From: an uncultured Candidatus Saccharibacteria bacterium
Lineage (GTDB): Bacteria; Patescibacteriota; Saccharimonadia; Saccharimonadales; JAGQNJ01
Direction: 5' to 3'
Length of the DNA stretch: 64,000 bases
Assembly (NCBI GenBank): GCA_964590205.1
Contig: CAZPVO010000002.1
Coordinates: forward strand, 1,005 to 65,004
Below are positions 1-64,000 of the stretch, piece by piece (position 1 is the stretch's first letter; every line of letters begins with the position of its first letter). Below the pieces are notes generated by a model, which made no database searches, was not told the DNA's origin, and saw only the letters and a program-made list of their open reading frames with translations. Made by a program: the position numbers and the translations under genes.

Positions 1-155
1 ATAAAATACGCTGCCTGGTATTTCGGTGCGGTTTCACTCAGAACAATTTCAAAACCTTTTTGCTCATAATACTGAAGCAAACCGATAGCGTCTTTTGCCA
101 AAGAAATTGGAAAGTCATGCAAATTGGCCGTCGTTATTTTCTCAACATGCATCAT
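1..155 (-). CDS. hypothetical protein, 5' fragment (gene runs off the window start)
   Basis: Minus-strand ATGATG at 155/152, open to position 1 (MMHVEKITTANLHDFPISLAKDAIGLLQYYEQKGFEIVLSETAPKYQAAY...). Absent from the ORF track because it is truncated. No family recognised. Confidence 0.3.
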   Translation of the reverse strand, partial: MMHVEKITTANLHDFPISLAKDAIGLLQYYEQKGFEIVLSETAPKYQAAYF

Positions 156-200
156 GGCCATATGGTACCCCACTTACAACAGTAGTGAAAGCACAAAATT

Positions 201-314
201 TTACTTGGAGTGGAGAACGCGCAGGTATACGAAAACAATGGCAACCACGATCAGAAGAACCATAAAAATAATCAGCGGAATAAAGCCATATTGGTTTTGC
301 TTAAGTTTTGTCAT
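201..314 (-). CDS. small single-pass membrane protein (37 aa)
   Basis: Own translation: MTKLKQNQYGFIPLIIFMVLLIVVAIVFVYLRVLHSK, with one clear hydrophobic helix. Below the ORF-track size cut-off. Lies in the gap before the GGDEF gene. Confidence 0.3.
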   Translation of the reverse strand: MTKLKQNQYGFIPLIIFMVLLIVVAIVFVYLRVLHSK

Positions 315-365
315 GTTGATATTATTATAGATAGAAAATTAAAAAATAAAAACTTCATTACGCTT

Positions 366-1199
366 ATGATGACTGATGATCAACCCAATACTAACGAACT
401 CCACCGCATCGCCGATATGGGTATTGATATGCCGGCAGATAATGTGTCACCAACTCCCGATCGTTTTGGGGATGGATCAGTAATGGAACAACAGGCATAT
501 GAAATGGCTTTTAGAGGCGCAAAAGCAATTGTTGATGGTATGCAGTCCAAGAAGGAATTGGAACAACTGCAGAGTGAAGGCGAAGAAAAAGACGCCATTA
601 TTGGTTTGCACGAGATTGAAAAAGCAGACCTTGAATACAAGGCAACACACGATCGGCAAACTGATATTTTGAACCGTGCTGCTTTTCTAGAACAAGCCAG
701 TCGTAGGATAGGTCACGTACGGCGACGAGAAGATCGCGGTCGTAAGCATACCCTGGCAATCTGTGATCTTGATAATTTTAAAGGCGTAAATGATACATAC
801 GGGCACAGTGGCGGTGACGAAGTTCTTGATAAAACAGTTAAGGTTCTGGTTTCTCAACTTCATCAGGCCATTCGTGAAGGGCTAATTTCTGACGGACTTG
901 TTTGTCGGTTTGGTGGAGACGAACTTAGTTTACTGCTTCAAGATGCCCCAAGAGAAAGTTCTGAAAAAGTATTAAAGCGAATTCAAAAGCTCGTGAATGC
1001 AATCTCTATTCGAGAAAAAAGAGGTATTGGTCTAACTATTGGCGCGATCGAGGCAGACCAAGGTGCCCGCGTTTCTGATATGCTCGATGAAGCTGACACT
1101 GCGTTATATAAAGGCAAGCGGACAAACGGGAAAAATCAAGTTATATTCGTAAACCCCAATGGTGATGATGAAGATACCGGGCGTCGGCAAGGCGACTAA
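366..1199 (+). CDS. GGDEF-domain diguanylate cyclase (GGDEL variant)
   Basis: [21 protein letters not shown] and [11 protein letters not shown] motifs. Start moved to the ATGATG at 366 because the upstream part of the track ORF is low-complexity and overlaps a minus-strand small ORF. Confidence 0.8.
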
Positions 1200-2308
1200 T
1201 TCCAGAGTTTGCCTTTGTGATTTTCAAATTCTTCGAGTAATTCGCGCTGCTTGCGAGTTAACTTTTGAGGTGTGTCGACGATCACAGTCACAATGTGAGC
1301 ACCGCGATTTTTTGAATTTATGTGTGGTACACCGTGTCCTGACAATTTAAAGTCGGTGCCGCTGTGCGTACCTGTCGGAATTTTCATCGTGACTGGACCA
1401 TCAACTGTGGCGACTTCAATTTCTGTGCCAAGTGCCGCATCAATCATGCTGATGTGCTGTTCGCTCAAAATCAAATCGCCTTCACGCGTGAACTTTTTAT
1501 CCGGCTTAACACGTATATTCACGTACAGGTCACCCTTTGGTCCGTTGGCAACAGCTTCGCCGCGTTCGCGAAGTCGAATTGTTGCACCATCATCAATACC
1601 GGCTGGAACTTTGAGTTTGATTTCTTGTTTCTTAGGCTGAACACCTTTACCGTGACAAACTGTGCAGACTTTTTCAGGAACTTTTCCTGCGCCATGACAA
1701 GTTGGACAAACGCTGGCTTGTTGAATATTCCCAAAAACAGTACGAGTTACTGAAACAACCTGGCCGGAACCTTTGCAGGTTTCGCATGTTTTAAGCTCAT
1801 AACCAGGTTCGACAGTTTTGCCTTTGCAATGTTCGCAGGTGTCTTCAATGTCTAGGTGCAGATCTATTTCGGTGCCAAAAACCGCTTCTTCAAATGTGAG
1901 ATCAACATTTGTCTGTATATCGTGCCCGCGCGATTGTCGCTGATTACCACGACGCCCCCCGCCAAAGCCACCACCAAAAAAGTTCTCAAAAATATCACCC
2001 AGTCCCAGATCACCAAAATCAAAGTGCATGTTCTGTCCGCCGCCACCAAATGGATTACCGCCCGCGAATGGGTTGCCGTCACTGGCCGCAGAGCTCCCTA
2101 CTCCGGCATGACCAAACTGATCATAACGTTGGCGCTTGTTTGAATCTTTTAATACTTCGTACGCTTCATTAATTTCTTTAAATTTGGCTTCGTCACCACC
2201 TTTGTCAGGATGGTGTTCAACAGCAGCCTTGCGGAAAGCCTTTTTGATTTCGTCGGCACTAGCTGATTTACCAACGCCTAAAACTTCGTAATAATCACGC
2301 TTGGCCAC
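1196..2308 (-). CDS. dnaJ: chaperone DnaJ
   Basis: J domain ([10 protein letters not shown]...HPDK), G/F-rich linker and four CxxCxGxG zinc-finger repeats. GTG start at 2308 preceded by AGGAGG; the track ATG at 2362 would add a non-J-domain extension. Confidence 0.95.
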
Positions 2309-2564
2309 CAGAAGCCTCCTGCATAATTTGATCTTCACAAATTTGAAAAGCTCGCTCGACATCTTCTGGCTCGGTTAGAGAATATTTTTCAGCAATATCA
2401 ACTGAGAGATCTGCATGGTCAGTTGTCTCAGCAATTTCTGTTGGTATTAAAAGTGTATAACCAAGGTGCAACCACTCAAGGGTACCTCGAAGTTTCGTAT
2501 CTTGAGCTGCTTCATGAACAGCAATGTCCCTAAACCTGGCTTCAAAATCAATTGCTTCAGCCAT
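2295..2564 (-). CDS. hypothetical acidic protein (89 aa) inside the heat-shock operon
   Basis: ORF starting [11 protein letters not shown]. Overlaps the dnaJ start by 14 nt and the upstream ORF by 8 nt. No family recognised. Confidence 0.45.
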
Positions 2565-2805
2565 TGTTATCTCCACGAATTGCGTCACGAGACATGTCGA
2601 ATACTTGCTGCATTTGATCTTCACTAAGCTCGAATTCAGTTCTTACTGCTTCTGCCATTCCGTAAGCATCCGGCTCATCATCAAAATCCAACCGAATTAT
2701 TTTTTTAATAAATAAGTGTCTGGCTGCTTCTTCAACCCAGTTAACAGTAGCGTCAACGTAGCGCCGTCTTGCTGCATCGTAAGCTGATTCATCAAACTTA
2801 TCCAT
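2557..2805 (-). CDS. hypothetical acidic protein (82 aa)
   Basis: ORF MDKFDESAYDAARRRY..., tightly packed between the SemiSWEET-like gene and the next small ORF. No family recognised. Confidence 0.5.
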   Translation of the reverse strand: MDKFDESAYDAARRRYVDATVNWVEEAARHLFIKKIIRLDFDDEPDAYGMAEAVRTEFELSEDQMQQVFDMSRDAIRGDNNG

Positions 2806-3070
2806 ATATTAATATTCCTACGACAATGCTCATTTGCAAAGTAAACCACAGAATTTGGGTGATCCAAACAGGCTTTAAGTTGTGCGCGATTCCATATGCT
2901 AAAAAGGCAAGCCCGAGTACTGCATATCCAGCCCAGGTAATTATAGAAAGTCCTGCCACACTCTGTGTGCTATAAACTTTCCAAACTTGTGGAACAGTCA
3001 TGAGTGGCTGAAGCACACCAGCCACTAAAGCAATTTTTTCAGTTAGTTTTTTGTAATCGCGCTCAGCCAT
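2798..3070 (-). CDS. SemiSWEET / PQ-loop family small transporter (3 TM)
   Basis: About 90 aa with three hydrophobic helices and a PQ motif (LMTVPQVWKVY). ATG at 3070 overlaps the upstream stop (ATGGCTGA). Confidence 0.6.
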   Translation of the reverse strand: MAERDYKKLTEKIALVAGVLQPLMTVPQVWKVYSTQSVAGLSIITWAGYAVLGLAFLAYGIAHNLKPVWITQILWFTLQMSIVVGILIYG

Positions 3071-3296
3071 TTTGGCATCCTTCAAGTCTGCGACGTACAC
3101 AAATCAAGCTTTCATCAATGTGTCTTGGGTCTACATCCTCAGATGCATATGCTTCTTTCAATTCTGCTTGAGCATCAGGATCGCCCAGAATACTTCTAGC
3201 AATCGTCAGCCCATGTCGCCATGTACTAATGGACGCTCTGGGACTATTCTCACAAAGCGTCCAATATTCACATTCTGAACAAGGGCTTTCAGGCAT
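3063..3296 (-). CDS. hypothetical Cys-containing protein (77 aa)
   Basis: [22 protein letters not shown]... begins directly at the dnaK stop. No family recognised. Confidence 0.5.
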   Translation of the reverse strand: MPESPCSECEYWTLCENSPRASISTWRHGLTIARSILGDPDAQAELKEAYASEDVDPRHIDESLICVRRRLEGCQNG

Positions 3297-5221
3297 TATT
3301 TTTCCTTTTTGTCGTCTGGTTTTTCATCGACGACTTCGCCTTCAACTGGTTCGTCTTTTTTATCGTCGTCCGGTTTTTCATCATCTGAATCGTCTTCTGC
3401 GCCAGCTTCTTTTTGAGCTTGTTCGTACATTTTCGCACCGATTGGCATGAGTTTGTCGTTGAGTTCTTTAGCGGCTGCCTCAAGCGCATCTTTGTCCGCA
3501 GACTCATCAGCCAAAACTTTTTTAGCTGCTTCAACCGCTTCGTCTAACGCCTTTACATCATCTTCACTCAATTTGTCTTTGTTGTCAGTCTTTAGCTTAT
3601 CGGCTTGGTAGACAGCGCCATCAAGTTGATTTCGAACTTCAATGGCTTCACGCTTTTTCTTGTCGTCCTCGGCATGAGCTTCAGCTTCTTTGGCTGCTTT
3701 TTCGATATCGTCTTTACTCAAGTTTCCGCTGTTTTGGATGGTAATACTTTGCTCTTTACCGGTTCCCTTGTCCTTGGCAGTCACATTTAAAATTCCATTG
3801 GCGTCCAGATTGAATGTAACTTCAATTTGCGGCACACCACGTGGTGCTGGAGGAATTCCATCAAGCACGAACCGTCCTAAACTTTTGTTGTCGGCAACCA
3901 TTTCGCGCTCACCTTGCACAACATGAATCTCAACCTGGTTCTGATTATCAGCCGCTGTTGAGAACACTTCGCTCTTAGATGTTGGAATAGTTGTATTGCG
4001 TTCAATCAGTTTGGTGGCAACGCTACCAAGTGTTTCAAGACCAAGACTAAGTGGTGTTACGTCGAGCAACAACACATCTTTAACGTCACCCTGCAATACG
4101 CCGCCTTGAATAGCAGCACCAACGGCAACAACTTCGTCCGGGTTCACACCCTGCTTTGGATCTTTACCAAAAATCTTCTTCACTTTTTCGATCACAGCTG
4201 GCATTCGAGTCATTCCACCAACCAAAATCACTTCGTTGATGTCTTTTGCATCAAGCTTGGCATCTTTCAAAGCTTTTTTGCATGGGTCTTCAGTTTTATC
4301 GATCATGTCTTGCACGAGTTCAACCAATTTGGCACGAGTTAGTTTGTACTCAAAGTGCTTTGGCCCCTCACTATCAGCCGTCAAGAATGGCAAGTTAATG
4401 TCAGCAACTTCAGTAGTAGATAGTTCTTTCTTGGCTTTTTCGGCTTCTTCTTTAAGCCTTTGCATAGCAGCCTTGTCTTTTTTAACGTCAATGCCGGACT
4501 CTTTTTTGAACTCATCCACAAAATGGTTCACTATCTTAAGGTCGAAATCTTCACCACCAAGATGCGTGTCACCATTGGTTGCAAGCACTTCGAACACGCC
4601 GTCACCCAACTGCAAAATAGAAACGTCGAATGTTCCACCACCAAGGTCAAACACGGCAATTTTTTCTTCTTTACCTTTGTCGAGACCGTAAGCTAGTGCA
4701 GCGGCAGTCGGTTCGTTAATAATTCGCTTAACTTCAAGACCAGCAATTTTTCCAGCATCTTTAGTAGCTTGACGCTGGGCGTCGTCAAAGTAAGCCGGCA
4801 CAGTAATGACCGCTTCACTGACTGATTCGCCCAAGAAAGCCTCGGCGTCAGCTTTGAGCTTGCCAAGGATCATAGCGCTAACTTCTTCTGGGCTATACTC
4901 TTTGTCACCCATTTTTACTTTTACGCCATTGCCGCTTTTGACAATTTCGTACGGCATCAGCTCAAGATCTTTTTGAACTTCTTTGTCAGCAAAACGCCGG
5001 CCAATCAGCCGCTTCACACCAAAAATTGTATTTTTTGGATTTGTCACACGCTGACGATTGGCAACTTGACCAACCAAGCGCTCGTTATTCTTATTAATCG
5101 CAACCACACTTGGTGTCGTGCGATTTCCCTCGCTGTTGGCAATAATTTCAGGCTTACCTGATTGCATTACAGCCATTGCTGAGTTTGTTGTTCCTAAATC
5201 AATTCCTATAATTTTTCCCAT
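3296..5221 (-). CDS. dnaK: chaperone DnaK (Hsp70)
   Basis: Full-length Hsp70 signatures ([29 protein letters not shown]), an acidic C-terminal tail, and RBS AAAGGAG upstream. Confidence 0.98.
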
Positions 5222-5236
5222 TGGTTACTCCTTTCG

Positions 5237-5506
5237 TTATGCCATGTCCCATTGATTTTCTAAACTTGCCCTGGCAGCTTGATCTGCAATATCTGCTGCT
5301 ACTTGTCCAAGATATTGTTCGTACTTAAATTGATGGTACGGTGGTAATTCACCTGATGCCATCTTGCGATGATTCTCGGCCATGTTGTCTGAAAAATAAA
5401 CTCCTCCAACGTAAAAGCCTCGAGCAGTTTCTCCACCAAGTCGAACAGGAACACCTTGTTTTATTAATGATGTTTCGGGTTCGGTACTGATTGTTTCCAT
5501 GCTCAT
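5237..5506 (-). CDS. hypothetical protein (89 aa)
   Basis: ORF with a GGAG RBS 11 nt after the upstream stop. Lies between grpE and dnaK. No family recognised. Confidence 0.5.
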   Translation of the reverse strand: MSMETISTEPETSLIKQGVPVRLGGETARGFYVGGVYFSDNMAENHRKMASGELPPYHQFKYEQYLGQVAADIADQAARASLENQWDMA

Positions 5507-5517
5507 GTTATTTCTCC

Positions 5518-5856
5518 TTAATTATTAGGTTCTTCTTTTTCAAGTAAAGATAAAACGCTATTTGATCTTCGCAATGTATAAAATCGAGGGCAGTCGCCAT
5601 TAACTATCGTCGCTGCACATCCTTTGGCGGCTATAATTTGCTCTAAGCTAAACCCTTCTCTCCGCGCAAAACGCCTTGCAGCTTCTTCGCTGACTGCGCC
5701 CTCGGTTCCTGTTAAGTTTGCAATATACTGTGATACTAGAAGTTCACTATCAAGTTCGGTAACTCCAGGATTCAGTGTCTGATTAGCCATAGAGCATAAA
5801 TTAGGGCCACAGTTGTCAGCAACACCCGGACTGTGCAATATATCCGGCCTACTCAT
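5518..5856 (-). CDS. hypothetical Cys-containing protein (112 aa)
   Basis: The ATG at 5856 forms an ATGA overlap with the upstream ORF stop (MSRPDILHSPG...). No family recognised. Confidence 0.5.
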   Translation of the reverse strand: MSRPDILHSPGVADNCGPNLCSMANQTLNPGVTELDSELLVSQYIANLTGTEGAVSEEAARRFARREGFSLEQIIAAKGCAATIVNGDCPRFYTLRRSNSVLSLLEKEEPNN

Positions 5857-6131
5857 TTTGCAACCTCTACTTGTACACGACACTCACCTAGAGCTTGCTT
5901 GGAAACACATACTGAAAGCGCATCTCCAAACTCAGCCCCTTTGTTATTGGCGGCCGCTTGGATGGCTACGAGTAGACTGCAATCATAATCTCTGCCGTCC
6001 TGCGCCAATTGCGGATCAATTTTGCTCCTAGCATCGTTGACCATGTTCAAAAAGTCATCTGGCTCCATTGTTGCTTGAGCCTCATTTAGGTAACAGCCTG
6101 GGCACGGTTTAAATTCAGCTATCGCTTTCAT
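5853..6131 (-). CDS. hypothetical Cys-containing protein (92 aa)
   Basis: Start overlaps the grpE stop by 4 nt (MKAIAEFKPCPGCY...). No family recognised. Confidence 0.5.
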   Translation of the reverse strand: MKAIAEFKPCPGCYLNEAQATMEPDDFLNMVNDARSKIDPQLAQDGRDYDCSLLVAIQAAANNKGAEFGDALSVCVSKQALGECRVQVEVAK

Positions 6132-6598
6132 TTTGCCGACTCCATTTTGACTTTGACCATAGCGTGACGAATGACTTCACCATCAACGACGTAGCCAGGT
6201 TGAAGTTCCTCTGAGACGACTTCAACTGTGCCTTCGCCTTCTTCCATGCCCACTGCTTCGTGCAGGGCAGGGTCAAACACTTCGCCGACAGTCTTAATTT
6301 TGGTCACACCAAGATCTGTTAAAACTTTGTCGAATTGCTTGACTGTACCTTCCACGCCTTTGACATAATCGTTGCCTTCCAGTTCTTTAGGCACGTGCTT
6401 GAGTGCTCGCTCTAAATTATCAATCGCTGGTAAAAGCTCGCGAATTACCTTAGCTTTTACTACATTTTGAAGCGCAGCGTATTGCTCATCGTGGCGACGA
6501 CGGATGTTCTCAGCATCGGCACGTTCGCGCTGCAATGCTTCGGTCAGCTCATCAATTCTGTCAGCCAGTTCTTCAATATCTGGTTGCTTTTTACTCAT
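6128..6598 (-). CDS. grpE: nucleotide exchange factor GrpE
   Basis: GrpE-like coiled-coil plus C-terminal beta domain (LLPAIDNLERAL, FDPALHEAV). The ATG at 6598 overlaps the hrcA stop (ATGAGTAA). Confidence 0.9.
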   Translation of the reverse strand: MSKKQPDIEELADRIDELTEALQRERADAENIRRRHDEQYAALQNVVKAKVIRELLPAIDNLERALKHVPKELEGNDYVKGVEGTVKQFDKVLTDLGVTKIKTVGEVFDPALHEAVGMEEGEGTVEVVSEELQPGYVVDGEVIRHAMVKVKMESAK

Positions 6599-7313
6599 AC
6601 AACGCTCCCTCCAAGGCTTCGCCGGCCTGGCCAACAAGACTCATGACATTGCGATAACTTTGACGGGTTGGACCAAGCACACCGATGTAACTATGATCAG
6701 AGTACGGGCTGCGGAAGCGGCTGATTATCAACGTACACTCAGCGCCACGGCCGATTGGGTTTTCTGAACCAATGTACACACTAAGTGGTTTGTTTGGCGC
6801 AGCTTCTCGTAGCCATGGCTCCAAATTGTCCAGAAGCCTCGCAACCTCCTGGACTCTCGCCGCATTCATAAATTCTGGCTGGTTGAACAAATTACTCAGA
6901 CCACTCATGTATAACTGATTGCCAATCGTGGCAATACCAAGGTTGTGAGTTAGCTCTACCAAAGTTTCGACAGCGTTACGAATAGTTTGCTCAGGCACCC
7001 CTGTGCCTGATACACGTGCTGACAGCGCACGCTCGGCACGTTTTGCTGGAGCAATTTCCGGTTGTTCCTGAACCAAATTTACATAAAATCGATAACCTTT
7101 ATCGGTTGGGATTCGTCCAGCACTGGTATGTGGCTGTTTAATTAAACCTTTTCGCTCGAGTGACGCCATTTCAGCTCTAATAGTTGCCGAACTCACATTA
7201 AAAACTTTGGCCAGCAAACTACTACCAACAGGGGCCGCAACCTCTGCGTATTGCTCGACGATAGCGGCTAGAATTTTTTGCTGACGATCGGTCAGAGTAG
7301 CACTGTTATCCAT
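6591..7313 (-). CDS. hrcA: heat-inducible transcription repressor HrcA (short, 240 aa)
   Basis: N-terminal wHTH LTDRQQKILAAIVEQY...VGSSLLA...SSATIRAEMASLERKGLI..HTSAGRIPTDKGYRFYV. A CIRCE operator lies immediately upstream. Confidence 0.85.
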   Translation of the reverse strand: MDNSATLTDRQQKILAAIVEQYAEVAAPVGSSLLAKVFNVSSATIRAEMASLERKGLIKQPHTSAGRIPTDKGYRFYVNLVQEQPEIAPAKRAERALSARVSGTGVPEQTIRNAVETLVELTHNLGIATIGNQLYMSGLSNLFNQPEFMNAARVQEVARLLDNLEPWLREAAPNKPLSVYIGSENPIGRGAECTLIISRFRSPYSDHSYIGVLGPTRQSYRNVMSLVGQAGEALEGALYE

Positions 7314-7315
7314 AC

Positions 7316-7360
7316 AGTGCTAAGTATAGTGAGTTGGCACTCGCAAGTCAAGAGTGCTAA
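7316..7360 (-). promoter_or_regulatory. CIRCE operator (TTAGCACTC-N9-GAGTGCCAA) plus a third half-site
   Basis: Minus strand reads TTAGCACTC ttgacttgc GAGTGCCAA (7360-7334). A further TTAGCACT arm follows at 7323-7316, 10 nt downstream. Confidence 0.8.
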
Positions 7361-7388
7361 ATCTACCTTGTGGCCAGGTCTTTAACAA
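7360..7388 (-). promoter_or_regulatory. putative sigma-70-type promoter of the hrcA operon
   Basis: Minus strand TTGTTA-N17-TAGATT, abutting CIRCE. The -10 overlaps the stop codon of the upstream 336-aa gene. Confidence 0.45.
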
Positions 7389-8373
7389 CTTTGTAGCTTA
7401 GGTTACGGACTACTTTTGCAAGCGCTTCGTTGCTTGCCGTACCTTCTAAAGGTGCCATTTCTATCTCCTCATAAGGGGAAGTATATTGACCGTAAGCAAC
7501 TTCAGTTACTTGACCATCCACTACTGTTACTGCAGTCTTCCCAAAAGACTCAAGCATCCCAGAACGAGGAAGCTTATATACTTCAACGAGTGCAAATGTA
7601 TCGCGATCACCAGATTCATCATCTACTACTCTTGTATACAAAACGTTAATTGCACCCTTGGTCCTGGTTTTTGAGCTGTATGTCTCTTTCCCATTCTCTC
7701 TATTAAATCGACGAAGTGAGTTAACTATGTCTGCAACGTGCTCTTCATTTTGCATTCGTTGTTTTTCTTCGCGTCTTTCTTGGCGTGTTTGATTGGCCCC
7801 CGTCGCAATAGTTGCCAACTGCAACGCTCTGACTACTCGATCTAGAGGTAATATGCCATGATCTGATTGGTCTTTCCATTCTTCAATACGGTAAGCTGTC
7901 GCTTTTACGCCACGCTTAGTGCCAAAGCGAAAATCGTCAATCCATGAATTATTGTACTCGTAGCTGTGAAGTCCAGTTACTCTCCCGCGTTGTTCATCGT
8001 GCTGTAATACAATCTGAGTGTAGAGCTTATTAGGAATTGGAAAAGCAGTACGCCACACATTTACGACTGTTTTGTCAGGAGTCTTTGACACATGCCCTCG
8101 AATACCGCCCTCTTCATCATCAGTCAACGGTTTACCTTGCCAGTCACTATGAAATGGCCCCTCTGGTAGTTTCATTGTAAGTTCACCCACGCTTTGCCAT
8201 AGATATACAGATCGGGCCTTTTCAATAGCACTTTTTACACCTTGCCAACCCTCAGAAAAGGCTTCTGTGCCGATTGCGATTGCATCCGAAAGCATTTCTG
8301 CGCCAGTGCCTAAAGCCGCAGGAACTGCAACTGCCATTTCACCACCCGCTTCAATCATTGTTTTTGCACTCAT
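7363..8373 (-). CDS. hypothetical protein (336 aa)
   Basis: Long uninterrupted ORF. No family recognised. Confidence 0.6.
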   Translation of the reverse strand: MSAKTMIEAGGEMAVAVPAALGTGAEMLSDAIAIGTEAFSEGWQGVKSAIEKARSVYLWQSVGELTMKLPEGPFHSDWQGKPLTDDEEGGIRGHVSKTPDKTVVNVWRTAFPIPNKLYTQIVLQHDEQRGRVTGLHSYEYNNSWIDDFRFGTKRGVKATAYRIEEWKDQSDHGILPLDRVVRALQLATIATGANQTRQERREEKQRMQNEEHVADIVNSLRRFNRENGKETYSSKTRTKGAINVLYTRVVDDESGDRDTFALVEVYKLPRSGMLESFGKTAVTVVDGQVTEVAYGQYTSPYEEIEMAPLEGTASNEALAKVVRNLSYKVVKDLATR

Positions 8374-8470
8374 ATGATGAGCTTATGGGGTGATCTTTAA
8401 AATTGCAAGCGTGAGCAACATAAAATTTGTATACTTGCGCCCCTGTTAGTCTTTTCGTTATAATCTATCT

Positions 8471-9100
8471 ATGAACGCTCAAGCGAGCAATACGCAAATT
8501 CAATCAATCAAAGAGTGGCTTGGCAATGGATCAATTAATATTTTTGGCCGGCCGTTTGCCGGAAAAGATACTGTTTGTCGAAAATTAGCTGAGGTACTCG
8601 CTGCTGAAATAATCGGTGGTGGCGATATTATGCGCAACACACCCGAATTTGCGGCAACCCAAGCTAAAGTAGATGATGGCAGTCTAGCCCCGAGCGATGA
8701 GTTTCTGCAGATGATTACACCCGTATTTTCAAGAGAAGATCTTCAGGGTAAATCGCTTGTTTTAAGCTCTGTTGGCCGATGGGATGGTGAACAACAAGGC
8801 GTACTGGCAGCAGCTGAAAAGTCTGGACATACAATTAAATGTGTCGTCTATGTTGATATCACGGTAAATGAACTTCACAAGCGTTGGGAAGCTTCACGAC
8901 AACTTGCCGACAGGGGTGTACGAAAAGATGACGATGAGTCAGCACTCGATAAACGCATATCCGAATTCAACAATAAAACAGTTCCTGTTTTGGATTTCTA
9001 TAAACAAAAAGGGTTACTCGTTGAAGTAAACGGCATGAACAGCCGTGAGGAAGTTTTGCAAGAAATTCTAGACAAACTCGTTAGTCGTACTTCATCATAA
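8471..9100 (+). CDS. adenylate-kinase-family nucleotide kinase (divergent P-loop)
   Basis: INIFGRPFAGKDT...LAE.L.AEIIGGGDIMR aligns with the Adk N-terminus (GxPGxGKGT...GD.LR). A TATAAT box lies about 10 nt upstream of the start. Confidence 0.55.
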   Translation: MNAQASNTQIQSIKEWLGNGSINIFGRPFAGKDTVCRKLAEVLAAEIIGGGDIMRNTPEFAATQAKVDDGSLAPSDEFLQMITPVFSREDLQGKSLVLSSVGRWDGEQQGVLAAAEKSGHTIKCVVYVDITVNELHKRWEASRQLADRGVRKDDDESALDKRISEFNNKTVPVLDFYKQKGLLVEVNGMNSREEVLQEILDKLVSRTSS

Positions 9101-9221
9101 AACCTGTAGTTACACCCCTTGCTTTTTAGATAGGCCAGCAACCATATGCTTGTGATGCACTATGGCGGTGTGTTGGTAACGATTGCCTAACAGATTGTGA
9201 TGACAGTTGTGACGTGTTACA

Positions 9222-10973
9222 TTGAGACATTGTAGTGGAGGAGACGTGGCGGAGCATCTAAATGTACCACATGGAGGGAAACTTGTAGATCTGATGGCCA
9301 GTGGATCATCAGCCGCCAAGTTAAAAAAGCAGGCTGTTAATTTCAAAAGTTGGGATTTAACTCCAAGGCAGTTATGCGATGTTGAAATGTTGGTGTCTGG
9401 CGCCTTTTCGCCCCTCACTGGCTTTATGAATAAAAAGGAGTACGAGAGCGTCTGCAAAGACATGCGCTTATCCGACGGCACTCTATGGCCCATGCCAATC
9501 ACGCTCGATGTTGATGATAAGTTTGCCAAGGACTTAAAAAAAGGTGTTCGTGTCGCGCTCCGAGATCAAGAAGGAGTCATCCTGGCCGTGCTAGAAGTTG
9601 GTGATGTGTGGAAGCCAAACAAAAGTAAAGAAGCGAAGTCAGTGTTCGGTACAAATGATCAAAATCACCCAACCGTGCAATACTTGCACCACAAATCACA
9701 CGACACATATGTAGGCGGCAAAATAACTGGGCTAGAGCTACCTCGTTACTACGACTTCAGTGAACTGAGATATACGCCAGTCGAGCTTCGCGAACATTTC
9801 AAGAAGCTGGGCTGGACCAAGGTAGTGGCCTTTCAAACCCGAAACCCTATGCACCGAGCACACGTTGAATTAGCACTTCGGGCAGCAAAGCAAACGCAAG
9901 CAAACCTACTCATACATCCGGTTGTGGGTATGACAAAACCGGGAGACGTTGATCATTACACACGTGTGCGAGTCTACCAGGCAGTCCTAAAGAAGTTCCC
10001 CAAGTCCACGGCTATGATCTCGCTTTTGCCGCTCGCCATGCGCATGGGTGGCCCGCGAGAAGCACTCTGGCATATGATTATCCGCAAAAATTATGGAGTA
10101 ACTCATTTTATTATTGGCCGTGATCATGCCGGACCGGGTAAAAACTCAAAAGGTAATGATTTTTATGAACCATATGATGCACAGCAACTGGCAGCCAAGT
10201 ATGCCAAGGAAATAGGTGTAAAGGTAATTCCCTTCCAAATGATGGTGTTCGTACCAGAACATGACGTGTACATGCCAATTGATGAAGTTCCTGATGGAGC
10301 GGAATATCTGAGTATTTCGGGAACTGAACTCAGGGCAAGACTCGCTGATGGTCGGCCATTGCCAAAGTGGTTCACCTACCCCGAGGTGGAAGTAGAGCTT
10401 CGCAAAACCTATAAACCGCGACCCAAACAAGGCTTGGCAATATTTTTCACCGGCCTTTCTGGTGCTGGAAAATCGACAATTGCCAATGCCTTGATGGTAA
10501 AACTTATGGAACAAGGAAAGCGAACTGTGACGCTGCTTGATGGTGATCATGCCCGCAAGCATCTGTCCTCAGAACTCGGGTTTAGTAAAGAGCACCGAGA
10601 TCTTAACGTAGCACGAATTGGCTTCGTAGCGAGTGAAATCTCAAAGCATGGCGGAATCGCACTCTGCACCCCTATCGCACCCTACGATAAAATTCGCAAA
10701 AAGGTTCGTACCATGGTTCGAGAAAGTGGCGGAAACTTTGTGCTGGTATATGTCGCGACACCGCTCGAAGAATGTGAAAAAAGAGATCGCAAAGGTCTCT
10801 ATGCAGCAGCACGAACTGGTAAGCTCAAAGCATTTACCGGAGTTTCCGACCCTTACGAGACTCCGGCCGACGCCGAGCTAGTGCTTAATACTGTTGGCTT
10901 TAGTCCTGACGAACTGGCAAACCGCATCTTGCTGTATCTCGAAAAAGAAGGTTTCTTGGAGACTACAACATAA
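9222..10973 (+). CDS. bifunctional sulfate adenylyltransferase / adenylylsulfate kinase (PAPS synthesis)
   Basis: ATP-sulfurylase motifs FQTRNPMHRAH and IIGRDHAGPG. C-terminal APS-kinase motifs FFTGLSGAGKST and LLDGDHAR. The exact start is uncertain (ATG 9222 or nearby GTG). Confidence 0.9.
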   Translation: MRHCSGGDVAEHLNVPHGGKLVDLMASGSSAAKLKKQAVNFKSWDLTPRQLCDVEMLVSGAFSPLTGFMNKKEYESVCKDMRLSDGTLWPMPITLDVDDKFAKDLKKGVRVALRDQEGVILAVLEVGDVWKPNKSKEAKSVFGTNDQNHPTVQYLHHKSHDTYVGGKITGLELPRYYDFSELRYTPVELREHFKKLGWTKVVAFQTRNPMHRAHVELALRAAKQTQANLLIHPVVGMTKPGDVDHYTRVRVYQAVLKKFPKSTAMISLLPLAMRMGGPREALWHMIIRKNYGVTHFIIGRDHAGPGKNSKGNDFYEPYDAQQLAAKYAKEIGVKVIPFQMMVFVPEHDVYMPIDEVPDGAEYLSISGTELRARLADGRPLPKWFTYPEVEVELRKTYKPRPKQGLAIFFTGLSGAGKSTIANALMVKLMEQGKRTVTLLDGDHARKHLSSELGFSKEHRDLNVARIGFVASEISKHGGIALCTPIAPYDKIRKKVRTMVRESGGNFVLVYVATPLEECEKRDRKGLYAAARTGKLKAFTGVSDPYETPADAELVLNTVGFSPDELANRILLYLEKEGFLETTT

Positions 10974-11042
10974 GGTACAATAAAACATAAGCATACGAGG
11001 AACAGTTGTTGTAATGAAAGAACTTCCCAGCGAGAAACAAAT
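10974..11042 (+). promoter_or_regulatory. conserved cassette leader 1 with 10-codon uORF (MKELPSEKQI)
   Basis: GGTACAATAAAACATAAGC block. The uORF 11014-11046 has its TGA overlapping the main ATG (ATATGA). Homologous to the leaders at 13224 and 15398. Confidence 0.5.
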
Positions 11043-12344
11043 ATGAGCAGGCTTCCAACTCCTGGTAGTGACAGCGGTAATTGGGGCGATATACTTAATG
11101 ACTTTTTGAGTCAGTCTATTAGTAGTGATGGAACACTAAAATCTAGTGCGGTATCTACAGCTGGTACTAATAGCTTTGTAAGTAAAACTGGCGATACTAT
11201 GTCGGGCGGGTTGATGGTAGCTATAAAAGCAGCGGCCGGTGGGACAGAGACAGCTACGCTAGGTACTGGCTCTGCATTTGGTGCAGGATACATCAGTGCA
11301 ACCTCTGGTCGCACAGCACTTCTTAAGTCGTCTGGCCCTGGATCATGGGCAGGCGGATACGTCTCTGGGGCGAGTGGAGTCGACGCTACACTCAGGTCTG
11401 ACACTAGCCAAGCTGCTTTCTCATTTGGCTCAATCAAAAAAGGTGGTGCTATCGAATCGTTGAATGAAGGTACCTGGGCTGGAGGCTATGCTTACTCGGG
11501 CGGTGCGGTTCGAGCCATTGCACAAGGTTCACAGGCTTTTGGCTATACCTACGGATCAACCACACTAATCAGATCTAATGCTCAGGGTGGTCATGCTTCT
11601 GGTGGTGCTTGGACATCAGGATCAATCAAAGCAAGTGGGTACGGATCTATTTCTCATGGCTACTCTAAGGGTGCCAGTTCAACGGTTTATGCTTCAGGAT
11701 CAGGTGCACAAGCATGGGGTTATGCATATGCAAGTGGCTCTGTATTGGCTCAATCACAAGGGACTCAAGCCACTGGCTTTGCAAGTGGTTCAAACGCTCG
11801 AGTATCTGCAGTTGGCAGAGGAGGCTTTGCTGGTGGATATGCACGATCGTCTGGGCAAGTAAGAACTACGAATAACGGTTCCTTTTCGCATGGCTATGCT
11901 AAAAATTTAAGTGCAGTAATTGAAGCAACCGGCTGGGGCTCGTTCGCACAGGGCTACACTCTCTCTGCAGGTGTCATCACATCAAGTGGTTATGGCAGCA
12001 TGGCGAGAGGAAGCTCGATTGGTGCAAGTAGTGCCATTACAGCTAGCAATGCTGGATCCTTTGCCAGTGGCTATTCAAAAAACAGCGGTACCATTGTTGC
12101 TTCAGCCAAGGGCGCCTTTGCTCACGGCTATGCCTCATCCGGCACTACCGTTACTGCTTCAGCAGCAAACTCGTTCCAATTCGGTAAAGGTACTAACTCT
12201 ACCGCCGATTCACTTCGTGTCGGTGTAGGAATTCGATTGTTCGGCACAGTTGCAACACCGGGCTCACCGGCAAATGGCGATGTTTGGCTTGACCCAGATG
12301 GGCATGTTAAAATACGTTCAAATGGCTCAACTATCTCACTGTAA
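11043..12344 (+). CDS. tail-fibre-like repeat protein, shared N-terminal module (paralogue 1)
   Basis: N-terminus MSRLPTPGSDSGNWGDILNDFL is shared with ORFs 13291 and 15468. The body is a long run of ~19-20-aa G/S/A-rich repeats (..GS.A.GY...S......AS..). No signal peptide. Confidence 0.65.
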   Translation: MSRLPTPGSDSGNWGDILNDFLSQSISSDGTLKSSAVSTAGTNSFVSKTGDTMSGGLMVAIKAAAGGTETATLGTGSAFGAGYISATSGRTALLKSSGPGSWAGGYVSGASGVDATLRSDTSQAAFSFGSIKKGGAIESLNEGTWAGGYAYSGGAVRAIAQGSQAFGYTYGSTTLIRSNAQGGHASGGAWTSGSIKASGYGSISHGYSKGASSTVYASGSGAQAWGYAYASGSVLAQSQGTQATGFASGSNARVSAVGRGGFAGGYARSSGQVRTTNNGSFSHGYAKNLSAVIEATGWGSFAQGYTLSAGVITSSGYGSMARGSSIGASSAITASNAGSFASGYSKNSGTIVASAKGAFAHGYASSGTTVTASAANSFQFGKGTNSTADSLRVGVGIRLFGTVATPGSPANGDVWLDPDGHVKIRSNGSTISL

Positions 12345-12362
12345 TTGTGAGGGTGGGATCTT

Positions 12363-13166
12363 ATGAAGGGTATTCACATGCTCTGTGGTTTGCCGCGAGC
12401 AGGCTCAACGTTGCTTGCAAATGTACTCGAGCAGCATCCTGATCTGTGGGTATCGGGCACTTCATCTCTATCACCATGCGTCCAATCAGTTTCTCAATGT
12501 TTATCCAATAATGAAGAAGTAAAATCAGAACTTTCTGTTGATCCACAATATTATGAGCGTTACAGAACTGGTATGTGCAGTTTCGCGGAGGGCTGGTACA
12601 AAGACGTTAACTCAACAGTCATCGATAAGGGGCGCCTTTGGACCTCAATGCGACCGCTGGTAGATGAGCTTTGGCCAAAAGCAAAATTTATTGTGTGCGT
12701 CAGAGATCCCCGTGATGTGATTGCCTCTGTTGAGAGCCGACATCGTGATACGGCACTGTTTATGCAAGATGGTGACCAAACGCTTTATGAATCTGCAGAA
12801 AACTTTATGAAAAAGGACGCTATGGTTGGTGGTCCAATGTGGCATATTGAGGATCTTATTCGCAGGCAAATGACCAAAAACATTGTTTTTGTAAGATATG
12901 AGTCGTTTGTTGTTAATCCACAACTGACTATGGACGAACTTTCTGACACGCTCAAACTCAAGTCATTCAAATGGAATTTCAAGAACGTTAAAAATCGTCA
13001 GCGTGATGCTGATGCGATTTGGAAGCAAAAATTTCCACATACCGGTGATGGATCGGTCAAAGCAAAAATTGGCTCTTGGCGTGATGTAATGGATAAGGAA
13101 CTTGCCGATAAGATCGTAAACGTCTATCCCCTGTACGCAACAACCTTTGGGTACAAAGAAGACTGA
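12363..13166 (+). CDS. PAPS-dependent sulfotransferase
   Basis: 5'-PSB-like GLPRAGSTLL near the N-terminus and 3'-PB-like VRDPRDVIASV. Begins 19 nt after the fibre gene. Confidence 0.75.
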   Translation: MKGIHMLCGLPRAGSTLLANVLEQHPDLWVSGTSSLSPCVQSVSQCLSNNEEVKSELSVDPQYYERYRTGMCSFAEGWYKDVNSTVIDKGRLWTSMRPLVDELWPKAKFIVCVRDPRDVIASVESRHRDTALFMQDGDQTLYESAENFMKKDAMVGGPMWHIEDLIRRQMTKNIVFVRYESFVVNPQLTMDELSDTLKLKSFKWNFKNVKNRQRDADAIWKQKFPHTGDGSVKAKIGSWRDVMDKELADKIVNVYPLYATTFGYKED

Positions 13167-13223
13167 TCTTGAACTTAGAGAACCGTATCTGTTCATAATT
13201 GCTGGTGTGTCCTTCCTCTAGTT

Positions 13224-13290
13224 GGTACAATAAACCATAAGCTCGTGAGGGCAAATTTTGGTATGAAGAAAAAAACTTTGAGGATAATAA
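13224..13290 (+). promoter_or_regulatory. conserved cassette leader 2 with 11-codon uORF (MKKKTLRIINE)
   Basis: GGTACAATAAACCATAAGCTCGTGAGGGCA block. The uORF 13263-13298 ends 2 codons into the main ORF. SD GAGGA lies inside the uORF. Confidence 0.5.
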
Positions 13291-13941
13291 ATGAGTAGGC
13301 TACCAACACCGGGTGGTGATGCCGGTAACTGGGGTGATATTCTTAATGACTTTTTAGATCAGTCGCATAATAGTGATGGGACATTAAAAGACAGTGCTGT
13401 TTCAAGTTCCGCATTGCTGAAAAGCAATAATTTGAGTGATGTGAGTTCAACGAGCTCTGCACGCACAAATCTAGGCTTAGGTGATTCGGCCACCAAAAAT
13501 GTTGGCTCAATTGCCGGTACGGTTGCTGCCGGTAATGACAGCCGCTTAAGCGATACTCGTGTGCCGACTGATGGGTCTGTAACGCCTACTAAGTTGGACC
13601 GTGGCTACACTGAATCAAAAAACGGTGGTAAAGAGGGCATCCAAGCCCACGGCAGTACAGGATCGGCTGTCACCATTAATCTTGCCAACGGCAATGTCCA
13701 CACAGCCACCCAAAACCAATCCTGCACATACACCTTTACTGGCGCCACCAGCAGTACATCCTGTTCGTTTCTATTAATACTTGGTGGCGTAACCGGCATC
13801 CCAACCTGGCCGGTAAACGTAAAGTGGGCCAATGGCAGCATCCCAACAATATCAGGAGAATGCATTCTAACTTTTGTAACAGTTGATGGCGGAACTAATT
13901 GGTATGGGTCATTGGTAGGCAATGACTTTGCAACAGCTTAG
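13291..13941 (+). CDS. tail-fibre-like protein, shared N-terminal module (paralogue 2)
   Basis: N-terminus MSRLPTPGGDAGNWGDILNDFLDQSHNSDGTLK. The C-terminus (...ILTFVTVDGGTNWYGSLVG) resembles phage fibre or receptor-binding tips. No signal peptide. Confidence 0.65.
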   Translation: MSRLPTPGGDAGNWGDILNDFLDQSHNSDGTLKDSAVSSSALLKSNNLSDVSSTSSARTNLGLGDSATKNVGSIAGTVAAGNDSRLSDTRVPTDGSVTPTKLDRGYTESKNGGKEGIQAHGSTGSAVTINLANGNVHTATQNQSCTYTFTGATSSTSCSFLLILGGVTGIPTWPVNVKWANGSIPTISGECILTFVTVDGGTNWYGSLVGNDFATA

Positions 13942-13947
13942 TAAACA

Positions 13948-15348
13948 ATGAGAACAACTGCGCTAAAACTAATAACTTCATCGCTTCTGGCCTCGCAACG
14001 ATTTGAGAACAACGTTTTGCGGCTTAATCCAACACTTTATTTACCGATGCAAGAATCTGCGGGCGAAACAACTTATCAAGACCTGACTTACAACGGTCAC
14101 GATGCGATCGAAAAACAAGCCGGCCACCAAACAAATGGCCAAACTGGTGGCTATGGCCGGTTGGCTGTTAAGTTCGACGGCACGTCACTCTCTGGGCTAA
14201 CAATACCTGAAACGCCAGAGATTGCGATGACAGCCAGCGGGTCCGAAAAAGTCTCAGTTATGTGTTTGTTTAAGGCCAACGGCAATGGTGGTTACTTAGT
14301 AACTCAAGATAATGGTGGTAATCGGCCGTGGGTAACAAGTGTGCAGGACAAACTATACGGCTACGCCAACAACCAATCTGGACCAGGACTTTATACCGAC
14401 AATGATTATCGAAGTGACGGCAAGTTTCACCTATTTATTGCCACTATGGACGATGGCACGAATGAGTGTAAACATTACGTCGATGGATTGGCCACGACAG
14501 TACTGGGAGGAACTCTTGGCCCTTTTCAAGCAACTAATGGCTCAACGCCAATTCAGATTGGTACCAATGTGGTCAACGATTTTCGATTCGATGGCTGGAT
14601 AAGTGACGTCGCTGTTTGGTATGGCGGTATTCTCACCGAAGACAATGTAGCCGAACTGTATAAAAATCTTATATACGGCAGTGGTTCTGCGTATGCCTAC
14701 CGCACAGCCGTGCTGACCGACGCGCCCTCATACTTATGGGTTGGTGATGATGCCTCCGGTGATTTTCAGGAATACAATAACGGGCCGGCCCTCACCCACC
14801 AAACCGGCACCATTAGATATCGCTTTGATGCGATTACAGCTGGCGAGCTTGTAGCTCAAGGTAGTGGATCAGCAGGCGCGCCTTCGCACTTTTCAACCAC
14901 CAATTCAGGCCCGCCGTCGGCAATCAGTGGTTCAGAATGGACCATGGAATGCTTGTTTAGGCAGCCAGGTGGCAACGACTCCGGCAGATTAGCATTTTAT
15001 ATTGGCGATTCTAGTTCGAATGGTGCTGGTATTTATGTTAATGGGCCAAGTGCCAACTTGCCCGTCCTGGGTTTATTGGGCGGTGTGGCTTTTGTTGGCA
15101 GTTCAACAAACATCAGTAAGGGTCCGGCACATCACCTTGTTTTGCGTCGCAAAGCTGGAGTAGTTTCACTTTGGGTTGACGGAGTTTCCGTAGCCACAAG
15201 CAGTTCAACACCAAACGCTCCTAGTAACGTTACAGAAATTTATCCTCATAGCGACAATGCAAACACCTATGGAACAATCGCCTTTACGGCAGTTTATAAC
15301 TCAGCTCTCTCAGACGCCCGAATAGCCATCCACGCCGCGGCAATGTAA
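13948..15348 (+). CDS. double LamG / concanavalin-A-like lectin domain protein
   Basis: Two LamG-type terminal motifs (FDGWISDVAVWYGGILTEDNVAELY; IAFTAVYNSALSDARI). Starts 7 nt after paralogue 2. Confidence 0.6.
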   Translation: MRTTALKLITSSLLASQRFENNVLRLNPTLYLPMQESAGETTYQDLTYNGHDAIEKQAGHQTNGQTGGYGRLAVKFDGTSLSGLTIPETPEIAMTASGSEKVSVMCLFKANGNGGYLVTQDNGGNRPWVTSVQDKLYGYANNQSGPGLYTDNDYRSDGKFHLFIATMDDGTNECKHYVDGLATTVLGGTLGPFQATNGSTPIQIGTNVVNDFRFDGWISDVAVWYGGILTEDNVAELYKNLIYGSGSAYAYRTAVLTDAPSYLWVGDDASGDFQEYNNGPALTHQTGTIRYRFDAITAGELVAQGSGSAGAPSHFSTTNSGPPSAISGSEWTMECLFRQPGGNDSGRLAFYIGDSSSNGAGIYVNGPSANLPVLGLLGGVAFVGSSTNISKGPAHHLVLRRKAGVVSLWVDGVSVATSSSTPNAPSNVTEIYPHSDNANTYGTIAFTAVYNSALSDARIAIHAAAM

Positions 15349-15397
15349 CGACCGGGGAATCAACACTTATCCTAGCTCTCACTAATGTTCTCTGTTA

Positions 15398-15467
15398 GAC
15401 TAGTAACCATAAGCTCTTGAGGGCATGTTTTGCTATGAAAGAAAAAATACTTAGGATACAAAACTAG
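15398..15467 (+). promoter_or_regulatory. conserved cassette leader 3 with 10-codon uORF (MKEKILRIQN)
   Basis: TAGTAACCATAAGCTCTTGAGGGCA block. The uORF 15435-15467 has its TAG directly abutting the main ATG. Confidence 0.5.
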
Positions 15468-16820
15468 ATGAGTAGATTACCAACTCCAGGAAGTGATGCC
15501 GGTAACTGGGGTGATATTCTTAATGACTTTTTAGATCAGTCGCATAACTCTGATGGAAGTCTAAAAAGTTCAGCCGTAACAGCTGCAGGCGGTGATTCAA
15601 GCACTAAAGTTAGCAAGTCTGGCGACACCATGACAGGCGGCTTACATGTTGATGATGGGGGTGGAGCAACATCAGATCTTGAAGCTGGTGCACTATACGT
15701 TAGTACGAATGATGGTCTACATCAGGCTTCTCTTAATTCGTCATACCTTTCAATTTCCGATACCACCACCGGTAATAATGTCGGGGGCTTTTTTGGGCAG
15801 GACGGCAAAGCTCTACTCTTTGGCGCAAGTACAAGCGACTATGCCTATGTTTCGGCACTGTCGACGGATTTTCAAGTTCGCTGGCAAGTCTTGCACGACG
15901 GATCAATCAGTTGGGGTGATGGATCGGCTTCCCCCGATACGGTCATATCTCGGACGGCTGCAAACACACTGTCAATGGGAGCCGGTGACAAGCTCCAACA
16001 AAATGCAGCGCCGACTACCGGTGATGACCTGACCAATAAAACCTATGTCGATAGCACGGCTGGTTCTCCGTCAGCCGCGGTCATTCTGGCTCCTGGATCT
16101 TCCACTAGAAATATTATCCAGCCTAGCGGCAACTTTAAGCCGCTCATTGTTCGTGGTCATTCAACCCAAGCCACTTCCCTACTTGAACTTCAAAACAGTA
16201 CCCCCACAGCCCTCTTTACAGTTGCCTCTGATGGTGCAGTTACTATGGCCAGCTCAGTCACTCACAGTTTGGGTGCAAGCACCGTTGTCAATCACTCAGG
16301 AGGTTTATATCAAGGACGGCAAGTTAAAGTTGACGGGTATTTTTCTAATACTTCAGGTAATCCACCGGGTGTCGGATTAATACGCTTAAATAACGCTGAG
16401 GTTATTGCTTGGCGCAATGCCGGCAATTCTGCTGATTACACACTTACGGTTGATAGTACTGATCAACTCGTGACAACAACAGGTGTGACGGCAAGTGGAC
16501 AAGTAACTGATCATCAGAACATTAATGCACAGACCGGCACAACGTATACGCTTGTTATTGGTGACGACGGCAAAATAATTACACTGAGTAATGCCTCGGC
16601 GATTACACTGACGGTGCCAACTAATGCTTCGGTGGCCTTTCCGATAGGTACGCGTATTGATCTGATTCAAAAAGGAGCTGGACAAGTAACTGTTGCTGCT
16701 GCAGGTGGAGTAACGATTAATGCGACACCGGGGCTTAAAGCACGTGCCCAATATTCTGCCGCCACACTTATTAAAGAGGCTACGAACACTTGGTACTTGG
16801 TTGGAGACCTGAGTGCATGA
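15468..16820 (+). CDS. tail-fibre-like protein, shared N-terminal module (paralogue 3)
   Basis: N-terminus MSRLPTPGSDAGNWGDILNDFLDQSHNSDGSLK. C-terminus ...FPIGTRIDLIQKGAGQVTV...NTWYLVGDLSA is phage minor-tail-like. No signal peptide. Confidence 0.65.
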   Translation: MSRLPTPGSDAGNWGDILNDFLDQSHNSDGSLKSSAVTAAGGDSSTKVSKSGDTMTGGLHVDDGGGATSDLEAGALYVSTNDGLHQASLNSSYLSISDTTTGNNVGGFFGQDGKALLFGASTSDYAYVSALSTDFQVRWQVLHDGSISWGDGSASPDTVISRTAANTLSMGAGDKLQQNAAPTTGDDLTNKTYVDSTAGSPSAAVILAPGSSTRNIIQPSGNFKPLIVRGHSTQATSLLELQNSTPTALFTVASDGAVTMASSVTHSLGASTVVNHSGGLYQGRQVKVDGYFSNTSGNPPGVGLIRLNNAEVIAWRNAGNSADYTLTVDSTDQLVTTTGVTASGQVTDHQNINAQTGTTYTLVIGDDGKIITLSNASAITLTVPTNASVAFPIGTRIDLIQKGAGQVTVAAAGGVTINATPGLKARAQYSAATLIKEATNTWYLVGDLSA

Positions 16821-18550
16821 GTGCCTATCCACTAGGGGTAGTTGCATCTGAATTAAATCGGCACACCAATGCCCCACTCGGTCCGTGGGCCGAAGGTGGC
16901 GACGTAGTGTTCATCGACGGCTGGGAAATCCACACCTTCACTGGTAACGGCACGCTCACCGTGCTACGAGACACGAATGCTGACTATCTCGTGGTCGGTG
17001 GTGGTGGCGGAGGCAGCGTCGGTGGTGGTGGAGCCGGTGGTCTACTCACAGGTACCGACACAGTATTGGTTGGCGACCTGCCGGTCACGGTCGGAGCAGG
17101 AGGTGCAGGCGAAACGTCGTCTGCCGACAACGCTGGAACTGGCAGCAACTCGGTCTGGAACGGTCACACTGCTCTTGGGGGTGGTGCAGGAGGTTTTATC
17201 GGTAATGGCCATCCCGGAGGCTCGGGTGGCGGTGGTGGTGGCATAGGCGGAGGTGGTGGCGGAGCTGGCACTGTCGGCCAAGGCAATAATGGTGGTGGCC
17301 CTGGCGGAGGCACATGTGGAGCGGGTGGTGGTGGTTCTGGCGCAGTTGGACAGCAGGCTAATCCATCGGGTGGAGACGGGCATGGCGGTGACGGTGGCGC
17401 AGGGACGTCATCGTCAATCTCTGGTTCATCTGTCGATTATGCCGGAGGCGGGGGTGGTGGTGGCACCGCTTCCCAAGGTAATGGCGCTGCAGGGGGCGGC
17501 AACGGGGCCAATTTCGGACCAGGTGCACCGGCCGCAGCAAATACCGGTAGTGGTGGTGGTGGTATCTATTCGGCATCACCTGGTGGTGCTGGAGGAAGTG
17601 GCGTCGTAATCCTGAGGGCACTCGGTTCACCTCGCCCTGACCCACCGTCTGCGCTGGTACTCACTCCCGGAGCAACGTCGATAGACGTCGCATGGACTAA
17701 CTCTCCATCTGGCAATGTCGACCACTATGAGTACCGAGTCAGTCATGACGGCGGTTCGACATGGTCGCCTGACTGGACGACAACTCCGTCTGGCTCGCCG
17801 TTCACAATAAGTGGCCTGACAGCAGGCACCGAGTACACGGTTGCTCTGCGCGCAGTCGACACTGATGCCATTGCATCAACGGTGATCAGCGACACAGCAT
17901 CGACGCCGAGTACCTACGATGCACTCATGGCAGGGCTGATCTCCAATCCACTTGATGTTTATTACCCTATGACCGAGACAAGCGGAACCACTATTCAAGA
18001 TTCGTCGGGTAATGGACTTAATCTAACCGCCTCGGCAACAATTGTTGGAGATGGTACATCAATCCAGTTCGATGGAAATTATGACGCTTCGCGAGCATTG
18101 GCATTTACCTCAGCTTTCCATGCACCCAAAACCGAGATCGTGTGGCTCAAAACCTCAACAGTTGTTGATACGCTTGCGATGCTCATGTGGCGTACCCCTG
18201 GTGGTGGCGATGCAGGCGGTTTATTTCTTAACTTCGTCGGTGATGACGGCAACGCCGAACTGTATCTGAACAGTGGAGCTCGCGGTGCTTGGGGTGGCAA
18301 TGCACTAAATAATAACCAGTGGCATATGCTCGCTTTTGTTCATGATGTTGGATTTGACTACTCAGTCTATCTCGATGGTGTTGCCGTGCGAGCAGGTGGC
18401 GGTGACGGTATTGGTTCGAGCAATGCCACCACCTTGTTTGTCGCTAGCAACGACGGCATCCAAAAGTTCATCGGTAGCCTTCGCCGAGTGTCTGTACTAC
18501 ACACACTACTCAGTGACTCGGACATCGCCGCGTTGTGGGCTGCTGGGTAA
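16817..18550 (+). CDS. glycine-rich domain / fibronectin-III / LamG protein
   Basis: ATGA overlap with paralogue 3. DYLVVGGGGGGS... poly-Gly domain ending GGSGVVILR, an FN3 segment (...YEYRVSHDGGSTWS...TEYTVALRAVD), and a LamG-type end (FIGSLRRVSVLHTLLSDSDIAALW). Confidence 0.65.
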   Translation: MSAYPLGVVASELNRHTNAPLGPWAEGGDVVFIDGWEIHTFTGNGTLTVLRDTNADYLVVGGGGGGSVGGGGAGGLLTGTDTVLVGDLPVTVGAGGAGETSSADNAGTGSNSVWNGHTALGGGAGGFIGNGHPGGSGGGGGGIGGGGGGAGTVGQGNNGGGPGGGTCGAGGGGSGAVGQQANPSGGDGHGGDGGAGTSSSISGSSVDYAGGGGGGGTASQGNGAAGGGNGANFGPGAPAAANTGSGGGGIYSASPGGAGGSGVVILRALGSPRPDPPSALVLTPGATSIDVAWTNSPSGNVDHYEYRVSHDGGSTWSPDWTTTPSGSPFTISGLTAGTEYTVALRAVDTDAIASTVISDTASTPSTYDALMAGLISNPLDVYYPMTETSGTTIQDSSGNGLNLTASATIVGDGTSIQFDGNYDASRALAFTSAFHAPKTEIVWLKTSTVVDTLAMLMWRTPGGGDAGGLFLNFVGDDGNAELYLNSGARGAWGGNALNNNQWHMLAFVHDVGFDYSVYLDGVAVRAGGGDGIGSSNATTLFVASNDGIQKFIGSLRRVSVLHTLLSDSDIAALWAAG

Positions 18551-18556
18551 GCACAC

Positions 18557-20335
18557 TTAGTCGCGTTTGAGCATAACTGTGAATGCTTCTGATGGAATTT
18601 CAACATTGCCAAACATTTTGGCACGTGCCTTTCCGCGCTTTTGTTTCTCTAGCAGTTTCTTACGACGAGTCACGTCACCACCATATAATTTTTGGGTAAC
18701 GTCTTTGCGATAAGCACTAATGTCTTCGCGGGCAATGAATTTTCCGCCAATCGCTGCTTGCAAACTGACTTTAAAGTTTTGGCGTGGAATAACGTCTTTG
18801 AGCTTTTCAACCACTACCCGTCCTAAACTTTGAGATTCAGATCGATGCACCATGATGCTCAGCGCTTCAACAATTTCGCCTGCGACATAAAAATCGACAC
18901 GCACTAAATCCTCAGCTCGATAATCTGCTAACTCATAATTAAACGAGCCGTAGCCGGAAGTAACGCTTTTGAGCTGATCATAAAAATCAGTTAACAAGTT
19001 TGCCAATGGTGCTTCAAAATCCAGCACCGCCAACTCATCAACGTAGCTGGTATTTTTTTGCAGACCGCGTTTGCTTGAAACCAGTTGAATTACAGCTCCA
19101 AGATATTGTTTTGGCACCACAACTTCGCCTTTAATCCATGGCTCTTTGATTTCTAAAATCGTAGCCGGGTCTGGCAAATCACTGGCTGATCTTATATCAA
19201 GTTCCTGCCCGTTTTGAAGATTCACATGATAATCAGTCGATGGGTTGGTGATAATCAGTGCGATGTTGTATTCCCGCTCCAGCCGCTCCTTAATAATGTC
19301 CATGTGCAAGAGCCCCAGAAAACCAACTCGCATACCAAAGCCAAGGACTGGTGAATTTTCGGGTTCAAAACGCAGTGCCGAATCGCTAAGCGATAATTTT
19401 TCAATCGCTTCTTTGAGCAAATTGTAGTTCTCATTGCTGTCTGGAAAAAAACCAGCATACACAAACGGTTGGACATCTTTATACCCCGGCAGAGGATTGC
19501 TCGCCTTATTTTTAGTGAGCGTGATTGTATCACCAACTTTTGCTTCGCGGGTTGATTTTAGATTGGTGACAACATAGCCAATTTCGCCTTCTTTTAAGTC
19601 ACCGGTTGAAGTCATGTCAGGTTTGAGCGCACCGACTTCCAGTGCAATGCCGTCGGTACTTGTGGCCATCATGGTAATTTCGCCGTTCTTTGGAATCTGC
19701 CCGCAAAAGACTCTTACATATAAAATAACGCCACGATAATCATCGTAGTAGCTATCAAAAATCAGCGCCTTGGTTTGTTTATCAGTTTCCGCTTTGGGAG
19801 CAGGAATTTTCTCAACAATTGTATCGAGAACTTTGTCGACACCATCACCGGTTTTAGCCGAAATCATTAAAATATCTTCTTGTTTACAACCAAGTAGGGA
19901 AATTACTTCAGCGCTAACCCGTTCGACATCTGCAGCAGGTAAGTCAATTTTGTTGAGCACTGGAATGATTGTCAGGTCTTGCTCAATCGCCAAATACACA
20001 TTGGCTAGCGTCTGAGCTTGAATGCCTTGACTGGCATCAACAACTAAAAGTGCTCCCTCACAGGCCTGCAAACTTCTGGATACTTCATAGCTAAAGTCAA
20101 CATGTCCAGGTGTATCAATAAGATTTAGCTCGAAGTCTTTGTACTGCATACGAACTGGGGCGAGTTTGATGGTGATACCTTTTTCGCGTTCCAAATCCAT
20201 TCGGTCAAGCAACTGATTCTTCATTGCCCGCTTTTCAACAGTTCCGGTCAATTCGAGCAAGCGATCGGCCAAGGTAGATTTCCCGTGGTCGATGTGCGCA
20301 ATTATACAAAAATTACGGATGTGGTCCTGATTCAT
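18557..20335 (-). CDS. lepA: elongation factor 4 (LepA)
   Basis: IRNFCIIAHIDHGKSTLADRLL, DTPGHVDF, NKIDL, and a LepA C-terminal domain. Confidence 0.97.
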   Translation of the reverse strand: MNQDHIRNFCIIAHIDHGKSTLADRLLELTGTVEKRAMKNQLLDRMDLEREKGITIKLAPVRMQYKDFELNLIDTPGHVDFSYEVSRSLQACEGALLVVDASQGIQAQTLANVYLAIEQDLTIIPVLNKIDLPAADVERVSAEVISLLGCKQEDILMISAKTGDGVDKVLDTIVEKIPAPKAETDKQTKALIFDSYYDDYRGVILYVRVFCGQIPKNGEITMMATSTDGIALEVGALKPDMTSTGDLKEGEIGYVVTNLKSTREAKVGDTITLTKNKASNPLPGYKDVQPFVYAGFFPDSNENYNLLKEAIEKLSLSDSALRFEPENSPVLGFGMRVGFLGLLHMDIIKERLEREYNIALIITNPSTDYHVNLQNGQELDIRSASDLPDPATILEIKEPWIKGEVVVPKQYLGAVIQLVSSKRGLQKNTSYVDELAVLDFEAPLANLLTDFYDQLKSVTSGYGSFNYELADYRAEDLVRVDFYVAGEIVEALSIMVHRSESQSLGRVVVEKLKDVIPRQNFKVSLQAAIGGKFIAREDISAYRKDVTQKLYGGDVTRRKKLLEKQKRGKARAKMFGNVEIPSEAFTVMLKRD

Positions 20336-20459
20336 GACGACTCATTATAACAGAGAAGCCGCATTTTTATCAGGGGAGAGAGCCAGAGCAAAAATCGCAT
20401 TTTTTGCCCTGCGCGCTGAGAGGGGATATTCCCCTCTCAAAAGGCGAAGCCGCAGTTAA

Positions 20460-22052
20460 CTACCAGTCGATTTTAACTGGCTTCAAAACAATACTCTTAA
20501 TACGGTTAACAACTGGTTGCGATTCCTCAAGTCCAAACAACAGTGACATGCCCAAATAGACAGCAAAAGTCACGACAGTAATTAAGATAACTTTGGAACC
20601 GAGTGTGATAAAACCTTTGTCGGCAATCTGCAGTGGAAATATCGAAATCATCACAAACGCAGTTACAATTGCAAAACCAGTTACTGACAATATGCGGACA
20701 ATGGCACCAACGAACTCCCAGTTAAAAATATGCGGATCGCGGTACATCATGACAATGGCCAGAATACCTACTTCAACTGAAGCTACGATTGATTCAGCCA
20801 ATGCTAGGCCAGCCACACCGTATGCGTCAGCTTTGGACAAGTTAAAAGCCAGGAAAATGTTCAAGCCGATTGCAAATAGGGACACAAATAACGGTGTTAG
20901 CGTATCTTTTTGCGCATAAAAATATCTGGATAGCATCGTGTAAATTGTTCTAAATAAAATTGCACCTGTTAAAAAGCCAAAAATCAGTGCAATTTGCGGC
21001 GCGTCTTTAGCAAAAATCATACGAGCCAAATAGCCACGCGCAAAGAAACTCACCACCACGACTGGCATCGCAATCCAAATCATGGCCCGAAGTATTTTTC
21101 GAAAATCACTCCTAAAAAGATCCGGCCGATTCTGTGACATGCGCTCAGTTAAGCGCGGAAATGCGGCCGTTGAAATCGCAGTTCCGATTAGCAAAATTGG
21201 CGCCGTGTGCAATATGAAAGCGTTTTCGTAATAACTGATGTTGCCCTCACCTAGTCGACGAGCAAAGTTAGTTTCGGCAATACTGTTAATAGCGTCGACT
21301 CCCTGGTCAATCGAGCGAGGCGGCAAATTCCGAAGCACCACGTGGAAATCCTTGTTTTTAAAATCAATCTTTTTCTTATACCTAAAGCCCATGCCAAACA
21401 TACCAAAGATGGCAATGATAAGTTGAAATGACGCACCGGCCAGCGCTCCGATTCCCAAGCCCACAATGCCAATGTTATTTCGGAACACAAAAATACTAAT
21501 AATAATCGAGAGGTTGTAGACCAAAGGCGCCATAGCGTAAAAGAAGAACCGACCTTTAGTTTGTTGAATGCTCATTAAAATTCCGCCCAATGTAAACAAC
21601 AGTGGGTTAAACGCAATGATACGCATAATAGTGGCCGCATTATTGAGCTGCTCAGGCGTGAGATCAGGCGCCACAATGTAATGCAACAGTGGCTTAGCGA
21701 AGACTATAATCACTAACCCAACAATAAACATGATGATAGCCAGCAAGTTAAGCAGACTCGAGGAAATATTCCAGGCGCCTTTTTTATCGCCCTTTTCAAA
21801 ATGATCCGACAGTACTGGAATGAAAGCAACGCTCAAAGCACCCGCCGCTAGTGTTAGAAAGAAGAAGTCAGGTATTTTAAATGCCGCAAAAAAGGTGTCG
21901 GTACTTTGTGGACCAATCGCACTAAAGTTCGCGTTGATCAACTTAACCCGCAAAAAGCCCAAAATTTGACCGATCAAAGCAGTACCAATAAGCAGCGCAG
22001 CCGCACCACTTAAAGAGATCCGCTTATTCGCTCGGCTAAATAGTGACTTCAT
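20460..22052 (-). CDS. murJ: lipid II flippase MurJ (MviN family)
   Basis: 530-aa polytopic membrane protein with a MurJ-like N-terminus (...ALIGQILGFLRVKLINANF...) and about 14 TM helices. Confidence 0.8.
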   Translation of the reverse strand: MKSLFSRANKRISLSGAAALLIGTALIGQILGFLRVKLINANFSAIGPQSTDTFFAAFKIPDFFFLTLAAGALSVAFIPVLSDHFEKGDKKGAWNISSSLLNLLAIIMFIVGLVIIVFAKPLLHYIVAPDLTPEQLNNAATIMRIIAFNPLLFTLGGILMSIQQTKGRFFFYAMAPLVYNLSIIISIFVFRNNIGIVGLGIGALAGASFQLIIAIFGMFGMGFRYKKKIDFKNKDFHVVLRNLPPRSIDQGVDAINSIAETNFARRLGEGNISYYENAFILHTAPILLIGTAISTAAFPRLTERMSQNRPDLFRSDFRKILRAMIWIAMPVVVVSFFARGYLARMIFAKDAPQIALIFGFLTGAILFRTIYTMLSRYFYAQKDTLTPLFVSLFAIGLNIFLAFNLSKADAYGVAGLALAESIVASVEVGILAIVMMYRDPHIFNWEFVGAIVRILSVTGFAIVTAFVMISIFPLQIADKGFITLGSKVILITVVTFAVYLGMSLLFGLEESQPVVNRIKSIVLKPVKIDW

Positions 22053-22099
22053 TTACACCTATTATAGGGGGAGACGAAGCAAATTTAAACCGCTAAACT

Positions 22100-23971
22100 C
22101 TAATATAATGCGGCGGTATGCGGCATCTTGGAGCCTTTGAGGATTTCAATCACCTCTTCAGCCTCAACAGTTTCTTTTTTAATAAGAGCAATTTTAAGCG
22201 TTTCAAGTTTTTCGCGGTTTACTTTGAGAACTTCGCGAGCTCGGTGTGCAGCCTCAGTAATAAGCTTCTCAACTTCATCATCAATCGTTTTAGCAGTTTC
22301 GTCAGAGAATTCTCGCTCGTGTACCATTTTCTCTAGCATCATGCCTTCTTCTACGTGGAAAACCTGGTTACGTAGTTTGCCGCTGCCCATACCTTGATTC
22401 ACAATCATGTCGCGGGCAAGCTCAGCCGCTTTAGGAAGATCAGAACCAGCGCCAGTTGTAACACGGTCTTTGCCGTAAATAAGTTCCTCAGCAATACGAC
22501 CACCAAGCATCCGAGCCAAAATATCTTTGTACTCAATAATACTGTGGTAGCTTTTATCTTCTGGTGGAATAAACCACGTCACGCCGCCAGTGCCGCCACG
22601 CGGAATAATGGTAACCTTGTGAACCATGTCGCTGTCTGGTAGAACATGGCCAACAATAGCGTGTCCGGCTTCGTGGTATGCGGTTAGCTCTTTTTCATGG
22701 TCATTCATGATTTTGCTCTTACGCTCTGGACCAATGGCAACTTTTTCGAAGGCCGCGGTAACGTCAGCTTGAGAAATTTCTTTATGATTATGCCGCGCTG
22801 CAGTAATGGCAGCTTCGTTGGCGATGTTGGCTAAATCAGCCCCTGAGCTTCCAGCTGTCTTGGCAGCTAGCGCGTCAAGATCAACAGCCCTTGATAAAGG
22901 TTTTTTGGCAAAATGAACTTTTAGAATTGCTTCGCGGTCTTTGCGGTCTGGCAAACCAATGTTTACCCGACGGTCGAAACGACCAGGTCGAAGCAAGGCA
23001 GGATCCAAAACATCAGCCCGGTTAGTTGCAGCCAGCACAATTACGTTTTGGCCTTGCTCAAAACCATCCATCTCAACCAAAATTTGGTTCAAGGTTTGCT
23101 CGCGCTCATCATGACCACCGCCCATTCCAGAACCTCGGCGTCGGCCAACAGCGTCAATTTCGTCAACAAAAATAATACATGGCGCATTCTTTTTGGCTTT
23201 GGCAAACAGGTCTCGCACACGTGATGCACCAACACCCACGAACATTTCTACAAACTCAGAACCAGAAATGCTAAAGAACGGCACATTTGCTTCACCAGCA
23301 ACAGCGCGCGCCAACATCGTTTTACCAGTTCCTGGAGGACCGACTAATAGAACGCCCTTTGGAATCCGCGCTCCTATTCCCTCAAATTTTTTCGGATACT
23401 TTAAGAACTCAACAATTTCCTGAAGATCCTGCTTGGATTCTTCGCTTCCGGCAATGTCGCTAAACATGACCTTGTCTTTTTCATTGCCATACAAACGAGC
23501 TCGGCTCTTACCAAAACTCATGGCTTGATTTCCCTGACCCTGCGCGCTGCGAAGCATAAAGAACAGCGCAAAAGTTATCAGCAACACCGGTAATACTGAA
23601 ATGCCAATATTCATCCAGGTCGAACCGGCGTTTGATTCCGGTTTTACATCAACTTCAACATCTCGGTTGGTGAGCCCCTGTTCGTAAATACTTGAACCCG
23701 CCTCCTTATGTGATTCTTCAGATGGAGCTGAGTCTCCCTTTTTAGTAATGACGATATCGTTGCCAGTTATTTCAATCTTTTGAATTTCCCCACGGTTAGC
23801 TCGATTAATAACATCCGAAAAAGATGTTTCTTTCAGCTTGGTTGGCTTATATAGTGCCGCGAAGATCACTAAACCAATCAGGAGAACTAAAATAATAAAA
23901 CCAAGATTTTTAAAACCTCGTCTTTTCCCGTAATCGTTCTTTCCACTGGATTTAAATGGCTTTTTATCCAT
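22100..23971 (-). CDS. ftsH: ATP-dependent zinc metalloprotease FtsH
   Basis: Two N-terminal TM helices, AAA+ Walker A GPPGTGKT, an SRH region, and HEAGH zinc motif. Confidence 0.97.
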
Positions 23972-24009
23972 ATACGTGGCCCTATTATACAGATTGAGCG
24001 AGTTTAACG

Positions 24010-24894
24010 CTACTTCTGATTAACTTTTAGTAACAACCACTTACTCTGAACTTCCACAACCAAGTTGCCCATTACCGGAATAAGTTTGCCTTTGCCAAGG
24101 GTTTTAGCGCCAATCACAATTCGCTCAACAGTGCGCTGATCGAAGTTGCCAATTTGATTTGCTCGCAACCAACTTGCCACAATTTCACGTGCCAATGCAT
24201 GATCGGCCATGACAATTTCTTGTCGCGAGATTTTGACAATTTCTTTGCTGACATATTGAGCGAGCAATTTATCAATTTGCGGATTTCGCTTAGAAAGATC
24301 AGCATGCAATTTTAAAAACTTCTTACGATCAGTATCGGACAAATTCGGCACAAGGTTATGCCTAATCCAATTTCGTAAATAGGTTGTGTCCACATTGGTT
24401 TCGTCTTCCTGCCATTCCAAGCCATTGTCTTCAGCGTATTTAAGAATTTCTGCTTTGGTATTTTTAAGCATCGGCCGCAAAACATCTGGCTGATCTTTTA
24501 ATGCTGTAATGCCTTTGCGACCTGTACCGCGTAGTAAATTAATCATAATTGTTTCGAGCAGATCATCCTGATGATGCGCAGTAATAATTGCCTTGGCATT
24601 TTGTTTTTTGAGCACCTTACGAAGAAATTTATATCGTGCATCACGCGCAACCGCTTCACTGGCATTCGGGCCAAGTTGAGCAATTTCGTACTCATACGGC
24701 ACGGCGTACACACGAGCTAAACCTTGCACAAACATTCGATCATCTGCCGAACTTAAACGCATGCCGTGATCGATGTGCGCCACGATAAGTTCTAATTTTG
24801 GATTTTGCACGAGTAGATTCAGCAGCACTACCGAATCGACCCCACCACTCACCGCCACCACATATTTGCCAGCCGGCAGTTTCTCCAACTTCAT
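24010..24894 (-). CDS. tilS: tRNA(Ile)-lysidine synthase TilS
   Basis: PP-loop VAVSGGVDSVVLL. Conserved position upstream of ftsH. Confidence 0.85.
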   Translation of the reverse strand: MKLEKLPAGKYVVAVSGGVDSVVLLNLLVQNPKLELIVAHIDHGMRLSSADDRMFVQGLARVYAVPYEYEIAQLGPNASEAVARDARYKFLRKVLKKQNAKAIITAHHQDDLLETIMINLLRGTGRKGITALKDQPDVLRPMLKNTKAEILKYAEDNGLEWQEDETNVDTTYLRNWIRHNLVPNLSDTDRKKFLKLHADLSKRNPQIDKLLAQYVSKEIVKISRQEIVMADHALAREIVASWLRANQIGNFDQRTVERIVIGAKTLGKGKLIPVMGNLVVEVQSKWLLLKVNQK

Positions 24895-24927
24895 AATTTA
24901 GAGATTACTCTGTTTAGATAACAAATA

Positions 24928-25626
24928 TCAAGTACTAGCTTTTAGAGAGGGGTCCCAATTGGCAGGATTCCCCAAGCTTCCATTGATAAAGTCATAGCCA
25001 TCATTATTTTGAACGGTAGGTCCGTACTCAGCAAGCAACAGTATATCGCCACCCAGATCAAACCATTCGTCATGAGTTGCCTGATGCTCCATAACCAGTC
25101 CCGTAAATTGACGCATGCTACCGTCGGGTCGAACAACAAAGAAATAGCTTCGCCCGTCTATTCGTGCATTAAAGTAATCTCGACCGTTAATCGTAAGTGG
25201 CCCGGTTGGCAGTGCTTGCTCGCCACCATCTAATAACCTTCCAAGATGATGTTTGAAATGCTCGTAGCTTCTATCGGCTTCAACTCTTGTTTTAACCGGT
25301 GCACCTCGCATATCTTTTCCGTGATACTTCTCGTATACATCACGGTATTCAATAGCTTGGGTGAAATCAACAGCGTTTTCACCTCGCAAATTAAAACCTT
25401 CGGTAAATTCAGCACCTGTTAAAGTTTCATACGATGCAAACAATTCTCGAACTTTATCATGCAACACGCCAATGTCAGGAGTTTCAGACGGTTCAAAAAC
25501 AGAGTACGAGCCAAAAGGTCGTCCCAACGTTGGATACATCTGAAGATAATCAGATCGCTCCTGAATTGCTTGTGGAAATCCGAGTGCGAGTTCGGCCTGT
25601 TCTCCTGCTTCAATCGTTGCTATCAT
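24928..25626 (-). CDS. hypothetical protein (232 aa)
   Basis: Long ORF with a GGAGGG RBS. No family recognised. Confidence 0.6.
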   Translation of the reverse strand: MIATIEAGEQAELALGFPQAIQERSDYLQMYPTLGRPFGSYSVFEPSETPDIGVLHDKVRELFASYETLTGAEFTEGFNLRGENAVDFTQAIEYRDVYEKYHGKDMRGAPVKTRVEADRSYEHFKHHLGRLLDGGEQALPTGPLTINGRDYFNARIDGRSYFFVVRPDGSMRQFTGLVMEHQATHDEWFDLGGDILLLAEYGPTVQNNDGYDFINGSLGNPANWDPSLKAST

Positions 25627-25654
25627 TTTTGTCCCTCCTTTTTTGTTACAAAAA

Positions 25655-25678
25655 AATACCTCCGGCTCCGGAGGTATT
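25655..25678 (-). terminator. intrinsic terminator (perfect 11-bp stem)
   Basis: AATACCTCCGG-ct-CCGGAGGTATT followed by a T-run on the minus strand. Lies downstream of ORF 25754-26152. Confidence 0.7.
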
Positions 25679-25753
25679 ACTCATTTTCAAATTGTACGTC
25701 TCTAGTATGCATACTAGAAGTACATTATAGCAGTTACGCTTAAACCATGCAAA

Positions 25754-26152
25754 TTACTCGTTAAGTATGTCAGGAGATACACCAATGCAATGGGCGATAT
25801 ACGATAGTGGACCCGGATATGTTGTCTTTGTAGTATCCATAATAAAACGTGTTCCTTCACGAAGCTCGGTTTCCGGGTTGCACATATTAAGTACAACCGT
25901 ATCTTGATCCATTAATTCCTCATTCGTTTCTGGATCAAGGAATGTTAGCGTTACAATTTGCCCCGGTTTTGGTTGATATAGCTTAATAATCTCTGGGGCA
26001 CCAGGCGAATTACAAATTTCTTTAAAGGTTGTGGGATCACCAACAACTTCAAACACTCTTAAATCGTCAAAATTAGTATCAAGCCAGCATGCTACTTGGC
26101 CATCATGCCAAGCATGATCAGGAAACAGTTTCTCCGCAGCGGAATCACTCAT
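25754..26152 (-). CDS. hypothetical protein (132 aa)
   Basis: ORF only. No family recognised. Confidence 0.55.
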   Translation of the reverse strand: MSDSAAEKLFPDHAWHDGQVACWLDTNFDDLRVFEVVGDPTTFKEICNSPGAPEIIKLYQPKPGQIVTLTFLDPETNEELMDQDTVVLNMCNPETELREGTRFIMDTTKTTYPGPLSYIAHCIGVSPDILNE

Positions 26153-26237
26153 TGCTCGCTTATTATACTATAATTAACAGGAAATAGCAATTTCTGCTAG
26201 TAAACAGGGGCGAAATCTGTTATATTTACCGAGTTGT

Positions 26238-26314
26238 GGCGGCGTAGCTCAGCCGGTTAGAGCGCAGGACTCATAAGCCTGAGGTCACAGGTTCGATCCC
26301 TGTCGCCGCTACCA
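26238..26314 (+). tRNA. tRNA with CAT anticodon (elongator Met or lysidine-dependent Ile2)
   Basis: GGCGGCGTAGCTCAGCCGGTTAGAGCGCAGGACTCATAAGCCTGAGGTCACAGGTTCGATCCCTGTCGCCGCTACCA. Cloverleaf elements, T-loop GGTTCGATCC, encoded CCA. Confidence 0.9.
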
Positions 26315-26593
26315 CTTCCGAACAAATTGAATCCTCTCAATTTACGGGGAATACATCCGACAAATAAAAAGACCCACGCATGATGGGTCTTTTATAATTT
26401 TTAGAGATTGATTAATCTTCGCTGAGGATTTGATCTATTTCTAAAATTCTTTTATCTGTAGTTGGTAACAGTTCGTATGCTAATTCCATTTTTTGGTGCC
26501 CTTTTTATTGTTTTATTGTTTTTATTTGTTGCAACAATACCCATTATTATACACGTATTTGCTTTTTTGTCAACTATTATGTAATAAAAAGTT

Positions 26594-27988
26594 TTACAAA
26601 CCGAGTTGTTGGCGAAGCGTGTCGAGCTCAGGCGGCGTCGGCCAGATGTTAAACTTACAGCCTTCAAGATCGATAGATTCTTGTAGCATAACAGGGGCCA
26701 GTTGACCTGGACCAGGACAATGCCGGTGGGCAAAACCAAGCCAATGGCCAGTTTCGTGATTAATAGCCATCGTTCGATAATCTTCAATATTGCCACCGCT
26801 TTGATTCCACGAATCTGTGCCGTTTTTCCAGCGATCATAGTTAATCACCACGTATGGGCTGACGGTACAGCTCCAAGCCGGGTCACAAATAGAACCAAAA
26901 GTAGCCATTTGATCGGCAGATGTCAGCCAATACGAAATTGCACAGCCGCTAGCAACCTTGTCATACTCAATCTGACCGCTGAGTGACCAGCCATTGTTAC
27001 TGTTCAGAACCTGGTTAATTTTGTTGCTGAAACCCGATAGTTCACTATTATCAACTCCGCGCACATTGGCACAATAGGTGTACGTTTTTTTCGGTGCTTC
27101 AACAAGCGACGCATCAAGTGACGTTTTGTTTTGTATCGCTGCTTTTGTATCACGCGTTAGATCAGTAATATTTTTAATGCCAATGCCCCAACTTCGTCCT
27201 AGATTAATAATGAAATCTTTAACTTTAGCCTCACTCAATATATATGTATTGGCGTTTACCTCGTGCAAACTGGCGATTTCCGCTGGTGTTAATTTGTGAC
27301 TTTTATCTTTAAATTTATACAGAACTGAAACCTGTGTCCGTGAGATCAAATCTTTGGTTTGATTACTTAAATCGGATCCTTTAACCTGCGATGGAATAAC
27401 TTTGATCGGTACTGTTACATTTGCTGAGTACTGAGCAAGCGAATCTTGAATAGCTGATTGTAATTTTGATTCGTCCAGCCAATAACCATTTATTTCGTTA
27501 ACAACCGAAAACTGCCCATCTTTGAGTTGAATTCGTGCATCAATTGGCGATTGCTTGAATGTTTCGACCAGCTGTTGCGACTGATCATGAAAAGTTTGCT
27601 GGTCAATTGTAGTCTGAGCCGGAACTTTTGGCGGACTTATAAAATTATAGATCGGTAGCCATGACCTTTGCTTGACTGCTTGCTCGGCAGTTTTTTGATT
27701 GTCTTGTGTTATGCCAAGACTACCTGTTTTGATTTGCACAGTTTTATCCTGATATTTGAACGCTAGATTTTCTGGGAGCAAGGCTATTGAGCTTAAATTA
27801 TTAGTCAGCGAATTTTTCGAGACACTGCCCACCTTGTGAGTTTGAATCGTCGTACCAGGGTATGTCCGATTGTGATACACCACCAATAGGACCAAATTAA
27901 TAACTGCAAAGGCTAAAAACCCCCAACCAACTGCAAGCAATCCGCGTCGAAAGTATTTGTTCTTTTTAATTTTGCTCAAAAACTTCAT
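26594..27988 (-). CDS. membrane-anchored putative zinc metallopeptidase (HExxH)
   Basis: N-terminal TM helix and a C-terminal MAINHETGHWLGFAH motif with conserved Cys residues. The middle region was not recognised. Confidence 0.5.
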   Translation of the reverse strand: MKFLSKIKKNKYFRRGLLAVGWGFLAFAVINLVLLVVYHNRTYPGTTIQTHKVGSVSKNSLTNNLSSIALLPENLAFKYQDKTVQIKTGSLGITQDNQKTAEQAVKQRSWLPIYNFISPPKVPAQTTIDQQTFHDQSQQLVETFKQSPIDARIQLKDGQFSVVNEINGYWLDESKLQSAIQDSLAQYSANVTVPIKVIPSQVKGSDLSNQTKDLISRTQVSVLYKFKDKSHKLTPAEIASLHEVNANTYILSEAKVKDFIINLGRSWGIGIKNITDLTRDTKAAIQNKTSLDASLVEAPKKTYTYCANVRGVDNSELSGFSNKINQVLNSNNGWSLSGQIEYDKVASGCAISYWLTSADQMATFGSICDPAWSCTVSPYVVINYDRWKNGTDSWNQSGGNIEDYRTMAINHETGHWLGFAHRHCPGPGQLAPVMLQESIDLEGCKFNIWPTPPELDTLRQQLGL

Positions 27989-28063
27989 GTCTATATTGTC
28001 TTATTATATCTGACGATAGAAGTTCTGGCTTGGTCATGTTAAGTTTAATTCCGGCATTGCAAC

Positions 28064-28513
28064 TTACTTTGTTACAAACATAAGCAAACTAAAGCCTGCC
28101 ACATAAAAAATTACTTCCGGAATAACGCCCCAAGGTCGTTCGCACCATTGAATTTTTTTGTGAAAATCGGTTAAGAATGTCTTTGGTGGCTTGAGCCCTT
28201 TACGCTCAAAAAAATAATAACGGTACGGCCACTCAAAGTCTGGAGACACCGCAACAACAGAGGCCAATAAAGCCAGGTTCCAACCATAAAGTCCTGTAGA
28301 CAAAAGCAATAATAAGCCGATGATGCCGAATCCTTCCATGACAAAAATCATCTTATTCCTCATTGCTACACCATAGCCTTCGCCGTCATACCCAAAGTGT
28401 GGCAGGCTATCGAGCACAAAATGCGAAGCAAAGGCCAAAGGCAAAACAAGAGCCGGCTGCTTTATGGTTACTGCAAGTAGTGTCCCAGCTATTACATGAT
28501 TACTTGTCGTCAT
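28064..28513 (-). CDS. membrane protein, YdjM/DUF457-like metal-dependent hydrolase family
   Basis: 149 aa with 4 TM helices and His/Asp-containing SHFVLDSLPHF. Confidence 0.4.
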   Translation of the reverse strand: MTTSNHVIAGTLLAVTIKQPALVLPLAFASHFVLDSLPHFGYDGEGYGVAMRNKMIFVMEGFGIIGLLLLLSTGLYGWNLALLASVVAVSPDFEWPYRYYFFERKGLKPPKTFLTDFHKKIQWCERPWGVIPEVIFYVAGFSLLMFVTK

Positions 28514-28613
28514 GACCGCAGTATAGCAAACCAGAGGCCATTGACAGGCCTACCTCTGTTTGATAAGATTACTGGGACTAAAATTCAAAGCCTAAAAAGT
28601 TCCGTCACAACGA

Positions 28614-28688
28614 AGCGGGGTGGAGCAGCGGCAGCTCGCGTGGCTCATAACCACGAGGTCGCAGGTTCGAGTCCTGCCCCCGCAACCA
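28614..28688 (+). tRNA. initiator-type tRNA-Met (CAT)
   Basis: AGCGGGGTGGAGCAGCGGCAGCTCGCGTGGCTCATAACCACGAGGTCGCAGGTTCGAGTCCTGCCCCCGCAACCA. Closely resembles E. coli tRNA-fMet (GCGGGGTGGAGCAGC...CCCCGCAACCA) and has an unpaired 1:72 position. Confidence 0.85.
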
Positions 28689-30237
28689 AGTAAGAATTTA
28701 AAGCCCTTTCGGGGGCTTTTTGTATTGAAATACATCTGTAAAGCTCGCTTATTTCTGAGGTTCCAAACTTATGGCTTGATGAGTCATACACTACACCCCT
28801 TGGGAACAACATGCTTTGGAACCTAATTTGCAAGTCAACCTCTGAAGAAGCCCATTGCTTGTCTACATTCTCCATAACGTTTATAGCTTGCTCAATGTCG
28901 GTTTCACGAATCATTTGCTGTTGTTCTAGCTTTGTTAAGTCAGATGTCACTTCAAGCTTTTGATTATCTAGGTCGGCTATATACGCGTCTTTCTCGTCTT
29001 TTGTAAGTTCTTCAGCAACGAACTTATCAATTGCCTTACTTCGCAGTTCGGATATTTTGTTTAGCTTTTCTCTGCTCAGGCCTATCCTTACATTAAGACT
29101 ATCTAGTGCAGCATTAGACTCTTTAACAAGTACGTGCTTATAAACCTTCAAGATTTCGCTAGAGGGTTTAATTTTTTCGAGCATCTTTTCAAACTCGTTG
29201 TGTACTATGTCCGCCTTCACCGACGGAACTTTACCAACACATGACTTTCGAGCACAGTGATACCTTGGAGATGACTGTCCATTACCCGTGGTTGGTGCAG
29301 ATGAGTATAGTGATTTATTACAATTACGGCATAGCAACAAACCACGTAAAGGATACCTGCTGTTTATGTGGTCATGTCTTTCACCTTTTCGAGAGTTTTC
29401 ACCATAAAGCAGGTTATGATTTCGTTTAAAGACTTCCTCACTAATAATGGCAGGGTGCTTACCTTGGACATTTTTGTAGTTTGTAAACTTATCCGATACA
29501 TAACCTGCATACGTCGGGTTCTTTATTAGCCTATGTATACTGTCTTCGCCTAAGAATTTATCATATCGGCTCTTAAGCCCAACTTGCTTTGCATAACGTG
29601 TGAGCTCAGCCTTTGAAATATCACCAACACTAAATCTTTCCAATACACTCTTTACTTTATCAGCCATAGGTGTCTTTCTAAGTGTTGGTCTTAGCTTGCC
29701 TAAATCATTAGGAATTTTATTAGGCAAATAGCCAACAATAGGTGGGTGCTGATAGAACCCCTGCATTGCTAATGAACGCATGTTATCAATTGTCACTTCA
29801 GCTTTTCCTTCATTATCAAGTTGGCCAAGAGCAACAAGCAGATTTTCCATAAACCTCCCCTCTTTTGTGTCGTTAACAGCTGGTTCTGTTGCTGACCGAA
29901 TCGTTATCCCGCTTGCCCTCAACACGAGTTTGACGTTGGTGGTGTATGAATCGTTATCACGAGAGGCTCGCTTCATGTTGTAAACAACCCAGTGGTTTAT
30001 TTCAGACTTGTGTTTAATGCAGTAGTTCAGCAGTGCTTGTAATCCATCACGCTCTGTATTCTTGCCAGACTTAGCAATATCTTCAAACCATTTAACTATG
30101 TGTATATTGTTTAGGTCAGCAAATCTCTGAATACTGTCACGTTGCGTAATAGGACTTTCGTTATTTACCTGCCTTTGTGACGATATCCTTATGTAAGCGA
30201 CTGCTTTTTTCTTGGACTCATTCATACTTGTTTCCAT
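28645..30237 (-). CDS. large serine recombinase (integrase)
   Basis: Resolvase catalytic N-terminus AVAYIRISSQRQ, a recombinase domain, a zinc ribbon CRNC...RYHCARKSC, and a coiled-coil. The last ~15 codons are antisense to the tRNA. Confidence 0.9.
   Translation of the reverse strand: METSMNESKKKAVAYIRISSQRQVNNESPITQRDSIQRFADLNNIHIVKWFEDIAKSGKNTERDGLQALLNYCIKHKSEINHWVVYNMKRASRDNDSYTTNVKLVLRASGITIRSATEPAVNDTKEGRFMENLLVALGQLDNEGKAEVTIDNMRSLAMQGFYQHPPIVGYLPNKIPNDLGKLRPTLRKTPMADKVKSVLERFSVGDISKAELTRYAKQVGLKSRYDKFLGEDSIHRLIKNPTYAGYVSDKFTNYKNVQGKHPAIISEEVFKRNHNLLYGENSRKGERHDHINSRYPLRGLLLCRNCNKSLYSSAPTTGNGQSSPRYHCARKSCVGKVPSVKADIVHNEFEKMLEKIKPSSEILKVYKHVLVKESNAALDSLNVRIGLSREKLNKISELRSKAIDKFVAEELTKDEKDAYIADLDNQKLEVTSDLTKLEQQQMIRETDIEQAINVMENVDKQWASSEVDLQIRFQSMLFPRGVVYDSSSHKFGTSEISELYRCISIQKAPERALNSYLVAGAGLEPATSWL
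28699..28722 (+). terminator. intrinsic terminator after tRNA-fMet
   Basis: AAAGCCC-tttc-GGGGCTTT followed by TTG. Confidence 0.6.
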
Positions 30238-30262
30238 AATACACCATGTAATTTATTGGAAC

Positions 30263-30418
30263 CTATAATTTGAGTGATTTTCTAGCTATTAGGGTTAGTA
30301 CATTAACTAGTTCTTGCACTTGGTGGTCGGTTAAGTAACTATACTTGCGTCCTAGCAGTTTTTTAGCCTCTATGACGGTAGTTTTGGGAGGTTCATGCAA
30401 GTCATTGCTATTGAGCAT
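30263..30418 (-). CDS. possible small protein (51 aa), not in ORF track
   Basis: Own translation MLNSNDLHEPPKTTVIEAKKLLGRKYSYLTDHQVQELVNVLTLIARKSLKL. The ATG overlaps the upstream gene stop by 11 nt. It fills the gap before the recombinase. Confidence 0.3.
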   Translation of the reverse strand: MLNSNDLHEPPKTTVIEAKKLLGRKYSYLTDHQVQELVNVLTLIARKSLKL

Positions 30419-30713
30419 CAGAAGCCCTCACAGGGCTGCTAAATGTACGAGCCTCTTTCACATACTTGCTGAATAATTTTCCTGGGAAGTCTCCTTCTGA
30501 GGCACGCCTACGCCATTCGTTGACCTGTGCATAGCCAAAGTCTTTTACTACACCGCAATACCATTTTCGAAACTGCACATTGTTATATTCAGCAACCAAT
30601 TCGTCAGCAAGCTTATCAATGGCTTCAATTGGTAACTGTTTAATTGAAGTGTCCGATGAACTGTCTATTGGCAGTTGTTTGTTACTTAAAATATTTGAAA
30701 TGCCAGTACTCAC
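30408..30713 (-). CDS. hypothetical protein (101 aa), element-borne
   Basis: ORF only. No family recognised. Confidence 0.5.
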   Translation of the reverse strand: MSTGISNILSNKQLPIDSSSDTSIKQLPIEAIDKLADELVAEYNNVQFRKWYCGVVKDFGYAQVNEWRRRASEGDFPGKLFSKYVKEARTFSSPVRASDAQ

Positions 30714-30766
30714 ATCCCAATTGTATGTACGACTTCAGAATGTAGCTGCCCCAACAAACAAAATTA

Positions 30767-31159
30767 TTATCTGGTCTTTAAATATTTCTTATTTCTGTTG
30801 TAGTATTTTTGTAAGTCAAATTCAGTTAAGAAGGGATATTCGCCATCAAAGTATGGTATCTCGTCGTTCGCATATGCTTCATGTATGTTTTTAAATGTTA
30901 GTTTACGTTTCCTTAAGAAATACACGCCATATAGTAAAACAAGGTCTTTCGGTGGCTTCACTCTTTTATAGTGCTTTTTCCCTGTTACTTTTGCACGTGC
31001 ATCACTAAACGTATCCCATGCCTGAAGAAACTCTTCCTTCGTAGCATCAATCCCAAATGAAATAATAAATTTCTGCTTCTCAACGTCGTAGTCCATTCCT
31101 ATATTTTTATTTGGAATGTTCTTTTTCATTTTGAACCAGAGCTTTAACCGAAGCTCCAC
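30767..31159 (-). CDS. hypothetical protein (up to 130 aa), element-borne
   Basis: ORF only. The start is uncertain (internal Met at MKKNIPNK). Confidence 0.45.
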   Translation of the reverse strand: MELRLKLWFKMKKNIPNKNIGMDYDVEKQKFIISFGIDATKEEFLQAWDTFSDARAKVTGKKHYKRVKPPKDLVLLYGVYFLRKRKLTFKNIHEAYANDEIPYFDGEYPFLTEFDLQKYYNRNKKYLKTR

Positions 31160-31484
31160 CTAGTATGGGTTTTACCTCTTGTAATGTATGTTCAAAATCA
31201 TGTTTTAGACTAAATTCGTCTTTCTTTTTTCTTTCTAGATACTTTAATGCCAAGTCAGGACTTTTCTCAAACGATTTAATAACAGAAGCTCTGGCTTTAA
31301 GAATTGGCATTTCTTTTAACTGTGTTTTTCGCTCCAGAAACTTTGGGTTCTTCTCTTGAAATTTATAGAGTGTTGCGGGGGCTATATTAGCATATAAGGT
31401 GGCTTCTAAGTCTGTACAGCCTAATGCAAACGCCTCTTCAAGCTTGCTTCTCACTTCGCTTGTCATTATTGTTGGTCTACCCAT
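31107..31484 (-). CDS. HTH protein, terminase-small-subunit-like / DNA-binding
   Basis: The ATG at 31484 is preceded by AGGAGGG. MGRPTIMTSEVRSKLEEAFALGCTDLEATLYANIAPATLYKF resembles N-terminal HTH domains of phage small terminase or transposase-associated proteins. Confidence 0.45.
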   Translation of the reverse strand: MGRPTIMTSEVRSKLEEAFALGCTDLEATLYANIAPATLYKFQEKNPKFLERKTQLKEMPILKARASVIKSFEKSPDLALKYLERKKKDEFSLKHDFEHTLQEVKPILGGASVKALVQNEKEHSK

Positions 31485-31500
31485 ATTTTTAACCCTCCTA

Positions 31501-32118
31501 TTAATGCAATGTCGTAGCGATGTCAACACACTCATTAATTGCTTGAGTATTGCTAACACCAACATATGAGGTGCATTGGTTTCTAGCATTATTACTGTCT
31601 GGTATATAAAAATATACGTAAAAGTATTCAGTTATAGGCTGGGCGTAGGTCTCTTTTGTAGAGTGCCCATCGCTGTACGTACAATTTTTACTCCAGCCGT
31701 TTACACCTTGAATATGTCCAGCACCGTTTCTATATAAAGAATGTGTCTCATACTGCACATCATTGTTGTTGGTACAACTTATAAGTGTTGGGCTAGAGAT
31801 AGTTTCCTGAGTTGGAGCTGACGGATTATTGCTACTAACTGAAGGTTTAATGCTACTACTTGTTGAAGACGATTGACTATTATTATCAGATTTTGTTGTT
31901 TGTGTTGTAGGATTGGTTGTAGTTGTCTTTTCTTTAGCATTAGGTTGTTCATTTGACGTTTGATTTTGGTTGCTTTGATTATTTAATGAATCATGGGATT
32001 TTAAGGCATAGATACCTACTGGCAGGGATATTAGCAATCCGAAAAATAGACCAATTAATAGCTTGGTGTTATTTTTAGTAACTTTTTTTATACCGCTAAG
32101 ATATTTCTTCACACCCAC
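31501..32118 (-). CDS. membrane-anchored/secreted protein with S/T/N-rich linker
   Basis: N-terminal TM helix (LLIGLFFGLLISLPVGIYAL), then a low-complexity QTSN/ST-rich stretch, then a Cys-containing globular end. Confidence 0.55.
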   Translation of the reverse strand: MGVKKYLSGIKKVTKNNTKLLIGLFFGLLISLPVGIYALKSHDSLNNQSNQNQTSNEQPNAKEKTTTTNPTTQTTKSDNNSQSSSTSSSIKPSVSSNNPSAPTQETISSPTLISCTNNNDVQYETHSLYRNGAGHIQGVNGWSKNCTYSDGHSTKETYAQPITEYFYVYFYIPDSNNARNQCTSYVGVSNTQAINECVDIATTLH

Positions 32119-32327
32119 ATTATATACTTAAAAAATCAAGTACTGTTAGCATGGTTAGATACTGTATACGCCGGCGTATATGTATATACGGCAAATAATG
32201 AAGATATCCAATTAAGGAGTCTCTTTATGTTTTCGGTCAATATTGGTGATACAATCGAAATAGCAATGTGAGTATGAGTTGTATAACATCCATCGCCCAC
32301 ATGCTTATTAACAAGGTGGCAAACTCA

Positions 32328-32993
32328 CTAAGCAGCTACGGGCTTAAGCAACGATTTATCATTGTTCCTAGGGCTGTTTACGTCCCTGCTAACCTCATAG
32401 ATTTCTAGACCATTGTCTTCGAACGGAAACAGTAGTGACTCTAAGTTCTCAGGTTTGTCGTTTGATGGCTCAATCCAAGAAGCTTCGGCTTCAGGATGTA
32501 ATATCACTGGCATTCTATTGTGAATTGCCTTCATCTCTTTATTCGGTTCTGTGGTCATAATCGAATACGTTTTAATTTCATGACCATCTTTGCTTTTCCA
32601 ATTATCCCAGATCCCAGCAAAGGAATATAATTCGATCTTTTTAGGGTGAATGTAGAAGGGTATTTTGCCGTCTTTAGAAGCCCGCCACTCGTAGAAACCT
32701 GTGGCTGGCACTAAACATCGGTGATTTAGCACAGTACGCTTCCAGAAACCCCCAAAGGCCTTGTCAGCTCGAGTGTTAATAAGCTCTTTAACTAAGTCTT
32801 TTCCCAGCATACGCGGTATACCCCATTGCATGGTTTCAATACGCCGCTTTCCGGTTTCGTCTTCAATAATTACAGGCATTTCCTGTGAAGGCGACACATT
32901 GTAGTTTTCCCGAATGTCTTTCGGTTTGTTATCCACTTTAAAACGCTTCACAAGCTTTCCGGTTTTCACATCGAGTGTATAACGACCGCACAT
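32328..32993 (-). CDS. SOS-response-associated peptidase (SRAP / YedK-HMCES family)
   Basis: True start MCGRYTL (catalytic Cys2) at 32993. Family-typical ...FYEW... and ...MPVIL... motifs. Confidence 0.85.
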   Translation of the reverse strand: MCGRYTLDVKTGKLVKRFKVDNKPKDIRENYNVSPSQEMPVIIEDETGKRRIETMQWGIPRMLGKDLVKELINTRADKAFGGFWKRTVLNHRCLVPATGFYEWRASKDGKIPFYIHPKKIELYSFAGIWDNWKSKDGHEIKTYSIMTTEPNKEMKAIHNRMPVILHPEAEASWIEPSNDKPENLESLLFPFEDNGLEIYEVSRDVNSPRNNDKSLLKPVAA

Positions 32994-33019
32994 ACTACTA
33001 ATTGTACTAGGAGATTGTA

Positions 33020-33286
33020 ATGAGAGAAAAAGTAAATCAAGAAGTAAGCGTTGTGATGTACTATTCAGCCAAGAAAAAGCAGGCAGTGCCACACATGCTG
33101 TATTGGCAGAATAAGGACTATATGCTCGGCAAAGTTGATTATTACCACAACTACATGGAGGGACGGGAGAAACAACATATTTTCGAGTTGTGCGACAAAG
33201 ACACTTCGCTGTGGTTCAGGCTGAGGCTAGATAGCAGTAATTTACACTGGACGCTGGAGGCTATTAGCGATGGACTTGCAACTTAA
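33020..33286 (+). CDS. hypothetical protein (88 aa) preceding the Y-family polymerase
   Basis: ORF overlapping or abutting the polymerase start. Its position is analogous to UmuD/YolD-type accessory genes, but no motif was recognised. Confidence 0.45.
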   Translation: MREKVNQEVSVVMYYSAKKKQAVPHMLYWQNKDYMLGKVDYYHNYMEGREKQHIFELCDKDTSLWFRLRLDSSNLHWTLEAISDGLAT

Positions 33287-34505
33287 CGATATAGACCCGC
33301 TGATAATGCATGTAGACCTCAATAGTGCCTATGCAATCATTGAACAACAGGCTAATCGATTGATTAGACATAAACCTGTGGGTGTTGCAGCATATGACTC
33401 ACCTGGGGGTTTCATAATCGCCTCATCATATGAAGCAAAGCGTTTGGGCATTAAGCTCATGAGAATAAGAGAGGCACGAGATATTACCAAGGACTTAGTA
33501 ATACTTACTCCTGACCCTGAGAAATACTTTGATGCACATAGAAGGTTTAGGGAGGTATTGGAGCGATATACAAATGAAGTTACACCAAAGTCTGTCGACG
33601 AGTTTGTCGTTGAATTCACACGCTCAAAAACTGTCAGAGAGGGCAAGAGCCTTGTTGAGGCGGGGTTTAAGATAAAAAGAGATATAAAGAAGTCGCTCGG
33701 CGAATACGTGACCGTAAATATAGGAATTGCACCGAATAGATTCTTGGCTAAGGTGGCTGCCGGTATGGATAAGCCAGATGGACTTGACGTAATTACGGCC
33801 AAAGACATCCATAATATATATGGGCAATTAGACCTTATGGATTTACCAGGTATTAATCATCGCTATAAAGCACGACTGAATATTGCGGGTATATATACTC
33901 CATTAGAATTTCTAAATGCACCCATGCCAAAACTTAAGAAAGAAGTCTTCAGAAGTATCGTTGGTTACTATTGGTTTCTTCGATTACGCGGATATGAAAT
34001 CGACTCGGAAAAGTTTAAGACTAAAAGCTTCGGAAACGACTATGCAGTTGGCGATAAGACAAGTGACCCAGATAAAGTAGCAAGATTGTTAATGAAGTTG
34101 TGTGAGAAGACTGGCAGAAGGCTCCGCAAACACGACTATCAAGCTTCTGGAGTATTCCTTGGCCTTGGGTTTGAGAATGGAACTTGGTGGGGAAAGAGCA
34201 AACGTTCTAAGAGCTACTTATACTCAACACAAGATATATATTTGCATTGTGTAAGGTTGATGAGAACAGTTTCATTCCCTGCCCGTGTAGTGCATATAAA
34301 CATCTCAGTGTTTGGGCTAGTCCCAGCAACACCAGTACAGCTTGGACTATTTGATGGCACAAGGTTAGATACAAGGTCGCTCGCAATCGCGTCTGACCGT
34401 GTTAATAATAGGTATGGCGAGTATACTGTTATACCTGCAACCATGGCAAACATGCAAGATACAATAATCAAGCGAGTGCCCTTCGGAAGCGTTCGTGATA
34501 TCTAA
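33270..34505 (+). CDS. Y-family DNA polymerase (DinB/UmuC-like)
   Basis: HVDLNSAYAIIEQ (catalytic Asp block), SVDEFVVEF (SxDE block), GIAPNRFLAKVAAGMDKPDG, LPGIN. Alternative start at 33306. Confidence 0.85.
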   Translation: MDLQLNDIDPLIMHVDLNSAYAIIEQQANRLIRHKPVGVAAYDSPGGFIIASSYEAKRLGIKLMRIREARDITKDLVILTPDPEKYFDAHRRFREVLERYTNEVTPKSVDEFVVEFTRSKTVREGKSLVEAGFKIKRDIKKSLGEYVTVNIGIAPNRFLAKVAAGMDKPDGLDVITAKDIHNIYGQLDLMDLPGINHRYKARLNIAGIYTPLEFLNAPMPKLKKEVFRSIVGYYWFLRLRGYEIDSEKFKTKSFGNDYAVGDKTSDPDKVARLLMKLCEKTGRRLRKHDYQASGVFLGLGFENGTWWGKSKRSKSYLYSTQDIYLHCVRLMRTVSFPARVVHINISVFGLVPATPVQLGLFDGTRLDTRSLAIASDRVNNRYGEYTVIPATMANMQDTIIKRVPFGSVRDI

Positions 34506-34932
34506 AAACTTTGCTGTGCATAACCGTTTTCACAAGATTGAATTATGTTATATACTCAAATTAATCAAGCCAGTGGTTTGAGCGTCTAAGGAAATAAATA
34601 AACCCCAATCTAAGTGAGAGGGGTTTATTTATATCATTTTTCTTTTTTTGCCTTTCGGCCAGGAGGGTTACCAAGCTTCGACCAGCAATATCATCTAAGG
34701 AAATTAGATGGGTAACCCCCCAAAAAATAAATGTGCCCGTAAGCTTGGTGGTACTATTACTAACCACCGAGCTTATAGATACATTTGCATTTAAAAGTTT
34801 GGAATGTTTGTAATAGTTTCTGGTCGAAGAGCCACCCCTTACGACTATAGACATCATAGACTTGCAGACAAGCTAAAGCAATAACTATAACGGTGTATTA
34901 TTTAGTACATTAAGGCCGTATCAGTTCTTGAC

Positions 34933-35050
34933 GTTCTAGTCCCCTGCGGTAGAGTAACTTAACTGTAGTTTTCCCCTAGAGAGCTGTAACCATCTTACTA
35001 GCTCCCAACTGATTTGGTTCCAATTCGAGTGTACGTGGGCAACCATAAGC
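34933..35050 (+). repeat. tRNA-fMet-like 118-nt repeat, copy 1
   Basis: Aligns end to end with copies at 36426 and 37243. Ends in GGTTCCAATTCGAGTGTACGTGGGCAACCATAAGC. Confidence 0.8.
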
Positions 35051-35055
35051 ATGTT

Positions 35056-35087
35056 GACCCTTGTTCAGACAGGGGTCTTTATTTTTT
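35056..35087 (+). terminator. intrinsic terminator after repeat copy 1
   Basis: GACCC-ttgttcagaca-GGGGTC followed by TTTATTTTTT. Confidence 0.7.
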
Positions 35088-35090
35088 CAC

Positions 35091-35630
35091 TTATTGTGGC
35101 CCTAATTCTGTCCTTGGGTCTATACCCAATGCTTTGTAAATTTCAGCTCTTCGCTTTGAGTTAAAATCTACCTTTCCATGCTCGATGCGGTTAACTACAA
35201 AACGAGAGCTATCGCCTAAACGCTCCGCAAATTCTGTTTGGTTTAATCCAAGTTCCTTTCGAGTAGTTCTTACCCGCTCAGATATTTCTTCAGGGGTTTC
35301 TTGCCAATATTCATGCACAGTTACATATCTATCTAGGCCAAGAGTAGCTGTTATGTCAGCAGCCGCACGTAGCAGCTCTGCCTGGCTGGCTTCATCACCT
35401 CTAGGCAAGCCCGCTTCTCTAAACGAAAGCTCTCTTAAGATTCCGATAAGAGCTACATTATAGTCACTTACCATATCTCTCTGCATGGCTATTCTATAGT
35501 CTTCAAGATTATCTGCTACTTCTATCAGTGGGAAAACCTCATCATTGAAAGGGTGGGCCTCACATGGAATTAGGTGACTGGGGTCTAGTGGCGGCATTGA
35601 ATACGGTTTGACTTCATGTTGTTCTGGCAT
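35091..35630 (-). CDS. XRE-family HTH regulator with unknown N-terminal domain
   Basis: C-terminal LGLNQTEFAERLGDSSRFVVNRIEHGK. Divergent from ORF 35739. Confidence 0.7.
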   Translation of the reverse strand: MPEQHEVKPYSMPPLDPSHLIPCEAHPFNDEVFPLIEVADNLEDYRIAMQRDMVSDYNVALIGILRELSFREAGLPRGDEASQAELLRAAADITATLGLDRYVTVHEYWQETPEEISERVRTTRKELGLNQTEFAERLGDSSRFVVNRIEHGKVDFNSKRRAEIYKALGIDPRTELGPQ

Positions 35631-35683
35631 AGTTATTCCTTATTTCTTAACCTTGACATCCTAACAAACACATTCCATAACTA

Positions 35684-35703
35684 ATATGAATTGTTTTTCA
35701 TAT
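35684..35703. promoter_or_regulatory. inverted repeat ATATGAA-N6-TTCATAT in divergent promoter region
   Basis: Perfect 7-bp arms between the divergent XRE and wHTH genes. Candidate operator. Confidence 0.4.
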
Positions 35704-35738
35704 TTTTTGAGCTTTTTATCTAATGCTATGCTTAAGGA

Positions 35739-36416
35739 ATGGTACAAAATGCAGGCTTATTAATGCTCCGTTCATTTCAGCAACAGAACTCTCGAACATT
35801 TGTTGAACTATGCAAAGAAGCAGGTTACCCAACAGACTTGGGGGGCTATTACTTGCGTCAACTTCTGAACAGTCAATATTTGGAAAAGGGCAAGCGTGGT
35901 GAGTACCTTTTAGCTGCAAAAGGACGACAATACCTAGCCACCACAAAAGACAAGCCCAAAACAGCTCCTAGGCCACACATATTAGTGGTTCCTACTGTTG
36001 GTAAAAATTTTGTAGCTATTGAGCGTTCGGCTCAACCTTTTCTAAAAAGGAAGGAATGGCCAGCAACATTGATACACAGTGGAGAAGCAAAAGATGAAGC
36101 CGTTCACAGGTTACTAGCAAAACAACTAACTCAAACCGATAACATCACATATTGTGGGGTCTTTCGAAGATTAGATTATTACGAAGACCAGCTTTTTGAT
36201 GACAAGTTATTCTTTGTACACAAAGTTGATTTACAAGATATCCCAACACCTAACGATGCCAAGCATAAAATAGTTCAAATTAATGAGGGTGAAATAGAAA
36301 GGTTACAGAATAAATCTAGGAGCTTATTAGATATTTTGCACTTCGTAAACTCTGGAAAAAGCTACCAGGAACAAAAGTACACCCTGGAATACGATGACTT
36401 TGAACCCACCTCATAA
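35739..36416 (+). CDS. winged-helix regulator-like protein with C-terminal Nudix-like (degenerate) domain
   Basis: The N-terminus is MarR/wHTH-like (FVELCKEAGYPTDLGGYYLRQLLNSQYLEKGKRGEYLL). The C-terminal part has only a degenerate Nudix-box-like stretch (SGEAKDEAVHRLLAKQL). Confidence 0.45.
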   Translation: MVQNAGLLMLRSFQQQNSRTFVELCKEAGYPTDLGGYYLRQLLNSQYLEKGKRGEYLLAAKGRQYLATTKDKPKTAPRPHILVVPTVGKNFVAIERSAQPFLKRKEWPATLIHSGEAKDEAVHRLLAKQLTQTDNITYCGVFRRLDYYEDQLFDDKLFFVHKVDLQDIPTPNDAKHKIVQINEGEIERLQNKSRSLLDILHFVNSGKSYQEQKYTLEYDDFEPTS

Positions 36417-36425
36417 ACTTCAGAA

Positions 36426-36543
36426 GTTCTAGTCTGCTGCGGTAGAGTAACTTATCTTTGGTTCACCCCTCGAGAGCTGCAACCACCTAACTAGCTCTCT
36501 ACTGATATGGTTCCAATCCGAATGTACTTGGGCAACCATAAGC
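36426..36543 (+). repeat. tRNA-fMet-like 118-nt repeat, copy 2
   Basis: Starts 10 nt after the ORF 35739-36416 stop. Aligns with copies 1 and 3. Ends GGGCAACCATAAGC. Confidence 0.8.
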
Positions 36544-36549
36544 ATTTTG

Positions 36550-36575
36550 ACCTCTGTCTAATCGCAGAGGTTTTT
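36550..36575 (+). terminator. intrinsic terminator after repeat copy 2
   Basis: ACCTCTG-tctaatcg-CAGAGGT followed by TTTT. Confidence 0.7.
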
Positions 36576-36627
36576 CAGTAAATTATTCGAGTATTTTGAC
36601 ATATTGAGTGTGCTATTATAAAACTTA

Positions 36628-37233
36628 ATGACTAACCCAAATCAGCAAGCAGCTGAACAGCCCTCTACCCCACAGCAAGCTGCAGGTATATTCACACAAA
36701 TTGGTGAGTTGACTGCATTCCAAGGCAAGCAATACGGTGATACCCATTCTTTTAGTGATAAACAAGTCGAAGTTCCAGACAGTATTGCTACACATTTCCC
36801 TAAAGCCGAAGCCGATAGTGAAAGTATTGATACAAACATGTATGTGAGTCAACATTTTGACCGAGAGTCAGGGCAGCCTCAAAGGACTGGTGTTGTCGGC
36901 ATCGTTACATTTACCCAAAGTGAAAGACACGATGCTGATTTAATTTATGCTACGCATGTTAATTATCACGTCATCAGTGATACTGGTGAAACCTTTCGTC
37001 TGGAAAGACATGTTACAAACACTGAACATGGCCCCCATAAAGTTGCAGAACATGCACTTGGTAGAGCAGCAACTCGCGAGGATATACAACGTAAACTAGA
37101 TGAAACCAGAGAATTATTAGCTAAGGTGCGGGAATCGAGAAAAGTTGAGGCAGAGTTAGGCTTGCTGACAGTATCGTCTCGTGAAGCAGAACAAATCTTG
37201 AAGGTTCTTAGTAAATATAATGAGGCAGAATAA
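36628..37233 (+). CDS. hypothetical protein (201 aa), element-borne
   Basis: ORF only. No family recognised. Confidence 0.55.
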   Translation: MTNPNQQAAEQPSTPQQAAGIFTQIGELTAFQGKQYGDTHSFSDKQVEVPDSIATHFPKAEADSESIDTNMYVSQHFDRESGQPQRTGVVGIVTFTQSERHDADLIYATHVNYHVISDTGETFRLERHVTNTEHGPHKVAEHALGRAATREDIQRKLDETRELLAKVRESRKVEAELGLLTVSSREAEQILKVLSKYNEAE

Positions 37234-37242
37234 AGACCACAG

Positions 37243-37357
37243 GTTCTACAATTATGCGGTAGAGTATGCTAACTGATGCTCAACTCTAGAAAGCTGTAAC
37301 CACCTAACTAGCTCTCTATTGATTAGGTTCCAATTCGAATGTACCCCCGCAACCAAG
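37243..37357 (+). repeat. tRNA-fMet-like repeat, copy 3 (most tRNA-like)
   Basis: Starts 10 nt after the ORF 36628-37233 stop. Its 3' end CCCCCGCAACCAAG is identical to the tRNA-fMet 3' end plus flank. 5' TGCGG can pair with 3' CCGCA. Confidence 0.8.
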
Positions 37358-37363
37358 AAAAGA

Positions 37364-37390
37364 GTTTCACCATTATGGTGGAACTTTTTT
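37364..37390 (+). terminator. intrinsic terminator after repeat copy 3
   Basis: GTTTCACC-attat-GGTGGAAC followed by TTTTTT. Confidence 0.7.
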
Positions 37391-37442
37391 CTTTATTGGA
37401 GCAAGATTCGGTTCTGCGACTTGGCTGCTTTAGTAGACAATA

Positions 37443-37521
37443 GTCGCAGGTTCGGTCGTTAGTCTGTTGCCCGAGAGAATCTCGGCGTACAGATTAACGT
37501 GCGATTGTCCTGCCCCCGCAA
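37443..37521 (+). other. split remnant of tRNA-fMet 3' half (possible old att junction)
   Basis: GTCGCAGGTTCG ... 52-nt insert ... GTCCTGCCCCCGCAA, then AAAGTAAAAT, which resembles the tRNA flank CCAAGTAAGAAT. Confidence 0.55.
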
Positions 37522-37573
37522 AAAGTAAAATCCTCATCGTAAGATAGGGATATTATTTTGGTATGATTAGTTT

Positions 37574-38317
37574 ATGCAGATACTTGAAACGAATAACTTC
37601 GAGGTAGCAGCTAATATAAAAGGCGATCCTAATGCAAAGCAAGTCGTCATATTAATGCCAGGCCGTTTGGATACTAAGGATTATGCAAACTTTGTTAGTC
37701 ATCTAAACGTTTTAGCCAGCGAAGGTTTTTACGCAGCAGCAATAGATGTACCAGGAACCTGGGACAGTCCAGGAGACATAGCCAACTACTCAACCAGTAC
37801 ATATATACAGACCGTAAACGAGTTGATTGATTACTTTGGCAATCGCCCTACCGTACTTCTTGGGCACAGCCGTGGTGGCGCGACAGCAATGTTAGCATCT
37901 GAAAATCCAAACGTTGTGGGCCTTGTGCTGGTAAATGCGGCCTACGGCAATCCATCAGCCCCAGATCAGGCAAGTGTTGAAAGCAATGTACATCCAGAAG
38001 GCAGAGACCTGCCACCTGGAAATGTGCGTACTAAAGAGCAAAAACATTTTGACCTACCAATGAACTATTTTGAAGATGGGGCTAAATATAATCCGTCGCA
38101 GGCGCTTGCTAATTTCGACGGCCTTCGACTTTTAATTCACGGGACAAAAGACGAATTTGTTCCCATAGACAAAGTGAAATCAATTTACAGCAGCTTATCT
38201 GATCCTAAAATGTTTCTTGAAGTTGACAGCGCACACGATTATCGCTTATACCCAGAAGTTATTGAAGAAGTAAACGAAGCATTGCGAGATTTTATTGGTA
38301 AGTTGGTTGTGGGTTAG
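37574..38317 (+). CDS. alpha/beta hydrolase
   Basis: Nucleophile elbow GHSRGG and C-terminal acid/His region (...GTKDEFV...SAHDY). Confidence 0.7.
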   Translation: MQILETNNFEVAANIKGDPNAKQVVILMPGRLDTKDYANFVSHLNVLASEGFYAAAIDVPGTWDSPGDIANYSTSTYIQTVNELIDYFGNRPTVLLGHSRGGATAMLASENPNVVGLVLVNAAYGNPSAPDQASVESNVHPEGRDLPPGNVRTKEQKHFDLPMNYFEDGAKYNPSQALANFDGLRLLIHGTKDEFVPIDKVKSIYSSLSDPKMFLEVDSAHDYRLYPEVIEEVNEALRDFIGKLVVG

Positions 38318-38372
38318 ATTAAAGTACTGGCTAAAAAAAGCGTACAATATAAATAACTAACTAGGAGTTTTT

Positions 38373-38609
38373 ATGTTCGAAGCAGTTTCATTACTAGGTT
38401 TTACGCTCAGCACCGTTTGGGCAATTATTATTTTGATCGTTTGGATCGCAATTGCTTTTTGGCCTGCTCGCGTAGCCGCTCGAAAAGGTTATAGCTTTCT
38501 GCTCTTTTTCATTCTGAGTCTATTCTGTTTTTTCTTGTCACTTTTGGTCGCATATTTGATGCCTCGTAAAAACCCACCGGTCGCTCCTGCGGCTCCAACT
38601 GAAGGCTAA
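38373..38609 (+). CDS. small membrane protein (78 aa)
   Basis: Two hydrophobic helices. RBS AGGAG upstream. Confidence 0.55.
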   Translation: MFEAVSLLGFTLSTVWAIIILIVWIAIAFWPARVAARKGYSFLLFFILSLFCFFLSLLVAYLMPRKNPPVAPAAPTEG

Positions 38610-38624
38610 TTCGCTCGACAAAGT

Positions 38625-38900
38625 ATGGTAAAGCTCCGTCTAGGCATTATATTGATGATTGTTTCCTGGCTCCCTTTTGCTCAGGTAATTATTCTTGTAG
38701 CTCAAAGCAATGGTCAGCTCACCTCAGCCAGTGCGGCAAGTGAATTTCGACTCAGTGTTTGGGCGATTCAAATCGTTATTGGTATTATCGGTGTTTTCTT
38801 AGTTGGCAAAATTGCTGTTGCAGTCGCTAAAAAAGATGGCTGGCGAAAAACACCTCGAAACTTGTGGAAACTATTTAAGCAAGGTCCGCAGGAAGAGTAG
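38625..38900 (+). CDS. small membrane protein (91 aa)
   Basis: Two hydrophobic helices. Confidence 0.5.
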   Translation: MVKLRLGIILMIVSWLPFAQVIILVAQSNGQLTSASAASEFRLSVWAIQIVIGIIGVFLVGKIAVAVAKKDGWRKTPRNLWKLFKQGPQEE

Positions 38901-40073
38901 CTAGTTTTTTGCTTTGACAGGTCGTTTAGCCAAATTGTATTGAGGTTTTGGCATGTGTGCGTGAAGTTCAAGCAGCAGTGAGCCAACACCAATCCATACA
39001 GTGGCAGCAAGCACGAAAATGCCGATTATCGGTACAAACAATAATACGAGTAAAACTGCTGAGCCAACGAGCATTATGAGCAGGGCATTTGTTGAACCCC
39101 TTAACATCAATCGACCAAAGTAATAGGCCGCGACGGGACCACAAAGCAGCATAATGACTAGCCATACCAGTCCTCCAAGAATCGCTAACGGAATTCCAAT
39201 GATTGTAACAGCAATCAAAAATAGCACCGGTGGTACCACGATCTGGGCGACAAGTCCTACTAACAAGGCTTTCCAAGGTCGAGGCATTGCCCGGCTGCTG
39301 GCGTTATCGAAGAATCGAGGCATGATCAGTACCAAAATCATTGCCGTGAAGAACATGGCAAAAAATGCATAAATCACAAAGGCAAGCTTTATACCCGTGC
39401 CAATCACAAGCAAATTCGGGCCATTGTCCTTCTGCTGTTTTGGAATTGTCTGATTGACAGCTCCGCCAACCGTTGCACCATTATCCTTAGTCAATAAATT
39501 GCTACTTGTGTAATCAACATTGCCGCCAATGTGTGCTGTAGAAGTTAAATGCAAATCATCTGTCGAAGTTTTAACATTTCGGCCAACATTGCCAGCAATC
39601 GTTAAGCTTCCGCTGCCAGCTACCACATCCCTGCCCACAGAACCATTAAGATTTGCCATAGCGTTTCCAAGAGTTAGATCACCGCCAATTTTGGCATTTG
39701 AGTCAAGCACAAATGATTGTGCAATAACTGTAGCATTGCCGCTAACATCACCAAGGAGATTAACAGTTTGGCCAGCAACACGAATATTACCGTTAATCTT
39801 GCCGCTAACTGTTACAGTTTGGCCGGCGCAAATAATGTCGCCATTAACTGTCCCCGAAACCGTAACTGTTTGGCCAGCGCAGTAGATGTCGCCATTAACC
39901 TGGTTGCTAACCGTAACCGTGTTACCAGCTGCATAAACACTCGAATCCGTTACTGGCTGATTTACATCCGCATTACTTCCCGAATAAAAACTCTGCGCGC
40001 TAGCCATGCCAACAATTGACATACCCAGCACTATTGTTAGTGCAGCTGCGAGGGCCACTAATAATCTCTTCAT
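38901..40073 (-). CDS. secreted beta-helical repeat (bactofilin-like) protein with C-terminal multi-TM anchor
   Basis: Signal peptide, then repeated NGDI.CAGQTVTVSG.VNG units, then about 4 C-terminal TM helices. Confidence 0.55.
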   Translation of the reverse strand: MKRLLVALAAALTIVLGMSIVGMASAQSFYSGSNADVNQPVTDSSVYAAGNTVTVSNQVNGDIYCAGQTVTVSGTVNGDIICAGQTVTVSGKINGNIRVAGQTVNLLGDVSGNATVIAQSFVLDSNAKIGGDLTLGNAMANLNGSVGRDVVAGSGSLTIAGNVGRNVKTSTDDLHLTSTAHIGGNVDYTSSNLLTKDNGATVGGAVNQTIPKQQKDNGPNLLVIGTGIKLAFVIYAFFAMFFTAMILVLIMPRFFDNASSRAMPRPWKALLVGLVAQIVVPPVLFLIAVTIIGIPLAILGGLVWLVIMLLCGPVAAYYFGRLMLRGSTNALLIMLVGSAVLLVLLFVPIIGIFVLAATVWIGVGSLLLELHAHMPKPQYNLAKRPVKAKN

Positions 40074-40165
40074 AATTCCCCCTTGTTTATATTTGTATTG
40101 TACACCTGTATATTGTGAAATTGCAGCTATTTATCGACCATGTTTTGCGTTATTACAATATTTTG

Positions 40166-40345
40166 TTGACAAGAAGATTTAAAAGAGTACATTACAAAAC
40201 ATGGTATCAATTAACCTTTGTGCTCTTAAGTCAATGCCGGCGGCCACGATTGTGGTAGTAGCGGGGAGTGCCTAGGTTTTTGCCAGTTTAAATTAATCAA
40301 TTCGAGCGAACCAAGCCTCCCCACCAAAATCGGGGAGGTTTTTAT
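40166..40345 (+). promoter_or_regulatory. promoter plus ~150-nt structured leader ending in an intrinsic terminator (attenuator/riboswitch-like)
   Basis: TTGACA-N16-TACATT at 40166-40193. Terminator GCCTCCCC-accaaaatc-GGGGAGGT + TTTTTATTT at 40315-40345. Upstream GGGGAG (40263-40268) could alternatively pair with CTCCCC. Confidence 0.45.
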
Positions 40346-40367
40346 TTGCCGAGAGAGGAGAACAAAA

Positions 40368-40664
40368 GTGCCTTTGCCAGAAGTTCCTGAAATTCCACTG
40401 GAACGCGAATTCGAGTATATTCAGCGTGCCGAACTAATTGTGAATGAAGCCTGCGAGCCGGTCATTAAGGAAATGGCCGCACGGCTCATACGCAATACCG
40501 AGCGAGAATTGAGCGAACCGACTCGACCGATAAATGTTCTTCGTTTTTTATGGAAAAATTTTTGGGGTAACCAAAATATCCCTGATGTTGGTAATAATTT
40601 TGAAGGGCATAACATCAAAGAATGGACCGCTGTTCAGGATCCATCCTTTGACGTGCGTGGTTAG
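40368..40664 (+). CDS. hypothetical protein (98 aa)
   Basis: GTG start preceded by GAGAGGAG. No family recognised. Confidence 0.5.
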   Translation: MPLPEVPEIPLEREFEYIQRAELIVNEACEPVIKEMAARLIRNTERELSEPTRPINVLRFLWKNFWGNQNIPDVGNNFEGHNIKEWTAVQDPSFDVRG

Positions 40665-41125
40665 TTACCAAAAAGCTGCCTGTTTAGTTCATCTCTATCA
40701 TTCGCGCTTAGCACATAAATGTCTTGATCTAATTTAGTGGACTCGTTGAGCGAATTTTCAAATACATTTACAATTTCGCTTTCTAGATCATCTCTAGCTA
40801 TGCGGTTGATAGAAATCTTTTGGCAACCTCGGCAATGGTGAATCAGCATGATCTCACCTTGCTTGCCAAACCCCTCATGTTTAAAGGTTAGCCCAATTGG
40901 CTCCATACCACCGTGACATGTTTCACGCCTATCACCTGGTTTGTTATCGACATGCTTTGACCACAAGCATACATTGCAGTGGTTACGATTGTTGGTTCCC
41001 ATGAATGGATCAAAACCAACCCAAATTTTGCAATGACTACAGCGGAAGCCGCCAGCTTTTTCTTCACTTTTTTGTTGGCGTGCTTTTTGTTTTTCAAAAT
41101 TAAAATCATAGTTAGAATTCCTCAT
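40661..41125 (-). CDS. RNHCP-domain zinc-ribbon protein
   Basis: CSHCK...NNRNHCNVC...HHCRGC motif pattern typical of the RNHCP domain. ATG at 41125 preferred over the track GTG at 41143. Confidence 0.55.
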   Translation of the reverse strand: MRNSNYDFNFEKQKARQQKSEEKAGGFRCSHCKIWVGFDPFMGTNNRNHCNVCLWSKHVDNKPGDRRETCHGGMEPIGLTFKHEGFGKQGEIMLIHHCRGCQKISINRIARDDLESEIVNVFENSLNESTKLDQDIYVLSANDRDELNRQLFGN

Positions 41126-41390
41126 GTTAATTTCCAATCTCACGAAAAAAACCAGCCTCTCGGCTGGTCTTAAAAAGCAAGATAGAAATTAAAGTCTGGT
41201 TTAAACTAGCGTGATCAACTTAGTGACAATATTTTAGACATCAGCCAAGAGGATCCCCGAACTTCGGGGCATTGCAATTGCTGAACGGTGGCCTAAATTA
41301 TTGCTAACCATAGGAGGTAGATTAGAATATTTATTCAATTATGTCAACTATATTGCTTGTGTTTGCACTTAGTGAGAGAATTAAAACAAT

Positions 41391-42134
41391 ATGAGTGACG
41401 AAAAACAAGAAAACAAAACTTCACATTCTGAACCAACATCTGTGCATCATCCGCATCATGAAGAAACTGACACAATGTCTATTGTTGCATTAGTAGCTTC
41501 TTTCATTATGCCACCGGCTGGTCTGGCACTCGGTATTGTTGCCAACGCTGAACTAAAGAAAAAACAGGTTCAAAACAGAAGTTTGGCAGTTGCGAGTATT
41601 ATCATTTCCAGCATTCTTACAGGACTAATGGTGTTATTCCTTATTTTCTTCTTCATTGTCTGGGGCATTGTGCTCCACACCTTTACACATACCGTTGATA
41701 ACAATATACAGCAAGCCCAAAAGCAAAGTGATGTCGAAACTCAACAAGTTAATTCGACCAGCAATGCATTTATGCGAGCACTTCAAAACAAAGACTATTC
41801 AAGTGCCTATTTGCTCCTTGATGAAGATGCGCGTGTCGCAGCTGGTTCAGTCGATGCGTTCCAAAAAACACTCGTCGGTAAGGATATTAAGTCATACACA
41901 CTCGACACGCCAAAAAAGGTACCATCTAGTGATCCGCGGCCAACCCCAAGTTACTCAGGCGAACCCGTCAATACTATGCATATGCACCATTCACCAAGTG
42001 AATATGACGTCAGTGGTACTATTGTCTATACCGACGGCAAGGCTGGCACGGTGCAGTTAACGCTTGGGGGCAACTCACCAGCTCCGAATGCCACTAACTT
42101 CACAATAAGCTACTACAGTTTCATAAAAGACTAG
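41391..42134 (+). CDS. membrane protein (DUF4190-like N-terminus)
   Basis: Two TM helices (SIVALVASFIMPPAGLALGIVA...) followed by an extracytoplasmic domain. Confidence 0.55.
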   Translation: MSDEKQENKTSHSEPTSVHHPHHEETDTMSIVALVASFIMPPAGLALGIVANAELKKKQVQNRSLAVASIIISSILTGLMVLFLIFFFIVWGIVLHTFTHTVDNNIQQAQKQSDVETQQVNSTSNAFMRALQNKDYSSAYLLLDEDARVAAGSVDAFQKTLVGKDIKSYTLDTPKKVPSSDPRPTPSYSGEPVNTMHMHHSPSEYDVSGTIVYTDGKAGTVQLTLGGNSPAPNATNFTISYYSFIKD

Positions 42135-42577
42135 TTATCAGTGCGGAAGAAAAAGTTTCGCCATGCTTCGAGGTTTTGCTCGTAACCTGGTTGCTGAGTT
42201 TCTGTTTTAGGTTTTGTTTTTGCGCTAGCCGGTTGCCAATCAATTGAATGCGCCAACGCCACACTGGTTGGTACAATTAACGCCTTCTCACCAGGCGCAG
42301 CTTTGCCTAACTGCCGGCGTGCTTCGATCTCTAAAAACTGGTCTGTTTGTAAATAAGTATTTTTTAGCTTTTGGTTTTCATTTTGCAATTTACTTACTTC
42401 GTTTTCCTGCTGTAATTTAGAAATCTGATTTTGCAGATCAGCATTTGTTTGGATAGCTTTGACGCAGCTCCAACTCACCAACAAAACCAAAATCCCAAAA
42501 GCCACTTGACCAATCACCCGAACATCGGTGATGTTATGGATTATATAGTTGGTTTGATTTTTGATTTTTTCAAACAT
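42131..42577 (-). CDS. septum formation initiator (FtsB/DivIC family)
   Basis: Single TM helix, then a coiled-coil (LQNQISKLQQENEVSKLQNENQKLKN), then EIEARRQLG. Confidence 0.65.
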   Translation of the reverse strand: MFEKIKNQTNYIIHNITDVRVIGQVAFGILVLLVSWSCVKAIQTNADLQNQISKLQQENEVSKLQNENQKLKNTYLQTDQFLEIEARRQLGKAAPGEKALIVPTSVALAHSIDWQPASAKTKPKTETQQPGYEQNLEAWRNFFFRTDN

Positions 42578-42634
42578 TTTGTACCCACTATTATACAACC
42601 CTTACCAATATTCTGTTATACTCACATCTGTTAC

Positions 42635-42710
<76 letters not shown>

Positions 42711-42831
42711 CGTCAGACATCACGACAACCTCACCCTAATTTTGGTAATCGAGTGGCCAAAATCTGGTGAGGTCTTTTTGTGCCTTCCTTTTCCACAAAT
42801 TGAATCCCCTCAATTTGCGGGGTCAAGTTTC

Positions 42832-44418
42832 TTAGGCTGGTTTTTTGTTGGGAAGATTTTTTGAAAGCATAAATGACAGCAAGGCGATAGCCACTACAAA
42901 GAACATCGCTTCTTCCAGCCCTTTTATTTGGGCATCAGTATAAGTTTGCGAAACTTGTTCGGCATCTTCTGGCGATAAGCCTTTATCAAGCGCAATACTG
43001 TAAGCCTGTTGCTCGCTCACAATTTGTACACCTGACTGAGAATTTTCACTAATGGTTGATTTTACATCAGAGGGCAGGGAAGTTTGATTAATTGAACTCA
43101 CGAACCCTGTTGATAATGACATAATGAAAATTGAACCAAGCAGTGCTGTACCGAGTGACGAACCAAGATTCTGAAATGTTCCTTGTAAACCCCCGCCTTC
43201 GGCTGAGTTTTCTGCTCCAACAGCTGTCATATTCACGTTACCGAGCTGCGAGGCCAACAAACCAAGTCCTGCACCAACCGTAAACATGCCTAGCGCAAAC
43301 GTTGCACCTTTTAGTTCAGGATTTATAGCCGCCAGTAGCAACAAACTACCGAACACCAAAGCTATTTGACCAATGCGCGCAATTTTGCGCGGCGAATGCT
43401 TGAGCGTCAGTTTGGTTCCAACAATCGAGAACACAATCAGTGCAACGGACAGCGGAAAGATTTTCATGCCCGTGTGCAGCGCATCCAAACCCAAAATGGT
43501 TTGCAAGTACACTGGAATCACAAAGAAAATCGCCGCCGTAATTAAATACTGCGACATCAGTACAGACAAACCGCTGCGCAGCTCAGCGATTTTGAATAAC
43601 GAAACTTTAAGTAGTGCTGGCTTGCCTTCTGATTCCATTCTGGCTTGTCGCTTGTAGAATCGCCACAGAATAATAACGCCAAACAAAATCATCCAGGCAA
43701 CCAGTGAAATACCAAATGGTGTAACTGGTTTGCCATTAAGCTGTGGCGCGCTAAGCGGTTGCACCCAGCCCCAAACTTTACTTTGCAAGATTCCAAGAAC
43801 TAAAACGCCCATGCCAACAGTCGAAAGAATTACGCTTGGCACATCAAGTTTTGGTGGAGATTTAATTTTCTCGTCAGCAATCTTATTTGTCACCAGCAAG
43901 ACGAAGGCCATAATAATCGTTTCACCAATAAACACATATCGCCATGATAGGTAAGTCGTCATAAAGCCCCCAATTAATGGACCGGCGGCTGCAGCTGCAC
44001 CAGAAACACCACCAATAAGCGCAAAAGCCACGACACGGTCTTTTCCCCTATAATTTACGGCTGCTAAAGCGGCGATCGCTGGGATTACCAGTACGGCACC
44101 TAAACCTTCAACAATGGACCAACCAAGCAGTAAAATTGTTAAATTCGGTGCCAAGCCAGTCGTGAGAGACCCAATACCATAGACAACTGCGCCAATTTTA
44201 AAAGCTTTACGCCTGCCCCAAATATCGCCAAGTTTCCCGCCAGTTAACATCAATGCAGCCATTGTCAGCGTGTAGAGCGTGATCGCTACTTGCATGCCAG
44301 TAATTGTGGTGTGCAGATCGGCCGCCACAGTAGACAGCGACACATTCATAACCGTGCTGTCTAGCACCATCACAAATTGCGCTAGCGCCAGTATGGCAAT
44401 CACCGTCCACTTTTTCAT
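42832..44418 (-). CDS. MFS transporter, DHA2 (EmrB/QacA-like, 14 TM)
   Basis: 528 aa with the MFS motif GKLGDIWGRRK and about 14 predicted TM helices. Confidence 0.8.
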   Translation of the reverse strand: MKKWTVIAILALAQFVMVLDSTVMNVSLSTVAADLHTTITGMQVAITLYTLTMAALMLTGGKLGDIWGRRKAFKIGAVVYGIGSLTTGLAPNLTILLLGWSIVEGLGAVLVIPAIAALAAVNYRGKDRVVAFALIGGVSGAAAAAGPLIGGFMTTYLSWRYVFIGETIIMAFVLLVTNKIADEKIKSPPKLDVPSVILSTVGMGVLVLGILQSKVWGWVQPLSAPQLNGKPVTPFGISLVAWMILFGVIILWRFYKRQARMESEGKPALLKVSLFKIAELRSGLSVLMSQYLITAAIFFVIPVYLQTILGLDALHTGMKIFPLSVALIVFSIVGTKLTLKHSPRKIARIGQIALVFGSLLLLAAINPELKGATFALGMFTVGAGLGLLASQLGNVNMTAVGAENSAEGGGLQGTFQNLGSSLGTALLGSIFIMSLSTGFVSSINQTSLPSDVKSTISENSQSGVQIVSEQQAYSIALDKGLSPEDAEQVSQTYTDAQIKGLEEAMFFVVAIALLSFMLSKNLPNKKPA

Positions 44419-44482
44419 ACCCTAACTTTCGCTTAATCAAACAATAAAAGCAAGCTGGAGCTCAATGGATTTGAATCAATGA

Positions 44483-44857
44483 TTAAACTTCGGCGTGTCG
44501 ATTACCAACAGTTACCAGTCGCATTAACAGCCATGTCAACAATGCATAGGCTGCGATGGCAATGAGTGTCTCAAACTCAAAGTGAACGATTCCGTATTTG
44601 GCCGTGTAATTAAAGATTCCGAAAAAAGGCGCCACAAATGGAGTTGTCAGTGTATAGATAAAATTAACCAGCGCGTTTGCTGAGTTGGCGCCCAACAACA
44701 CTAGTACAAACCTAATTAGTAGCAACCCGATAATTACTGAACCGATGGTATTAATAATTCGCGCCGCCACATTTGTGGTGTGGTCGACATCGTCTTCATA
44801 ATAATCCCTACCATCATCTCTGTGAATTACTCTAGTTTCTCTTACTGTGTGTGCCAT
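44483..44857 (-). CDS. membrane protein (YggT-like)
   Basis: Two or three TM helices. Weak resemblance only. Confidence 0.4.
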   Translation of the reverse strand: MAHTVRETRVIHRDDGRDYYEDDVDHTTNVAARIINTIGSVIIGLLLIRFVLVLLGANSANALVNFIYTLTTPFVAPFFGIFNYTAKYGIVHFEFETLIAIAAYALLTWLLMRLVTVGNRHAEV

Positions 44858-44964
44858 GGTTAAAGTCCTCCTTAAACAACTTCAGTATAGGAGTTAATAA
44901 CAAAGCCTGCAGTTAGGATTTTTGAGTTTGGTTTTATATAAATTTACAGATTGAAGTTAAAAAT

Positions 44965-45534
44965 TTAACTCTGACTGCGGTTCGCTTTGAGAGTTTGCGC
45001 CCACCATGTCAAATTGGCAATTAGTCCATCAAGATTACCGGTAACGGCTGTTTCATCTACTGATCCGTCTTTGTGAATCGCATCCCATGGATGCACTATG
45101 CTGACAAATGTTTTACTGAGTGGTGCCATGCCGACTTTGGCTGTCACGTTTACCAGCTGTTCGACTGCTCGAGTTGCACCGTAAGTGCCGTAGCCAATAA
45201 ATGCGACTGGTTTACGGTCCCACTCATGATAGATCGTATCAAATGCATTTTTGAGTGGCGCAGGAATTCCATTGTTATACTCTGCCGTGATAAAAACAAA
45301 ACCATCCAGGCCTTCAACTTTCTTGCTCCAGGCAATTACCTTATCCTGCGTGTAGTGGCCGGTTGATGGTGATTCAGGTTCGCTCAAAAAAGGTAAATCA
45401 ACTTCTTTTAAGTCAATTAGTTCAAATTCTAAATCAGGATTACCAGAAACTTTTTGCATAAACCAGTTAGCGACGTGATGGCCAACTCGGGTAGGGCGGG
45501 TAGTAGAAATAACAACACCTATCTTCATACTCAT
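44965..45534 (-). CDS. NAD(P)H-dependent FMN reductase
   Basis: MKIGVVISTTRPTRVG...FVFITAEYNNGIPAPLKNAFD pattern of the FMN_red family. Confidence 0.75.
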   Translation of the reverse strand: MSMKIGVVISTTRPTRVGHHVANWFMQKVSGNPDLEFELIDLKEVDLPFLSEPESPSTGHYTQDKVIAWSKKVEGLDGFVFITAEYNNGIPAPLKNAFDTIYHEWDRKPVAFIGYGTYGATRAVEQLVNVTAKVGMAPLSKTFVSIVHPWDAIHKDGSVDETAVTGNLDGLIANLTWWAQTLKANRSQS

Positions 45535-45626
45535 AATTTATAGACTCCGTATTTTATTATCAACTCACTTTACAATATATAGTAACTAGCTATACTTTGT
45601 AAAGTCACTTTGTTACAATTAATTTA

Positions 45627-45941
45627 ATGCCTGTAAAAAATCTATCAAAACCTGGTTGCCTGGAATGCACGCTAAAGATTGTAGGCGATAAATGGACCCC
45701 TCTCATTCTGCGTGATTTGACTGTGAATAGTTCCTCGTTCAGCCAGCTCGAAAAGTCCTTAATTGGTATTAGTCCTCGTACGCTCAGCCAGCGCCTCAAT
45801 AAGCTTGAATCTGAGCAAATCATATCTAAAAGATTATATGTGGAACGACCACGAAGATACCGATATGAACTGACACAAAAGGGGAAAGAGCTCCACACAA
45901 TTTTGCTTAAAATGGCCGACTGGGGCGCTCAATATTCATAA
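45627..45941 (+). CDS. HxlR-family transcriptional regulator
   Basis: C.ECTLKIVGDKWTPLILRDL...SPRTLSQRLNKLE. Divergent from the FMN reductase, a typical pairing. Confidence 0.85.
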   Translation: MPVKNLSKPGCLECTLKIVGDKWTPLILRDLTVNSSSFSQLEKSLIGISPRTLSQRLNKLESEQIISKRLYVERPRRYRYELTQKGKELHTILLKMADWGAQYS

Positions 45942-46128
45942 GACCTAAAACTTTTGCATAATAGTTAACACGTTAAGTATTAATTTCTTTACACTTGGGG
46001 CTTAAACTGTTCCTATTTACTGCCTAAAGAGAAGATGAGCGTATCAACCCCTTCTAACAGAGGTGACTACTGTTTTACTCCCCTGCTAGTCCCCTACTAA
46101 TCTGTTAGCCAGAGAGCAACAGAGTATA

Positions 46129-46617
46129 TTAGTGGGCTGATGGTAATTTTGAGGGATCTACTGGTCGTGGAGGGCTTAATGGAACAACTTTGCTCGCACG
46201 GACCTCACGGAGTGTGTCTCGAGAATCATCAAATGGCTTTGGCATGGTTTCAGATATAACTTCCTCTGATGTTTCTGGTTTGGAATCAAAGTCCATTACA
46301 AGTTGGTCAGCAACCGGTGTATGACCAAAAGCCTTTTCGCGAGCTTCGCGTACACCTTCCGCTTGTTGATCTAGCTGTTCCCTTGTGCGTCCTTTTAGAT
46401 CGCGTGGACCGCTTCCAAGCTCTGAACCATAACGCTCTTTTCGCTCACGCTGAAATGCACTTCTCAAAACTGCTTTGTCAGATTGAGGTGGTTTGGGCTT
46501 GGAGTCATTTTCTTTTTTTGGGCCAAAGGTAGGTCTTTCAACCGGAGCCTCGTCATCAATAATGCGCCAAGGGCTGGCTTCGTAATCTTGGTCTGGGTTA
46601 TATCTTTGGCTTGACAT
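46129..46617 (-). CDS. hypothetical basic/acidic low-complexity protein
   Basis: ORF with start moved to MSSQRYNPDQ at 46617. No family recognised. Confidence 0.45.
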   Translation of the reverse strand: MSSQRYNPDQDYEASPWRIIDDEAPVERPTFGPKKENDSKPKPPQSDKAVLRSAFQRERKERYGSELGSGPRDLKGRTREQLDQQAEGVREAREKAFGHTPVADQLVMDFDSKPETSEEVISETMPKPFDDSRDTLREVRASKVVPLSPPRPVDPSKLPSAH

Positions 46618-46696
46618 GATAGATTGTATTATACCACAAGAAACCAAATTTTACAACCTTGAGCATGATTTCAAACTTTGTGCAATAATTGTAGGA

Positions 46697-47422
46697 ATGG
46701 CTATTTTACCGACGACATTGGCTACTGCTGTTTTTGGCTTTGAAGTTCCTTTAACTCAGCTTTTTACTTACGGTGCTGGCATCTTTGTGATTATTTTTGC
46801 TATACCATCATGGGTGTCCTTGATACGACAACGTGGAATATTTATGGGTGTGATGTTGGTTATTTTGTTGGGCATCATGGCAGTTGCCTTCGAAACATTT
46901 GCGACCAAAACAGGATTACCTTACGGAAAATACGCCTATGACAACGTTTTGGGCAATAAAGTGCTTGGTGGAGCACCGTGGACAATTGGCATTGCTTATC
47001 CATTGTTATTGCTCGCTGCTTTTTGGCTAGCCAGTAAAATCACCGGAGGTTTTTTCAGGCCACTGCTTGCCGCTATATTTACCGTTGCAACAACGCTCGT
47101 TCTTGATCCAGCATCTGTGAAGCTTCAACTATGGAAATGGGAAACACCCGGCCATTACTTTGGCGCACCGTACACCCATTTGGTTGGCTGGTTTGTAGCC
47201 GGTTTGCTTGGAGCTTGGTTCATTCAGCTGTTTTGGGGTGATCGTCGAGTCCGCCGTGGTGTAGCATTCAGTGGTGTACTCATGCTTTGGTTCTGGACCG
47301 GTGTTAATTTAGGTGTCAAATATTGGATTCCGGCTGCAATCGGCGCCGCTTTTAGCATTTTGATATTTATGATTATGATCTGGGAACGCCGAGCCGAGAA
47401 AAAACAAAAAGAAGAAGATTAG
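46697..47422 (+). CDS. membrane protein, carotenoid-biosynthesis-protein (DUF422/CruF-like) family
   Basis: Seven TM helices. GLPYGKYAYDNVLG...APWTIGIAYPLL resembles the family signature. Start at MAILPTT. Confidence 0.45.
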   Translation: MAILPTTLATAVFGFEVPLTQLFTYGAGIFVIIFAIPSWVSLIRQRGIFMGVMLVILLGIMAVAFETFATKTGLPYGKYAYDNVLGNKVLGGAPWTIGIAYPLLLLAAFWLASKITGGFFRPLLAAIFTVATTLVLDPASVKLQLWKWETPGHYFGAPYTHLVGWFVAGLLGAWFIQLFWGDRRVRRGVAFSGVLMLWFWTGVNLGVKYWIPAAIGAAFSILIFMIMIWERRAEKKQKEED

Positions 47423-47862
47423 CTTACATAGCCGTTTTCTAGTAAGAACTTATCCTGCACATCATGCATATTGTCTGGTAATTTGTTAAACCATTCACCA
47501 TGAGCAGTCTCTTTATTAAACATAAAGTCGCCGCTGTATTTTTCGACTTCATACACGATGCTAACTGGATGATCAAAACTATGCTCAACATGATTTGAGA
47601 AATCTATAACCGCAACTTGCTTGGCCTTTTCAATCACAATTCCAAGCTCCCGTTCGGCCACGCGTCTAACGGCTTGCTCTAATGTTTCGTCAAAGAATAC
47701 CGTACCTCCAGGTATATGCCACTGGCCTTTGCATGGCTCGATGTCGCGCAAAGTCAGGTAAACACCTTTTGGGCTCTTTAAAACAATGTCGACACACAAA
47801 CGTGGTACCTTTGAATAAATTGACTTGAACTCTTCAGGCGTTAGCGGATAATCTTTGTTCAT
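47419..47862 (-). CDS. Nudix hydrolase
   Basis: Nudix box GGTVFFDETLEQAVRRVAERELG. Confidence 0.8.
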   Translation of the reverse strand: MNKDYPLTPEEFKSIYSKVPRLCVDIVLKSPKGVYLTLRDIEPCKGQWHIPGGTVFFDETLEQAVRRVAERELGIVIEKAKQVAVIDFSNHVEHSFDHPVSIVYEVEKYSGDFMFNKETAHGEWFNKLPDNMHDVQDKFLLENGYVS

Positions 47863-47895
47863 CAGCTAATTCTAGCAGGCTGGCTGACAGAAAGC

Positions 47896-49005
47896 TCACT
47901 CCCAGCGGAAAACTCTAAAGGCGATGAAGTAGATAACAATCATCCACACGCCAATCAGAAGCAATTGCGGTCCAAGTTGCGTGAGGTGTTTACCTTCAGT
48001 GGCGATAAGTCGAATACCGTCAATCACCGGTGTCAGTGGCAAAAAGTTAGATACTGTCTGGAGCCACTCTGGCATCAAAAAGCGCGGGAAGAATGTACCC
48101 GACAGGAACATCATCGGGAAAACTACCATGTTCGCTAGTGGCGCCGCCTGACGTTCATTCTTCGCCCAACCACCTATACCTAAACCTATACCTAAAATGA
48201 GCGTAATACCCAGCACAATAAACAGCACCAATTCAATGTAATTACCAACTACATTGAGATGAAAGATAGTTATGGCCACAATAAACATGACAGCAATTGA
48301 CATGAGCCCTACGACCGCTTGAGAAGTCATATTTGCCGCAAAGAACTGCCAAACTTTGAGTGGTGTCGTGTGAAGGCGACGAAGGACGCCCTGCTTTTTG
48401 AGCTCAGGAAATACATTAACCGGGCCAAAAATTCCCATGCCGATTATGCTAAAGCCTAGTAATCCGGCAAAGGTGTAATCAAATTGCGTCAGTGCCTGTT
48501 GGCTACTCTGTTCCGTCGTCACGGTAAATGGCACATACGTATCAACGAACTTAGAATTAATACCCTCAAATTCTGATTGCAAAATCGAACCCAAGGCTTT
48601 CCCTGCTTCTAGGTTATTTTGAGTATAAATTACTTTAGCCTGACCCGAAGGATATTGTTGTCCTTGCTGTATTTGCCCAAATTCTGGGGGTAAAATAATG
48701 GTGGCATCGAGTTGGCCACGACTCATTTTTGCGTTTGCTTTTTCAATAGTGGTTGATTGCCCATCTATCTTAAGCACTTTTTGCTGGTGAGCTTCTTGTT
48801 CGAATTGCTTCGCAAACTCGGTGTTTGACTGATTAATAAATGCTACGCGGAACGAAGTATCGTGGCTACCACCAAAAATGCTACCAAACACAAACAAGAA
48901 AATAAGTGGGAACAAAAAGATAAAGAAGATAGCTGTTTTGTCACGAAACGCTCGCCTAATAGAAATTTTGGCAAAAACTCGTACTGGTAAAAATTTTTTC
49001 TTCAT
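47896..49005 (-). CDS. ABC-2 type exporter permease
   Basis: N-terminal TM helix, a large extracytoplasmic loop and five C-terminal TM helices. Overlaps the ATPase gene stop. Confidence 0.75.
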   Translation of the reverse strand: MKKKFLPVRVFAKISIRRAFRDKTAIFFIFLFPLIFLFVFGSIFGGSHDTSFRVAFINQSNTEFAKQFEQEAHQQKVLKIDGQSTTIEKANAKMSRGQLDATIILPPEFGQIQQGQQYPSGQAKVIYTQNNLEAGKALGSILQSEFEGINSKFVDTYVPFTVTTEQSSQQALTQFDYTFAGLLGFSIIGMGIFGPVNVFPELKKQGVLRRLHTTPLKVWQFFAANMTSQAVVGLMSIAVMFIVAITIFHLNVVGNYIELVLFIVLGITLILGIGLGIGGWAKNERQAAPLANMVVFPMMFLSGTFFPRFLMPEWLQTVSNFLPLTPVIDGIRLIATEGKHLTQLGPQLLLIGVWMIVIYFIAFRVFRWE

Positions 49006-49763
49006 TAGTCGCGTAGTTCCTTCCCTGTCAGATCAATAAAGACATCTTCAAGATTTGCCTGTTCAACATGTTGCTCTTTCGTGAAGCCTTTTTTCAGTAG
49101 TTGCTTAACCAGATTCTTTGGCGTGTCGAGGGCAATAATCTTGCCGTTATCCATAATCGCTACACGATCGCAAAGCATTTCAGCCTCTTCCATATAATGA
49201 GTTGTCAAAATAACTGTCACACCCTTTTTGTTGATGTCCTGCACAAGTTCCCAGAGGTTACGACGAGCCTGTGGATCAAGTCCAGTAGTTGGTTCGTCCA
49301 TAAAGAACACAATTGGTTTGTGCACAAGTGAAGCAACAATACTAAAGCGTTGCTTTTGGCCTCCAGAAAGATTTTCTACGTACGAACTGGCTTTATCCAG
49401 TAAACCAACTTCTTCGAGTAAATGCTTAGCCTGAACTCGTTGCCCATAGGCTGAAGCTAACTGTTCAAGCTGTTCAGTCAACTTAACCTTGTCCATAAAA
49501 GCCGGGCTTTGTGGTTGTACACCAATGATGTGCTTTACCTTTTGAGGTTCTTTACTAACATCGAGACCATTCACGATGGCTGAGCCACCATCAATTTCGC
49601 GAATGGTTTCAATCATTTCCAGCGTAGTTGTCTTGCCGGCACCATTTGGTCCTAAAATGCCAAAGATCTCGCCTTCTGCAACCTCAAAACTAATATCTTT
49701 AACGACAGGCTTGCCGTCGTACTCCTTGCGAAGCTTTTTTACAACTAAGATTGGTTTAGACAT
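49005..49763 (-). CDS. ABC transporter ATP-binding protein
   Basis: Walker A GPNGAGKTT, signature LSGGQKQR, Walker B FFMDEP. Start at MSKPILVV. Confidence 0.9.
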   Translation of the reverse strand: MSKPILVVKKLRKEYDGKPVVKDISFEVAEGEIFGILGPNGAGKTTTLEMIETIREIDGGSAIVNGLDVSKEPQKVKHIIGVQPQSPAFMDKVKLTEQLEQLASAYGQRVQAKHLLEEVGLLDKASSYVENLSGGQKQRFSIVASLVHKPIVFFMDEPTTGLDPQARRNLWELVQDINKKGVTVILTTHYMEEAEMLCDRVAIMDNGKIIALDTPKNLVKQLLKKGFTKEQHVEQANLEDVFIDLTGKELRD

Positions 49764-49834
49764 AGTCGCTAGTATACAAATAAAAAACACCCCCTGCAAT
49801 CAGGGGGTGTTCTTGTCCGACTTCTCGGGCGACT

Positions 49835-50032
49835 TTAGGCGCCTTTTTTAACAGTCAAGAAACCGTTACGTGGGTTTTCGTTAACTGAGTAACCATCAGG
49901 AAGGTCGCAAGCCTCTGGGCGTTGGTCCTTACTGAAGTAATAAATTCGTTGTTGTTTGCCGCCACGAAGTGTAACGTCTTTGCAGTTTAAGTAGTATGTA
50001 ACACCCTTACTATTTGTGTGCTTGTAAGCCAT
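49835..50032 (-). CDS. small conserved hypothetical protein (65 aa)
   Basis: MAYKHTNSKGVTYYLN...RIYYFSK. GAGGGAG RBS upstream. Confidence 0.55.
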   Translation of the reverse strand: MAYKHTNSKGVTYYLNCKDVTLRGGKQQRIYYFSKDQRPEACDLPDGYSVNENPRNGFLTVKKGA

Positions 50033-50313
50033 CTTAGATAACTCTCCCTCTTAGGTTAACGATAGTACCCCTACGATACTCTGGGGGGTTTTTGTTTGTC
50101 AACCCTGTTAACTGACTTTATTAAATTTTTTAACACCTTAGAATAATTTTTACCTCTGTTGAAAGCGAGCGGTTTGTTGTAAAAGTTTGTACTTGCCAGA
50201 GATAGCTTTTCATACTCTGGTAAGTATGCGTCGGAAATCCATATTGCGTCGTCCCATGCTTATGCTTTACACTAGTTGATGTATCAATAAACAAAATAGA
50301 GGTAGGGATAAAT

Positions 50314-50889
50314 ATGGATTTTTCTCAGCGTACGAGTCGTCCCGCATCGACTAGTGATCATTCCAGTCCGGAGGGTTCGTCAAAATCAAAAAATAAAAAG
50401 TCACGTTTTTGGGGTAACTTACCGGTTCTCTCAATTGTGTTGCTGTATTCTTTGACTATTCTTATTATTGCTTTGGCAATTTACGCTTTTGTCATTGGTA
50501 ATCGTGTAAATGGTCAAGATAAATATGTAGCTAAAGATAAATATCAAGCTGTGTTCTTAAACGGTGGCCAAGTTTACTTTGGTAAAGTTACTACCGCCAA
50601 CAGCAAATATCTAACTTTGAATGACATTTACTATCTCAAAGTTAACCAAGCTGTTCAGCCTGGTCAGGAACCAAAGAGCAGTGATATCAGCCTTGTAAAA
50701 CTTGGTTGTGAACTTCACGGTCCATATGACCAAATGGTTATCAACAATGATCAGGTTATCTTCTGGGAAAACTTGAAGGATGATGGACAAGTTGTCAAAG
50801 CTGTTAAACAGTTCCAGCAACAGAATCCAAATGGTCTGAAGTGTGACACTGCTGCGCCAGCTGCAAGCCAAGGAAATACAAAGCCTTAG
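50314..50889 (+). CDS. membrane-anchored hypothetical protein
   Basis: A Ser/Lys-rich N-terminus, one TM helix and an extracytoplasmic domain. Confidence 0.55.
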   Translation: MDFSQRTSRPASTSDHSSPEGSSKSKNKKSRFWGNLPVLSIVLLYSLTILIIALAIYAFVIGNRVNGQDKYVAKDKYQAVFLNGGQVYFGKVTTANSKYLTLNDIYYLKVNQAVQPGQEPKSSDISLVKLGCELHGPYDQMVINNDQVIFWENLKDDGQVVKAVKQFQQQNPNGLKCDTAAPAASQGNTKP

Positions 50890-50939
50890 CGTTTAGATTC
50901 ACGCAAATAAAAACAGCTCCTCAAAACCAGGAGCTGTTT

Positions 50940-51551
50940 TTATAAGTGTTGTTTGAGATCGTGACGAATAAACTTCTCGACGGCAAAGCGAATTACAAAA
51001 AGAATAAAGAAAATAACGCTAAGCAGCAGACTAAAACCAGCAAGATCAGGTGACCATCGTGGCGATGTAAAGCTAAATTTATAGAGTGAATCTGGAATTG
51101 GCCGCTCTTTCTCACCATGCGTCGTCACATATTCAGTAATGCAAGGCACTCGTGGTCCACCAGAGAAACTGCCAGGATATTGAGCTTCGCATATTGCCTG
51201 CGCATCGCTATAAACTTTATTGTTCGCTGTATCAACTCTGGCTTTTTCGGCAGCAACAAGTCTTTCATAGCGATATTTAAGCTGTACTGGTTGTTGAATG
51301 GAAGTTCCGGTAGAAAGATCGGTGTTCATATGCGCGTACACATACTCACGAAGCTGGCGCAGTGCTGTTTCGACATCGCCATTATCTTTATCTACTTGGA
51401 CAACGTGATCACGCAGTTTAACTGCATGCAGGTTGTTTTGACGCATTGCAAATATACCAATGACCCCAAAGATAATGGCGAAAGCTAAAAAGTGCCAGTA
51501 CGTTATGGGACGAAGTTTACGCCAATAGTGATGCAATTTAGCTTTATCCAT
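50940..51551 (-). CDS. membrane protein (two TM, large loop)
   Basis: TM helices near both ends. No family recognised. Confidence 0.55.
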   Translation of the reverse strand: MDKAKLHHYWRKLRPITYWHFLAFAIIFGVIGIFAMRQNNLHAVKLRDHVVQVDKDNGDVETALRQLREYVYAHMNTDLSTGTSIQQPVQLKYRYERLVAAEKARVDTANNKVYSDAQAICEAQYPGSFSGGPRVPCITEYVTTHGEKERPIPDSLYKFSFTSPRWSPDLAGFSLLLSVIFFILFVIRFAVEKFIRHDLKQHL

Positions 51552-51610
51552 ATGTTTATTTTAATGCTTTTACAAATACCATTGTATCACCTATCTGTTA
51601 GACTATTGAT

Positions 51611-52909
51611 ATGCATCTATATGTTTCAGGTATTGGCGGTGCCGGCGTGGGACCATTAGCCCAAGTTGCTAAAGCTGCTGGCTATGATGTTTCGGGCTCC
51701 GATAAACAAGATTCTCAATATATTCAGTATCTAAAAAAGCATGGCATTACCGATATTCATATCGGTCAAACCAAGGAAGCTATCGCTGAACTTCATGCCA
51801 AAAATCCGATTGATTGGATCGTGTTTAGCTCCGCCGTAGAAAAAGAAAACGCCAAGCATCCTGAGATGGAATTTGCCCGCGAGCAAGATATTAAGTTCAG
51901 TAAACGCGACGTATTTTTAACGCAATTTTTGAGTGATCACAAGCTCAAACTGGTGGCGATCGCCGGAACCCAAGGTAAAACCACTACCACTGCGATGGCG
52001 GTCTGGATGTTCAAACAATTAGACCTCCCCGTAAGTTTTATTCTGCCGGCCAAAACCAGTTTTGCTGACATGGGTGAGTTCGATCCGAAATCTGAGTATT
52101 TTGTGTACGAGTGTGATGAGTTTGATCGCAATTTTCTGGCCTTTGAGCCTTTTATTAGTCTAATTACTGGTGTTAGTTGGGATCACCACGAAATTTTTCC
52201 AACCCGCGAAGATTACCAGGATGCATTCAAAGAATTTATCAGCCAATCTGAACATACTATTTTATGGGAAGAAGACGCCCAATATCTTGGCTTGCAACCA
52301 AACGACACGCTGAACATTCAAGACCCACGAATTATTGAAACCACAAAGGCCGAAATTGACTTGCCCGGGATGTTTAACCGACTCGATGCGTGGTTGGTCG
52401 TGCAATCCATGCAGCGCATCACCGACAAATCTGTCGAGGAACTGGTAGCCATCGTCAATAAATTCCCTGGCCTGCAGCGTCGCATGGAAGAAATCGTGGA
52501 AAACCTGTACAGCGATTACGCGCACACGCCCGAAAAAATTCGTGGCGGATTATCTGTTGCGACTGAGCTGGCCGCCAAAACCGGTCAAAAAGTAGTTATC
52601 GTATACGAACCCCTGACCAACCGTCGTCAACACTACATGATAGATGATTACAAAGATTGCTTTGATGGCGCTGATAAAGTGTATTGGATCCCGAGTTATC
52701 TGGCCCGTGAAGATCCTAGCCAGCGGGTTATTTCACCAGAAGAGTTAATTTCGCATTTATCAAATCCCGAAATTGCTGAGCCAATGGACCGTAATGAGAA
52801 ACTCAAAGAGACAATCCAAAAACATCTGAGTGCGGGTGATATGGTCGTTGGCATGGCTGGCGGTGGTGGTGATAGTTTAGACGAATGGTTAAGGAAGGAA
52901 TTCAAGTAA
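51611..52909 (+). CDS. murC: Mur ligase, UDP-N-acetylmuramate--L-alanine ligase (MurC/Mpl-like)
   Basis: N-terminus GIGGAGVGPLAQVAKAAGYDVSGSD and ATP-binding IAGTQGKTTTT. Confidence 0.75.
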   Translation: MHLYVSGIGGAGVGPLAQVAKAAGYDVSGSDKQDSQYIQYLKKHGITDIHIGQTKEAIAELHAKNPIDWIVFSSAVEKENAKHPEMEFAREQDIKFSKRDVFLTQFLSDHKLKLVAIAGTQGKTTTTAMAVWMFKQLDLPVSFILPAKTSFADMGEFDPKSEYFVYECDEFDRNFLAFEPFISLITGVSWDHHEIFPTREDYQDAFKEFISQSEHTILWEEDAQYLGLQPNDTLNIQDPRIIETTKAEIDLPGMFNRLDAWLVVQSMQRITDKSVEELVAIVNKFPGLQRRMEEIVENLYSDYAHTPEKIRGGLSVATELAAKTGQKVVIVYEPLTNRRQHYMIDDYKDCFDGADKVYWIPSYLAREDPSQRVISPEELISHLSNPEIAEPMDRNEKLKETIQKHLSAGDMVVGMAGGGGDSLDEWLRKEFK

Positions 52910-53235
52910 TGGTTCAAAAAGTTGTTACGTATAGTGTTAAAAGTGACGCACTCGAAGCCGCAATTGGTGTTTTAAAAGAATTCGTTGAAGGCGTCCGCAA
53001 AAACGAGCCGCAAACCAACTATCACATTTATCAAGTAAGAGATAATAAAGTTCAATTCATTCATATGGCTGGTTTTGCTGATGAGCAGGCTGAGAAAAAA
53101 CATCACCAAGCTGAATACACCCAAAAGTTCTTAGCCGATCTTAAGGACCTTTGCGAAACACAACCAATAGCCACCGATATCGATGTTGTGGCCTTCACTA
53201 AAGGCGACGGTGTTGTCGACTGGGCTAACGAATAA
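52909..53235 (+). CDS. antibiotic-biosynthesis-monooxygenase (ABM)-like small protein
   Basis: About 108 aa with a ferredoxin-like pattern. ATG overlaps the murC stop (TAATG). Weak call. Confidence 0.4.
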   Translation: MVQKVVTYSVKSDALEAAIGVLKEFVEGVRKNEPQTNYHIYQVRDNKVQFIHMAGFADEQAEKKHHQAEYTQKFLADLKDLCETQPIATDIDVVAFTKGDGVVDWANE

Positions 53236-53728
53236 CCTTGTAGTGGTTTTGAATAATCCCGTTTACTACTGGTTTACTGCTAAGTAGTTCGAGTTTTATA
53301 TCGATATTGTAATCACCGAATAGTCTGATACCCTCGCCCAAAGTAAATGGATAGATGCTGATGATTATTTCGTCAATAAGCCCAGCTTCAGCAAAACGTC
53401 CATTGGTGTCGCCACCGCCAGAAAGAACTGTTGAACTAAAACCGCGTTTTTCAATTTCTTCTAATACTTTGGCTGGCTCAGCATTTACAAAAACAACCTT
53501 GTCAGTGTCGTCTTCTGGATGAGTCGTACAAACAAACGTAACTCTACCATCTTCTTCAAAGTCTTCTTTGTATTGGTCATATGTAACTCTACCGACTATG
53601 CAACAACCAGCTTTTTCAATTTCTTTTCGATATAGTGCATCGTCTTGCTCATCTACCCAATCAGAACCACCTCCTGCCTCGGCGATATAGCCATCCAAAC
53701 TTATTGCTGGATAAAAAATTACTTTCAT
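53225..53728 (-). CDS. dihydrofolate-reductase-like protein (RibD C-terminal domain family)
   Basis: MKVIFYPAISLDGYIA...GRVTY...LSGGG. ATGA overlap with the upstream gene. Confidence 0.65.
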   Translation of the reverse strand: MKVIFYPAISLDGYIAEAGGGSDWVDEQDDALYRKEIEKAGCCIVGRVTYDQYKEDFEEDGRVTFVCTTHPEDDTDKVVFVNAEPAKVLEEIEKRGFSSTVLSGGGDTNGRFAEAGLIDEIIISIYPFTLGEGIRLFGDYNIDIKLELLSSKPVVNGIIQNHYKVIR

Positions 53729-54186
53729 TTGCTGAGAGTCCATTCTTGGCGAGGTTTTTCAGGGAAGTCTTTGTTATCAAACAGCACAAACTTGGTTGGC
53801 TCGAGCACGTAAACTTTGTGTGGATTTTCGCCTGATACCACTGCATCTAAAAATGGCTTGCTGCTGCCGTGCTTTTTGCGATACTTTTCGATGATATCTT
53901 CGTACTTGTGCCAATCAACTTTTTTGGCCTGGCCTTCAATTGAAATACCTACGACGTAATCTTGTGCCTTGGTGTTTTCGTGCACCATTATTACGGCCGA
54001 AGCTCGTGGATTGATTTCAAGCTCTTTAGAATGTCGACGTTCTGGCGTGCTCAGCCAATATAAATTCAAATCGTCATCTGAAACATAATGAAGATTGCAA
54101 ACCCACGGCTGGTTGTTAGTGCAGCTAGCAAATTGCATCACATTAACTTTTGGGATTGATTCTCGGATAATTTCTTCTACATTCAT
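53725..54186 (-). CDS. pyridoxamine 5'-phosphate oxidase family protein
   Basis: Size and split-barrel-like pattern (...ASAVIMVHE...). Moderate resemblance only. Confidence 0.5.
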   Translation of the reverse strand: MNVEEIIRESIPKVNVMQFASCTNNQPWVCNLHYVSDDDLNLYWLSTPERRHSKELEINPRASAVIMVHENTKAQDYVVGISIEGQAKKVDWHKYEDIIEKYRKKHGSSKPFLDAVVSGENPHKVYVLEPTKFVLFDNKDFPEKPRQEWTLSK

Positions 54187-54524
54187 CGATTGTCGCCTTT
54201 CCCTTTTATAACGTCGCGTTTTTTTCGGTCTTGCAGTTTTTTAACATTAAGTTCCATGATTTCATCAAAAGATAAGCCTAGACTGTGTGCTAATACGGCG
54301 ATGTACCATACAATGTCGCCAAGTTCTTTCTTCATATCAGCCAAAAACTCATCAGTAATTTTGCCTTCGTTATAGGCAACCATCTTTTTCCATTTCTCGA
54401 TCACTTCGCCTGACTCACCAACAATGCCCATCGCCCAAATAGTTTTGTCCATTAATGTGTCCTCGTATTTTGGATTGGTGTAGGCCGTAGTTAGAGCTTG
54501 TTTTTGATATTCATCGAAGGTCAT
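54183..54524 (-). CDS. MazG-like nucleotide pyrophosphohydrolase
   Basis: FDEYQ..A..TA, GIVGESGEV and ELGDIVWY motifs. Confidence 0.8.
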   Translation of the reverse strand: MTFDEYQKQALTTAYTNPKYEDTLMDKTIWAMGIVGESGEVIEKWKKMVAYNEGKITDEFLADMKKELGDIVWYIAVLAHSLGLSFDEIMELNVKKLQDRKKRDVIKGKGDNR

Positions 54525-55111
54525 GTTGTAATTCTACCATTTTCATCGATCTTAATTGCACCTGGCCGAACAACTTCAATAGCGTCATCAATAATACGAA
54601 TAATGGTTGAAGGCGGTCTGTTACTGAGGTCACCGCCATCCACATAAAAGTCTACTTTATCGCCAAAGTATTTTTTGGCCTCGCTAACATTATTTGCTGG
54701 CGGATCGCCGGGTGTGTTCGCACTACTTGTTACAAGTACGCCAGTTTTCTCGAGTAGTTTCTGTAAGTCATTATCTTTTGGGATGCGAATTGCCAGACTC
54801 ATTTTGCCTTGGTGCAAATAGTTCAAAGTTGGGCCAGTTGGAATAATAATACTGATTGGATTTGGCCAATATTGCTCAACGGCCGTTAAGTAGCGTCGTT
54901 TAATGCCAAGGTTTTCAAGCTGTTCAATGCTGGCAGCAATCAAGGTACCGGGTTTTTGTTCGCGTTCTTTGAGCTCATACAATCGAGCCACAGCAGCCTC
55001 ATCTGCTGCAGGCGCCACCACACCATAAATCGTATCACTCGGGATTACACCAATTTTGCCCGTACTCAGCAGTTCAATTAGTTTTGGATCGCTCAATGAT
55101 TTTATGTCCAT
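54521..55111 (-). CDS. tsaC: L-threonylcarbamoyladenylate synthase (TsaC/YrdC)
   Basis: YrdC-domain motifs IGVIPSDTIYGV, KPGTLIA and TSSANTPG. Confidence 0.85.
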   Translation of the reverse strand: MDIKSLSDPKLIELLSTGKIGVIPSDTIYGVVAPAADEAAVARLYELKEREQKPGTLIAASIEQLENLGIKRRYLTAVEQYWPNPISIIIPTGPTLNYLHQGKMSLAIRIPKDNDLQKLLEKTGVLVTSSANTPGDPPANNVSEAKKYFGDKVDFYVDGGDLSNRPPSTIIRIIDDAIEVVRPGAIKIDENGRITT

Positions 55112-55146
55112 TAATACCTCTTATGGTTTATACTATCTCTGAATAT

Positions 55147-56043
55147 ATGTTACAAAACTTTTTAGAAAAACGAGTGGATCATCTTCACTATTTAGTGAAT
55201 TCAATCGCGAATTGGTTCGATCAACACCTTATCAATATTTTGATAATTCTTATTTTGTGCTGGGTTTTGCGCAAGTTCGGAACGAAATTCTTTAGTACCG
55301 TTATTCATAAAACAGTTCGTGCCGATCTATACCCAACAGAAGCAGACCGAAAGAAACGAATAAAAACGTTGGATAATCTTATTGCGGCCATCATGAAAGT
55401 TGTAACTTGGCTGGTTGCTATTTTTATGATCATTAGCGAACTCGGCATCAATACAGCACCGTTACTCGCAAGTGCTGGTGTAATCGGCTTGGCAGTTGGC
55501 TTCGGAGCACAATCACTCGTAAAAGATTTTGTGACAGGCATTTTTATTATCACCGAGCACCAGTACCGCGTCGGCGACATTGTGCAAATTGGTCAGGTTT
55601 TAGGAACAGTTGAAGCCATTACAATTAGAACCACTATAATCCGAGAGCTCAATGGCGATCTTCATCACGTACCAAACGGCTCGATTGTCGTGACAACTAA
55701 CAAAACCATGGGTCACGGCTCAATTAATGAAGATGTAACTGTTAGCCGCGATACAGATATTAATGAAGTCGAGCACATTATTAATCATGTTGGAGAAGAA
55801 GTTGCTGCAATGCCCGAGCTGAAACACATGGTTAAAGAGCCTCCTCATATGTCGAGTGTTAAAGGCTATGATGCTTCAGGTATCGTACTAAAAATCCTTG
55901 CCAAAACAACAACTGGGGACGCTTGGCGCGTAAAAAGTGTGTTTTACAAGCGCCTATTCAAAGCTTTTGATCAGCACAACATTGAAGTTCCATACCAAAA
56001 GATGGTCGTTTATCAGGCATCACCTAAGTCTAAAAAAACTTAG
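55147..56043 (+). CDS. small-conductance mechanosensitive channel (MscS family)
   Basis: Three TM helices, then GAQSLVKDFVTGIFIITEHQYRVGDIV. Start moved to MLQNFLEK to clear the divergent tsaC start. Confidence 0.85.
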   Translation: MLQNFLEKRVDHLHYLVNSIANWFDQHLINILIILILCWVLRKFGTKFFSTVIHKTVRADLYPTEADRKKRIKTLDNLIAAIMKVVTWLVAIFMIISELGINTAPLLASAGVIGLAVGFGAQSLVKDFVTGIFIITEHQYRVGDIVQIGQVLGTVEAITIRTTIIRELNGDLHHVPNGSIVVTTNKTMGHGSINEDVTVSRDTDINEVEHIINHVGEEVAAMPELKHMVKEPPHMSSVKGYDASGIVLKILAKTTTGDAWRVKSVFYKRLFKAFDQHNIEVPYQKMVVYQASPKSKKT

Positions 56044-56052
56044 AACTAATTA

Positions 56053-56484
56053 CTAAAGCCCGAGAGTTTGGTTTGTCAGATCATCAACCCGAAAATCAGT
56101 TGAGTCGCTAATATTCGTAAGATTTTTGTCGATATCGCCTTTGACGTTTTCAACATCATCAGGCGATACACGATTTGAGGCAGTCGTATTTTGATTATTG
56201 TTTTGAACAGGTTTAGGTGCAGGTTTTTTTCTGGAAAGTACAAAAATCGCTGTTGTCAGTCCAATTAATACAAGTGCAACAGAGATTGCAATAATTATCG
56301 GCACCATTGGTAGTTTTTTATGATTCTTTGGTTTCTTCATAGACATCTCCATAGGCAGCGTTGGGACATCGGTTGAGTTCATGGGTGTTTGTGGCGCTGG
56401 CAAAGAATTCAATTTATCTGCCGCAGCTTCAGGTGCCGAAATGTCTGGATTCACTTGTCTGGCCCTGGGATCATTGATATCCAT
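56053..56484 (-). CDS. membrane-anchored hypothetical protein
   Basis: Central TM helix. No family recognised. Confidence 0.5.
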   Translation of the reverse strand: MDINDPRARQVNPDISAPEAAADKLNSLPAPQTPMNSTDVPTLPMEMSMKKPKNHKKLPMVPIIIAISVALVLIGLTTAIFVLSRKKPAPKPVQNNNQNTTASNRVSPDDVENVKGDIDKNLTNISDSTDFRVDDLTNQTLGL

Positions 56485-57098
56485 TATTGTCCTGCTCCTG
56501 TCGTGTTACCACTGCTGAGTCGCTGTTTGATATCATCGAGCGTTGCTTTAACAGTCGTTGTTGCATAGTTACGGACATCTGTAACGTCTGGCGTTAAATG
56601 ATCGTGATATAAACGAGCTGTTTCCAGCGCACCAGCAAAACCAAGTGGATCTGCTGCGCAGTCTACCGTCACTGCATCAGAGACCGCCTGTTTATAAGCA
56701 GCCATGTCAGCAGTATAGATTGCAACCTTTGCATTGTATGTATCGGTTACATTTTTTAGCGTCGTCGTTTCGAAAGCTTGATCGTTCAATCGTTTCTGAA
56801 GGTTAGCCAGCGAGTCAGCAATATTTTGATACGCTGTTTTGTGGCTAGTCTCCGCTGATAGAATTCTAACTTGCAACGTTTTCATCGCTGCTTGCGCTAC
56901 TGGACATCGTAACTTTATGCCTTGGGTGTTTTGATGCGTGTCAATATTACGATCTTTTTTATATTGATCCAGTCGTTGTTGCAAAGTTGTAGTGGGGGTT
57001 GCAGTTTGAGCACTAGCTGCAAACGGCATCCATGAACTTGCGGTGAATGTCGTCAAAAAAAGTCCCAAAACTAGAATAAATTGAAGCTGTTTTTTCAT
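56484..57098 (-). CDS. secreted hypothetical protein
   Basis: Clear signal peptide MKKQLQFILVLGLFLTTFTASSW...ASAQ. Confidence 0.55.
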   Translation of the reverse strand: MKKQLQFILVLGLFLTTFTASSWMPFAASAQTATPTTTLQQRLDQYKKDRNIDTHQNTQGIKLRCPVAQAAMKTLQVRILSAETSHKTAYQNIADSLANLQKRLNDQAFETTTLKNVTDTYNAKVAIYTADMAAYKQAVSDAVTVDCAADPLGFAGALETARLYHDHLTPDVTDVRNYATTTVKATLDDIKQRLSSGNTTGAGQ

Positions 57099-57101
57099 GC
57101 C

Positions 57102-57914
57102 CTAATTAGTTTCATTTATGAAAACCCGTAAACCTAAAGAGAAGAGGTGTGGGTTTTTGATAATTAAGTGCTCACGGACAAGATCATTTAGCACTCTTGA
57201 TAAGCGCTCGTCACTGATTACTTGCTTAAGCTCATTGAGTGTATAAGGTTTGTCGCTAAGTTGCTTCAAAACTTTACCGCGAACTTGGCGCAAGCTACCT
57301 TCAAACTTTGATTGCTTGGCATAATGTTTACTGTTACTAATATTATTTCTTTGGGTTTTTAAGTAACTACCGTAGTCCATAAGTGCCCAATAAAACTCGC
57401 GTGGGTTTTTCTGATCGAGAGTTTTTTCGATCAATGGAACTAGTTCACGATCAGAAACATCGGTTCTACCATGAAAAAAATGATAAATAAAAACGCTGCG
57501 AACATTGGTCTCAATAAAAACCACCTGTTGATTAAATGCATATACCATAATTGCACCAGCCGTGTTTTTGCCAACACCTGGCAAGGTTGTCAGCTCTTCA
57601 ACTTTTTGTGGAAATTTGCTGCCAAAATCACTAACTAACTTTTTTGCAGCCGCGTGCAAATATTTTGCTCGCCGATTATAGCCAAGCCCATTCCAAATTT
57701 TTAGAACATCTCCCAAAGGTGCTTGTGCCAACTTTTGGGCGCTTGGAAATTTAGATAAAAACTCTTGGTACTTCGGAATTACTCTACTAACCTGCGTTTG
57801 TTGCAGCATAATCTCGGAAACAAGAATTTTATAGGGATCATTAGTGTGGCGCCAGGGTAAATTACGCCCATGCGAATCATAATACTCCCAAAGAGTTTTC
57901 TGAAAGTCGTTCAC
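57102..57914 (-). CDS. HhH-GPD adenine DNA glycosylase (MutY-like, short)
   Basis: LPWRHTNDPYKILVSEIMLQQTQV, HhH LPGVGKNTAGAI. No four-Cys FeS cluster loop and no C-terminal Nudix-like domain seen. Confidence 0.7.
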   Translation of the reverse strand: MNDFQKTLWEYYDSHGRNLPWRHTNDPYKILVSEIMLQQTQVSRVIPKYQEFLSKFPSAQKLAQAPLGDVLKIWNGLGYNRRAKYLHAAAKKLVSDFGSKFPQKVEELTTLPGVGKNTAGAIMVYAFNQQVVFIETNVRSVFIYHFFHGRTDVSDRELVPLIEKTLDQKNPREFYWALMDYGSYLKTQRNNISNSKHYAKQSKFEGSLRQVRGKVLKQLSDKPYTLNELKQVISDERLSRVLNDLVREHLIIKNPHLFSLGLRVFINETN

Positions 57915-57939
57915 AAATCTATTTTAACAGGCTAGCGTG

Positions 57940-58194
57940 TCAGGAAGTTTTGGAGGCGACGTATGTCATAACGACTGTTGCTGCCACAAATTGTGGAAAT
58001 ACCACCATCAGATATCCAAAAAATGTATCTTGAGTATTAAAGGCTACGATTAACACCGCAACTAGATACAAAATAAACGGCACATAGGTGAGCCAACCCT
58101 GCCAACTTGCTGGCAAGTAGCTTCCACGTACCTTTTTAAACCATATGTCTCTTTTAACTTTTTTAGCTCGTGATTTTGTCGATTTCTTTGGCAA
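57940..58194 (-). CDS. small membrane protein (84 aa)
   Basis: A basic N-terminus and two TM helices. Confidence 0.5.
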   Translation of the reverse strand: MPKKSTKSRAKKVKRDIWFKKVRGSYLPASWQGWLTYVPFILYLVAVLIVAFNTQDTFFGYLMVVFPQFVAATVVMTYVASKTS

Positions 58195-58393
58195 GGTCTT
58201 TATCCTTTTCTGTTATCTTTTGTTCGCTATGAGTAAACAATAGCACTTTTACCCTCCCCCAGCCAAGTTCTACATCTGGGTGATGATTATTTTTTTCAGC
58301 AATTGCACCCACCTTATTCACAAACTCAAGTGCCGACTTAAAATCGTCAAACTTGAATTCTTTCGCTAGTTTTCCGTTCTCCTCACTCCACAT
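58163..58393 (-). CDS. pterin-4-alpha-carbinolamine dehydratase
   Basis: FKSALEFVNKVGAIAEKNNHHPDVELGWGRVKVLLFTHS. Confidence 0.8.
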   Translation of the reverse strand: MWSEENGKLAKEFKFDDFKSALEFVNKVGAIAEKNNHHPDVELGWGRVKVLLFTHSEQKITEKDKDLAKEIDKITS

Positions 58394-58401
58394 GCGTCTA
58401 A

Positions 58402-58962
58402 TTATAGGCCAAATTTAGCTTGGATGGCCCGAACGAGTTCAGGAAATGCAAGCATTTCTTGTTTATCGCTCCCATAATGACCCTTATTGGAATCCTCAAA
58501 GTATTCAGTTTTTAAGTTTTTATTAATATGCCGTGCTTCCTCAATTGGAATATAAGGATCATCGGTCGAAGCGTACTGTAAAATCCAGTTTTGGTTGGCT
58601 TTAATTTTATCCCATTGCCATGGTCGATTATAGTATCCGCTCTTAATTTCGTGCTCATCGCCAAGATCGGTATAACATGCACCGACTAGTACTGAACCGT
58701 AAAGTTTATTACTCTCTGCATAACGCATCGCTGCAACTGCACCTGACGAATGACCAATAATAACCGTGTTTTCATCGGCTTTTAATTTGTCTTTAAGAAA
58801 CGGCAGCCAATATTTTTCTCGTGCCAAGTCATTGTCTGGCATTGTGGGTGCTAATACCTCAAAACCCAGTTTTTCCAGCTCTTTCTTTACTTGAGGAAAC
58901 CAGTTGTCGCTACCAGTACCGCCAAAATTTCCATGAACTAAAATAACTTTGGGTAATTTCAT
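58402..58962 (-). CDS. alpha/beta serine hydrolase (YdeN/RBBP9-like)
   Basis: ILVHG... and GHSSGA nucleophile elbow. About 186 aa. Confidence 0.65.
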   Translation of the reverse strand: MKLPKVILVHGNFGGTGSDNWFPQVKKELEKLGFEVLAPTMPDNDLAREKYWLPFLKDKLKADENTVIIGHSSGAVAAMRYAESNKLYGSVLVGACYTDLGDEHEIKSGYYNRPWQWDKIKANQNWILQYASTDDPYIPIEEARHINKNLKTEYFEDSNKGHYGSDKQEMLAFPELVRAIQAKFGL

Positions 58963-59270
58963 GCTAGTGCTCCGTCGATGTAATCTTTTAGTTCTTGGTT
59001 CAAATCATCAATTACTACAAAGGTAATCATTGGAACTTCTTCAACACTGGTTTGTCTTACATCCTGAATCAATTTGTCTTTTTGTCTGTCGGTCGTAAAA
59101 GAAGTAAAGGTCATATAATCCATATCTGTCACTTTGCCCTTCCATAAATACCGAGCCGGCAGCGCTATAAATTGTCCACCAGTTGCCAGTTTTTTCTCAA
59201 GCAGAGAGTTCAAAATTTTATCAGCTTGCTGTTGATTTTCTGCACTAATTTTTACTTCGTAATAAGTCAT
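58959..59270 (-). CDS. cutA: divalent-cation tolerance protein CutA
   Basis: Size and motifs (...YLWKGKV...) match the CutA1 family. Confidence 0.65.
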   Translation of the reverse strand: MTYYEVKISAENQQQADKILNSLLEKKLATGGQFIALPARYLWKGKVTDMDYMTFTSFTTDRQKDKLIQDVRQTSVEEVPMITFVVIDDLNQELKDYIDGALA

Positions 59271-59737
59271 AGGTCTTTGGTGAGCCTTTCGTACTGGTCT
59301 TTATCAAATTTGAATTCTTCGCTGGTTTCAGAAATCTCAATACAGTTTTCTGGCTTGAATGGCGGCGTGTTAATTGCAACTATCATTAAATCTTTTGTTG
59401 GAATTGCGTAGTGTGTTGTGTTTGGTGGTGTTACAACAACCGAACCTTTTTGAATTTTATCTTCAATGCCACCATGAACTGCTAGACCTTCACCGGCTAT
59501 TACAAAGTAAATTTCACTTGTTCTATTGGTGTGATAATGAGGTGAAGCAACTTTTACGTTTCGCATATCTACAACCGCAAAATCCTCATTCGGCCGATTT
59601 GGAATTGGGTTCGGCATTTCATAAACTGGCCCACAGTAGGTATCTTTGGGTTCCACATTTTTTACAAGTTCCTGCCAATCCGTAATCGAATCACAGTATT
59701 CTTTCCAAACTTTAACTACTTCATCTATATCAGCCAT
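59267..59737 (-). CDS. cupin-domain protein
   Basis: Cupin motifs PHYH...EIYFVIAGEG and PPNTTHY. Confidence 0.65.
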   Translation of the reverse strand: MADIDEVVKVWKEYCDSITDWQELVKNVEPKDTYCGPVYEMPNPIPNRPNEDFAVVDMRNVKVASPHYHTNRTSEIYFVIAGEGLAVHGGIEDKIQKGSVVVTPPNTTHYAIPTKDLMIVAINTPPFKPENCIEISETSEEFKFDKDQYERLTKDL

Positions 59738-60669
59738 TAGTTCACCTTATTAGTTGGTTTTTCGTTTAGGAAATTCTTGATGTTATCAATGTAGATTCGC
59801 TTTTTGAGTTGGCTAGCTTCCCGAGTCATATAGCCAATGGCTGGATAAATTCGGCATGTAGGAAGTGGCTTTAGTTGTTTTAGCTGATCCTCAGTCATTT
59901 CATCGCTATGATCAAGCATAAACACAATCCCATTTTTCTTTAGTCGCGCAACTAGCGCATCAAAGTCGATTAATTCCATAGGGCTCGGATTTATAACAAT
60001 GGCATTTTGTTTTAATTTGCCGATTCGCTCAGCGTTAATAATGTCTTTGGTTTCAGGATTGAGTGCTAAGTTTAAGGTAATGATGTCAGAATTTTCTAGC
60101 AGATCGTCGAGCTCGACATATTTTATACCTTGAGCCTCAGCATCATCTTTGCGATTGCGGGACCAGTATGAAACGTCGGCGCCAAAAGCCTGTGCAAGCT
60201 GTGCCGTTCGTTTGCCAATATCTCCGAGGCCAACTACACCAAACTTTTTACCCTTGATTTCCATGCCCGGCTTATCATCTTCATATGCACCACCCCAAGC
60301 TAACTTTAGCCCTCGGCCAAGACCGCGGCACCATTCAATCAAAATACCGAACGTGAATTCAGCTACTGCTTCGGTGGCGTAATCAGCAATATTTGTGACG
60401 GTAATGCCTTTGCTAGCTGCGTACTGTACATCGATACCACCATAACCCGTGCCGAGCATACCGATATATTTTAAGTTTGGCAGCTTGTCGATTAATTCTT
60501 TTGGAATTTTTGCGCCAAGTTTTACAAGCAGTGCGTCGGTATCTTTATCAAGCTCGTCTTCAGTTTTTATCAGCACGCGCTTCTCAGCTAATTCATCTAG
60601 TTCTTTCCAATAACTGTCTTCGAGCTCATCACCCGAAAACCCCAAGCATGCAATTTTTCGTAACTTCAT
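59737..60669 (-). CDS. D-isomer-specific 2-hydroxyacid dehydrogenase
   Basis: NAD-binding VGLGDIGKRTA. Catalytic-domain pattern. Start at MKLRKIACLG. Confidence 0.8.
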   Translation of the reverse strand: MKLRKIACLGFSGDELEDSYWKELDELAEKRVLIKTEDELDKDTDALLVKLGAKIPKELIDKLPNLKYIGMLGTGYGGIDVQYAASKGITVTNIADYATEAVAEFTFGILIEWCRGLGRGLKLAWGGAYEDDKPGMEIKGKKFGVVGLGDIGKRTAQLAQAFGADVSYWSRNRKDDAEAQGIKYVELDDLLENSDIITLNLALNPETKDIINAERIGKLKQNAIVINPSPMELIDFDALVARLKKNGIVFMLDHSDEMTEDQLKQLKPLPTCRIYPAIGYMTREASQLKKRIYIDNIKNFLNEKPTNKVN

Positions 60670-60743
60670 AGCTACATCATAGCAAACGAACACTCTTGAA
60701 ACATGGTTTTGCTTAAAAGCGAGCAGCATGTTTAAGTACAGGT

Positions 60744-61091
60744 ATGGGAATAGATATTCGCAATCTCAGTTATGATCAAGCGCGTGATGCTGTCTGGAAA
60801 GGACGGAATACCGGAAACAGAGCCGAGACTTTAAGTATTGAAGGGTTCGATGCATTAGTTACTTTTGCCACTGACGAAGCTGTCAGAGAATTGCACCGAC
60901 ATGATGATGACTATATAGATGATGATAGCGACGATATAAAAAATCCCGACTGGGAAACAATAGCTGAAGAAGCAGCAAAAATAGCGGCACAAGTAATTTG
61001 TGATGCGCTTTTAGTACTTGATAAAGAAGCCACGGCGTCAGTTACTTCAACAGAAATTCCTCAGGCTACCTGGCACGACAACGAACCATAA
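60744..61091 (+). CDS. hypothetical acidic protein (115 aa)
   Basis: ORF only. Confidence 0.5.
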   Translation: MGIDIRNLSYDQARDAVWKGRNTGNRAETLSIEGFDALVTFATDEAVRELHRHDDDYIDDDSDDIKNPDWETIAEEAAKIAAQVICDALLVLDKEATASVTSTEIPQATWHDNEP

Positions 61092-61302
61092 ATAATCTGA
61101 CAACCCGAGAGCAAAAATCACACAGTAGCAGCGCACTAGCGTGCTGTGCTTGAGTGCTCTGTGTTGGTGAAAATGAAGCACGGAACAAGCCGTACAAGTG
61201 GTACGGTGACGTGAGTACTGGAGTTTTCAACAGCGCAGAGCGTCAAGAGTGCCGGTGGAGTTTCTGGCTCTGCCAGAAAACAGACCGGCATGGCACAGTG
61301 CG

Positions 61303-63255
61303 CTAGTAGTAGTACCATTTGTCGATGCCACCAGTATTGGTCACATCTTTGATCTTGCGCGGTTGGCCACCTTCAACATTCAGCACATAGTCAGCTGTTT
61401 CTTGATCAGTGTTAATTCGATACACAAGCGTGTTATCTGACACCCAAGACACTGGATATTTGAGCCCGCTTTGGGTTTGCAGCGTTGTTTCTTTTTTGTC
61501 ATCAACATTATAAATAATAAGAGCGCCCTTGCCGTCGCGCTGATCAACCCAAACACTTCGTTTATTTGCGGGGTTGTTAATATACACACGAGTTTTAGGA
61601 TTTGCGGGCGGTACAATTTTTGTTGGCTGCGTATTTGAGCCAATATTGTACTGGAACCAGTCCTGCTGTGCTGCAAAAATCATTTGATCGTAGTTAGTCC
61701 TAAAAATATTCCAGGTTTCTTTTTGATAAACAGTTTGCCTATTATTGCCGTCAGGATCAACCTTAAATAAACTGGTGTCTGAACCATTTTGGAAGGCTGC
61801 AGCCGGTGCGTAGTAAATAGTATTCGCAACCAGTGCTACGTCGTTAAAGTAATTCGCTGCCGCAAGTTCTTTGAGTTCTTTTTTGTCGGGATCATAGCTC
61901 ATAAGTCGCTGACGTTTTGGATTATTTCCGCTAGCGCCTTGAGCAATTTGCACAAACACAAATTTACCATCTGCCCAACCGACGACTTGAATTTGCTCAC
62001 TCGTCGCAATCGTACTCACTTTGTTATCATCCAGGTTAACCAGATTTAAGTTGCTGAGCAAAAAACCTTCGTTGTTACGTTGATTGTCGTGAGTCGACAC
62101 GACCGCGACCAAATTTTGACTTGGGTGTGGTGCGAGCACCATGTCATCACGCTCAGTTCCACTACCAGCAAAAGCAACTTGTTCATTCGTGCCATCAACA
62201 TCAATTTTGTAAACATCGTATTTGCCAGAACGCTTAGAAACAAAAGCATGTTTATGTGACGGTACCATTTTCACTGAAACTTTTTGCTCGACATTGTCAC
62301 TCAGCGGCAATTGTTCATCACGATATTTATCGGCAGTGATTTTTACGCTGCTGGCATTGACGTCGGACTGGTCTAGTGTAAGAACAATCTTACCGTCTTT
62401 ATCCGAAAATGCACTCGATTCACCACTTGATGCTTCGGCTTTTTCAATCGGCTTGTTCGACAAAAAGTCAGTGGTGTAAAACGTATATTGCACGCCGGTT
62501 GGATCGACTTTTTGTTGGCCCAGTGGATTGCTACCCCAACCCACGGTAACTTCTTTTGTAATTGGCGCAAAGGCTCGCTTTTTAACCACCAAATTTGTTT
62601 TGCCAAGTTTTACTTTTTGCAATTGCACATAACCATTGTCGTCAGTTTTGCCAGTTTGATTAGCAACCGTTACCTCAACGTTTTTGAGTGGTTGTTGCGT
62701 GCTATTATCTAAAACGGTGACCGAAGCTTTGCTGCGAACAGTTGCCAAATTCAACAAATAATAACGTGAGGTCGGATAAACTGCCAGCCCGGCAATGATG
62801 AGCATCATAATAATAAGTGTGGCATTGCGAGCTTTGGGATTTCCCCACCATGCTTTGAAGAAATCTTTAATTTTTTCGCCCGTGGTGCGTTTAGGCGGAG
62901 GTGCAGCATCACGCTCGCGTTCTTGATCTTCGGCTAAAAGCACTTCATCGCTATCACTGGCGGCAATGTCATCAACAGCTTCGTCCAATTCTTCATCTTT
63001 TGGTCCTTCACTAACCGCGGCGTCTGTTTTTGTAGAGTCTGGCTTGATAACCTCTGCTGGTTTTGGCGCAGGTGTTTCGGGTTTTTCCTTAGCTGGCGTT
63101 TGCGTAACAAGTGGCGCAGTCCCCGGCATATTTGTTTCATCGTATGGTTTTTCGCCGCTTTGGGTCGGACCCATAATTGACTCAATCTTTTGATTGAGCT
63201 CTTCTTGGTGCTTTTTAAACTGGTCGTCTTTTTTGTTCATGAGAAATTTCTGCAT
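61303..63255 (-). CDS. membrane-anchored protein with carboxypeptidase-regulatory-like and TolB-like beta-propeller regions
   Basis: A charged N-terminus, one TM helix, VTVLDNSTQQPLKNVEVTV...TDDNGYV (CarboxypepD_reg-like), then repeated propeller-like segments. Confidence 0.55.
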   Translation of the reverse strand: MQKFLMNKKDDQFKKHQEELNQKIESIMGPTQSGEKPYDETNMPGTAPLVTQTPAKEKPETPAPKPAEVIKPDSTKTDAAVSEGPKDEELDEAVDDIAASDSDEVLLAEDQERERDAAPPPKRTTGEKIKDFFKAWWGNPKARNATLIIMMLIIAGLAVYPTSRYYLLNLATVRSKASVTVLDNSTQQPLKNVEVTVANQTGKTDDNGYVQLQKVKLGKTNLVVKKRAFAPITKEVTVGWGSNPLGQQKVDPTGVQYTFYTTDFLSNKPIEKAEASSGESSAFSDKDGKIVLTLDQSDVNASSVKITADKYRDEQLPLSDNVEQKVSVKMVPSHKHAFVSKRSGKYDVYKIDVDGTNEQVAFAGSGTERDDMVLAPHPSQNLVAVVSTHDNQRNNEGFLLSNLNLVNLDDNKVSTIATSEQIQVVGWADGKFVFVQIAQGASGNNPKRQRLMSYDPDKKELKELAAANYFNDVALVANTIYYAPAAAFQNGSDTSLFKVDPDGNNRQTVYQKETWNIFRTNYDQMIFAAQQDWFQYNIGSNTQPTKIVPPANPKTRVYINNPANKRSVWVDQRDGKGALIIYNVDDKKETTLQTQSGLKYPVSWVSDNTLVYRINTDQETADYVLNVEGGQPRKIKDVTNTGGIDKWYYY

Positions 63256-63304
63256 TCATTTTAGCAAAAAATGCTCATGCTTTATAGAGGTATTTAAACT
63301 ATGT

Positions 63305-63661
63305 TTATCGTTTTGCCTTTGGTGACAGCTTTTTAAAAATTAAAAAACTACCGACGACAATGAGAATCGCCACGCTGCAAAGGAAAAGTACGTTCATAAG
63401 GGTATGGTTACTTGGACTATTATTTGGAGCAGCTTCGCTGGCTAAGAGTGATTCAATGCTTGAACCATTCGTTTGGACTGTAATGGTTGCGCTTGAGTTT
63501 GGATTGCTAAATAAACTCTGCGTGTTCACAACGTTTTGCAAATTGCTGTTGTTGGCAACGTTTGGTTGTAAATTTGTGGGTGCAGAGCTTTGCGGATTCT
63601 GTGTTTGCACACCAGAACTTGCCGCTTGATCCTGAATTGACCCTTGTTCTACAGTAACCAT
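63305..63661 (-). CDS. hypothetical protein with C-terminal TM anchor, N/S/Q-rich
   Basis: A low-complexity N-terminus and one C-terminal TM helix. Confidence 0.45.
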   Translation of the reverse strand: MVTVEQGSIQDQAASSGVQTQNPQSSAPTNLQPNVANNSNLQNVVNTQSLFSNPNSSATITVQTNGSSIESLLASEAAPNNSPSNHTLMNVLFLCSVAILIVVGSFLIFKKLSPKAKR

Positions 63662-63681
63662 GTCTATTAATACTACCTTTT

Positions 63682-64000
63682 CTATCCCTCACTCGCCAGT
63701 AATTTATCTAGTTCTGGCTTTACAAGCGAATAGATTAATTCATGCCCAGCGTCATTCGGGTGTAAATCATCCTCAAAAAAAAGTTTTGATTTATCACGAC
63801 TTTCAAATTCTGATAAGACATCGGCCTTACTTATATGATTTTTTTCGGCCACTTCGCTAATGATTGCATCATACTTTTTAATTCGCTCAACAAGGAAGTA
63901 GAGATTTTTGAATTTAGTTTGATCTTCCACGACTGAGTTTGGACTAACGAATAGTATTTTGTCGCCGTGGCGTTTACATACCTCGATTATCTTTTGAAGA
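63682..64000 (-). CDS. SGNH/GDSL hydrolase, 3' part (gene runs off window end)
   Basis: Block V DDLHPNDAGH. The frame stays open upstream of the track GTG (63930) to the window edge (...KILFVSPNSVVEDQ...). Confidence 0.6.
   Translation of the reverse strand, partial: LQKIIEVCKRHGDKILFVSPNSVVEDQTKFKNLYFLVERIKKYDAIISEVAEKNHISKADVLSEFESRDKSKLFFEDDLHPNDAGHELIYSLVKPELDKLLASEG

Follow-up and report, generated by a model that had tools for sequence, protein, structure and literature searches.

Repeats beside an initiator tRNA gene of Saccharibacteria are very probably detached tails of a large serine recombinase gene

Introduction

Downstream of the tRNA-fMet gene in a 64,000-nucleotide stretch of contig CAZPVO010000002.1, from an uncultured Candidatus Saccharibacteria bacterium (this whole stretch is called the window here), stand three similar repeats, and the question they raise is whether they are RNA genes, scars of past integrations, or sites at which gene cassettes are exchanged. 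The mobile elements of Saccharibacteria are poorly known. Here we compare the repeats with their relatives at other loci and propose an origin for them.

Results

The repeats and their family

A repeat search grouped the three copies into one family, D1 (34930-35064, 36423-36557 and 37240-37374; copies 2 and 3 are 84% and 68% identical to copy 1). A MAFFT alignment of the three has no internal gaps, and the family model sets the unit bounds listed below, with ACCA at each 3' end; all three approaches place the repeats where the first-pass annotation had put them.

34930..35045, plus strand: repeat A1, putative attR of the resident element (alignment, repeat search, tblastn)
35056..35087, plus strand: terminator after A1, left end of the next unit; TAAGCAT...hairpin family, also found 3' of the tRNA in locus L020
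36423..36538, plus strand: repeat A2 (alignment, family model, tblastn)
36549..36577, plus strand: terminator after A2; fold -12.7 kcal/mol, weak PsrR1 terminator match
37240..37355, plus strand: repeat A3 (alignment, tRNA comparison, tblastn)
37358..37395, plus strand: terminator after A3; fold -16.0 kcal/mol, arms formed by an A-tract and a T-tract

A hairpin and T-run follow every window copy (folds of -14.0, -12.7 and -16.0 kcal/mol for A1, A2 and A3), which bears out the terminators described earlier, with a simple terminator scan passing the first of the three hairpins only. By the family start, A2 and A3 begin 6 nt past the stops of ORFs 35739-36416 and 36628-37233; counted from the start used in the first-pass annotation, the distance is the 10 nt given there.

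The three copies are not alone. A family HMM gave 86 hits, far above chance, which represent at least 66 distinct sequences at 40 Saccharibacteria/Patescibacteria loci. Family copies always lie downstream of tRNA-fMet on the same strand, often in arrays of up to eight co-oriented repeats that part unrelated single genes, and copies on both strands were found at none of the 40 loci. The ORFs 5' of the repeats fall into 33 unrelated clusters, many of them ending at the repeat's own TAG, and partial copies without the 5' half persist. Only the 3' core GC-N-ACCA is common to the tRNA and the whole family; tRNA position 72 (A, T or G by locus) carries the same base as the first repeat in every locus readable for both. 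Searches of phage and plasmid collections returned no match to the repeats, and IMG/VR pattern scans gave chance matches within genes only. Repeats D2, D5 and D7 in the left half of the window were considered as kin and rejected, being the N-termini and leaders of paralogous genes.

The repeats as candidate RNA

Because the repeats lie between a stop codon and a terminator, they are very likely co-transcribed with the upstream gene, and this position favours one earlier proposal, that their transcripts are small RNAs or tRNA-like parts of the 3' UTR that act on mRNA processing or stability. The T-loop-like TTCGAAT inside the repeats, the ACCA at their end, and the cloverleaf-like fold of copy 3, alone among the copies, point the same way. 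However, Rfam searches at gathering and E-value thresholds returned nothing for the repeats (RF00005 had no match in 34850-37600 even at E <= 10), and ARAGORN reported the three true tRNA-Met genes of the window and no repeat copies. Single-sequence folds on both strands had unremarkable z-scores of -0.4 to -1.6. RNAalifold on 40 copies gave no consensus fold (-0.86 kcal/mol), and the compensatory substitutions expected of a structured RNA did not appear, with 0 pairs changed on both sides. A column-pair mutual-information scan likewise found no covarying pairs, and a candidate central hairpin was paired in 66.7% of cells against 68.1% in shuffles. With the persistence of the partial copies, and with a substitution pattern that is that of a protein on the opposite strand (below), we consider the RNA explanation highly improbable.

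Semi-global alignment to tRNA-fMet yielded z = 1.6-2.5 for the consensus, copy 1 and copy 2, and the other two tRNA-Met genes did as well; copy 3 alone was significant (z = 6.1), owing to an exact match between its terminal 14 nt, CCCCCGCAACCAAG, and the 3' end of tRNA-fMet. The resemblance to tRNA-fMet that had been claimed for all three copies thus stands for copy 3, whose identical 3' end had been correctly noted, and for GC-N-ACCA, but not for the consensus or copies 1 and 2. This 14-nt identity marks A3 as a recombinant or converted copy.

A coding signal on the opposite strand

The antisense strand of the repeat holds an ORF of exactly 35 codons (VAQVHSNWNLILSELSRW…YSTAxD, then a stop), intact in 30 of 40 distinct copies, and the 40-copy alignment contains almost no indels. 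Entropy by codon position in this ORF is 0.70, 0.60 and 0.94, the third position being the most variable. In the frame of the large serine recombinase (LSR) gene described below, pN/pS is 0.50, compared with 1.0-1.5 in four of the five other frames; the sense frame that has its third-codon positions in common with it reaches 0.58, but has stop codons inside. A six-frame stop count finds no frame fully open, and frame -1 is interrupted just once, by the conserved stop codon of the LSR. Copy pairs from the same locus have a pN/pS of 0.43 (range 0.31-0.47; A1 versus A2, 0.31). In the window, the minus strand of A1 (34936-35043) encodes VAHVHSNWNQISWELVRWLQLSRGKLQLSYSTAGD and a stop, the detached native LSR tail, and that of A2 (36429-36536) encodes VAQVHSDWNHISRELVRWLQLSRGEPKISYSTAAD and a stop, while the A3 ORF stops prematurely (…AYSTA, stop, L, stop). 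The LSR tail of P0045, from an unrelated contig, matches A1, A2 and A3 by tblastn at E = 4.8e-11, 3.9e-12 and 2.9e-12. The blocks that had been taken for D-arm, anticodon and T-loop motifs are the opposite-strand codons for YSTA, RWLQL and HSNWN. At the level of sequence, these comparisons identify the repeats as coding sequence, a C-terminal LSR segment, and not as RNA genes.

The same data bear on a further alternative, in which the repeats are in-situ tandem duplications, or conserved 3' flanks of paralogous genes, that decay without function. Three similar copies do stand within 2.5 kb, and the left half of the window does have paralogous gene repeats (D2, D5, D7). However, the genes upstream of the copies are unrelated, same-locus differences fall mostly at synonymous sites of the antisense ORF, and the family occurs in 40 loci and many samples, always tied to tRNA-fMet; we regard this explanation as extremely unlikely.

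The recombinase gene at the tRNA and its two tails

The features at the tRNA-fMet end of the locus are as follows.

28614..28688, plus strand: tRNA-fMet gene, 75 nt, anticodon CAT (ARAGORN; Rfam tRNA 60.3 bits)
28645..30237, minus strand: LSR gene, 530 aa as integrated (Pfam Resolvase, Recombinase, Zn_ribbon_recom; translation)
28689..28725, plus strand: left end of the element (P' arm), beginning AGTAAGA directly after ACCA; hairpin and T-run, fold -10.6 kcal/mol
28689..35045, no strand assigned: resident LSR integrative element, 6.4 kb (Pfam, PHROGs, layout of relatives)

The tRNA gene ends in ...CCCCCGCAACCA and is the predicted integration target (attB, left half). The last 14 codons of the LSR gene, VAGAGLEPATSWL and a stop, are the antisense of the 3' half of the tRNA, with the stop in the anticodon loop. 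The P' hairpin terminates the tRNA transcript, and its opposite strand encodes part of the LSR C-terminus. Identity as a tyrosine recombinase was considered and rejected, since the Pfam domains are those of a large serine recombinase. In an AF2 model the folded LSR core ends near residue 500, so that no domain is missing from the integrated gene; confidence in the predicted tail helix is low (pLDDT about 50).

Between the LSR gene and the distal A1, the resident element carries small ORFs including a TerS-like one, an SRAP peptidase and a Y-family polymerase. The TerS-like ORF (31107-31589) matches phrog_4102, terminase small subunit (PHROGs, E = 2e-16), with no homologue in the other LSR elements, and a scan of IMG/VR with the LSR protein found no relatives. 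Five other LSR elements of the same layout measure 4.2-6.2 kb, and the order tRNA-fMet, LSR, cargo, repeat recurs in all LSR loci with enough sequence. Including the window, nine loci have an intact tRNA-fMet beside the integrase (eight others adjoin LSR homologues). In L020 the tRNA is followed by TAAGCAT.TTGACCC, the arrangement predicted for an empty site.

Comparison of LSR homologues and contigs shows the position of the junction and two tail forms. The tRNA-antisense tail, ...LVAGxGLEPxTSWL, ends 101 of 120 LSR homologues, and 11 of 120 end instead in ...LVAQVHSNWNLILEELSRW...YSTAAD (LVAQVHSNWN...YSTA). In L050-L054, and in the same arrangement in L056, the 3' end of the LSR gene runs through a repeat in place of the tRNA. 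The repeat peptide is the C-terminus of the tRNA-side LSR whenever the gene abuts a repeat instead of the tRNA, which would place the attachment site inside the element's own recombinase ORF. Ten LSR elements have homologous P' arms that start exactly after ACCA, the left partner being the tRNA in eight and a repeat in two. Excision in silico regains an in-frame 35-aa tail in five of six integrated elements; joining A1 to the P' arm gives an in-frame LSR of 552 aa, and joins with A2 and A3 are also in frame, the A3 tail stopping two codons early. The ends of L050 overlap (245-345 equals 5433-5533) and are extended by L051, which makes a circle or tandem of 5188 bp; a tandem dimer or insertion beside a repeat, rather than a free circle, could account for this junction. 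Exact-protein look-ups for population variants recovered the same Logan contigs only, and these contigs break within tRNA-Met genes because the tRNA sequence is common to several strains, which makes them uninformative on the crossover.

A model of repeat formation

We conclude that each repeat very probably consists of the detached 3'-terminal ~105 nt of an LSR gene, which runs antisense to the tRNA, and the left half of that element's attachment site. In the free, circular element the LSR ORF would span attP, its last 35 codons lying beyond the crossover core GC-N-ACCA, and the LSR would recombine attP with tRNA-fMet, whose 3' end has the same core. Integration would leave the tRNA intact and followed by the P' arm, whose hairpin would terminate the tRNA transcript, and the integrated LSR would end in 14 tRNA-antisense codons (VAGxGLEPxTSWL and a stop) in place of the 35-aa tail. 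The old tail would end up at the distal junction, 4-6 kb off and right after the last cargo gene, where the first TAG of the repeat would serve as the cargo stop and a palindromic CTAG a few bases on as the opposite-strand LSR stop. The regenerated tRNA end would take in new elements, which would displace older units outward, and loss of the backbone, or capture and release, would produce short cargo units that each have a terminal repeat. In the window, the resident element would have A1 as its attR, and two earlier units would have left A2 and A3 as relics.

If elements that insert at the 3' end of the initiator tRNA cut the LSR gene in this way, every repeat stands for a single insertion in the past; the earlier suggestion of serial-integration scars at the tRNA is accordingly upheld, each repeat being the distal junction of one LSR-element integration. 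Catalysis by the window LSR, the exact crossover dinucleotide, the origin of LSR-less units and a regulatory role of the tail swap are points that we infer. Some units have right flanks of several families unlike the LSR P' arm, and other recombinases may have acted on those units.

It might instead be asked whether the orphan repeats are expressed as minus-strand micro-proteins of 36-38 aa, which might modulate the tail-less integrated LSR in trans. The ORF is intact within arrays, and where a T follows ACCA (A1, A2 and the TAAGCAT family) an in-frame junction ATG arises behind AAGGG. However, the flank families have no start or ribosome-binding site that is conserved among them, a terminator hairpin occupies the upstream stretch of that strand, and such a product is superfluous for conservation if the copies diverged inside active elements; we judge it very improbable.

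Arrays, older units and cassette exchange

Beyond the resident element, the window continues with two older units and a further repeat.

35046..36538, no strand assigned: older unit 2, with terminator, HTH regulator 35091-35630 (minus strand), NUDIX-like ORF 35739-36416 (plus strand) and A2 (Pfam, PHROGs)
36539..37355, no strand assigned: older unit 3, with terminator, promoter-like TTGACA...TATAAA, a 201-aa ORF (36628-37233) without assigned function and A3
37402..37521, plus strand: element X, a second repeat family in the same kind of slot, at the outer end of the variable region

Element X resembles a 3' half of tRNA-fMet into which covarying hairpins have been inserted, and it matches the tRNA over about 16 nt of 3' sequence, compared with GC-N-ACCA only in the repeats and 14 nt in copy 3. 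As a third coding tail it was rejected, since it has no conserved ORF.

Contig comparisons show both the arrays and mosaicism of apparent cassettes. An aldo/keto-reductase unit found in L017, L022 and L024 (98.3-98.9% identity across ~1.1 kb) has different neighbours in each and is bounded by the 3' end of the upstream repeat and a downstream ACCA; the same cassette stands beside other neighbours in related lake populations. Exchange breakpoints between related arrays vary (repeat positions of about 30, 86 and 106), and as they fall at no single fixed base, repeats must in addition exchange sequence by homologous recombination or gene conversion. LSR-less single-gene units contained no LSR remnants by tblastn at E <= 1 and have intact tails; backbone deletion may have given rise to them.

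These observations are the ground for a reading that would add to the proposed origin rather than exclude it, in which the repeats are dedicated cassette sites like integron attC, and either an LSR in trans moves single ACCA-bounded units or element excision uses a distal repeat as attR. The co-oriented arrays between unrelated single genes, the travelling aldo/keto-reductase unit, the absence of LSR remnants from LSR-less units whose tails are still intact, and the LSR joined to a repeat in L050 and L056 all favour it. However, a circular form of an LSR-less unit was not found, breakpoints vary inside the repeat as in homologous exchange, most array loci have no LSR in view, and LSRs normally tell attP from attB, so that a repeat-by-repeat reaction is without precedent here. 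We regard it as possible but doubtful. The earlier idea of recombination sites that define mobile cassettes is thus supported in part, by the unrelated-cargo units bounded by repeats, the reshuffled cassette and the LSR-repeat joins, and mobilisation of LSR-less cassettes in trans is a conjecture.

Discussion

In SCC elements, ccr large serine recombinases insert at the 3' end of rlmH. The present elements resemble these and the ssrA islands of Dehalococcoides (PMC3146451) in LSR insertion at the 3' end of a conserved gene, and in composite tandem arrays with repeated att bounds and recombinase-less units inside. In contrast to both, the present elements target the CCA end of tRNA-fMet, their units are far smaller and often of one gene, and the boundary is a recombinase coding fragment of ~116 nt instead of a direct repeat of ~20 bp.

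Recombination sites inside the recombinase's own coding sequence are found in IntP/IntX of the myxophage Mx8 and in the archaeal 'suicidal' integrases of the SSV type (PMC8371274; PMC7253208); for Mx8 intP, a statement in PMC4383910 that cites Tojo et al. 1996 places attP in the integrase ORF. In these systems, too, integration at a tRNA gene alters or splits the gene and leaves the detached piece at the other end of the element. However, the Mx8 and SSV enzymes are tyrosine recombinases, whereas here the enzyme is a large serine recombinase of Patescibacteria, and just a 35-aa C-terminal appendage is swapped; a review describes suicidal integrases as exclusive to archaea (PMC8371274). Mycobacteriophage integration-dependent immunity is similar in that attP lies in an ORF and tRNA-gene integration changes the C-terminus as a state switch (PMC9262239), but there the ORF is a repressor and the integrase a tyrosine recombinase, while the effect of the tail swap here is conjecture.

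With tycheposons and Islander islands the locus shares a tRNA-anchored hotspot in which newer elements push older ones outward (10.1101/2020.12.28.424599; PMC4383910), remnants and cargo pile up beside the tRNA, and some elements may resemble phage satellites. Their distal marker is a displaced tRNA fragment, whereas 7 nt (GC-N-ACCA) are in common with the tRNA here, and most tycheposons use tyrosine recombinases rather than an LSR. According to the Islander authors, no serine recombinase was known in 2014 to target tRNA genes (PMC4383910). As in integrons, co-oriented arrays hold unrelated, mostly single-gene units, and as in attC a terminal site of ~60-140 nt has conserved ends, a variable centre and an overlap with the ORF stop codon. 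Among the ORFs scanned there was no IntI tyrosine recombinase with attI and Pc, the arrays starting at tRNA-fMet, some with an LSR, and RNAalifold and the shuffle test found no conserved hairpin of the attC imperfect inverted-repeat type in the repeats. Each unit here, unlike those of integrons, has its own terminator and promoter, and the conservation of the site would come from protein coding on the opposite strand, unlike that of attC. The literature we searched holds no description of such a system in Saccharibacteria. What appears to be new, judging from genomic comparison, is an LSR that targets a tRNA gene and whose own ORF spans attP.

An apparent novel RNA family thus becomes an interpretable integration footprint, and the practical rule is to check for opposite-strand coding before repeats that lack indels, and that combine conserved blocks with a variable centre, are called RNA. 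We tentatively extend the model, as something that may well prove wrong, to an LSR with attP within its own ORF in which the tail swap is an integration-dependent switch that needs no directionality factor, stranded tails are reusable, and the locus is an integron-like platform. If so, exchange of a conserved 35-aa C-terminal helix for a 14-aa tail could control activity, directionality or stability, and a swap that sets directionality would offer serine-integrase tools a simple, self-contained switch. Stranded tail exons would still serve as landing pads or as alternative partners in excision, and the tRNA-fMet locus of ultra-small Patescibacteria genomes would capture and shuffle cassettes. 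If each repeat records one integration event, the arrays may document the history of insertion at a flexible Saccharibacteria locus.

Three repeats at the tRNA-fMet locus

A repeat search of the window recovered one family at 34930-35064, 36423-36557 and 37240-37374, and its three copies can be aligned without internal gaps, copies 2 and 3 having 84% and 68% identity to copy 1. Folding placed a hairpin and T-run within a few bases 3' of every copy (-14.0, -12.7 and -16.0 kcal/mol), the one after copy 1 also passing a simple terminator scan. The repeats and terminator-like structures described in the first-pass annotation are therefore confirmed by repeat search, gap-free alignment and folding. 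Copies 2 and 3 begin 6-10 nt after the stops of ORFs 35739-36416 and 36628-37233. Three tRNA-Met genes are present in the window, the 75-nt gene at 28614-28688 being of the initiator type, and this gene adjoins that of a large serine recombinase (LSR).

Features of the tRNA-fMet locus, as read here
28645-30237, minus strand: LSR gene (530 aa), adjoining tRNA-fMet (28614-28688)
28689-35045: resident element
35046-36538 and 36539-37355: two older units
37402-37521: element X, closing the variable region

The repeats are not tRNA-like RNAs

The earlier suggestion that the repeats are transcribed tRNA-like elements fails on several counts. Rfam gave no match for them even at E <= 10, ARAGORN did not call them as tRNAs, and their single-sequence folds were no better than those of shuffles (z -0.4 to -1.6). 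RNAalifold on 40 distinct copies yielded only -0.86 kcal/mol with zero pairs changed on both sides, the cells of the one plausible hairpin were paired in 66.7% of cases versus 68.1% in shuffles, and a mutual-information scan of the repeat columns found no covariation. When aligned to tRNA-fMet, the family consensus, copy 1 and copy 2 scored z = 1.6-2.5, and the other two tRNA-Met genes scored similarly against them. The exception is copy 3, which owes its score (z = 6.1) to a final 14 nt (37342-37355) identical to the tRNA-fMet 3' end, with CCCCCGCAACCAAG in place of the family's TTGGGCAACCA; this end looks like a recombination or conversion tract with tRNA-fMet.

Distribution of the family

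One pattern scan of GTDB genomes identified true homologues in two Saccharibacteria MAGs (L004 and L005), one metagenome scan added 23 more loci, and the family HMM gave 86 hits comprising 66 distinct sequences at 40 loci. None of the 40 loci has copies on both strands, and wherever a locus includes a tRNA the repeats lie downstream of a 75-nt tRNA-fMet on the same strand. At several loci they form arrays of up to eight copies (L012; six in L017 and five in L005) spaced 0.7-2 kb apart. The repeats are nearly free of indels, with conserved blocks on either side of a more variable centre (1.44 bits at positions 1-28, 0.81 at 29-57 and 1.62 at 86-105). The ORFs directly upstream are co-oriented and mutually unrelated (43 proteins in 33 clusters), and very frequently end at the first TAG of the repeat itself. 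The cargo gene and the LSR meet tail to tail (TAG-GTT-CTA), which is why the start of the repeat coincides with the stop of the gene upstream. Accessory cargo includes short-chain dehydrogenase, aldo/keto reductase, histidine phosphatase, kinase, NUDIX and pilin-like proteins, together with a CBASS-type cyclase and a restriction-modification system. The CBASS-type SMODS cyclase, which has an AGS-C sensor domain (L011, 7527-8888), and the NgoPII-type restriction-modification system with its HTH regulator (L056, 3137-5167) are defence cargo, each adjoining the repeat of an LSR element.

The repeats are coding in antisense, probably for a recombinase tail

Read in antisense in the LSR frame, 30 of 40 distinct copies contain an ORF of exactly 35 codons, with the consensus VAQVHSNWNLILSELSRWLQLNREATGLVYSTAxD*. 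The supposed D-arm, anticodon and T-loop motifs of the first-pass annotation are codons for YSTA, RWLQL and HSNWN. The three codon positions have entropies of 0.70, 0.60 and 0.94, and pN/pS is 0.50 in the LSR frame compared to 1.0-1.5 in four of the five other frames; the sense frame with common third-codon positions reaches 0.58, but has stop codons. Within-locus copy pairs give a pN/pS of 0.43, and copies 1 and 2 of the window 0.31. The antisense translations of copies 1 and 2 are VAHVHSNWNQISWELVRWLQLSRGKLQLSYSTAGD* and VAQVHSDWNHISRELVRWLQLSRGEPKISYSTAAD*, while that of copy 3, VAGVHSNWNLINRELVRWLQLSRVEHQLAYSTA*L*, has a premature stop.

More than 200 LSR homologues were found, and two C-terminal forms account for most of the 120 compared: ...LVAGxGLEPxTSWL, the antisense of the tRNA, in 101, and ...LVAQVHSNWNLILEELSRW...YSTAAD in 11. 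A YSTAAD-type tail from an unrelated contig matches the three window repeats with E = 3e-12 to 5e-11. Copies 1, 2 and 3 each join in frame to the P' arm, the left end of the element just right of ACCA, and joining the first downstream repeat to this arm restores an in-frame tail in five of six integrated elements. Each repeat very probably represents the detached tail of an LSR together with half of an att site.

Junctions and integrated elements

GC-N-ACCA forms the end of the tRNA-fMet gene, of the repeats and of a second repeat family, X; beyond it come hairpin modules that belong to a few shared families and are largely specific to these junctions. The base N (tRNA position 72) varies between loci, being A, T or G, and is the same in the tRNA and the first repeat wherever both are readable. 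The contexts of nine LSR homologues were fetched, giving ten elements with that of the window. In eight (window included) the LSR 3' end runs antisense into tRNA-fMet, with a repeat 4.2-6.4 kb onward; in the other two (L050-L054 and L056) it extends, again in antisense, into a repeat. All ten elements have a homologous P' arm, with homology beginning exactly after ACCA. The hairpin of the P' arm (28689-28725; equivalents in L011 and L045-L061) serves on the plus strand as a terminator behind tRNA-fMet, and on the minus strand encodes the LSR segment ...KKDxxEPxKSFL just ahead of the junction.

The L050 contig (5533 nt) and L051-L054 represent the same element assembled in five samples; besides the LSR it carries DUF805, a Zn-ribbon protein, small ORFs and a cargo ORF of 103 aa. 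L050 overlaps itself at its two ends, and the overlap is lengthened by L051, giving a 5188-bp circle or tandem with one LSR and one repeat, which, on the assembled sequence, is the predicted attP configuration. An alternative branch at positions 1-244 of L050 points to a variant of the cargo within the population. The window without 28689-35045 yields a predicted empty target in which the tRNA is followed by TAAGCAT.TTGACCC and a hairpin, matching the actual tRNA flank in L020.

In the mechanism we propose, attP would lie within the element's own recombinase ORF, 35 codons ahead of the stop, and its recombination partner would be the same GC-N-ACCA core where it ends the tRNA-fMet gene. Recombination would place the P' hairpin behind the tRNA as its terminator, give the LSR a 14-aa tRNA-antisense tail, and leave the native tail stranded at the distal junction; arrays would grow as further elements insert at the tRNA end, which each insertion regenerates. 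Serial integration at the tRNA, one of the possibilities raised in the first-pass annotation, is supported, and this mechanism can explain it. An AlphaFold model of a full-length LSR form shows a folded core to about residue 500, followed by a disordered linker and a low-confidence tail helix at residues 521-538; as the core ends there, the integrated LSR gene keeps all domains. That the tail swap alters LSR activity or directionality is a conjecture.

At 35040-35056 and 36533-36549, the T after ACCA (TAAGCAT flank) turns the antisense junction codon into an ATG that shares the frame of the 35-codon tail; at such T-type junctions AAGGG precedes the ATG. Judged from these features, orphan tails could be translated as putative micro-proteins of 36-38 aa.

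Exchange of units and element X

Four loci from related lake populations (L017, L022, L024 and L029) have in common an aldo/keto-reductase unit with 98.3-98.9% identity over ~1.1 kb and differing neighbours. The common block begins at the 3' end of the upstream repeat and reaches as far as the ACCA of the next repeat downstream. Between L017 and L022, 10 of 18 mismatches fall in the repeat centre, and the breakpoints coincide at no single base; therefore homologous exchange between repeats must also act. Unit order and content vary among the four arrays, which end at the same conserved gene pair (99-aa and 240-aa ORFs), and in L024 the 3' end of the aldo/keto-reductase unit occurs twice, with a different repeat variant each time. 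No LSR remnants were found in LSR-less units, which may have arisen by deletion of the backbone, by trans-mobilisation, or by capture and later release via alternative repeats. Short-read Logan contigs from the window's sample (L001 and L043) break inside all three tRNA-Met genes (window 26285, 28644 and 42664); we do not read this as integration polymorphism, the likely cause being tRNA sequence common to co-occurring strains.

Like the repeats, element X (~120 nt) sits in the slot left of an ACCA junction; it is also found in L004, L009, L011, L012, L017, L022, L024, L027 and L029. Its 3' end corresponds to the tRNA-fMet T-stem and acceptor 3' strand (the tRNA 3' half). Within X lies GCAGGTTCGG, with a covarying hairpin of ~60 nt inserted at the position expected for the T-loop, and the 5' hairpin of X covaries with the local tRNA T-stem. 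The antisense strand of X has no conserved ORF.

Other features of the window

Within the resident element, a SOS-response-associated peptidase (SRAP) gene (32328-33092, minus strand) is divergent from a Y-family (ImpB/MucB/SamB) polymerase gene (33270-34505, plus strand), a DNA-damage-tolerance pair borne on a mobile element. A 160-aa ORF in the same element (31107-31589, minus strand) matches the phage small-terminase family phrog_4102 (E = 2e-16), which suggests that the element may live like a satellite; none of the other LSR elements examined has a homologue of this ORF. Elsewhere, three paralogous plus-strand genes (10974-11155, 13224-13403 and 15405-15580) resemble one another in their conserved N-termini and leader sequences (AACCATAAGC...); these stretches make up repeat families D2, D5 and D7, which are unrelated to the tRNA-fMet repeats. 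GGT/GGC-rich 33-nt repeats at 16996-17463, at a local G+C peak of 0.55, lie inside ORF 16790-18550 and probably encode a glycine-rich repeat protein.

Comparison with known systems

SCC elements form tandem arrays made by an LSR at the 3' end of a conserved gene. LSR-driven tandem arrays at such a position are also described for Dehalococcoides ssrA islands (PMC3146451), and tycheposons show accretion of elements anchored at a tRNA (10.1101/2020.12.28.424599). Integrase genes extending across attP are documented for myxophage Mx8 (PMC4383910) and among SSV-type archaeal integrases (PMC8371274, PMC7253208). All of these are tyrosine recombinases integrating into tRNA genes (PMC4383910, PMC8371274, PMC7253208), whereas the enzyme here is an LSR. 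In the literature searched we found no description of the Patescibacteria LSR and repeat system, which unites a gene extending across attP, tandem arrays and tRNA-anchored accretion in one LSR.
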